Positions 1-35,115 of a stretch of DNA of 35,115 nt are shown piece by piece. The stretch is from Bryobacterales bacterium. GTDB lineage: Bacteria; Acidobacteriota; Terriglobia; Bryobacterales; UBA6623. The stretch covers positions 1 to 35,115 of the forward strand of contig JAJDWM010000743.1 in NCBI GenBank assembly GCA_022825595.1. The letters run 5' to 3'. Position 1 is the stretch's first letter; each line of letters opens with the position of its first letter. The position numbers and the translations under genes are program-made. Under the pieces are notes generated by a model. That model was not told the DNA's origin. It saw nothing but the letters and a program-made list of their open reading frames with translations, and searched no databases.

Positions 1-1050
1 GCGCCCGAGGGAGTTCCCTGGGCGTTCTGGTACGGATCGCGGGAGCCGCACCGCGCATACGAGTTTCGGTCCGGAGAGACGTTGGGCGGCAAGCAGCCCG
101 ACGAGATCGATAACGTGCCGGCGTACTGGCCCGACACAGAAACCGTGCGCCACGACATGCTGGACTACGCCTTTGAGATCGAGCACTTCGACGATCACCT
201 GGGGCGCATGCTACAGCAGCTCCAAGACAGAGGGATCCTGTCCAACACGCTGGTGATCGTCACGTCCGACAATGGCATGCCCTTCCCGCGCGCCAAGGCT
301 CAGGAGTACGAAATATCCAATCACCTGCCGCTGGCGATGATGTGGCCGGAGGGAATCCCCCATCCCGGGCGCTCTGTCAGGGATTTTGTGAGCTTTGTCG
401 ACCTGGCACCGACGATCCTAGACGCTGCGGGCGTGGACTGGGACGGTAGCGGAATGCAGCCGGCGGCGGGCCAGAGCCTTGTCCCGCTGCTGCAGTCGGA
501 CGAGTCTGGGCAGGTAGATCCGGCCCGCGATCACGTGCTCATCGGCAAGGAGAGGCACGATATCGGTCGGCCGAACGACGCCGGCTATCCCATTCGCGGC
601 ATTGTGCAGGGCAACCTCCTGTACCTGCGGAACTTCGCTCCCGACCGCTGGCCGGCCGGAAACCCGGAAACGGGATACCTGGCTGTCGACGCAAGTCCGA
701 CCAAGACCGAAATCCTGAACCTGAGGCGGTCGGGAGGGGACGCGAGCTTCTGGGAGATGGCCTTCGGGAAGCGGGGGGCCGAAGAACTCTACAACATCGA
801 AGAAGACCCGGCGTGCGTTCGGAACCTCGCTGACGACCTTGAGTACGCTCCCGCCAAGGAGCGGCTCGCGGACCTGCTAGCGTCGAGGCTCACTGAGCAA
901 GGCGATCCGCGGATGTCGGGCGAGGGCGATGTGTTCGACGCCTACCCGGTCGCGACGCGCTGGGCCGGGTACTACGAGAAGTTCCTTGCGGGCGAGATGG
1001 AGTTCGCCGTTTGGATCATTCGCGACGACATGGATCCGCCAATGGACTGA
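1..1050 (+). CDS. Sulfatase, N-sulfoglucosamine sulfohydrolase-like; 5'-truncated by window edge
   Basis: Frame is open from base 1 ([20 protein letters not shown]...). Sulfatase C-half motifs [24 protein letters not shown] and EELYN. The catalytic CxPxR would lie upstream of the window. Confidence 0.88.
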
Positions 1051-1076
1051 GGGCTGCGGGCCGGGCCCCCAATGCC

Positions 1077-2213
1077 CTACGCGCCCATCATCTCGTCCCA
1101 GGTCACCTCAGCCCGGACGTCCATCGCCATGCGACCGAGGATCGCCGTGAGCGTGCTCTCGGCCCCTCTCACACCGGTGTTTTCGGGCTTGCCCTCGGCA
1201 ATCCGCCTGATGAAGGAGTCCATGGCGTCCAGCGTGTTGCCGCGCTCGGAGGGCTCGAGGACCTCATCGCCCCGACCGCGGTAGTGCCGCCAGTGCAATT
1301 CGGAGGTCTCGATCATTCCGTTCGTCCCGAAGAACTGCTCGTGGACTTCCCGGTAGTTGTTCGAGCCCAAGGTGGAGCCGGCCAGGGAAGCGAGCACGCC
1401 ACCCTCGTACTCATAAACGACGTTGTTGTTGTCGCGCATGTCGCCTGCCCGATCGGCCGTCTTGGAACCGCGGCCGACGGCGCTGAGGGGATGGCCGCCT
1501 AGGAACCAGTTGAGGATGTCGATGCAGTGGACGTTGTTCTCGACGATCAGGTCTCCGGATAGCTCGCTCCAGACATGCCAGCGGCGGATCTTGTCGATGT
1601 CGGTCTCCGGAGGCCGGCGCTCGGACGCCGCGCGCGAGCTTCCCCCCGTCTTGAGAAAGTGGGCGTGGGCCATGCGGATCTCACCGATCGCGCCCGAGTC
1701 GTGGACCCGCTTGGCCTTCAGGTACGTCTTTGCGTAGCGCCTCTGGAAGCCCATCGTGATGTTGAGCCGGCGGTCGGCGGAATCGGAGGCCCTCATGATC
1801 CGCTTGCAGTCCTCGACGCTCACGGCGGCGGGCTTCTCGATGTAGATGTGCTTGCCGGCCCGCACGGCGGCTTCGAAGTGGTCGGCGTGCAGGTGGGGTG
1901 GTGTCGCGATGATGACCGCATCGACGTCTGCGGCTAGGAGTTCGTTCAGGTCGTTGTATTCCTTCGGGGCGTTCGTCCCGATGCGCTGCTTGGCCCGTGC
2001 AATCTGCTCGTCGAACAGGTCGCACATCGCCACCAGCCGCGCATCGGTCGCCTCTAGCAGCGAGCGCGCCAGCGAGCCGCCGCGACCGCCGCATCCGATC
2101 AGGCCAACCGATGGGGCAGAGTTCGCCGCGGCGCCGCGCACGGCCGCGAGGGGTAACGCGATCGCGGCAGTTTGCAGGACCGTCCTGCGGGAAGTCGTGT
2201 TAGATCGTGTCAT
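1077..2213 (-). CDS. Gfo/Idh/MocA family oxidoreductase with Tat signal peptide
   Basis: N-terminal SRRTVLQ twin-arginine motif, Rossmann GLIGCGGRG, KHIYIEKP, ENNVHCID. Confidence 0.92.
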   Translation of the reverse strand: MTRSNTTSRRTVLQTAAIALPLAAVRGAAANSAPSVGLIGCGGRGGSLARSLLEATDARLVAMCDLFDEQIARAKQRIGTNAPKEYNDLNELLAADVDAVIIATPPHLHADHFEAAVRAGKHIYIEKPAAVSVEDCKRIMRASDSADRRLNITMGFQRRYAKTYLKAKRVHDSGAIGEIRMAHAHFLKTGGSSRAASERRPPETDIDKIRRWHVWSELSGDLIVENNVHCIDILNWFLGGHPLSAVGRGSKTADRAGDMRDNNNVVYEYEGGVLASLAGSTLGSNNYREVHEQFFGTNGMIETSELHWRHYRGRGDEVLEPSERGNTLDAMDSFIRRIAEGKPENTGVRGAESTLTAILGRMAMDVRAEVTWDEMMGA

Positions 2214-2240
2214 TTGTAGTGCACCTCGCGCTGGCCCCTC

Positions 2241-3299
2241 TCAGCCCATCATTTCCGATGCCCGGAGCAGGGTCTCATGGACCAAGAGTTCGTGGTCGTA
2301 GGAGTGCTTGAGCGGGGTTTTGGTCTTGAACGCCCTCGCAAACTCCTCGAAGTCTGCAATGTAGCGCGGCTGTGGCCCGAGGTCGACCGTCTGCCAACCC
2401 TCCTTGTAGGGCCCACGGGCGGTCCGCATGGCGACCTGCATCTTCGAGTGACCGCCGAGCGGCTGGATCATCATGGTCCCATCAGTGCCGATCACCTCGA
2501 ACGAGCGATGATCCCCCGACCCGTACATGCGGGCCGTCGTCGAGACCACGGCCAGACCCCCGTCATATTCGAGGACAGCCAATGTGTTGTCCTTCAGATC
2601 GTCGTCGACGCCCGTGTCGTGGCGCAGCCACGTTTGGACATTCGTGGGCCGACCAGTGAACTCCAGCACTCGGTCGATCATGTGGCCGGCTAGCTCGAAC
2701 ATCGCACCTCCCGGATAGCGCGCCTCCAGATCCCGCTGGGACTGGCCGCGGTCCGAGTTCATAGTGGCGCGCACCAAGTGCACGTGTCCTAGCCAACCCT
2801 GATTGGCAGCCTCGACGGCCGCGTTGATGCCGGCTTGGCCGCGCAAGACCCACCCCTTCTGGAGGAGCAGGTCCTTGGCGCGCGCGGCGTCCACCAGTTC
2901 CTTGAAGGGTTCGTAGGTGTCCCCGGCCGGCTTCTCCAAGTGCAGGTGCTTACCGGCATCGATCACCTTGTGGCCCCACGGGATCGCCTGCCAAGGCTTG
3001 CACTCCACAACCACCAGGTCAATGGTGGTGTCGCTTAGCAGCTCGCTCTCTGAGACCCACGCCTGCCCCTTGAAGAGCGGATCCGCCGCCTGGCGCTTCT
3101 GCACTGCATCGTCGTGCTCGCAGATGCAGATCACCTCGTAGTCGGGCGAATCGATCATAGCCTGGAGTTTTCCTCGCACATGGCTGTGCTGGGTGCCCAG
3201 GACGGCGGCGCGAATCTTGGCGCTCTGAGCCTTGGCGCCGCCTGCCGCGGCTAGTGCGGCAGTCGACGACATCAGAAATGCCCTGCGGTCCAATGACAT
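2241..3299 (-). CDS. Gfo/Idh/MocA family oxidoreductase with Tat signal peptide
   Basis: Start moved to ATG 3299 (MSLDRRAFL, Tat motif), with AGAGGGG RBS upstream. Motifs GKHLHLEKP and GGAMFELAGHMID. Confidence 0.9.
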   Translation of the reverse strand: MSLDRRAFLMSSTAALAAAGGAKAQSAKIRAAVLGTQHSHVRGKLQAMIDSPDYEVICICEHDDAVQKRQAADPLFKGQAWVSESELLSDTTIDLVVVECKPWQAIPWGHKVIDAGKHLHLEKPAGDTYEPFKELVDAARAKDLLLQKGWVLRGQAGINAAVEAANQGWLGHVHLVRATMNSDRGQSQRDLEARYPGGAMFELAGHMIDRVLEFTGRPTNVQTWLRHDTGVDDDLKDNTLAVLEYDGGLAVVSTTARMYGSGDHRSFEVIGTDGTMMIQPLGGHSKMQVAMRTARGPYKEGWQTVDLGPQPRYIADFEEFARAFKTKTPLKHSYDHELLVHETLLRASEMMG

Positions 3300-3554
3300 G
3301 GTTCTTTCCCCTCTGGTTCCTTGGCTGCCGCAGTTCGCCAACGGCCGATCGTCGCTGGGAACGTCCTCGCCGGGTCTGCGGCGTTCTTGCTGCGCAAGTC
3401 CATGCATAGTTTGCCACTAAGTGGCGGTCGCGCGCGACCCACGCTCGGGATCCCCGGCAGGCAACAGGCCAAACTTTCGTGACGGTGCCCACATGCACCA
3501 CTCGGGCTGGGCGGCGCGCGCTGTTCCGCAACTCCGGCATGGGTACCATTGGGC

Positions 3555-4838
3555 ATGCCCGTTCACAAGCACGCACGAATCCTGCTGGCAAGCTGCCTAG
3601 TCCTCGCCTCGCTGCTCACCATTCCGCCGGCGGCGGCGCAAGACCTCGTCCCTGCCGTTCCGGAATCGGTCGGGATGTCCAGCGAGCGGCTAAAGCGACT
3701 CGACGACGCCATGCACGAGTACGTCTCGGACGGACGCCTGGCGGGGGCGGTCGTCCTCGTCGCCCGGCGGGGGCGCGTTGTCTATCACAAGGCCTTCGGA
3801 GAGCGGGACATGGAGTCCGGCTCTCCAATGCGAAAGAACGCAATCTTCCGCATTGCGTCACAGACCAAGGCACTGGTAAGCGCGGGGATCCTAGCGCTCC
3901 AAGAGCAGGGGAAACTCCTGATCAGCGATCCTCTCGGCAGATTCCTTCCCGAGTTCAGCAAGACCGGCGTGGCCGTCGCGACAGAGGCCGGCGGATACGA
4001 TGTCGTCCCGGCCAAGAGGCCGATCACGCTTCGGGACCTGCTGACTCACACCGCCGGCATCAGTTACGGCCAAGGGACGGCGAAGGACCGCTGGGAGGCA
4101 GCGGGCGTCCAAGGGTGGTATTTCGCGGACAGGGAGGAGCCCGTGGGCGAGACCATCGCACGCATGGCGTCCCTGCCCTTCGACGCGCAGCCCGGCGAGC
4201 GCTGGGTGTACGGGTACAACACCGACATTCTCGGCGCGGTCGCCGAGCGCGCCAGCGGCAAGCCCTTGGACGTGTTCCTGCGGGAGACGGTCCTGGAGCC
4301 GCTGGACATGAAGGACACGCACTTCTACCTCCCGGAAGGCAAGGCCGGTCGCCTTGCCACGGTCTATTCGGCTACGGAGGACGGGCTCGAACGAGCGCCC
4401 GACCCTGGGCACATGGTCGGGCAGGGGCAGTACCTCAAAGGGCCCCGCGTGAGCTTCTCCGGCGGAGCGGGGCTGCTGTCAACCGCCCGCGACTACTCCC
4501 GCTTCTTGCAGATGATGCTCAACGGAGGGACTCTGGACGGCCAACGCATCCTGAGCCGCAAGACCGTCGAACTCATGGTCTCGGACCATCTCCACGCGAT
4601 CGACTTTCGCCCTGGCCAAGGCTTCGGCCTTGGGTTCTACGTGATCAAGGATGTCGGAGCCCGGGGCACTCCCGGCTCGGTCGGCGAATTCGGCTGGGGC
4701 GGTGCGTACCACTCGACCTATTGGGCGGACCCCCAGGAGGGACTTGTTGTGGCATACCTGACCCAGCTGATCCCCGCGAACGGGCTGGACGACCACTCGA
4801 GGCTGCGGGCGTTGGTCTATCAGGCGATCACCGATTGA
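3555..4838 (+). CDS. Secreted serine hydrolase, beta-lactamase class C/esterase-like family
   Basis: Signal peptide ending PAAA-Q; SxxK (FRIASQTK), LLTHTAG, PGERWVYG, FGWGG. ATG 3555 preferred over TTG 3549. Confidence 0.9.
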   Translation: MPVHKHARILLASCLVLASLLTIPPAAAQDLVPAVPESVGMSSERLKRLDDAMHEYVSDGRLAGAVVLVARRGRVVYHKAFGERDMESGSPMRKNAIFRIASQTKALVSAGILALQEQGKLLISDPLGRFLPEFSKTGVAVATEAGGYDVVPAKRPITLRDLLTHTAGISYGQGTAKDRWEAAGVQGWYFADREEPVGETIARMASLPFDAQPGERWVYGYNTDILGAVAERASGKPLDVFLRETVLEPLDMKDTHFYLPEGKAGRLATVYSATEDGLERAPDPGHMVGQGQYLKGPRVSFSGGAGLLSTARDYSRFLQMMLNGGTLDGQRILSRKTVELMVSDHLHAIDFRPGQGFGLGFYVIKDVGARGTPGSVGEFGWGGAYHSTYWADPQEGLVVAYLTQLIPANGLDDHSRLRALVYQAITD

Positions 4839-5301
4839 GGACCCTGACCGTTCGGTTTCGATCGGGGCGCCCCAAGGAATCGCCGTCCGGCGGACTGGGT
4901 CGGCCTTCTCGCCAGAACGATCCGCGAGCGAACCCTAAGGGTGGCGGGCGGGCCCACTCTTGCGCGGGCAACCTGACCGGTGGCCGGAGTGTCGAGCCAG
5001 CAGCCATGCGCTGGCCCAATCAGCATCACTCGCTCCGGACAGTTTCTCGTTGGCATCCTCTCAAGTGCCACGCCAATATGTCGAGTCTCTGGGGCATGCT
5101 CTTGGTCGGCCTCGAGACAACCGGCGAAGCCGTACGGTCGTGGCTCTAGGGCTAGGCGCTCCTCACGGTTCTCTGGCCACCCACCTGCGCCGGCTGGAGT
5201 TGGCATTGACCAGTACCCCTCGTCGACGACCGTGGTCGTGGCCTCTCCGACCTCCAGCGTCCCCAGCGACCGGGTTCTGAGGAGTGCCCAGCGACCCAAC
5301 T

Positions 5302-6468
5302 TCACTTCCAATCGGCGACTTCACGGCATAGGTCGTGGAGGCCGATGGCCTCGACGCTAGCTTCGACCGGATACCTCTCTGTCCCTCGGTGCACCGCGAA
5401 CGCGCGGGTTGGATTGACATCCCGGCGAGCGTTGTGGAATCCTCGGCGCAGCTTTGGAGGCGTGCCACTCTTGATCGCCATCACCCAGATCTGTCCGCTG
5501 GAATGTTCGAGGACAAGATCGATCTCAGCGCCGTCCGCCGTCCGATAGAAGCTCGGCTGAACACGATTCGGCGCAACAGCCAGCACGTTCTCGATCACGA
5601 AACCTTCCCAACTGTCCCCAACAACCGGGTGCCCGAGCAGCGCATCCATGTCCGGCAGGCCCAGCAGGGCGTGAAGCAGGCCGGAGTCTCGGACGAAGAC
5701 CCTAGGGGACCTGGTGAGTCGCTTGCCAACGTTCGCGACATGCGCCGGCAAGCGCCTCACCAAGAGGAGGTCGACTAAGAGATCGATGTAGCGAATTACG
5801 GTCCTGCCGGACACGGACAATGCGCGCGCCAACCGCGACGCGTTCAGAACGTGACCCTGGCTGTGGGCAAGCATCGTCCAAAATCGGCGCAGGGTTGCCG
5901 CCGGAATGCGCGGACCTATTTGGGGGATGTCCCGCTCCAGGTAGGTCCGGATCAGCTCCTCCCGCCAGACGAAGCTTCGATCATCTGAAACTTGCAGGAA
6001 GCTGGGCGGAAAGCCGCCCCGGAGCCAGAGCCTGTCCCCGTCGGTTGGCGGCAACTCCAGAACACCGAAGGGGTTGAGCTCTATGTAGGCGATCCGACCC
6101 GCGAGGCTCTCGCCGGACTGGTTCAGGAGAGCGCCCGATGCGGATCCGGACAAGAGGAAGCGCCCGGCTGTAAGCCCGCGACGCATCCCTTCGTCAATGA
6201 TGCCACGAAGGGGCGCAAACAGCTCGGGAGCCCTCTGCACTTCGTCGATCACAACCGGTCTCTGAGCGTGGATGGAGAGGTGCCTCACCGGATCGGACAG
6301 CCTTCGAAGGTGGTGCGGGTTCTCCAAGTCAAGGTAGACGCTGTCTTGGCTGTCTGCGATGCCACGGACCAAGGTGGTCTTGCCGACCTGACGCGGGCCG
6401 AGTACTGCTACCGCTGGGAAACACTCAAGTCGCTGTCTCACGCTTGGCTCGGTTTGGCGGGGGATCAT
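5302..6468 (-). CDS. AAA_14 ATPase with C-terminal DUF4143 (PD-(D/E)XK-like) domain
   Basis: Walker A GPRQVGKT, Walker B VVIDEVQ, LSGS, ESLAGR, GGFP, DSGLLH, WEGFV, YRT..GAEIDLV. Confidence 0.9.
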   Translation of the reverse strand: MIPRQTEPSVRQRLECFPAVAVLGPRQVGKTTLVRGIADSQDSVYLDLENPHHLRRLSDPVRHLSIHAQRPVVIDEVQRAPELFAPLRGIIDEGMRRGLTAGRFLLSGSASGALLNQSGESLAGRIAYIELNPFGVLELPPTDGDRLWLRGGFPPSFLQVSDDRSFVWREELIRTYLERDIPQIGPRIPAATLRRFWTMLAHSQGHVLNASRLARALSVSGRTVIRYIDLLVDLLLVRRLPAHVANVGKRLTRSPRVFVRDSGLLHALLGLPDMDALLGHPVVGDSWEGFVIENVLAVAPNRVQPSFYRTADGAEIDLVLEHSSGQIWVMAIKSGTPPKLRRGFHNARRDVNPTRAFAVHRGTERYPVEASVEAIGLHDLCREVADWK

Positions 6469-6667
6469 TCCCGAAAATCTGACATTGCATGCCGGATTTA
6501 CGGGGTTATCGGCGTTTAGTCCCGAGGACGATGGCCCAATGTCCGGGAGTGGGCCACTGCCTCGTCACGGAGAGTCCTCCCGGATTCGGCTGTACTGTGC
6601 CACAGCGCCGGATCCTGGTGACTGGGGCCCGACGCATCGAGTCCGCCGGAAATCCCGCGTCCGCCCC

Positions 6668-6808
6668 TCACGCGACGGCCCTGGCGCTCTCGATCGCACA
6701 AGCCCCATACCGCCGCTCCCGCAGTCCGGGCATGTGTAGGCGTACGCCACCTCATAGCCGGGGCTCAAGCACGATCTGAGCGTCTCTCCCGAACAGCGCG
6801 GTCAGCCG
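6668..6808 (-). pseudogene. Degenerate copy of the 3' end of the LytS-type histidine kinase gene (8881..10215)
   Basis: Manual minus-strand translation RLTALFGRDAQIVLEPRL*GGVRLHMPGLRERRYGACAIESARAVA* aligns to the kinase C-terminus RLTVLFGTDFQFVLEPRQGGGVRARVQIPELRERAAGTAAPERARAVA* (30 of 48 residues by hand count). In-frame TGA at 6752-6754. 23/25 nt identity between 6668-6692 and 8881-8905. Confidence 0.85.
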
Positions 6809-7193
6809 CGGGTTCGGGCACGACGAAACGCCTCCTGGCAGCAGCTGCAAGTCCGGGGCTCAGACTCGACAAGCGGCTGTAGAGACCTGATTCACGCCCG
6901 CATCGAACGGCAGCGAAACCGAAGATGCGGCTGGTGTCATCGCGGGAACCGTCACTGCTGCGATCATCGCCCCGGCTCTCAATCGGGCTGATCGAGACCT
7001 GACGAGGCACACACGGCTGGATCGCCAGGCCGTCCAGTGGAGCAACTGGATCGAGTCTTGCCAGATTGCCCGGCCTGTGACATTTCATGCCCGCGATCGG
7101 CGTCCCTGATTGATCCCGGTGTTCGGCGCGAAGCGCCCAGCGGTCCGCCCATCAGCCATCTCCCAGCTTGGATGCCTGTGCTAACCTGCCTGC

Positions 7194-8420
7194 GTGCGAT
7201 TCCTCTTGGCTGCTCTCCTGCTCGGCAGTACGTTCCTCGGCTGCGATGGGAACTCGTCCGAATCGCAGCCCGTCGCAGCGGGCCCGGTCCAATTTCGAAC
7301 ACACGTCATCGAAGCCGAAATCCCGGGCGGGTACGCCGTGATGACGTCCGACGTCAACAACGACGGGAAACTCGACGTTCTGGGCATGACTTCGCGCATC
7401 AAGGAGTTGCCCTGGTACGAGAACCCCTCTTGGGATCGCCATGTCCTGATCCAGGACATGAACGGTCTGGTGAACATGGCTGCGCATGACGTCGACGGTG
7501 ACGGCATCCCGGAGATCGCGATCGAGAACGAGTTCAGCATGGTTGCCGCCAACAGCAGGGGACTGGTATGGCTCCTCAAGAACGACGGCGACCTCCGCAG
7601 TCCCTGGCGATCCATCCCTGTAGATGAACTGACGACCTCCCACCACCTCGCCTGGGCCGACATCGATGGGGACGGCTCAAAGGAGCTGATCAATGGCCCG
7701 CTGATCGGCGCAGACGCGCTGGCTCCGAAGTACGAAGACAACGTGCCGCTCGTCTACTACCCCGTTCCGGACGCCCTCGACGGCACTTGGGAGAGGCGGC
7801 TCATCGACGACCAGCTCCGAGGTGTTCTGCACCGCGTCCGTGTTGTGCAATGGGACGACGATCCCCGTGAAGAGCTGCTGACTGCCGGATTCGACGGAAT
7901 CACGCTCCACGATCCAACTGGCGAGGGAGAAGAGGTCCGCTGGGAAAACACGCGGCTTTCACGCGGACACAAAGAAGAGCCCAGAACAGCGGGAGCGAGC
8001 GACGTCGCCGTAGGCAGCCTCAACGGTACGCGAATCATCACTTCGGTCGAGCCGTGGCACGGGAATGAGGTCGTCGTGTATACGCAAGACGAGGCCGGCA
8101 CTTGGGAGCGGCAGATCATTTACGACCAGCTCATCGAGGGGCACGAAGTCTGCATGGGTGACTTCAACGGTGACGGACGAGATGACATAGTCGCCGGAGA
8201 CCGCGCTCGGGGCGAGATCGCGGGCTCGCACGTCTTCTACTCACAGGATGACGGCGGGGCCGAATGGTTGCATCAGGATCTCGACCCGATGGGAATGTCC
8301 GCCTCCGGTTGCGAGGTCGCCGACATCAATGGAGACGGGCTTGCGGACATCGTCCAGATCGGCGGTGCGACGAAGAATATCAAGTGGTACGAGAATCTGG
8401 GCCAATCGTCCCAGCCGTAA
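7194..8420 (+). CDS. FG-GAP/VCBS-repeat beta-propeller lipoprotein
   Basis: GTG start and lipobox FLG-C. Repeated Ca-binding loops DVNNDGKLD, DVDGDGIPE, DIDGDGSKE, DFNGDGRDD, DINGDGLAD. Confidence 0.88.
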   Translation: MRFLLAALLLGSTFLGCDGNSSESQPVAAGPVQFRTHVIEAEIPGGYAVMTSDVNNDGKLDVLGMTSRIKELPWYENPSWDRHVLIQDMNGLVNMAAHDVDGDGIPEIAIENEFSMVAANSRGLVWLLKNDGDLRSPWRSIPVDELTTSHHLAWADIDGDGSKELINGPLIGADALAPKYEDNVPLVYYPVPDALDGTWERRLIDDQLRGVLHRVRVVQWDDDPREELLTAGFDGITLHDPTGEGEEVRWENTRLSRGHKEEPRTAGASDVAVGSLNGTRIITSVEPWHGNEVVVYTQDEAGTWERQIIYDQLIEGHEVCMGDFNGDGRDDIVAGDRARGEIAGSHVFYSQDDGGAEWLHQDLDPMGMSASGCEVADINGDGLADIVQIGGATKNIKWYENLGQSSQP

Positions 8421-8880
8421 TCCCAGAGGCCAAGGGACAGCGACGTGCAGGGGATCCCGATCTAGGAACGACCTGAACGGCGCCGCCGCGATCCAACTCC
8501 GACCGCGCTCGCACGGACCGGCGAGGCTTAGCCAGGGCCGGGGGGCGACGCTCGCCAACCGGTTGCAGCCGCCAATTCCGTCGAGAAGGCGCCGCGCTTC
8601 GTCAACGCAATCAAGGAGCGCGGTCTCGCGCCCGTCGCTGACGCCAAGGGGATGGGCGGCAATGCGCTTGGGCCGTGGACGAGACCCAAACTGTGGTCGG
8701 GCGGATTGCCGCATCCCACCCGGGATGCCGACGAGTAGCTTCTCGGCGCCGCGGTCAGCGTGTCCCTGAGGGCGACCTCGACCACGGAGATGCACTTACG
8801 GAACGACCTCCGGAGGCCCATCAGGCGGGAGTGAGTGCTAGTATCCCAACCCGCTTCGCGGGAACTCGGGTGCCCAACCC

Positions 8881-10215
8881 TCAGGCGACGGCCCTGGCCC
8901 TCTCGGGCGCGGCGGTCCCTGCCGCCCGCTCCCGCAGTTCTGGGATCTGCACTCGCGCGCGCACGCCGCCTCCCTGGCGGGGCTCCAGCACGAACTGGAA
9001 ATCCGTCCCGAACAGCACCGTCAGCCTCTCGCGGACGTTGCTGAGGCCGATGCCCTTGCGAAATACCGAAGGAAGATCGTCCACAGGTATGCCCACGCCG
9101 TCGTCCTCGACTTCGACCTGAAGCCGACCCCCGCGCAGCTCGGCACGCAGCACCACCGTGCCGCCTTCCAACTTCGGGCCGATGCCGTGCTTGATGCAGT
9201 TCTCCACGATAGGCTGCAGGATCATGCTCGGGATGCGTGCGGCTGCCGCCTTTTCGTCCACCTCTCTGCGAACTTGTAGCTTGGGCCCATGGCGGACTTG
9301 CTCTATCTGCAGGTAGTCGTCGATGAACGCCAGCTCCTCGCTCAGGGCCACGAAAGCGTCCTGCTTGCGAAGCAGGCGCCGCAGGATTGTGGACAGCCGG
9401 TACACTACGCTGCGCGCCTGATCGGGATCGGTGCGGATCAGGGCCGCCACCGAATTCAGTGTGTTGAACAGGAAGTGCGGGTTCATTTGACGCGTCAGGT
9501 TCATCAGGCGCGCCTCAACCAGCAAGCGCTGCTGGTTCTCGATCTTCCACTCGTTACGGGTGTTGTTCCAGACCTTGAGCGTCAGCCCCGCCCCGACCAA
9601 GGTCGCCAAGTAGCCCAGCAGCAGCGCCGCCAAGCCCGGCTCAGCTCCCTCGTGGAGGTCGAAGACCAGCCCGCGACGGGCGAGTTCGTAGCGAATGGCC
9701 TCCACCATCGCGCAAGCTAGGAGCAGCAAGCTGTTGAAGACGCCCTCCGAATTCGGGATGCGACCGCGTGTCCAGGCCAGCAGCGAAAAGAGGAAGAACG
9801 GCGAGAAGCGCCAGACATCCTCCGGATCCCTGGCCATCTTACGCAGCAGCCCGCCGAGAGCGCCGACTCCCACCAAGAGCGGCAGAGTCCCCCACTCGAA
9901 CGCGGGACCGGCGAACGCCGGAACTGAGATCAGCGCCCCGGCAACTGCGCCAGGAACGAAGCCGCCGACAAGCCCGGACACCAAGGCACCTTCCACGCCC
10001 ACCTCAGCTGCCCGGTAGCCGAGAGCCATGCGAACGAGCGGTCCGCTGGCGAACACCACGCCGAACAGCACCGCCAGCTCGAAGCGCTGCCAGATCGTGC
10101 GGCGCTCGCGCAGGAAGAGGCGCTTGGCGAAGTTGGGCCGCAGCGCGATGCTGGCCATAGACGCCAGAATCGCGACCTTCACGAGGAGGGTTACCAGCAG
10201 GTCGGTGTCGGCCAT
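8881..10215 (-). CDS. LytS/YehU-family membrane sensor histidine kinase
   Basis: Multi-TM N-terminus; QMNPHFLFNTLNSV H-box of the His_kinase (PF06580-type) family; LQPIVENCIKHG, VEDDGVG, GIGLSNVRERL. Confidence 0.93.
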   Translation of the reverse strand: MADTDLLVTLLVKVAILASMASIALRPNFAKRLFLRERRTIWQRFELAVLFGVVFASGPLVRMALGYRAAEVGVEGALVSGLVGGFVPGAVAGALISVPAFAGPAFEWGTLPLLVGVGALGGLLRKMARDPEDVWRFSPFFLFSLLAWTRGRIPNSEGVFNSLLLLACAMVEAIRYELARRGLVFDLHEGAEPGLAALLLGYLATLVGAGLTLKVWNNTRNEWKIENQQRLLVEARLMNLTRQMNPHFLFNTLNSVAALIRTDPDQARSVVYRLSTILRRLLRKQDAFVALSEELAFIDDYLQIEQVRHGPKLQVRREVDEKAAAARIPSMILQPIVENCIKHGIGPKLEGGTVVLRAELRGGRLQVEVEDDGVGIPVDDLPSVFRKGIGLSNVRERLTVLFGTDFQFVLEPRQGGGVRARVQIPELRERAAGTAAPERARAVA

Positions 10216-10260
10216 GCCTTGCGGGAGGGAGAGCGCCGGCCGGGACCCGGGGCGCCCGCC

Positions 10261-10267
10261 TATAATA
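10261..10267. promoter_or_regulatory. Candidate overlapping divergent -10 elements (TATAAT on +, TATTAT on -)
   Basis: Perfect TATAAT at 10261-10266 in the short, GC-rich spacer between the divergent kinase and ribA genes; the reverse strand reads TATTAT over 10262-10267. Confidence 0.55.
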
Positions 10268-10342
10268 AGGCTCCGCCAGCGCTTGTTGGAACCTCTCCGG
10301 CGCTGTCTCCCGGAGAGGACCGCGCAGAGCGCGGATGGGAAA

Positions 10343-10951
10343 TTGTCGGAATCGGTCCAGCTGGTAGCCGAAGCCAGCTTCCCGTGCCGCTACGGCGACT
10401 TCCGCATCTTCGGTTTCCGGGCCGTCGAGCGGGGCGGCGAGCGGGAGTTCGTCGTGCTCGCCAAGGGCGACCTCCGGTCCGCCAGCGCCCCTCTGCTCCG
10501 CATTCACTCGCGGTGCCTGACCGGCGATGTCTTCCGCAGCCTGCGCTGCGACTGCGGCCCGCAGCTTTCCCTGGCGCTGGCCAAGATTGAGCAGTCCGGC
10601 AGCGGCCTGCTGATCTACGACCCGCAGGAGGGACGGGGCATCGGGCTGCTAAACAAGCTGATGGCGTACCAGCTGCAGGATCAAGGGGCAGACACCGTCG
10701 AGGCGAACCAGCAGCTGGGCTTTGGGGCGGACGAGCGCAGTTACGGCTCCGCCGTGGCCATCCTGCGGCACTTCGGCATCTCCGCTGTCCGGATGCTCTC
10801 GAACAATCCAGCCAAGGTGGATGCCCTCGAGAGCGGGGGTATAGGAGTGGTTGAGCGCGTGCCCTGCGACCCGGAGGATACGGGTGAGGTGGCGCACTCC
10901 TACCTGCGCACGAAGCGCGACAAGCTCGGCCACCTGCTGGAGGAGCTGTGA
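10343..10951 (+). CDS. ribA: GTP cyclohydrolase II
   Basis: RIHSxCLTGDVFxSLRCDCG zinc motif, QEGRGIGL, AYQLQD.G.DTVEAN, SNNP.K, YLRTKRDKLGH. Start placed at in-frame TTG 10343; the longer ORF from 10028 overlaps the divergent kinase. Confidence 0.95.
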   Translation: MSESVQLVAEASFPCRYGDFRIFGFRAVERGGEREFVVLAKGDLRSASAPLLRIHSRCLTGDVFRSLRCDCGPQLSLALAKIEQSGSGLLIYDPQEGRGIGLLNKLMAYQLQDQGADTVEANQQLGFGADERSYGSAVAILRHFGISAVRMLSNNPAKVDALESGGIGVVERVPCDPEDTGEVAHSYLRTKRDKLGHLLEEL

Positions 10952-10967
10952 TCGGCGCGCGCGGCGC

Positions 10968-11792
10968 TCAGGCCGCCCCGGCGTCGCCCGCCGCCGCGAG
11001 TTCGCGGTAAGACACCAGTTCGATCCCCGCCTCAGAGACCGCCCGGCGCGCCCTCGACGAACACAGGGCTTTCAGTTCCACCTCGCGGCTCGCCTTGAGG
11101 CGAGTTTCGGCGGCGAGCAACTGGGGACCGCATATACCCGGATGGCAGACCAGTTCCCCTACGCCCTGCGGCAGCCTCCGCAGAAGCCGCGCCAGCCAGA
11201 TTGCGTCGAGTCGGCCTGTGGCGACGAACCCGGCGAAGTAGTCTGCCGTACGGCATCCGGCCTTCCGCAGCCGGTCCTCGAAGGGAATCCGCCATGGCCG
11301 CAGCGCCATGGCGAGGCAGGCGCGCAGGCCGGGCGACAGCCCGAACGGCGCGTCGAACGGCTTGCGGATCCAGCCCACTCCGAGCCGCTGGGCGACCGCG
11401 AGCGCAGCGTCGAGCACGCTGGGAACAAGGTGAACGTGCTTGTGCGTGTCCAGGTGAAACGGGACAATGCCGCTGCGCGTGATCCGGTCGGCCTGGGCCT
11501 GGAACTCGCGCCGCGCCTCGGCGAACGTCGGAGGGCTGGCGAGCAGGGACCGAAGGCTTGAGGGGAGGCGGATCCCGGGCTGCGACAGGGACTCGCCCTG
11601 CACGAGCGTCAGATGGCAGCCCACCCCGAGCCCCGGGTGCCTGCGGGCTATGCGGACCGCGTCCTCGAACGCGGCACCGTTGGCCATAAGCGAAGCCGAC
11701 CGGACGATGCCGTCAAGGTGGCTGCGGAGGATTCCCTCGTTGACGTCCTCGGTGAAGCCGAAATCGTCCGCGTTGACTACCAAGCGGCGCAC
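10968..11792 (-). CDS. YdjC/ChbG/HpnK family carbohydrate deacetylase
   Basis: VNADDFG, GVGCHLTL, HLDTHKHVH, ELVCHPG, REVELKAL. GTG start with GGGAG upstream. Confidence 0.92.
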   Translation of the reverse strand: MRRLVVNADDFGFTEDVNEGILRSHLDGIVRSASLMANGAAFEDAVRIARRHPGLGVGCHLTLVQGESLSQPGIRLPSSLRSLLASPPTFAEARREFQAQADRITRSGIVPFHLDTHKHVHLVPSVLDAALAVAQRLGVGWIRKPFDAPFGLSPGLRACLAMALRPWRIPFEDRLRKAGCRTADYFAGFVATGRLDAIWLARLLRRLPQGVGELVCHPGICGPQLLAAETRLKASREVELKALCSSRARRAVSEAGIELVSYRELAAAGDAGAA

Positions 11793-11808
11793 CGCTCAGC
11801 CGACTCCC

Positions 11809-11844
11809 AAAAAAATAAGCGGCGGGGCCGTCGCCCCGCCGCTT
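11809..11844 (-). terminator. Intrinsic (rho-independent) terminator
   Basis: 12-bp perfect stem aagcggcggggc / gccccgccgctt with a 4-nt loop, followed on the minus strand by A and a U7 tract. Confidence 0.85.
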
Positions 11845-11904
11845 CGTGCAACCACAGGTTCACAAGGAGAAGGAGTTCGAACCGTAGTTTCTGTCAGCAC
11901 TACC
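11809..11904 (-). ncRNA. Candidate ~95-nt structured RNA (sRNA or leader) with anti-SD loop
   Basis: Minus strand shows hairpin GUAGU..ACUAC, hairpin GGUUC..GAACC enclosing CUCCUUCUCCUU, then the terminator. No credible ORF here. Not matched to a named family. Confidence 0.45.
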
Positions 11905-12017
11905 TAAGACGATTGAGCGGGCCGATCTTATGGCAGGATCTGAAACAATTTCCGCACTATTTCTGACCACAGCCCGCACGAGAGCACTGAACTGGGGGCC
12001 AAACCGCCCAAGAGGCC

Positions 12018-13706
12018 TCAGAATCGGTCCGCGAAGACCCCGTAGCTGAACAGTAGGCCGAGCAGGCCCGCAGCGACGACGTAGTAGAGCATGGGGTAGA
12101 TCGTGCGCCGGATCAGCAGACCCTCGCGGCCCACCAGCCCCACCGTGGCGCTGGCGGCCACAACATTGTGGACCGTGATCATGTTGCCGGCCGCGCCGCC
12201 CAAGGCCTGCAGCCCGAGCACGACCAGGTGAGAGACGCCGATCCGGTCCGCGACGCCGTACTGGAAGTGGCTGAACATCAGGTCGCTGACCGTGTTGGAT
12301 CCGGCGACGAAGGCGCCCAGTGCGCCGATCATGGCGGCGAAGAAGGGCCAAGCCTGGCCCGCCACAGCAGCCGCGAACTCGGCGAGCTCAAGCGGCATGC
12401 TCTGCAGCCCCCAGAGGTTCGCGTCCGAGTCGATGAACACGCGCACGAGAGCAACCGCGAAGAGCAGTGCGAAGGCCGGCCCGGCCAGCATGCGCGCGGA
12501 GGCCGACCATGCGCTGCGCACCTGCCGCCCCGACATGCCGTGCAGCAACGCGGTCACCAGACACACGACGAGGAAGATGGTGCCTGGCAGGTAGAGGGGC
12601 TGGATCCCTTGGCTCATGCCCGTTCCCAGGATGTCGGTCCAAGTGAGTTGGATTCCGCTGAGCCAGGCCTTGAACGGCAGCGCTGGCAGCCGCGTGATCA
12701 CAAGCAGCGCCGCCACTAGCACGTATGGCATCCAAGCGCGGGCCAGCGACATCCGGACCCCTTGAGCGACCGGGGCGCCGCTGAACGTGCCCATCCAGCT
12801 CGTGTGCCAGCTCTCGCGGGCCGGAAAGTCCCACGGTTGGACGTCGGAGAGCAGAAAGCCCTTGCGGGCGGCCTGGACGACGATGGCCAGACCGAGCAGG
12901 GCCCCCAACAGCGTCGGGAATTCGGGGCCCAGATAGATTGCCACGGTCAGATAGGGGACCGTGAACGCCAGCCCGGAGAAAATCGCGAACTTCCAGATCC
13001 CGAGACCCTCCTTGAAGGACCGCGAAGCTCCGAAGAACCGCGTGAGCATGCCGCAGATGATCAGCGGGATCAGCGTTCCGACGATCGCGTGCGGTATCGC
13101 CGCGAAGACGCCGATCTGGTAGATGAAGTCTGCGTACGGCAGGCCGATGCCCTCGAGAGCGGACTCGACGTCCGGCACGTTCAGCGATTCAGCCATCCCG
13201 ACCAGGATGGGAGTGCCGACGGCCCCGAAGGTGACCGGTGTGCTCTGGATGATCAGCGTGCACATGACCGCGGCGAGAGCCGGGAACCCGAGCGCCAGGA
13301 GCAGGGGCCCGGCGACCGCAGCCGGCGTGCCGAAGCCAGAGGCGCCTTCGATGAAGGCGCCGAACATCCACGCGACGATGATCAGCTGTACGCGGCGGTC
13401 TTGCGAGACATCCATGAACCCGGCGCGGATGGCAGCCGCAGCGCCGCTCTCGGACAGCGTCTGCAGGAGCAGGATCGCACCGAAGATGATCCACAGCAGC
13501 GAGACGGCGATGATCACGCCGCGGATGGAGGCCGCGGCGACGTGGACGGCGCTGACGTCCCACAGCCACAGGGCCGACGCAGCTGTCATCACATAGGCGA
13601 CGGGCATCGCCCTGGTCGCAGGCCAGCGCAGCACCACAAGGAAGAACATCACCGCCAAGATTGGCGCTAGGGCGATTGCGGCGTGCAGTGCGGAAGCTTC
13701 CGGCAT
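12018..13706 (-). CDS. lctP: L-lactate/glycolate permease (LctP family)
   Basis: Highly hydrophobic 562 aa; [43 protein letters not shown]. Confidence 0.92.
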
Positions 13707-13823
13707 ATGAGCATCAAGCCTACCCGCGGGTCGCGCGGCATGTCAAGAACTGCGCTGGGGCGAGAGGGCTGTGGCCGACGCAGCGATTGCGCGGGCGCGC
13801 AGGAATGGGCCAAGGTAGAGGGC

Positions 13824-16541
13824 GTGAGGGGAATCGGGTCCTGGTCAGCCGGACTGCTCGCAGCGGCCGCGCTTGCCGCCCCGCAACCATTGCGGGCGGA
13901 CGCGGGGGAGGACTTCTTCGAGCGCCGAATCCGGCCGCTCCTTGCCGAGCAGTGCGCACAGTGCCACAACGAGCAGCTGCTGTCTGCCGGCATCGACATG
14001 CGCCGGCCGGAGACGCTGATCGGCACAGCCGTGATCGCAGGCGACGAGTCCAGCCCCTTGATCCGGGCCGTGCGTTACGAGAGCGCCGTAAAGATGCCGC
14101 CCACCGGCAGGCTGCCCCAAGAGAAGATTCGGCTATTGGTCGATTGGGTGCGCATGGGCGCGCCTTGGCCGGGACACGAGACCGCCGACGGAGAGGACGA
14201 CGGACTCCCAGAGGAGACCGTGCACAGCGACCACTGGGCATTCCAGCCCTTGCGGGATCCGGAACCGCCCGACATCGGCAGTTCCCGGTGGCCGCGCAAC
14301 GGCATTGACCGCTTCGTGCTGGCCCGCCTTCGATCGGCCGGCCTGGATCCCGCGCCGGCAGCGGCACCGCTGACCCTCCTGCGGCGCGCAAGGTACGGCC
14401 TGACAGGCCTGCCGCCCCTCCCGGGCGAGGTCGAGCGCTTCGGGGAGCCGGGCGCTCCGCCAAGCTTCGGGCAGCTCGTCGACGCGCTCCTCGCAACGCC
14501 CCAGTACGGAGAGCGATGGGCCCGCCACTGGCTCGACGTGGCGCGCTTCGCAGACTCCACTGGAGTGGACGAGGACCATCCGTTCGGCAACTCTTGGCGC
14601 TACCGCGACTATGTCGTGCAGGCCTTCAGCGAGGATCTGCCGTTTGACCAGTTCATCCGCGAGCAGGTCGCGGGCGACCTGCTCCCGCCCGCCGCTGGAG
14701 AGCCCGTCAATGCGCGCGGGATCGTGGCGACAGGGTTCCTCGCGGTGGGCCCCATGGCCTTGGCCCAGCGCGACCCCGTGCAGAAGCGCTACGACGTTGT
14801 CGACGAGCAGATCGACACCCTGACGAAGGCCTTTCTGAGCCTGACAGTGGCGTGCGCTCGCTGCCACGACCACAAGTTCGACCCGATCCTGACCTCGGAC
14901 TACTACGCCCTGGCCGGGATCTTTGCCAGCACGCGCACATTCGAGGACTGGCGCAGGAACGGTTCGCGCTACCTCAAAGAGCCCCTGGTCGAAGCAGGGG
15001 AGTACGAGGCCTACAGGCAGCACGCCTCGAAGGTGGACCGGTTGCAGCGCGTGCTGCGCATGGCCCGCCAAGCGGCCGTGATGCGGTATCTGCTCAACGG
15101 TCCGGGCATGCGCATCGCTGAGATGATGCTGGCCGCGGCCCAACCCCTACGGCCGTTCGGACCAGACGCGAAGACCGTCGCATGGCTGCGGACCTACCTC
15201 ACGCCCCGGCCTGTGCCCCGCCCTCACTTGGCGGTCTGGAGAGAGGTCGGCGCTGACCGTGCGCGGGCCGCCGAGCAGTACCAATCAGACCTGCTCGAAA
15301 TCCTGGAAGGGCGAGCCGCGGCAATTGGTAGCTGGGTCGGCAGGGCCTCTGCGGCGCTCGACGCGAGCGATGGAGCGGATCTCCCGGAACTGCCGGTCGA
15401 ACTGCCGACATCTCTGCTGTTCCGCGACCTTGCCGAAGAGGGAGGTCCGCTGTCTGCGGACTTCGAAGATGCACGGCTGCGGCTGGCCCCACCCGATCTC
15501 GCCCTCGCAGAGGGCCTTGAGGCGCGCCTGGCGAGACTGCGCGAGGGGGCGCCCGCAGAGCCGCCCATGGCCAATAGCGTCGCCGATGGCGACGTCGTCC
15601 GGCAGCGAATCTTCCGGCGAGGGCAGCACCGGAGCCCTGCGGCTGCCGTCGAGAGGCGATTCCCCCTCGTGCTGGCCGGAAACGGCCAACCGGAGATCCG
15701 AGAGGGCAGCGGGCGCCGGGAACTGGCCGACTGGATCGCGTCCAAGAGCAACCCTCTCACCGCCCGGGTAATCGTGAACCGCGTTTGGCAGTGGCACTTC
15801 GGCGAGGGCATCGTGCGCACGCCGAACAACTTCGGCACTCGCGGCGAGGAGCCGACCCATCCCCTCCTGCTCGACTGGCTGGCAAGCCGGTTTGTGGCGA
15901 GCGGCTGGTCGATAAAGGCGCTCCAGCGCCTGATCCTCGAATCGGCCACCTACCGGATGGGCAGCGGAGTCTCGGACCATGCACACCGGGTGGACCCCGA
16001 CAACGCGCTGCTGTCGCGCTTCCCCCGCCGAAGAATGTCCATCGAGGAACTGCGGGACAGCTACCTGCACGTCAGCGCACGGCTCGACTCGGCGGTGGGC
16101 GGGGACACCGACCTGGGTTCGGGCAGCCTGCCCGAATTCGAGCGCAACAACCGTCGCATCGATCCGGACACGCACCGGCGGCGCACGCTGTACCTACCGC
16201 TCATGCGCAACAAGCTACCGGCCCTGCTGCGGCTGTTCGACTTCGGCGATGCGACCACCTCTGTCGGAACGCGGTCCTCGACGAACGTCGCGCCGCAAGC
16301 CCTGTACCTGCTGAACAGCGGCTTCGCGGCCGCATCGGCCGCTGGGGTCGCGGGACGGCTGGCCGGCCCGTCCCGGGACAGGGCGGAGATGGCGTACCGA
16401 CTGATCCTCGGTCGGCCCCCGTCGCGAGAGGAGACGTCGCGGGCGGAGCGCTACGTGCGTTCGCGCGGCGGCGGCGAGCAGGGATGGAGCAGCCTGTGCA
16501 AGCTGCTCCTCGCATCGAACGAGTTCCACCACATCGAATGA
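13824..16541 (+). CDS. Planctomycete cytochrome c (PSCyt1) + DUF1549 + DUF1553 domain protein
   Basis: Signal peptide; DFFERRIRPLL..CAQCH; HWAFQP; YGERWARHWLD.ARFADS; CARCHDHKFDP; NPLTARV.VNRVWQ.HFG.G; P.HP.LLDWLA; PQALYLLN. Start uncertain (GTG 13824 chosen). Confidence 0.92.
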   Translation: MRGIGSWSAGLLAAAALAAPQPLRADAGEDFFERRIRPLLAEQCAQCHNEQLLSAGIDMRRPETLIGTAVIAGDESSPLIRAVRYESAVKMPPTGRLPQEKIRLLVDWVRMGAPWPGHETADGEDDGLPEETVHSDHWAFQPLRDPEPPDIGSSRWPRNGIDRFVLARLRSAGLDPAPAAAPLTLLRRARYGLTGLPPLPGEVERFGEPGAPPSFGQLVDALLATPQYGERWARHWLDVARFADSTGVDEDHPFGNSWRYRDYVVQAFSEDLPFDQFIREQVAGDLLPPAAGEPVNARGIVATGFLAVGPMALAQRDPVQKRYDVVDEQIDTLTKAFLSLTVACARCHDHKFDPILTSDYYALAGIFASTRTFEDWRRNGSRYLKEPLVEAGEYEAYRQHASKVDRLQRVLRMARQAAVMRYLLNGPGMRIAEMMLAAAQPLRPFGPDAKTVAWLRTYLTPRPVPRPHLAVWREVGADRARAAEQYQSDLLEILEGRAAAIGSWVGRASAALDASDGADLPELPVELPTSLLFRDLAEEGGPLSADFEDARLRLAPPDLALAEGLEARLARLREGAPAEPPMANSVADGDVVRQRIFRRGQHRSPAAAVERRFPLVLAGNGQPEIREGSGRRELADWIASKSNPLTARVIVNRVWQWHFGEGIVRTPNNFGTRGEEPTHPLLLDWLASRFVASGWSIKALQRLILESATYRMGSGVSDHAHRVDPDNALLSRFPRRRMSIEELRDSYLHVSARLDSAVGGDTDLGSGSLPEFERNNRRIDPDTHRRRTLYLPLMRNKLPALLRLFDFGDATTSVGTRSSTNVAPQALYLLNSGFAAASAAGVAGRLAGPSRDRAEMAYRLILGRPPSREETSRAERYVRSRGGGEQGWSSLCKLLLASNEFHHIE

Positions 16542-16572
16542 GGCAAACCTCCGAACCGCCCGGTGTTAGGGT

Positions 16573-18015
16573 GTGGCTGTGATGGGGCCTGCCTTGCCAG
16601 TCCTCTCAAGGCGCGCGATGCTCCGCCGCACGGCCTTGGGGTTCGGCTCGCTAGGGCTCGCTGCGCTGCTGCACGAGAGCGCCCAAGCCGACGCGGCCAG
16701 CGGCGAGGGCCCCTTGGCCGTCCGCACGCCGCACTTTCCGGCGCGGGCCAAGCGCGCCATCTTCCTGTTCATGCACGGAGGCGTCTCGCACGTAGACACG
16801 TTCGACCCGAAGCCGCTGTTGGAGCGCGACCGCGGCAAGCCGCTGCCCATCAAGCGCGGGCTGACCTTCAATCCGGGCCAGGCGGGGGGCCTGATGCCCT
16901 CGCCGTGGAGATTCGAGCCGCGCGGCCAGAGCGGGACTCCCGTCAGCGAACTGTTCCCGGAGATCGCGCGCTGCGCCGACGACCTGTGCGTGATTCGCTC
17001 CATGGTCGGGGAAGGCGTCGACCACGGAGCCGCGATGCTGCAGCTGTTCACCGGGACGTTCTCGTTCTCGCGACCGAGCCTCGGGGCATGGACACTCTAC
17101 GGACTGGGCACGGAGAACCAGAACCTCCCCGGCTTCGTGACCATCAAGCCCACGCAGTGGCAGGGCGGCGACAAGCTCTTCGCGGCGAGCTTCCTCCCCG
17201 GCGTCTACCAAGGCACTCCGATCGGCTCGTCGCCGATGGCCGTCGACGACATCATCGAGAGTCCCGTGAAACACGTCCTGCCGCGGGGGGACAGCCCGCG
17301 CGGCCAGCGCCTCGAGCTCGAATTCCTGCGCGAGATGAACCGGCGGCACGCCGAGGACCGCAGGCTGGATCCGCGGCTGGAGGCCCGGATCCAAGCCTTC
17401 GAGCTGGCCTTCCGCATGCAGGCCGAGGCGCCTGAAGCCTTCGACATCTCGGGCGAGACCGAGGCTACCCGCAGGCTCTACGGACTCGACGAGGAAGTCA
17501 CGCGCGACTTCGGATGGCAGTGCCTGCTGGCCCGCAGGCTGAGCGAGCGCGGCGTGCGCATGGTCCAGGCTACCCATTCCGGCGTGGAGGAGAAGTGGGA
17601 CCACCACGGCGACATCCTGCGTCTGCACCCGATCCGCGCGCGTGAGGTGGACAGGCCGATCGCGGGCCTCATCAGGGACCTGAAGGGCCGCGGCCTGCTT
17701 GAGGAGACGCTGGTGGTGTGGGGCACGGAGTTCGGTCGCACGCCCTTCTCCGAAGGATCGGACGGGCGCGACCACAACCCCTACGGGTTCTCGGTCTTCA
17801 TGGCCGGAGGGGGCGTCAAGGCCGGCAGCGTGTACGGGGCCACGGACGAGTTCGGCTACCACGCTGTCGAGGACCGCATGCACATCCACGACCTGCACGC
17901 GACCGTGCTGCACCTGATGGGCCTGGACCACGAGCGGCTGACCTACCGCCACAGCGGCCGGGAGTTCCGCCTGACGGACGTGGCAGGCCGCGTGGCCCGC
18001 AAAGTCCTGGCCTGA
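16573..18015 (+). CDS. DUF1501 domain protein with Tat signal
   Basis: LSRRAML Tat motif; AKRAIFLFMHGGVSHVDTFDPKP; CLLARRL.ERGVR; WD.H; WGTEFGRTP; GRDHNP; HIHDLHAT. Standard partner of the upstream DUF1549/1553 gene. Confidence 0.93.
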   Translation: MAVMGPALPVLSRRAMLRRTALGFGSLGLAALLHESAQADAASGEGPLAVRTPHFPARAKRAIFLFMHGGVSHVDTFDPKPLLERDRGKPLPIKRGLTFNPGQAGGLMPSPWRFEPRGQSGTPVSELFPEIARCADDLCVIRSMVGEGVDHGAAMLQLFTGTFSFSRPSLGAWTLYGLGTENQNLPGFVTIKPTQWQGGDKLFAASFLPGVYQGTPIGSSPMAVDDIIESPVKHVLPRGDSPRGQRLELEFLREMNRRHAEDRRLDPRLEARIQAFELAFRMQAEAPEAFDISGETEATRRLYGLDEEVTRDFGWQCLLARRLSERGVRMVQATHSGVEEKWDHHGDILRLHPIRAREVDRPIAGLIRDLKGRGLLEETLVVWGTEFGRTPFSEGSDGRDHNPYGFSVFMAGGGVKAGSVYGATDEFGYHAVEDRMHIHDLHATVLHLMGLDHERLTYRHSGREFRLTDVAGRVARKVLA

Positions 18016-18024
18016 CCCGCCCCC

Positions 18025-19734
18025 TCAGCCCTGCTCCCGGATCTCGGCCAGGGCGAAGCCGCGGATGCGCCGTTTGTCGAACTTTCCGGTCGCGATGCGC
18101 GGCAGCGGCGCCTGTGAGACCAGGATGTGAGCGGGGACCTCGAATCGCGCGACCCGTTCCCCGAGCGCGTCCCGCAAGGATGGCCCTGAGACGTCCGCTC
18201 CCGGGCGTGGCACGACCACCGCCGCCAGCTCCTCCCCCAAGCGGTCGTCGGGGATGCCGAGAGCCACGGCCTCGGCCACGCCCTGGCAGCGGTGCAGGGC
18301 GTCCTCGACCCGTAGGCAGCTGATGTTCTCGCCGCCCCTGATAACGATGTCCTTGATCCTGTCAACGAAGTGGACGAACCCCTCGCCGTCCTCGAAGGCC
18401 AGATCGCCGGTCCGGAACCAGCCGTCCCGGAAGGCCCTGCGATTAGCGCCGGGCCTGTTCCAGTACCTCCGCACGACCGGCGTTCCGCGCACCCAGACCT
18501 CGCCCGTTTCGCCGCGAGAAAGCTCTGCGCCATCCTCAGGACGGGCTATGCGCATGTCCATCAGAACGGAACGGCGGCCGCTGCTCGTCGGCACGCGCAA
18601 GTAGTCCGATCCGGCGATCTGCGTGCCGATCGCATTCGTCTCGGTCATGCCCCAGCCCGTGCTGGGCAGGGCATTGCGGAATGTCTCGGCGATCGCAGCC
18701 ACCTGGCTCACAGGCCGGTGGGAGCCTCCCCCGCCGACGTACAGCAGGCTCGGCAGGTCCCGGCGCAGGCTGGCCGCCTCCCGGACCAGGTCGCCGGTCA
18801 CCGTGGGAACGGAAATGAAGTGCGTGATGCGCTCGCCGTCAATCAGGTCGACGGCATGGCTGGGGTCCCACTTGCGCATCAGGGTAAGGCGCCGACCGTA
18901 GCGAAGACCCGTGAGCATGCAGACGTGGCAGGCCGTCACGTGGAAGAACGGGATCGTCACCAGCATGCGCTGCTGCGCATCGAACGGCTCGTTCACCACG
19001 GGCAGGCCCTGAAGGGCGGCCTGCGCGCGGTTCTCGATTTCCCACGCCATCAGGGCGTGCACAACGTTCCGGTGCGTCGAAACGGCGCCCTTGGGGCCGC
19101 CGGTCGACCCGGACGTGTACAGCATCATGCAGTTGTCGTCCGGCCCCACAGGCGGGTGCGGCAGCGGGCCGGAGCGCGACGCGGCCAAGGCGTCGCCCCA
19201 CGGCACGACGCGCCCGGACCGAAGCTCCGGGCAGCGCACGCCGATCGCCCGCACACCGAGGCCGGGCAAGTCCTCCTCGACACGGGCAAGCCGATCCCGG
19301 TCCGCGATCAGGACGGAAGCGCCGCAATTCTGCAGGCCGTCGGCGATCTCGTCGGCGCTCCACCAGCCGTTCAGCGAGACCGAGATCGCGCCCAGCGCCA
19401 TCGGGGCGAAGAGGGCCGCCGGCCATTCGGGCAGGTTTCGCATGCACACGGCAACGCGGTCGCCGCGGCGCACTCCAAGCCTCGCTAGAGCGCGCGCCAG
19501 CCTGGATGTCTGGTCGAGGACGTCGCCGAAGGTGTACGCCTCGCCCCGGTACCGAATGTACTCCAGCCCCGCAAAGCTCTCGGTCGCGGCAAGCAGGTCC
19601 AGCAGCGTGGACGGCGCGCCCCGGACGACCCGGTCGACGCCTCCCCCCGGCAGTGAGAGCTCACGGAGCTCATGAGAACCCCCCGCGCCTGTGAGGCGGT
19701 CAAGCTGCCGCAATCGGGCGAACTCGCGCGTCAC
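18025..19734 (-). CDS. Class I adenylate-forming enzyme (long-chain acyl-CoA ligase-like)
   Basis: YTSGSTGGPKG, GWGMTE, GWFRTGD, DRIKDIVIRGGENI, LPRIATGKFDK. Confidence 0.93.
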   Translation of the reverse strand: MTREFARLRQLDRLTGAGGSHELRELSLPGGGVDRVVRGAPSTLLDLLAATESFAGLEYIRYRGEAYTFGDVLDQTSRLARALARLGVRRGDRVAVCMRNLPEWPAALFAPMALGAISVSLNGWWSADEIADGLQNCGASVLIADRDRLARVEEDLPGLGVRAIGVRCPELRSGRVVPWGDALAASRSGPLPHPPVGPDDNCMMLYTSGSTGGPKGAVSTHRNVVHALMAWEIENRAQAALQGLPVVNEPFDAQQRMLVTIPFFHVTACHVCMLTGLRYGRRLTLMRKWDPSHAVDLIDGERITHFISVPTVTGDLVREAASLRRDLPSLLYVGGGGSHRPVSQVAAIAETFRNALPSTGWGMTETNAIGTQIAGSDYLRVPTSSGRRSVLMDMRIARPEDGAELSRGETGEVWVRGTPVVRRYWNRPGANRRAFRDGWFRTGDLAFEDGEGFVHFVDRIKDIVIRGGENISCLRVEDALHRCQGVAEAVALGIPDDRLGEELAAVVVPRPGADVSGPSLRDALGERVARFEVPAHILVSQAPLPRIATGKFDKRRIRGFALAEIREQG

Positions 19735-19794
19735 CGTGCGCCAGCCTCCCGTGCGCAGCGCGTGGCAAAGCCGCCCGGGTCCGGCGCGGCGCCC

Positions 19795-20655
19795 TCAAGC
19801 GGTGGCCGGCTCGTCCTCGACAACGTTCGACAGCGTCCCAATGCGCGAGATCTCGATTTCGATACGGTCCCCCGGCTTGAGGAAGACGGGCGGGTTGCGC
19901 GCCTTGCCGACCCCTCCCGTCGTGCCGGTGGAGATGACATCCCCGGGCCGCAGCGGAAAGATCCGCGAAATGTACTCGATGAGGTCGGGCACGTCGAAGA
20001 GCAGGTCCCTGGTCGGCGCCATCTGCATGACCTCCCCGTTCAGCCGTGTCTCCAGCCGCAGGTCGCCCGGATCCGGAATCTCGTCACACGTCACCAGCCA
20101 AGGCCCGAAGGCGCCGGAACGCCAGAAGTTCTTCCCGGCAGTGAACTGCGAGGTGTGCGCCTGATAATCCCGGATCGATCCGTCGTTGTAGCAGCTGTAG
20201 CCTGCCACGTAGCCTAGAGCCGCATCCCTGCGGACGTGGCGTCCCTGGCGGCCGATCACGACCGCAAGCTCGCCTTCGAAGTCATGCTGGCGCGAGAGCT
20301 TAGGACGTACGATCGCCTCCTCGTGGCCCACATGCGAGTCCGGAAAGCGCGTGAACAGCGTCGGATAGGCCGGCGGCTGGCGGCCTGTCTCCTCAATGTG
20401 GGACCGATAGTTCAGGCCTACGCACAAGATCCGCCCAGGGCTCGGCACGGGAGGCTGCAGCACCACGTCCGCGATCGCGTGGTCGGGTCCGAGCCCGGTC
20501 GCCAGCTCCCGCAGCCTTTCCAGCGCTCCATGGCGCAGCACGGACAGCAGGTCTGGCCAGAGGCGACCGTGGCGAACTCCAAGGTCGACAATCCCGCCGC
20601 CGGCCAGGGCGCCGTAGCTGCGGGACTCGCCTAGCCGGAAACTGGCCAGCTTCAC
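19795..20655 (-). CDS. Fumarylacetoacetate hydrolase family protein
   Basis: Start GTG 20655 (MKLASF); ILCVGLNY..H, DFEGELAVVIG, YNDGSIRD.Q, GKNF, PGDVISTGT.GGVG. Confidence 0.93.
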   Translation of the reverse strand: MKLASFRLGESRSYGALAGGGIVDLGVRHGRLWPDLLSVLRHGALERLRELATGLGPDHAIADVVLQPPVPSPGRILCVGLNYRSHIEETGRQPPAYPTLFTRFPDSHVGHEEAIVRPKLSRQHDFEGELAVVIGRQGRHVRRDAALGYVAGYSCYNDGSIRDYQAHTSQFTAGKNFWRSGAFGPWLVTCDEIPDPGDLRLETRLNGEVMQMAPTRDLLFDVPDLIEYISRIFPLRPGDVISTGTTGGVGKARNPPVFLKPGDRIEIEISRIGTLSNVVEDEPATA

Positions 20656-20702
20656 CGCTCGCAGGCCGCCCGCCGCGCCGCCCAGCCCTTCCCGGCCCCG
20701 GC

Positions 20703-22103
20703 TCAGTCCTCCTCGGGGTAGAGGACAAACTCCGGATAGGCCTCGATGCCCAGTTCCCCGACGTCCTGGCCGTGGGCCTCGACGCCCGCGGAGACGCGTG
20801 CGCCCATCGTGTGCTTGAGCCCGAGCCAGAACAGCATCGAGAGGCCGAACGCATACGCAGCAATCGCCAGAATCCCGACGAGCTGCACGACAAGATCGCC
20901 GCCGGCCGCAATGCAGACGGCGAGCGTGCCCCACACGCCGCAAATCAGGTGGGCCGGAACGGCGCCCACCACATCGTCAACCTTCATCTGCTCGAGGAAC
21001 TTCATACCGGCCACGCACAGCACGCCGCCGACGGCTCCGATGACCACCGCCCAGTAGTGCTCCGTGATGTCCGGGGCAGCGGTGATCGACACCAGCCCGG
21101 CGATCGTGCCGTTAAGCCCGGCCATCAGGTCGACCCTGCCCAGGATCGGCCGCGACACGAGGATGGCGGTGAGCACTCCGGCGGCCGCCGCGAGGTTGGT
21201 GTTCGCGAAGATGTTGCTGACGGCCACGGCGTCGACCGCACCGCCAAGGGCCAGCTGGGACCCGCCGTTGAAGCCGAACCAGCCCAGCCAGAGGATGAAC
21301 ACGCCGAGGGTGACGCCGGGCACGTTCGACGGTGGCGTGGCCTTGACGCTCCCATCGGTCCGGAACTTCCCCTTGCGTGGCCCTACCACGAGTGCGCCAG
21401 CAAGGGCAGCCCAGCCTCCCGTGCTGTGGACGATGGTCGATCCGGCAAAGTCCATGAAGCCCATTTCGGCGAGCCAGCCGCCGCCCCACGTCCAAGCGCC
21501 GATGACGGGGTAGATGAAGGCCGTCATGACCGCGACGAACACGAAGAACGACCAGAGCTTGACCCGCTCGGCTAACGTGCCTGACACGATCGAGGCGGTC
21601 GTGGCGACGAAGACCATCTGGAAGAACCACATGGACATCTGTGCCGCACCGGTCCCGAGGACCGCCTCCGCAGCCCCCTCCTGGCCGCCCAAGAGGCCGA
21701 CCTCGTCCGCCGTCGTGCCGAACAGCAAGCGGACCTGTCCGAGCCAGCCGCCCGCTTCGACGCCGGTGTACATCAGGTTGTAGCCGATCAGGTAGAAAGT
21801 CAGTCCCGCGATTGAGTAGAGGCCGATGTTCTTCAGGCAGATCATCGAGGCGTTCTTCGTTCGCACGGACCCGGCCTCCAGCATCGTGAACCCAGCCGCC
21901 ATCCACATCACCAAGGCGCCCCAGATCAAGAATGCGAATGTGTTCAGCACGAACTGGGACTCGCCGTCGACGGCCGCGCGGGCCTCCACAGGTGCGGCTG
22001 CCAGCGCCGTGAGCAGCGCGGCGGCGACTCCAGCAGCGCGGGCCAGCCGGCGCATCGAGCCCCAAGCCAACGTGAGCAGTCGATAGGTCGTTCCTTCGTT
22101 CAT
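20703..22103 (-). CDS. amtB: Ammonium transporter (Amt)
   Basis: ATG 22103 with AGGAGG RBS; GFTMLEAG.VR.KN, FFQMVF, DFAGSTIVH, ILWLGWFGFNGGS, VDDVVGA.PAH (both pore histidines present). Confidence 0.95.
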   Translation of the reverse strand: MNEGTTYRLLTLAWGSMRRLARAAGVAAALLTALAAAPVEARAAVDGESQFVLNTFAFLIWGALVMWMAAGFTMLEAGSVRTKNASMICLKNIGLYSIAGLTFYLIGYNLMYTGVEAGGWLGQVRLLFGTTADEVGLLGGQEGAAEAVLGTGAAQMSMWFFQMVFVATTASIVSGTLAERVKLWSFFVFVAVMTAFIYPVIGAWTWGGGWLAEMGFMDFAGSTIVHSTGGWAALAGALVVGPRKGKFRTDGSVKATPPSNVPGVTLGVFILWLGWFGFNGGSQLALGGAVDAVAVSNIFANTNLAAAAGVLTAILVSRPILGRVDLMAGLNGTIAGLVSITAAPDITEHYWAVVIGAVGGVLCVAGMKFLEQMKVDDVVGAVPAHLICGVWGTLAVCIAAGGDLVVQLVGILAIAAYAFGLSMLFWLGLKHTMGARVSAGVEAHGQDVGELGIEAYPEFVLYPEED

Positions 22104-22439
22104 CGATGTCCTCCTGCTTCCATTCGATCCCACGGTGCCCGCCAACGCGGCGGCGGAAAGAACATGGTCGCCTAGACTTTAGCAATCATTGCCGACGCGA
22201 GCGGGCGGCCGTTCTCTCCGCACAGCTGACAGCGGCCCGGCAACGGCCGCCCAAGACGGCGGCCCCCCAGCAGTGCGGCGCGGGCCCGGCAATGTTAGCA
22301 TCCTATAAGCAGCGAGCCGGAAGATGCGCGCCCGCACAGACCTTGCACGAAACCGGGTCGGCCAGCCTGCCTTTCCGAAGGGAGCACGCCCGCCCGCCAG
22401 TTCCGCGCCCATCAACCAATCCTTCGCCATGAGGTAGCC

Positions 22440-23624
22440 TTGGTCAGACGATCAGTCACTTTGTCCGCCAAACCCCACCGAATTCTGGTGGTCGACGACG
22501 AACCGGACTTGGAGCGCCTCGTGCGCCAGCGCATGCGCCGCGACGTCCGCGCCGGCCGGTACGTGCTGGACTTCGCCCGAAACGGGATCGAGGCCCTCGA
22601 GAAGCTCAAGAGAGAGGACGCCTTCGACATGGTCCTCTCGGACATCAACATGCCGCTCATGGACGGGCTGACCCTGCTGCAGCAGATCCCGAACGTCAGC
22701 CCGGACGTGCGAGCCGTCATCGTGTCGGCCTACGGCGACATGCGCAACATCCGCATCGCGATGAACCGCGGCGCTTTCGACTTCATCACGAAGCCGATCG
22801 ACTTCAAAGACCTGCGCGTCACAATCGCGCGCACGCTGAAGAACTTGGAGGAATGGCGAGAGGCACTCCGGTCCCGTGACCGATTGGTCGTGCTGGAGAA
22901 CGAGCTGGAGGTGGCGCGCAGAATGCAGAAGTCGATTCTGCCCACCGAGTTCCCAGATCACCCGGGTGTGGGAATCTACGCCAATATGCAGCCCGCCCGG
23001 GCAATAGGCGGAGACTTCTACGACGTGGCCAACCTTAGTGGCGGACAGTTCGGCGTCGCAATCGCCGATGTTTCCGGCAAGGGGATTCCAGCGGCCCTGT
23101 TCATGATGTCCAGCCGAACACTCCTTAAGGGAGCGGCCGTCGGCGGATCCACCTCTGCCGAAGTGCTTCAGGAGACGAATCGGGTCCTGAGCCGCGACAA
23201 TGCATCCATGATGTTCGTCACGCTGCTCTACGCGGTGTGCGACGCGGCCACTGGGGAGTTCAGCTATGCCTCCGGCGGACACGAACCGCCGCTGCTGGTG
23301 CGGGCCGACGGAGAGTGCAACTTCCTCCCCCTGACGGACGGTCTCGCCTTGGGGGTGATGGAAGACTTCGATTACTCGGCGAGCCGCGCGCGGCTCGAGC
23401 CCGGCGACACCATGGTGCTGTACACCGACGGCGTCACGGACGCGCAGAACCAGGCAGGCGAGCACTTCGGCGCGGAACGTCTGTGGGACCTCTTCAACGA
23501 CGCGCCGCCCGCCGATGAGAAGGACGCCGTCGATCGAATCTTCGGCGCCGTCCGAGAGTTCTCCACGCATGCGGAGCAGTTCGACGACATCACGTGCGTT
23601 GCGGTCTCCCGGAGGGCCTGCTGA
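22440..23624 (+). CDS. Response regulator: REC domain fused to SpoIIE/RsbU-type PP2C phosphatase
   Basis: REC: ILVVDDEP, LSDINMP, SAY, FITKP. PP2C: GGDFYD, IADVSGKG, YTDGVTD, DDIT. Confidence 0.94.
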   Translation: MVRRSVTLSAKPHRILVVDDEPDLERLVRQRMRRDVRAGRYVLDFARNGIEALEKLKREDAFDMVLSDINMPLMDGLTLLQQIPNVSPDVRAVIVSAYGDMRNIRIAMNRGAFDFITKPIDFKDLRVTIARTLKNLEEWREALRSRDRLVVLENELEVARRMQKSILPTEFPDHPGVGIYANMQPARAIGGDFYDVANLSGGQFGVAIADVSGKGIPAALFMMSSRTLLKGAAVGGSTSAEVLQETNRVLSRDNASMMFVTLLYAVCDAATGEFSYASGGHEPPLLVRADGECNFLPLTDGLALGVMEDFDYSASRARLEPGDTMVLYTDGVTDAQNQAGEHFGAERLWDLFNDAPPADEKDAVDRIFGAVREFSTHAEQFDDITCVAVSRRAC

Positions 23625-23626
23625 CC

Positions 23627-24043
23627 GTGGCCGCGACCATCAAGCTGACGCTGCCAACGCAGATCTCCGCGCTACGGCAGATGGAGGAGGCGGTGGAAGC
23701 CTTCGGCGCGCAGGAGGACTGGCCCCCTCGGCTGGCGTTCCAGATGCAGCTTGTCCTCGAAGAGCTGGCATCCAACGTCATCCGCCACGGCTTCGGGGAA
23801 GAGGGGCACGAGTTCGAGATCTCAGTCTCCTCGGATCCGGAGGCGGTCACCGTCGAAGTCGTCGATGCCGCGCCACCGTACAACCCGATCACGGAGACCC
23901 CGGAACCGGATTTGGACGCAGAGTTGGAAGACCGCCAGATCGGCGGGCTCGGCGTGTTCCTGGTACGCGACGTGGCGGATGAGATGAGCTACCGCCGAGA
24001 GGACGGCAAGAACCGCCTGGTCATCGTCAAGCGGAGGGATTGA
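23627..24043 (+). CDS. RsbW/SpoIIAB-like anti-sigma factor Ser/Thr kinase (HATPase_c_2)
   Basis: GTG 23627 with GGAGGG upstream; EELASNVIRHG N-box, VVDAAPPYNP, RQIGGLGVFLV, DEMSYRRE.GKNRL. Confidence 0.92.
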   Translation: MAATIKLTLPTQISALRQMEEAVEAFGAQEDWPPRLAFQMQLVLEELASNVIRHGFGEEGHEFEISVSSDPEAVTVEVVDAAPPYNPITETPEPDLDAELEDRQIGGLGVFLVRDVADEMSYRREDGKNRLVIVKRRD

Positions 24044-25218
24044 TGCGGCGCTGCTGGCTCGCGGCGCTGGTGTGGGCGCTGGCCTGGGGTCCTGAGGGCG
24101 GGGGCATCGCCCGTGCGCAGGACGACGGCGTCACCGAGGACTCCATCCTCTTCGGACAGTCGGCGGCTTTTAGCGGGCCCACGGGACTGCTGGGAACGGA
24201 CTACCGGGCAGGTGTGCTCGCCGCCTTTGCCGAAGCCAACGCCCGCGGGGGCGTCCACGGGCGACGGCTTGATCTGCTCTCGCTGGACGACGGCTATGAG
24301 CCCGAAGAGGCGATCAACAACACCCACAGGCTGCTCGACGAGGAGCGCGTCTTTGCCCTGATCGCCTACGTGGGTTCGCCGACTGCGCGCGCCACCGTCC
24401 CCATCGCGGCCGCCCAGGACGTGCCCTTCGTCGCCCCGCTCACTGGGGCGGCGTTCCTGCGCGACGAGCAATGGACGAACGTCGTCAACCTGAGGGCCTC
24501 GTATGCCCAAGAAATGGCCGAGATCGTGGAGAGGCTAGTCCTAGATTTGGGCATCGTGCGGATCGGAGTGCTCTACCAGGACGATTCGTTCGGCCTTGCA
24601 GGCCTGACGGGAGTGGAGGACGCGCTCGCCAAGAGAGGGCTGGCGACGGTCGCGCGCGCCGTGTACCCGCGCAACACCTCGGCGATCAAGACGGGCGTTC
24701 TAGAGCTGCGCGAGGCCGACCCCCAGGCCGTCCTGCTGATCGGCGCCTACAGCCCGGTCGCGACGGCAGTCGCCTGGTCACGCCACCTCGGCATGGATGC
24801 CGTGTTCGCTACCACGTCATTCGTCGGAGGGAACGCCCTTATCGACCGGTTGCGCAGCTTCGGGCAGTTCGGGCTCTACGTCACCCAGGTCATTCCTTCG
24901 CCAACGTCCGACTCGCTCGCGGCGCGGCAGTACCGGCGGGCGATGGCGGCCCACTCATCCGGCGTAAAGCCGGGATTCGTGTCCTTCGAAGGCTATCTGG
25001 CGGGACGGCTCGCAATTGAGGGTCTGGAACGCTCGGGACAGGCGGTTGACCGCGTGGTGTTCCTTGAAAACCTGCTGGACGGCGAGCCATTCAACCTGGG
25101 AGGTGTCCGGCTGAGCTTCTCTGCGCGCCGCAACCAAGGCTCGGACCGGGTGTATGTCAACCTGATCGCGGAGAATGGGCAGATCCGCACGGTCCAGACA
25201 CTGGCGGAGGATCCCTAG
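24043..25218 (+). CDS. Periplasmic substrate-binding protein, LIV/branched-chain amino acid type (orphan, no permease)
   Basis: Signal peptide; GQSAAFSGP, NARGGVHGRR, DDGYEP, VFALI..VGSPT, RASY, YQDDSFG, FEGYLAG. ATG overlaps the upstream stop (TGATG). Confidence 0.92.
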   Translation: MRRCWLAALVWALAWGPEGGGIARAQDDGVTEDSILFGQSAAFSGPTGLLGTDYRAGVLAAFAEANARGGVHGRRLDLLSLDDGYEPEEAINNTHRLLDEERVFALIAYVGSPTARATVPIAAAQDVPFVAPLTGAAFLRDEQWTNVVNLRASYAQEMAEIVERLVLDLGIVRIGVLYQDDSFGLAGLTGVEDALAKRGLATVARAVYPRNTSAIKTGVLELREADPQAVLLIGAYSPVATAVAWSRHLGMDAVFATTSFVGGNALIDRLRSFGQFGLYVTQVIPSPTSDSLAARQYRRAMAAHSSGVKPGFVSFEGYLAGRLAIEGLERSGQAVDRVVFLENLLDGEPFNLGGVRLSFSARRNQGSDRVYVNLIAENGQIRTVQTLAEDP

Positions 25219-25226
25219 GCCGACCG

Positions 25227-27416
25227 ATGGAGAAGGCGAGCGCGATGTTCGGGTCCATCAAGGCGCAACTGTCTCGCCGTCGGCTGGTCCGCGTCCGCCG
25301 GAGCATCGCTGTACAGCTGTACGTCGGCCTCGGCGGTGCTGTCGCCGTCACGCTGGCGGCCAGCGCGGTGGGCTGGATGACCTTCAACCAGGTTGGGAAC
25401 GAGCAGGCCCGGGTCAACGACCGAAACGTTCCGGACATGGCCGCCGCGTTCACGGTTGCACAGCGCATCGGTGCACTCGTGGACACCGCCCCCCGGCTGA
25501 CCGTGGCCTCGAGCGAGGCGGAGTTCGAGTCTGTGCGCGCCGAGATCGGGCGCGAGCGCGAGGCTTTCGAGGCACGCCTGGACGAACTGGGCGAGAGGCG
25601 CGGTCAGAGCGAGGGCGTCCGCCGTGTCCGCGTGTGGGGTCGTGCCATGACCACCAACATTGAGGCGATCGAGCAGTCCGAGATCGAGCTGTTGCGCCTG
25701 GGCGGCACGCTCGATGCACAGAGGGAGCAGATCCGCACGGTCAGCGGTCGCCTGTCCCAGCAGCTGGAGACCTTGGTCGATGACCAGTTCTTCTTTGCCA
25801 TGACCGGCTACCGGGACCTCGAATCGCCGCCGATGGAACGCTCAGTGCCTTTCCTCGATTCGGAGCTGGACCGCTTCCGTCAGATCGCGGCCCTCAAGGA
25901 GGGGGCCGCCATTGGCGACCAAATCCTGGCGAGCCTCTTCAGCGTCTCGCACGCGGACCGCGTGATCCCGCTCCGGGAGCGCTACGAAGCGGCCTCCAGC
26001 CAGATCGGCCGAAGCCTCGCGGCCCTCGCAGACGACGAGCGCAGCCAAGCGGTGGCCGCCAACTTCGAGGAACTGTTCAACCTGACCTTCACTTCCGGCG
26101 GCGTGTTCGAGACGCGCTCTGAACAGCTCGAGATGGAAACACGGCAGGCTGAGCTGCTCGCGGAGAACCGTGAGGTTGCCTCCAACCTGATCACGGAGAT
26201 CGAGTCGTTGGTGTCCGTGCTCAGCAGCGGAACGCTGGCATCGACTCGCTCCAGTTCCGAGACAGTGCGGACAGGGCGCAATTTGCTGCTTGCCATGAAC
26301 CTCTTCAGCGTTGCAAGCGCAGTCATGATCGGCTGGCTCTTCATCGGGCGCCATCTGCTCTCGCGTCTGGAGCGCCTCTCAACGCGCATGCGGCGCATGG
26401 CCATGGGTGACCTCGAGTCCAAGGTCGAGCGCGAAGGGACGGACGAGATCGCCGAGATGGCAGAGGCGCTGGAAGTCTTCCGCCGGCACTCCCTGGAGGT
26501 ACAGCGGCTGAACTTGGTGGAGGAACTCGCCGAAGACCTCAGCGACAAGAACGCCAAGCTGGAGTCGGCGCTGGCGGACCTGCGCAAGGCGCAGGACCAG
26601 ATCGTGATGCGCGAGAAGCTGGCCGCGCTCGGCGAACTCACGGCCGGTGTGGCCCACGAGATCAAGAATCCTCTGAACTTCGTCAAGAATTTCGCCGAGG
26701 TCTCCGAAGAGCTCCTTGAGGAGCTTCAAGAACTGCTCCCTGACCCGGGCGAGCCCGTGGAAGAAGAGGACCAGGAGGAGGTCGACGACCTGATGGACGA
26801 TCTGGCCGGCAACCTGCAGCTCATTCGCCAGCACGGCGAGCGCGCGGACGCGATCGTCCGCGACATGCTGATGATGGGCCGCGGGTCCGACGAGAAACGA
26901 CCGACGAACCTCAACAGCCTTGTCCGGGAGCACGCCAATCTGGCCTACCACAGCGCCCGGGCCACCGATGCGGACTTCCAGCTGCACATCGAGCAGGACT
27001 ACGACGAGCGTCTGGACACGACCGAGGTCGAAGTCGTGCCCCAGGATGTAGGGCGTGTTGTGCTGAACATGGTCGGCAACGCCTGCCACGCGACCGACGA
27101 CAAGCGGCGGTCGGGAGTGGAGATGTACCTGCCGACCCTTCAGCTCAGCACGCGACTGGACACCGACAAGGTGCAGATCCGCATCAGGGACAACGGCTGC
27201 GGAATGCCGGACGATGTGGTCGAGAAGATCTTCAACCCGTTCTTCACCACCAAGCCGACCGACAAGGGCACTGGGCTCGGGCTGGCGCTGTCGAACGACA
27301 TCGTGCGCAAGCACGGCGGCCGGATTCTGGTCGACACGGAACCCGGCGAGGGCACACAGATGACCGTGGAAATTCCAACCGCGCCGGGGTCAGCGGGCCC
27401 GGCGCTTGACGCGTAG
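25227..27416 (+). CDS. Membrane sensor histidine kinase with large helical periplasmic domain (TorS-like), HAMP, HisKA and HATPase
   Basis: Two TM helices flank a ~300-aa helical domain; HAMP (..GDL......GTDEIAEMAEAL..FR); GVAHEIKNPLN; NMVGNACHA; DNGCGM; FNPFFTTK; GTGLGL. TorS similarity is judged from recalled pattern only. Confidence 0.9.
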   Translation: MEKASAMFGSIKAQLSRRRLVRVRRSIAVQLYVGLGGAVAVTLAASAVGWMTFNQVGNEQARVNDRNVPDMAAAFTVAQRIGALVDTAPRLTVASSEAEFESVRAEIGREREAFEARLDELGERRGQSEGVRRVRVWGRAMTTNIEAIEQSEIELLRLGGTLDAQREQIRTVSGRLSQQLETLVDDQFFFAMTGYRDLESPPMERSVPFLDSELDRFRQIAALKEGAAIGDQILASLFSVSHADRVIPLRERYEAASSQIGRSLAALADDERSQAVAANFEELFNLTFTSGGVFETRSEQLEMETRQAELLAENREVASNLITEIESLVSVLSSGTLASTRSSSETVRTGRNLLLAMNLFSVASAVMIGWLFIGRHLLSRLERLSTRMRRMAMGDLESKVEREGTDEIAEMAEALEVFRRHSLEVQRLNLVEELAEDLSDKNAKLESALADLRKAQDQIVMREKLAALGELTAGVAHEIKNPLNFVKNFAEVSEELLEELQELLPDPGEPVEEEDQEEVDDLMDDLAGNLQLIRQHGERADAIVRDMLMMGRGSDEKRPTNLNSLVREHANLAYHSARATDADFQLHIEQDYDERLDTTEVEVVPQDVGRVVLNMVGNACHATDDKRRSGVEMYLPTLQLSTRLDTDKVQIRIRDNGCGMPDDVVEKIFNPFFTTKPTDKGTGLGLALSNDIVRKHGGRILVDTEPGEGTQMTVEIPTAPGSAGPALDA

Positions 27417-27430
27417 GTCGAACGCCGCCC

Positions 27431-27769
27431 TCAGGAGGAGACTCTGGCCACCGCGGCGTCCCGGCTGCCGAACAGCGGGATGATCTTCTCAAAGCCGCTG
27501 ATCGCAAAGACCTCGCGGATCGGATGTCCCAAGCCGCACATGGCAAAGCGCTTGCCCTGACTCTTGAGGCTCTTGCGGACCAGCAGCACGGCGCGCAGGC
27601 CGGCACTGCTGATGTAGGCGAGACCCTCGCAGTCGACCACCATCCCGCGGTCAGCGCCTCCGGCCAGTCGCATGAGCGTCCGCTCGAATTCCCTGGCATT
27701 CGTGCTGTCCACGCGTGTGCAGGCTTCCGCGATCACCACGTCTCCCGACCGAGTGGTTTCGAGTTCCAT
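27431..27769 (-). CDS. STAS-domain anti-sigma factor antagonist (RsbV/SpoIIAA-like)
   Basis: 112 aa; RVDSTNA, VVDC..L.YISSAGLR (phosphorylatable Ser), EVFAISGF; AAGGAG RBS. Confidence 0.93.
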   Translation of the reverse strand: MELETTRSGDVVIAEACTRVDSTNAREFERTLMRLAGGADRGMVVDCEGLAYISSAGLRAVLLVRKSLKSQGKRFAMCGLGHPIREVFAISGFEKIIPLFGSRDAAVARVSS

Positions 27770-27847
27770 CTTCCGTGTCTCCTTGGATCCTTGGGCCTGG
27801 CGGCTACGCTGTCCCCGGGCGCTGGGCTGTCGGCTCAGCGCCTAAAC

Positions 27848-27860
27848 AGGTATAGCAGAT
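27848..27860 (-). promoter_or_regulatory. Motif ATCTGCTATACCT upstream of first STAS gene
   Basis: 12/13 identical to the motif upstream of the second STAS gene; resembles an extended -10 (TGnTATACC). Confidence 0.45.
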
Positions 27861-27906
27861 CGCGCGCCGCGCCTCAGCCAGACCTTCCAACAACGGCAAA
27901 GCAGCG

Positions 27907-28245
27907 TCATCGGCGGATCGCTGCAACTGCCTCCTCGCGGGTGTGATAGGTCGGTATGACCCTGTCGAACCCGGTGATCGCGAACACCCTCTGCACCTGG
28001 CGGTCGAGCTCGCACATGACCAAGGGGGTCTTCCGGCGCGAGAGGGCCCTCGACACGGCCAGCAGGGCCCTCAGCCCCGCGCTGCTGATGTAGGAGAGCT
28101 TCTTGCAGTCAACCACAACACCTTGGTCGCCCTCCCCGACCGAATCCTGAACTGCAACCTGAAACGCAAGGGCGTTCTCGCTGTCAAGCTCCCGCCACGC
28201 TCCGACCGTCAGGATTCCCTGTGTACGATGCGTTGGCAAGTCCAC
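27907..28245 (-). CDS. STAS-domain anti-sigma factor antagonist (second, tandem paralog)
   Basis: 112 aa; ELDSENA, VVDC..L.YISSAGLR, RVFAITGF. Confidence 0.92.
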   Translation of the reverse strand: MDLPTHRTQGILTVGAWRELDSENALAFQVAVQDSVGEGDQGVVVDCKKLSYISSAGLRALLAVSRALSRRKTPLVMCELDRQVQRVFAITGFDRVIPTYHTREEAVAAIRR

Positions 28246-28295
28246 CGCCGTAAGCTCGATGCTGCGCGACGACCCTGCCGTCCCGCTGCCTGACT

Positions 28296-28308
28296 AGGTA
28301 TACCAGAT
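28296..28308 (-). promoter_or_regulatory. Motif ATCTGGTATACCT upstream of second STAS gene
   Basis: 12/13 identical to 27848-27860. Confidence 0.45.
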
Positions 28309-28352
28309 TCCGCCAGTCCCGGGGAGGCACAGAAGGGCGCTAGAGTGGCTGC

Positions 28353-29405
28353 ATGCAGAGGCGACTCCGGGCGGTCGGAATCGGCGCAGGCTACTTCTCG
28401 GGCTACCAGTACGAAGCCTGGGGCAGGATTCCGGAGGTGCGGCTGGTCGCGATGCACAACCGCACCGAGTCCAAGGCCCGCCGGCTCATGCGGATCCACG
28501 GGATCCCGCGCTACTACGGGGACTGGCGGGAGATGATCGCCCACGAGCGGCCCGACTTCGTGGATGTCATCACTCCGCCGGAGACGCACGCCGAGATGTG
28601 CGCTTTCGCCGCTGGCCGGGGTGTGGGAGTCATCTGCCAAAAGCCCCTGGCTCCGACCCTGGCGGAGAGCGCTGCAATCGTGCGACAGGCCAAGGACGCC
28701 GGGGTGCGCTTCATGGTCCACGAGAACTTCCGCTGGCAGCCTTGGTACCGCAAGATCCGGGCCGTTCTGGACGGCGGCGCCCTCGGCCGTCCGACTCACA
28801 TGTACTTCCGGATGCGCACCGGCGACGGCTGGACGGAAGACGCCTACCTAGACCGGCAGCCATTCTTCCGGGACTATCCCAGACTGCTGGTGTACGAGAC
28901 TGCTGTGCACTTCATCGACACGTTTCGCTACCTCTTGGGGGAGGTCACGGATGTGTACGCGCGGCTGCGCCGACTGAACCCGGCGATCCGCGGAGAGGAC
29001 GAGGGGCAGATCCTGCTGGCCTTCGCCGGGGGGGCAACCGCGATCATCGACGCGAACCGCTACAACGAGGCCGAGACGCCCAATCCCCGCTTTACGTTCG
29101 GGGAACTGCGGCTGGACTGCACAGGGGGCCACCTTGCCATGGAGGCGGACTCCTCGATGCGAATGAAGCCTTTGGGCCAGCCCGTTCGCGCTGTGGACTA
29201 CGACCGCGAGGACCGCAATTTCGCGGGGGACTGCGTGTACGCCCTGCAGCGGCACTTTACGGACCGCTGGCTCGCCGGCCTACCGTTCGAGAGCAGCGGC
29301 GAGGACTACCTCCGCACGCTCGCGGTGGTGGATGCAGTCTACGAGTCGGCTCGGTCGCGCCAAGCGGTTCGGCTGGGGGCCACCGAAGGCCCGCGGAGCC
29401 TATGA
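28353..29405 (+). CDS. Gfo/Idh/MocA family oxidoreductase (cytoplasmic)
   Basis: GIGAGYF, DVITPP..H, ICQKPLAP, HENFRWQPWY, ETAVHFID. Confidence 0.92.
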   Translation: MQRRLRAVGIGAGYFSGYQYEAWGRIPEVRLVAMHNRTESKARRLMRIHGIPRYYGDWREMIAHERPDFVDVITPPETHAEMCAFAAGRGVGVICQKPLAPTLAESAAIVRQAKDAGVRFMVHENFRWQPWYRKIRAVLDGGALGRPTHMYFRMRTGDGWTEDAYLDRQPFFRDYPRLLVYETAVHFIDTFRYLLGEVTDVYARLRRLNPAIRGEDEGQILLAFAGGATAIIDANRYNEAETPNPRFTFGELRLDCTGGHLAMEADSSMRMKPLGQPVRAVDYDREDRNFAGDCVYALQRHFTDRWLAGLPFESSGEDYLRTLAVVDAVYESARSRQAVRLGATEGPRSL

Positions 29406-31993
29406 TTGGGGGCGCCATGGGCCGCTCCGTCCCGCAAGCCGGCCAGCTGCCCGAGCCGAGGCTGCGCTTCCCTGCTTGCGCCGTGGCCTGGGTGGGCGCG
29501 GTGGCGTTGGGGCATGCACAGCCCCCGCAGGGCTACTCGATTCCGACGGTAGACCTGGCGCACGAGGAGCACCGCCAAGTGGTTGTGGACCGCGAGCCGG
29601 GCCAGTACCTTGGGCATCCCTCGACGCTGCTGCTCCCCGACAACCGCACAATACTGGTCGCATATCCCATGGGGCATGGCAGGGGGGCCATCGTCTACAA
29701 GAAGAGTCCAGACGGCGGGCTGACTTGGAGCAGCCGGCTCGCCACGCCCGAAAACTGGGCCACGTCGATGGAGGTCCCGACGCTGTTCCGCTTGGTCGCC
29801 CCGGACGGGACGGCCCGCGTCCTGCTGTTCTCGGGCAAAGCCGCGGGCATCCGCGTGGCGCAGTCTGACGACGAGGGCCGCACTTGGTCCGCGCTGCGGC
29901 CACTGGCGACGCCGGGCCCGCCATTCGGCGGCATCGTGGCCATGTCGTCCGTGGTGGAGCGCTCCGACGGGGCGCACATGGCCTTCTTCCACGACGACGG
30001 CCGCTGGCTCCGCGACCCGCCCGAACATTCCGGCGGCGCCCGTTTCGCCGTCTACAAGACCGTCTCCACGGACGGCGGGCAGACCTGGGCCCAGCCTGAG
30101 GTAGTGACGCGGCACCCCGAGGCGCACCTTTGCGAGCCCGGAGCCGTGCGATCGCCGGACGGCCGCCAGATCGCACTGCTCCTGCGCGAGAACAGCCGCA
30201 GGCTGAATTCCTTCGTGGTCTTCTCCGACGACGAGGGCGAGACGTGGAGCGAGCCCCGCGAGCTGCCGGGTTCGCTGACGGGGGACCGTCACGTGGCACG
30301 GTACGCGCCCGACGGCCGCCTCTTCGTCAGCTTCCGCGACCGGACTCACGTCAGCCCGACTCACGGCGACTGGGTTGGCTGGGTCGGCACCTACGGCGAT
30401 ATCGCGGCGGGCCGTCAGGGCCAGTATCGTGTGCGCCTCATGGACAACCTCAAGGGGACCGACACCGCCTATCCGGCAGTGGAGCTGCTGCCCGACGGGA
30501 CATTCGTGGCCACGACCTACGGCCACTGGACGGCGGGCGAAGAGCCCTACATTGCAAGCGTGCGCTTCAAGCTCGAGGAGCTGGACGCGCGGGCCGCAGG
30601 GGCCGGCCCTGAGCCGGCCTCGATGGTGCGGGAGGCAGAGCGGCCGCCGGTCGCACCGCAGGCCCGCGAGGGCAACCCGAACGTTCTGTTCATCGGGGTC
30701 GACGACCTAAACGACTGGATCCTCGAGCGTCACACGCCCCTGAAGATGCCGAACCTGATGCGTCTTGCGCGCAGAGGGGCCCTCTTCCGGCGCGCTTACG
30801 CCGCTTCGCCGGCCTGCAATCCGTCGCGCGTCGCTCTGTTGACCGGCCTGAGCCCTTCCGCCACGGGGGTATACGGGAACCGCTCGGACTGGCGCGGGGC
30901 GCTGCCATCGACAGTCACTCTTCCGCGGCATTTCATGAACCACGGCTACCGCGTGGAGGGCGCTGGGAAGATATTCCATCACCATCTCAACAGCGCCTTC
31001 CACGACGACGAGTCGTTCCACCGCTTCGTGAAGATGCAGCTCGACCCGATGCCGCCCACGAAGCTGAACAGGATTCCGGAGGTTGCCAGCCTGAACTTCG
31101 ACTGGGGCCCGTGGCCCTTGGATGAGTCGGCCACCCCGGACGTGCGCTCGGTGGAGTTCGGGATCGACTTTCTCTCGCGGCGGCACGAGCAGCCCTTCTT
31201 CCTGGCGATCGGCCTGTTCCGGCCGCACATGCCATTCCACGTCCCCCCGAAGTACTTCGCAGAGTACCCGAGCGACGCGGTGGCGATGCCTCGCGCACCG
31301 GCGGACGACCTAGATGACATCCCGGAGGGCGGAATGGCGCTGCTTCGCGAGAAGCAGCACTTCATGCGGGCCATCCGCGCCGGAGAGGCGCGAAGCCCCG
31401 GCACTTGGAGGGAGGCCGTGCGAGCCTACCAGGCCAGCTGCACGTTCGCGGACCACCAGATCGGGCGGCTGCTGGCAGCCCTTTCGCGCTCTGGGCACGC
31501 CAGCAACACCGTCGTGGCGCTGTGGTCGGACCACGGCTACCACCTCGGCGAGAAGGGCCACTGGGAAAAGTTCGCCCTGTGGGAAAAGTCCACGCGCGTG
31601 CCGCTGGCCCTGGTGGCCCCGGGGCGCATTGAGCCTGGAACCGTGGTTGACGCGCCGGTGTCGCTGCTGGACCTGTACCCGACACTGGTGGAACTCTGCG
31701 GGCTGCCTGAGAGGAAGGGGCTCGAGGGTGAGAGCCTGCTGCGCGCGATTCGGGGACAATCGCCCCAACGGTCGGTCGCGATGACCTACCAGAGGGGGAA
31801 CCACGCGGTCCGCTCGAGCCGCTGGCGCTACATCCGGTACGCGGACGGCAGCGAGGAACTCTACGACCACAGGAGCGACCCCGACGAGCTCTCCAACCTG
31901 GCGGGGACCGGCGAGCACGCGGACGTCATCCGCTCGCTGCGCCGCTGGCTGCCGCGCAAGGACGCCCCGACCGTCCCGGACCTGCGGCGGTGA
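29402..31993 (+). CDS. Fusion: BNR/Asp-box sialidase-like beta-propeller + sulfatase (iduronate-2-sulfatase/choline-sulfatase-like)
   Basis: ATG 29402 overlaps the upstream stop (ATGA). Asp-boxes SPDGGLTW, SDDEGRTW, STDGGQTW, SDDEGETW; then NVLFIGVDDLND, CNPSRVALLTG (CxPxR), SDHGYHLGEK, EELYD. Confidence 0.9.
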   Translation: MIGGAMGRSVPQAGQLPEPRLRFPACAVAWVGAVALGHAQPPQGYSIPTVDLAHEEHRQVVVDREPGQYLGHPSTLLLPDNRTILVAYPMGHGRGAIVYKKSPDGGLTWSSRLATPENWATSMEVPTLFRLVAPDGTARVLLFSGKAAGIRVAQSDDEGRTWSALRPLATPGPPFGGIVAMSSVVERSDGAHMAFFHDDGRWLRDPPEHSGGARFAVYKTVSTDGGQTWAQPEVVTRHPEAHLCEPGAVRSPDGRQIALLLRENSRRLNSFVVFSDDEGETWSEPRELPGSLTGDRHVARYAPDGRLFVSFRDRTHVSPTHGDWVGWVGTYGDIAAGRQGQYRVRLMDNLKGTDTAYPAVELLPDGTFVATTYGHWTAGEEPYIASVRFKLEELDARAAGAGPEPASMVREAERPPVAPQAREGNPNVLFIGVDDLNDWILERHTPLKMPNLMRLARRGALFRRAYAASPACNPSRVALLTGLSPSATGVYGNRSDWRGALPSTVTLPRHFMNHGYRVEGAGKIFHHHLNSAFHDDESFHRFVKMQLDPMPPTKLNRIPEVASLNFDWGPWPLDESATPDVRSVEFGIDFLSRRHEQPFFLAIGLFRPHMPFHVPPKYFAEYPSDAVAMPRAPADDLDDIPEGGMALLREKQHFMRAIRAGEARSPGTWREAVRAYQASCTFADHQIGRLLAALSRSGHASNTVVALWSDHGYHLGEKGHWEKFALWEKSTRVPLALVAPGRIEPGTVVDAPVSLLDLYPTLVELCGLPERKGLEGESLLRAIRGQSPQRSVAMTYQRGNHAVRSSRWRYIRYADGSEELYDHRSDPDELSNLAGTGEHADVIRSLRRWLPRKDAPTVPDLRR

Positions 31994-32805
31994 GCGGATC
32001 CGCACCCAGTGCTCCGGTCCGCGATGGCGGGAAGGGGGCTACAGGCTTCGGTGGTGCGGTCCACCATTACGCGTCGGTGGACTCGACCATGCGGGTCGCG
32101 GCTGAGCTCGCGCTCGAAGGCTGCGCCGAGGGGACGGCCGTGAGCGCGGACCGCCAGACCGCCGGCAGGGGCAGGCTGGGGCGCAAGTGGCACTCCGAGG
32201 CAGGTCTCGGAGTGTACCTGTCGGTCGTGCTCAGACCGGACTGCGCACCTGCCCGCGCCCCGCTGCTGACGCTGGTGGCCGGGCTTGCCGCCAAGCAGGC
32301 GCTGGAGCAAATGGCGGGGGTCGAGTGCGACATTCGCTGGCCCAACGACATCCTGATCGGGGACCGCAAGTGCTGCGGCATCCTTGTCGAGATGGAATGC
32401 TCAGCCGACCGCGTCACGCACGTCATCGTGGGCATCGGCGTCAACGCAAACCACCTCGCTTTCCCGGACGAACTTGCCGGCCTAGCGACTTCCCTGCGGA
32501 TCGAGACCGGCCGCCGCTGGAGCCGTCGCGCCATTCAGGTGGCGCTGCTGAGCGCCTTAGAGGAATGCTACAGGCTCCACCATGCGCGGGGAGCGGAACC
32601 GATCTTCGAGGCGTTTCGGCGGGCCTCCAGCTACGTCGAGGGGCGCCGCGTGGTCATCGAGGACATCCCAGCAGGGCAGGCAGTCCCGACACGCGGGGTG
32701 ACCGCAGGGCTGGACGGCAACGGCGCTCTGCTGCTGCGGGCCGAAGACGGTACGGTCGCGCCCGTGCTGGCCGGCAGTGTGCGCCCTGAGCCGGGCAGAA
32801 TGTAG
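31990..32805 (+). CDS. birA: Biotin--[acetyl-CoA carboxylase] ligase (no N-terminal HTH)
   Basis: SVDST, QTAGRGRLGRKW.S, IRWPND, KCCGILVE, VGIGVN, GLDGNGALL. Confidence 0.94.
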   Translation: MSGSAPSAPVRDGGKGATGFGGAVHHYASVDSTMRVAAELALEGCAEGTAVSADRQTAGRGRLGRKWHSEAGLGVYLSVVLRPDCAPARAPLLTLVAGLAAKQALEQMAGVECDIRWPNDILIGDRKCCGILVEMECSADRVTHVIVGIGVNANHLAFPDELAGLATSLRIETGRRWSRRAIQVALLSALEECYRLHHARGAEPIFEAFRRASSYVEGRRVVIEDIPAGQAVPTRGVTAGLDGNGALLLRAEDGTVAPVLAGSVRPEPGRM

Positions 32806-32808
32806 AGA

Positions 32809-33576
32809 ATGCTGCTCGCTGTCGACGTCGGCAACACGAATCTCACGATCGGGCTCTTTGAGGGCCAGCGTCGGGTCGCGAACTGGCGCCTGAAGACCGA
32901 CCCCGAGGAGACGGTCGACGGCTGGGGGGCCCTGTTCCACAACCTAGTCGCGCTGGCCGGCCTGCGGATGGCAGGCATCCGCGGATTCATCTTCTCGTCG
33001 GTCGTGCCCCAACTGGACGCGTCGCTGAGCGGCATGGCTGGCCGGTATCTTGGGTTGGAGCCGTTCCAGGTGACTGCCGCAACGCCCACCGGGCTGGCGA
33101 TCCGTGTCGAGAACCCGGCGGAGGTGGGGGCGGACCGCATCGTGAACTCCGTCGCAGCGGCCCATCGATACGGCTGCCCCTGCATCGCTGTGGACTTCGG
33201 AACAGCGATCACGTTCGACGCGATCTCGGCGAAGCAAGCGTATCTGGGAGGCGTAATCTGCCCGGGCATCCAGGTCTCCACCCAAGCCCTCGTGCGCAGG
33301 ACGGCCCGCCTTCCCCAGATCGAGGTGCGCAAGCCCTGCTCCGTCATCGGGACGAACACCGTGCGCAGCCTGCAGTCCGGCTTTTACTACGGCATGCTCG
33401 GGATGCTGGACGGCATCCTCGCGGAGATGCTGGGCGTGCTAGGTGAGGGAACGAGCGTTGTGGCAACGGGAGGGCAGGCCAGCGTGCTGGCGCCCGAGTC
33501 GCAGCACGTGCAGACGGTGGACGACGGGCTGACCCTTGAGGGACTGCGCCTGATCTGGGCACGCAACCGCACCTGA
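32809..33576 (+). CDS. coaX: Type III pantothenate kinase
   Basis: MLLAVDVGNT, SSVVP, EVGADRIVN, VDFGTAITFD, GGVICPG, VVATGG, LTLEGL. Confidence 0.96.
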   Translation: MLLAVDVGNTNLTIGLFEGQRRVANWRLKTDPEETVDGWGALFHNLVALAGLRMAGIRGFIFSSVVPQLDASLSGMAGRYLGLEPFQVTAATPTGLAIRVENPAEVGADRIVNSVAAAHRYGCPCIAVDFGTAITFDAISAKQAYLGGVICPGIQVSTQALVRRTARLPQIEVRKPCSVIGTNTVRSLQSGFYYGMLGMLDGILAEMLGVLGEGTSVVATGGQASVLAPESQHVQTVDDGLTLEGLRLIWARNRT

Positions 33577-33585
33577 GCCGAGACT

Positions 33586-35043
33586 TTGCCAGCCCCGTAC
33601 GGACAGTCGCTCGCCCTGCTGACCGACCTGTACCAGCTGACGATGGCGTGCGGGTACTGGAGGGAGGGTATTGCCGAGCGCGAGGCGGTGTTCCACCACT
33701 ACTTCCGGACAGCGCCATTCGGAGGGTCCTTCGCCATCGCGGCCGGGCTGGAGACGGCCCTGCAATGGCTGGACGACCTGCGCTTCGGCGAGGGCGACCT
33801 CGAATATCTTGGCGGCCTGAGGGGAAACACCGGCAGTGCGCTGTTCCCGCGCCGCTTCCTGAGCTATCTGGGAATGCTCAAGTTCGCGTGCCACGTGGAC
33901 GCAGTGCCGGAGGGGACGCTGGTGCTGGCGGAAGAGCCCCTCGTGCGCGTTCAAGGCCCCCTGTTGCAGTGCCAGCTTGTCGAAACGGCGCTGCTCAATA
34001 TGATCAACTTCCAGACACTGGTTGCGACCAAGGCGGCCCGCGTGTGCCTCGCCGCAGGCGACGCCCCCGTGATCGAGTACGGGCTGCGCCGCGCCCAAGG
34101 AATCGACGGCGGGCTGAGCGCCAGCCGAGCGGCCTACATAGGGGGCTGCTCGGGAACTTCGAACACGCTGGCCGGCAAGCTGTACGGCATCCCTGTCAAG
34201 GGAACGCAGGCGCACAGCTGGGTGCTCGCCTTCGGCAATGAGCGGGAGGCTTTCGAGGCATACGCAAGATCCATGCCCGACAACTTGGTGCTGCTGGTCG
34301 ACACGCACGACAGCCTGGCCGGGATCCGAAAAGCGATCGAAGTGGGGCTGAGTGCTCGCAAGCGGGGAGTCCAGCTCGCCGGCATCCGGCTGGACTCCGG
34401 AGACCTTGCCGCACTCTCCAAGCGGGCACGCGCCATGCTGGACGCTTCGGGCCTCGGCAGCACGGCGATCATCGCATCGAACGATCTAGACGAGTACGCC
34501 ATCGAGCGGCTAAACGCCCGAGGGGCGCGCGTGGGCGTGTGGGGCGTGGGCACCAGCATTGCCGCAGCCAAGGGCCAAGCCGCTCTTGGCGGCGTGTACA
34601 AGCTGGCGCTGTTGAGAGACCGAAACGGGACGTGGGTGCCCAAAGCGAAGCGCTCGGAGGACGCCAACAAGTCGTCGACTCCCGGCATGCTGCAGGTGCG
34701 CCGGTTCTGGGATGGGCAGCGGCCCGCCGCCGACCTGCTGTACGACGAGACGCACCCGCCCGCTGGGCAGTGGGCCGGACTCGGACGCTCGGCCGGCGCG
34801 GGCGCGGAGCCGGTCACGCTTGGAGGCCCGTCGGAAGACCTGCTGCGGCCCGTTATGCGGCGCGGCCGGCGGGTGGCCCCGGCAGCGGCGCTTTCAGAGT
34901 CGCAGTCGGCAGCGCGCGACTGGATGCGCAGGATCGGGCGGAAGGCCCTCCACGTGGAGCCTGGCGCGGACGCGGTCCCCTTCTTCACCGAGACGGGGCT
35001 GGCGGCGCGGCGCCGGGCGGAGTTGGGCCGCCACGCGGACTGA
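33586..35043 (+). CDS. pncB: Nicotinate phosphoribosyltransferase
   Basis: LLTDLYQLTM, ETALLN, EYGLRRAQG, GTQAHSW (phospho-His), LLVDT, GIRLDSGDL, ASNDLDE, ALGGVYKL. Confidence 0.96.
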   Translation: MPAPYGQSLALLTDLYQLTMACGYWREGIAEREAVFHHYFRTAPFGGSFAIAAGLETALQWLDDLRFGEGDLEYLGGLRGNTGSALFPRRFLSYLGMLKFACHVDAVPEGTLVLAEEPLVRVQGPLLQCQLVETALLNMINFQTLVATKAARVCLAAGDAPVIEYGLRRAQGIDGGLSASRAAYIGGCSGTSNTLAGKLYGIPVKGTQAHSWVLAFGNEREAFEAYARSMPDNLVLLVDTHDSLAGIRKAIEVGLSARKRGVQLAGIRLDSGDLAALSKRARAMLDASGLGSTAIIASNDLDEYAIERLNARGARVGVWGVGTSIAAAKGQAALGGVYKLALLRDRNGTWVPKAKRSEDANKSSTPGMLQVRRFWDGQRPAADLLYDETHPPAGQWAGLGRSAGAGAEPVTLGGPSEDLLRPVMRRGRRVAPAAALSESQSAARDWMRRIGRKALHVEPGADAVPFFTETGLAARRRAELGRHAD

Positions 35044-35059
35044 GCCCGAAGAACCGCTG

Positions 35060-35115
35060 CTATCCGATCTCGGGAAGGTTCTCCCGCAAGATGCCGATGT
35101 CCTTGTCCCCGCGGC
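35060..35115 (-). CDS. trpB: C-terminal tip of tryptophan synthase beta subunit (partial, runs off window)
   Basis: Manual minus-strand translation (G)RGDKDIGILRENLPEIG*; GRGDKD is the conserved TrpB C-terminal motif. Only 17 codons are visible. Confidence 0.7.
   Translation of the reverse strand, partial: RGDKDIGILRENLPEIG

Follow-up and report, generated by a model that had tools for sequence, protein, structure and literature searches.

The window analysed here, a 35,115-nt stretch of contig JAJDWM010000743.1 from a Bryobacterales bacterium (GCA_022825595.1), holds six neighbouring genes that make up a complete signalling pathway, which raises the question of whether they act as one unit and, if so, what that unit senses and controls. 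We think it rather probable that the window carries a copy of a signalling cassette conserved as a set of five genes, apparently spread horizontally and here supplied with an extra STAS gene, and that this cassette works by the mechanism proposed below. The features concerned are:

20703..22145, minus strand: ammonium transporter (Amt), 'marine subtype', transcribed divergently from the operon; Pfam Ammonium_transp 6.4e-97
22296..22316, plus strand: conserved 21-nt block containing TATAAG, ~125 nt upstream of the REC-PP2C start
22440-23624, plus strand: REC-PP2C, 394 aa; Pfam Response_reg 2.1e-24 and SpoIIE/PP2C 8.7e-54
23627-24043, plus strand: RsbW-like serine kinase, 138 aa; Pfam HATPase_c_2 1.5e-24 (a longer ORF from 23594 was scored)
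24040/24043-25218, plus strand: solute-binding protein (SBP), 392 aa; Pfam Peripla_BP_6 1.9e-51
25227-27416, plus strand: membrane histidine kinase, 729 aa; Pfam HAMP 6.5e-10, HisKA 2.2e-08 and HATPase_c 2.9e-24
27431-27769, minus strand: STAS1, single-domain, 112 aa; Pfam STAS 6.4e-15
27907-28245, minus strand: STAS2, single-domain, 112 aa; Pfam STAS 1.4e-18

Pfam confirmed all six genes at 22440..28245, with the domains that a sequence-only reading of this DNA had assigned to them. The tight coupling described in that reading was borne out when the junctions were read from the DNA: 2 nt separate the REC-PP2C stop (TGA 23622-23624) from the RsbW start (GTG 23627), the RsbW stop (TGA 24041-24043) overlaps the SBP start (ATG 24043; -1), and 8 nt lie between the SBP stop (TAG 25216-25218) and the kinase start (ATG 25227). 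The STAS genes are convergent with the operon, as had been noted, with 14 nt between the stops of the kinase and STAS1 and a STAS2-STAS1 spacing of 137 nt. Among the four genomes with the window's arrangement, the 21-nt block is invariant except for one A/G change, and it may belong to the promoter or leader of the operon. A sigma-70 consensus scan revealed no promoter, and the sole Rfam match fell below threshold.

The supposition that these genes form a conserved unit was upheld by synteny in the best 80 of 519 confirmed related loci, which are related to one another and so not independent. Within these best 80, the histidine kinase was present in 80, SBP in 77, REC-PP2C in 74, RsbW in 71 and STAS in 70; 70 loci had the five kinds together, and 63 of those 70 complete loci showed the order STAS-RECPP2C-RsbW-SBP-HK on one strand. 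By record label, the best 80 comprise Chloroflexota (55), Actinomycetota (14), Pseudomonadota (5), Acidobacteriota (4), Latescibacterota (1) and one unassigned locus, and across the five labelled phyla the cassette proteins are 40-70% identical. These counts argue that the window's arrangement lies far beyond chance. Ten of the best 80 loci are incomplete, five of them full-length yet without some parts (L013, L023 and L028 have neither RsbW nor STAS, L029 no STAS, and L041 only SBP and kinase); the two halves of the cassette can therefore exist apart. Near-full-length relatives of the kinase were found in 22 of 24 same-genus genomes, with a partial relative in one and a kinase core only in another.

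The input side of the cassette resembles a known sensing arrangement. The binding protein, which carries a signal peptide and an ARA-Q cleavage motif, is predicted to be a secreted type-I (LIV-BP-like) solute-binding protein; 65 homologues give a mean column identity of 68%, its best solved relative in a sequence search was 4kv7 (1.9e-56), and its model (pLDDT 90.1) matched that structure with a TM-score of 0.87. The kinase consists of TM1 (27-53), a periplasmic all-helical sensor (~56-346), TM2 (353-374) and then HAMP, HisKA and HATPase_c, and keeps H477 (AHEIKNP), the N box, DNGCG and GTGLGL. The sensor scored 20 bits against the Pfam TorS_sensor_domain cut-off of 27 (E 5e-4), while NCBIfam TorS matched residues 32-450 at 3.6e-54 (184 bits, cut-off 676.5). 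In its model (pLDDT 89.3), the top six Foldseek matches were all TorS sensor domains, those from TorS-TorT complexes matching at E 6e-7 with TM-scores of 0.73-0.83. The modelled sensor has a TorS-like fold, as 'TorS-like kinase' had implied, but the kinase is non-hybrid, with no REC or HPt domain detected by Pfam. A predicted complex of SBP and sensor scored 0.58, against 0.01 for the best of three controls, in a range (at or below 0.60) that holds seven of 80 solved complexes and both of the mismatched pairs that pass, the pass mark being reached by 58/80 solved complexes and 2/110 mismatched pairs. Three runs agreed in 100% of contacts, with partner pLDDT of at least 90; the solved TorS-TorT complex (3o1h/3o1i/3o1j) could let such a prediction pass by likeness. 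These models hint that SBP may dock on the kinase sensor.

The partner-switching proteins had been described as having all motifs intact, which holds for all but one of them. In REC-PP2C, which is 56-72% identical to its relatives in other phyla, the receiver residues D19, D20, D68, S96 and K118 are present, D68 being the predicted phospho-acceptor, and the PP2C blocks GGDFYD, DVSGKG, GGH, YTDG and FDD are all at least 90% conserved among 75 relatives. The serine of the YISSAG motif (S55) is kept in both STAS proteins. RsbW keeps its N box and G2 box, but its G1 box reads D-A-A-P-P-Y as against D-x-G-x-P-F in at least 90% of 61 family members. Ala (or Ser) at this position is common to all 20 same-genus RsbW copies examined, and RsbW kinase activity in this genus is uncertain because the G1 Ala replaces the Gly of at least 90% of the family. 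STAS1 is 38-62% identical to the STAS proteins of other loci and STAS2 28-47%; judged by these values, STAS1 is the orthologue of the single STAS of other phyla. STAS2 has diverged and is 40% identical to STAS1. The two-STAS module of the sequence-only reading is present here, but the second STAS is confined to one clade (the window, G018, G020 and G007); elsewhere a single STAS is the first gene of the operon. The second STAS, the G1-box Ala and the GlnK-less marine-subtype Amt divergent from the operon are all lineage-specific.

By analogy, we read the cassette as a two-component-fed partner switch with binding-protein sensing in the style of TorT/TorS. The secreted LIV-BP-type SBP would capture a small solute and dock on the periplasmic TorS-type four-helix sensor of the classical, non-hybrid kinase, as TorT does on TorS. 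The kinase would then set the phosphorylation of D68 in REC-PP2C and so alter phosphatase activity. Phosphate would be removed from S55 of the STAS protein(s) by the PP2C and added by the RsbW-like kinase, and unphosphorylated STAS would bind RsbW, so that one of the two, RsbW or STAS, would leave a target or be brought to it. That target is most likely a protein other than a sigma factor, and the genomic context suggests a role in nitrogen acquisition or assimilation.

That context consists of genes around the cassette. Neither the divergent Amt nor the wider nitrogen-gene context had featured in the earlier reading. Among the best 80 of 519 loci, again related and not independent, an Amt lies within 7 kb of the cassette in 18, ten of these being of the marine subtype and sharing 65-69% identity with the window Amt; 12 have a Glu_synthase/GXGXG/GATase/Gln-synt_C cluster nearby, and 50 have neither of the two. 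In the genus, glnE is divergent to a paralogous cassette in 6 of 21 loci, and an Amt adjoins the cassette in four genomes, the window included. A marine-type Amt orthologue is present in 22 of 24 same-genus genomes (one shortened, with an in-frame stop); in only three of those 22 does it adjoin the cassette, and in a fourth it is ~5 kb off. We regard a link between the cassette and nitrogen acquisition or assimilation as a lead suggested by these neighbourhoods.

Several other readings must be weighed. That SBP and kinase merely neighbour a PP2C/RsbW/STAS system to which they are not wired would fit the five loci carrying part of the set only, but is barely credible given the five kinds found together in 70 of the best 80 loci, mostly in one order and across five phyla, the close junctions, and the fact that the PP2C carries the sole receiver domain beside the kinase. 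SBP could instead be an ordinary ABC-importer component, with the kinase sensing its own signal directly, and its nearest relatives by sequence and fold are indeed named ABC-transporter binding proteins. This is very unlikely: scanned ORFs of the window and eight representative loci yielded no ABC permease or ATPase domain, the SBP gene overlaps or abuts the kinase gene in a pair kept in 77 of the best 80 of 519 loci, the complex prediction with its clean controls hints at SBP-sensor contact, and the fold of the kinase sensor matches that of the sole sensor known to act via a binding protein. Unlikely too is a classical anti-sigma switch, in which RsbW sequesters a sigma factor encoded elsewhere (ECF or other) and dephosphorylated STAS frees it, as in RsbV/RsbW/SigB. 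Systems of this type gave the HATPase_c_2 and STAS families their definition (TIGR00377 is named 'anti-sigma factor antagonist'), and the genome has 11 short Sigma70_r2 genes, presumably ECF-type. Nevertheless, ECF sigma factors are normally held by other anti-sigma classes, and Pfam found no sigma factor or DNA-binding regulator in the module, as the sequence-only reading had held. A tblastn search with this genome's one r2-r3-r4 sigma, which is blind to ECF sigma factors, gave no RpoD/SigB/SigF-like match at E<=1 in the window or 116 of 117 loci (1.7 Mb in all; the query's own locus, L094, left out). The 87.8%-complete genome has 12 Sigma70_r2 matches and only one Sigma70_r3 match, in an RpoD-like sigma at a contig end. 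Moreover, the five phyla differ widely in sigma repertoire, yet the cassette proteins stay similar among them. The output of the cassette is thus probably not a sigma factor.

The Amt itself might be part of the switch, either as a second (ammonium) input or as a docking target of RsbW/STAS, as GlnK docks on AmtB. Translation of the Amt probably starts close to 22055 (Met31), given that its alignments with orthologs open only at residues 20-43; the Amt scores 512 bits against the TIGR03644 cut-off of 514 (NCBIfam), and it has no glnK partner; the canonical amtB-glnK pair lies on another contig, C4. Its best solved relatives were two ammonium receptors, Sd-Amt1 (9.3e-66) and Ks-Amt5 (5.3e-61) (PMC11152129, PMC5764959), with AmtB at about 1e-28. 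The receptor-site signature is partial: the window Amt and ten cassette-linked Amts keep F25, E29, K44, N45, S107 and N269 of Sd-Amt1 and have Ser at the T104 position, the genome's own amtB having the Tyr typical of assimilatory transporters. All of the at least 120 longer Amt relatives listed in precomputed Pfam carry signalling-type domains, six of them as Amt-(GAF/PAS)-PP2C-HATPase_c_2 fusions; at L128 an Amt-PP2C-HATPase_c_2 fusion is followed 31 nt on by a STAS gene, and SAR11 has an Amt-HAMP-PPM phosphatase fusion (PMC11796062, in excerpt). Against this, the N2 site of the window Amt has Leu for Asp-48 and Phe for Tyr-119, both kept in 12/12 fused receptors examined, and the N1/N2 signature also occurs in proven transporters (PMC11152129, in excerpt). 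Marine-subtype adjacency is limited to ten of the best 80 of 519 loci and one clade of the genus, and the presence of a marine-type Amt in 5/5 cassette genomes tested may reflect habitat only. We therefore judge participation of the Amt rather unlikely, and prefer the SBP-fed partner switch with a probable non-sigma output.

This cassette had been put forward as an undescribed system, and we found no description of it in the literature searched; partner switches in which a two-component system feeds a PP2C are, nevertheless, an already characterised kind. In the Bacillus cereus RsbK-RsbY-RsbV-RsbW-SigB system, a sensor kinase likewise feeds a REC-PP2C that acts on a STAS antagonist, opposed by the RsbW kinase. 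RsbK, however, is a hybrid kinase of cytoplasm or membrane that has no known binding-protein partner, and SigB is encoded in the cluster, whereas the window has SBP, a TorS-type sensor and no sigma factor. TorT/TorS of E. coli and Vibrio, compared here through PDB 3o1h, 3o1i, 3o1j, 3i9y and 3i9w, has the input proposed here: its signal comes from a periplasmic binding protein that docks on the kinase's all-helical sensor domain in the periplasm. Unlike the kinase here, TorS is hybrid, carrying REC and HPt domains, and passes its signal to TorR, a DNA-binding regulator, and SBP, a Peripla_BP_6 (LIV-BP-like) protein, is unlike TorT, which was absent from its 33 sequence matches and top 50 fold matches. 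Pseudomonas HptB-HsbR-HsbA and Shewanella CrsR-CrsA, both from Gram-negative bacteria, feed a receiver-PP2C by phosphorelay and pair it with a kinase of the RsbW type and a STAS protein that can itself be the effector; there REC, PP2C and kinase form one polypeptide with input through an HPt protein, whereas in the window separate genes encode PP2C and kinase, and the operon includes its own dedicated SBP/kinase pair.

Mycobacterium smegmatis RsfS/RsfR, acting with RsfB and RsbW1/SigF, similarly joins a membrane-bound histidine kinase, whose sensor lies outside the cytoplasm, to a REC-PP2C that dephosphorylates a STAS protein, but with a CHASE3 sensor and SigF as output in place of a TorS-like sensor and SBP; because REC phosphorylation lowers phosphatase activity there, the sign of the REC-to-PP2C step cannot be assumed here (PMC10950880, in excerpt). 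Anabaena HenR and the STAS-glycosyltransferase All4160 provide, in the excerpted account of PMC13555669, a PP2C/STAS phospho-switch that acts on an enzyme and not on a sigma factor; there the STAS domain and its target enzyme form a single protein, with the kinases encoded elsewhere, whereas the STAS proteins here are single-domain. Finally, the window Amt is closest to Sd-Amt1 and Ks-Amt5 and keeps their N1-site ligands, and in the natural Amt-PP2C-RsbW fusions the same PP2C/HATPase_c_2 pair is attached to an Amt of this sort, and a STAS gene adjoins; in contrast to these receptors and fusions, the window Amt has no fused transducer and adjoins the cassette in some lineages only.

Pfam scans place six genes within 22440-28245 of the window, which between them supply the five gene kinds of the cassette.

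Genes of the cassette in the window, with Pfam domains and E-values
REC-PP2C: 394 aa; Response_reg (2.1e-24) and SpoIIE (8.7e-54, over 190 of 192 profile positions)
RsbW-like kinase: 138 aa; HATPase_c_2 (1.5e-24)
Binding protein (SBP): 392 aa; Peripla_BP_6 (1.9e-51)
Histidine kinase: 729 aa; HAMP, HisKA and HATPase_c
27431-27769(-), STAS1: 112 aa; strand opposite to the operon; STAS (6.4e-15)
27907-28245(-), STAS2: 112 aa; strand opposite to the operon; STAS (1.4e-18)

Read from the DNA, REC-PP2C and RsbW are 2 nt apart, RsbW and SBP overlap by 1 nt (TGATG), and 8 nt separate SBP from the histidine kinase, with a GGAGG-like motif before each junction. This is the tight coupling that the sequence-only reading had described; the stop codons of the histidine kinase and STAS1 are separated by 14 nt. 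The SBP sequence begins with a basic-hydrophobic signal peptide that has ARA-Q at its end, while hydrophobic segments at residues 27-53 and 353-374 of the kinase flank ~290 periplasmic residues. Upstream of the operon, a 21-nt block containing TATAAG (22296-22316) is kept in the four genomes with the Amt-divergent arrangement and is absent elsewhere among 197 loci. By eye, a sigma-54 promoter in this conserved block was rejected, the GG-to-GC spacing being 8 nt and not 10. A consensus scan of 21900-28500 returned no sigma-70 promoter and one terminator-like site, within the kinase gene, no more than in shuffled sequence. An Rfam-known riboswitch between Amt and REC was likewise rejected, as the sole Rfam match to that intergenic region is osmY, which reaches 19.5 bits where the gathering score is 46.9.

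The receiver of REC-PP2C has D19, D20, D68, S96 and K118 in place, and the PP2C blocks GGDFYD, DVSGKG, YTDG and FDD are at least 90% conserved among 75 relatives. The histidine kinase carries H477 in AHEIKNP, N618, DNGCG and GTGLGL, with N, G1 and G2 boxes present. Among 69 STAS sequences the YISSAG motif is conserved to at least 90%, and the single-domain proteins STAS1 and STAS2 both keep S55, which presumably aligns with S58 of SpoIIAA. For these four proteins the claim that all motifs look intact stands; it fails at the RsbW-like kinase, which keeps the N box (E..N) and G2 (GGLG) and has a G1 box reading D-A-A-P-P-Y, with Ala for the family Gly, as against D-x-G-x-P-F in at least 90% of 61 relatives. 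Because Ala or Ser occupies this position in all 20 same-genus copies, the alignment argues that the deviation is a fixed lineage trait and not a lesion, and ATP binding should not be assumed.

Near-full-length relatives of the kinase are present in 22 of 24 same-genus genomes, one of the 22 carrying an in-frame TAG; of the other two, one has a partial copy and one kinase-core matches only. Outside the genus, no match covered the sensor in any of 16 genomes of the same order. A wider set of contigs, one genome per species, contained 519 confirmed relatives, the best 80 of which were kept as loci.

Record labels of the best 80 of 519 loci (phylum presumed from the label, except for two labels placed by look-up)
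Chloroflexota: 55
Actinomycetota (Acidimicrobiia): 14
Pseudomonadota: 5
Acidobacteriota (Bryobacterales): 4
Latescibacterota: 1
Unassigned label: 1

When these best 80 loci were searched by tblastn with the window proteins, SBP was found in 77, REC-PP2C accompanying the kinase in 74, RsbW in 71 and STAS in 70. All five kinds occur together in 70, of which 63 have the one-strand order STAS-REC-RsbW-SBP-HK, so that the neighbourhood co-occurrence proposed as a check on the cascade is borne out. Five of the 10 incomplete loci are cut by contig ends and five are without parts: L013, L023 and L028 have no RsbW or STAS, L029 has no STAS, and L041 consists of SBP and kinase only. Loci labelled Bryobacterales have STAS downstream and convergent, as in the window. 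The cassette proteins are 40-70% identical between uncultured Chloroflexota, Acidimicrobiia, Acidobacteriota, Latescibacterota and Proteobacteria. Of 1.84 billion cluster representatives searched with a profile of the kinase sensor domain, 176 match at E<=1e-30 and, at the looser limit of E<=1e-10, 692; the sensor family is thus mid-sized.

The sensor (kinase residues 56-346) was modelled on 81 homologues with a pLDDT of 89.3. In a Foldseek search with this model, TorS sensor domains take all six top places; chains of the TorS-TorT complexes fill the first four (E 6e-7 to 1.5e-6, TM-scores 0.73-0.83). The Pfam TorS_sensor_domain falls below threshold on the kinase (20 bits against 27), and the NCBIfam TorS model TIGR02956 aligns to residues 32-450 at 3.6e-54, with 184 bits against a cut-off of 676.5. 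Pfam found neither a REC nor an HPt domain in the kinase; therefore its predicted likeness to TorS is confined to the sensor. The description of the kinase as TorS-like accordingly holds for the sensor fold, and not for the hybrid architecture.

The SBP model (pLDDT 90.1) is closest to 4kv7 (34% identity, TM-score 0.87), followed by 3lop and 4m88, all structural-genomics LIV-BP-like proteins without a stated ligand; their titles name none, and a literature search by code returned nothing relevant. TorT is absent from the 33 sequence matches of the SBP and from its top 50 fold matches. Mean column identity is 68% for the SBP (65 homologues from several phyla) as against 46% for the kinase sensor, a pattern that would fit one conserved ligand. 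Prediction of an SBP-sensor complex gave a score of 0.58, the best of three controls reaching 0.01, and lends weak support to the pairing: of 80 solved complexes 58 reach the pass mark, as do 2 of 110 mismatched pairs, and the scores of 0.60 or less that reach it come from only seven of the 80 solved complexes and from both mismatches. Three runs share 100% of contacts, with a partner pLDDT of at least 90. Because the TorS-TorT complex has been solved, the pass may reflect likeness or memory and not real binding. Nevertheless, the predicted complex taken together with the gene coupling makes binding-protein-mediated sensing by the kinase likely.

Within the genus the cassette stands in three contexts. 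In four genomes, including that of the window, FAH-Amt is divergent from the operon and two STAS genes are present; in a fifth, Amt lies ~5 kb upstream. The second context has two ADH genes upstream of the cassette, and in the third (6 of 21 loci) ADH-ADH-glnE is divergent from the operon. STAS2, which is 40% identical to STAS1, is confined to the window and genomes G018, G020 and G007. The third context includes a second, paralogous cassette of the window's own genome, on contig C462 (locus L093), whose kinase is 57% identical to that of the window. Its STAS gene was not found in that genome; the palindromic assembly of C462 ends at the expected STAS position, and single STAS genes on C424 and C557 were rejected because they are not of the cassette type.

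C462 is a near-perfect palindrome centred near L093 position 13430; its ORF list mirrors itself, and the paralogous kinase appears twice with identical scores, at 11905-14007(+) and 20858-22960(-). Directly downstream of this kinase are two ORFs of 385 and 389 aa with no Pfam match (L093 10250-11407(-) and 11435-12604(-)), a pair also found at 97% identity in another genome, G001 (L110). The contig appears to be an assembly artefact of the hairpin type, by which the sequence past these two genes is cut off. On C424, a third and unrelated RsbW-like/STAS pair (L095 1364-1891(-); STAS C424:7532-7843) adjoins an MlaE permease gene.

An Amt gene is found no more than 7 kb from the cassette in 18 of the best 80 loci; ten of these Amts are 65-69% identical to that of the window and eight are distant (26-33%). 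Within the same distance, 15 of the best 80 loci have a circularly permuted ATP-grasp gene and 12 a Glu_synthase-like gene, 11 of the latter labelled Acidimicrobiia and one (L041) Dehalococcoidia. L021 and L036 have the order ATP-grasp-Amt-Alpha-E, with a transglutaminase gene next in L036; here a marine-type Amt sits inside the ATP-grasp/Alpha-E(/transglutaminase) operon directly downstream of the cassette (L021 9491-13381, L036 9147-13940). The cassette of L032 adjoins a cluster with Gln-synt_C, GATase_6/7, GXGXG, Glu_synthase and DAO genes (12292-16065(-)), and such a cluster is also beside the cassette in 11 other loci; it presumably resembles the N-methylglutamate route of methylamine use. 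Fifty of the best 80 loci have neither Amt nor a Glu_synthase cluster nearby, and related loci are not independent. Of the 24 genus genomes, 22 have an orthologue of the marine-type Amt (truncated in one of them, with an in-frame stop); it adjoins the cassette in only three of these 22 and lies ~5 kb off in a fourth. Such an Amt was also present in each of five cassette genomes tested, which represent five lineages, and is non-adjacent in at least two; habitat could confound this co-occurrence. We regard the nitrogen/Amt link as a tentative but testable lead.

The window Amt (20703-22145(-), divergent from the operon) has 480 aa and a single domain, Ammonium_transp, at residues 72-470, with no fused cytoplasmic transducer module in Pfam; it scores 512 bits on the NCBIfam 'marine subtype' model (TIGR03644), against a cut-off of 514. 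It has no glnK, and a canonical amtB-glnK pair is on contig C4 of the same genome. Among solved structures it is closest to 8qj3/8qpf (9.3e-66) and 6eu6 (5.3e-61), with AmtB at ~1e-28; the 8qj3/8qpf and 6eu6 entries are those of the ammonium receptors Sd-Amt1 and Ks-Amt5 (excerpts of PMC11152129). According to the same excerpts, the receptor set comprises the N1/N2 ligands Glu-29, Asn-45, Asp-48, Thr-104 and Ser-107 and the switch residues Lys-44 and Tyr-119. In a HMMER alignment with that numbering (PMC11152129, in part) the window Amt has, in this order, E, N, L, S, S, K and F. Together with the 10 linked Amts it shares F25, E29, K44, N45, S107 and N269, with T104 replaced by Ser, Asp-48 by Leu or Ile, and Tyr-119 by Phe; the amtB of the same genome carries the Tyr that is characteristic of assimilatory transporters. 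By alignment, the N1 site appears to be kept (Thr to Ser) and the N2 site not. A receptor role is putative, since Amts that bear the signature include real transporters (PMC11152129, in excerpt).

In a precomputed Pfam list, each of the best 120 among the longer relatives of the window Amt has signalling-type domains, and six of these proteins have the architecture Amt-(GAF/PAS)-SpoIIE-HATPase_c_2. The complete receptor signature is present in all 12 fused proteins aligned. In metagenome locus L128 (3989-7856(+)), a 1158-aa Amt-GAF-PAS-PP2C-HATPase_c_2 fusion is followed 31 nt on by a 119-aa STAS gene; it is the only one of 80 metagenome loci with the whole fusion, most others matching the PP2C-kinase part only. 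Past the STAS gene, L128 has a convergent HisKA kinase and three single-domain receivers. In SAR11, an Amt-HAMP-PPM phosphatase fusion was read by its authors as an ammonium sensor (excerpted text of PMC11796062). The fusions with adjacent STAS, and that of SAR11, argue that nature has ammonium receptors which feed PP2C/RsbW/STAS switches without a sigma factor.

Pfam scans of the window found no sigma factor, in agreement with the claim that the module has none. The window's genome (87.8% complete) has 12 Sigma70_r2 matches and one Sigma70_r3 match, the latter in an r2-r3-r4 sigma gene cut by a contig end. Used as a tblastn query blind to ECF sigmas, this sigma had no match at E<=1 either in the window or among 116 of 117 loci, its own being omitted; the negative thus covers RpoD/SigB-like sigmas and, for the genome, its assembled 88%.

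Elsewhere in the window, a GFO/IDH/MocA oxidoreductase ORF (28353-29405(+)) is overlapped by a 1131-aa ORF (28598-31993(+)) in which the Pfam domains, BNR followed by sulfatase, start no earlier than residue 418; this long ORF is probably over-extended at its 5' end, the real start lying after 29405. At 13683-18015(+), the gene for a cytochrome-like PSCyt2/PSD1 (DUF1549/DUF1553) protein precedes one for a DUF1501 protein, a pair common in Planctomycetes-like genomes, and the window has several sulfatase and GFO-type oxidoreductase genes.

We consider it reasonably probable that the cassette is a two-component-fed, SBP-sensing partner switch. That it serves as a PII-independent nitrogen-status switch, with post-translational action on nitrogen-acquisition proteins, we think unlikely. 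In such a scheme the binding-protein/kinase arm would report an external nitrogen compound and the RsbW/STAS pair would act post-translationally on nitrogen-acquisition proteins. The pair might dock on the neighbouring marine Amt, which has no GlnK and is receptor-like; alternatively, ammonium occupancy of that Amt might be a second input. An Amt-coupled wiring is suggested by the natural Amt-PP2C-RsbW fusions, as these precede a STAS gene. The paralogous copy might act on the GlnE/glutamine synthetase branch.

The literature searched held no description of the combination, breadth, sigma-less state or nitrogen context of the cassette, nor of a characterised system with exactly such wiring, as the sequence-only reading had supposed. 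To our knowledge, almost every two-component-fed partner switch described has as its output a sigma factor of a single model organism. The 40-70% protein identity kept from Chloroflexota to Proteobacteria argues that the cassette is a widely used, unstudied route from an extracellular solute signal to a protein-level response. Its output is made approachable by the recurrent position next to ammonium transporters, glnE and a glutamine-synthetase/glutamate-synthase-like cluster, as well as by the receptor-like traits of the adjacent Amt and by the Amt-PP2C-RsbW fusions. If the nitrogen link is true, the cassette would be a new branch of bacterial nitrogen control beside PII/NtrBC.

Among known systems, TorT/TorS is the precedent for a binding-protein-dependent kinase. 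TorS, however, is a hybrid kinase with REC and HPt, whereas the window kinase has neither; TorT contacts the sensor in TorS-TorT, whereas the window SBP is a Peripla_BP_6 protein without TorT among its matches. The 12 fused receptors aligned keep Asp-48 and Tyr-119, in contrast to the window Amt, which has neither these residues nor a fused transducer. The wiring of the cassette from kinase to REC-PP2C to STAS/RsbW is like that established for RsbK/RsbY, where phosphorylation activates RsbY, and outputs other than sigma factors are known for HsbA, SypA and SiaC. A further non-sigma output is that of HenR/All4160 (PMC13555669, in excerpt). The same wiring is found in RsfS/RsfR, where receiver phosphorylation inhibits the phosphatase (excerpts of PMC10950880), and the general linker model of Bradshaw and colleagues is a third source for it (PMC12143880, in part).
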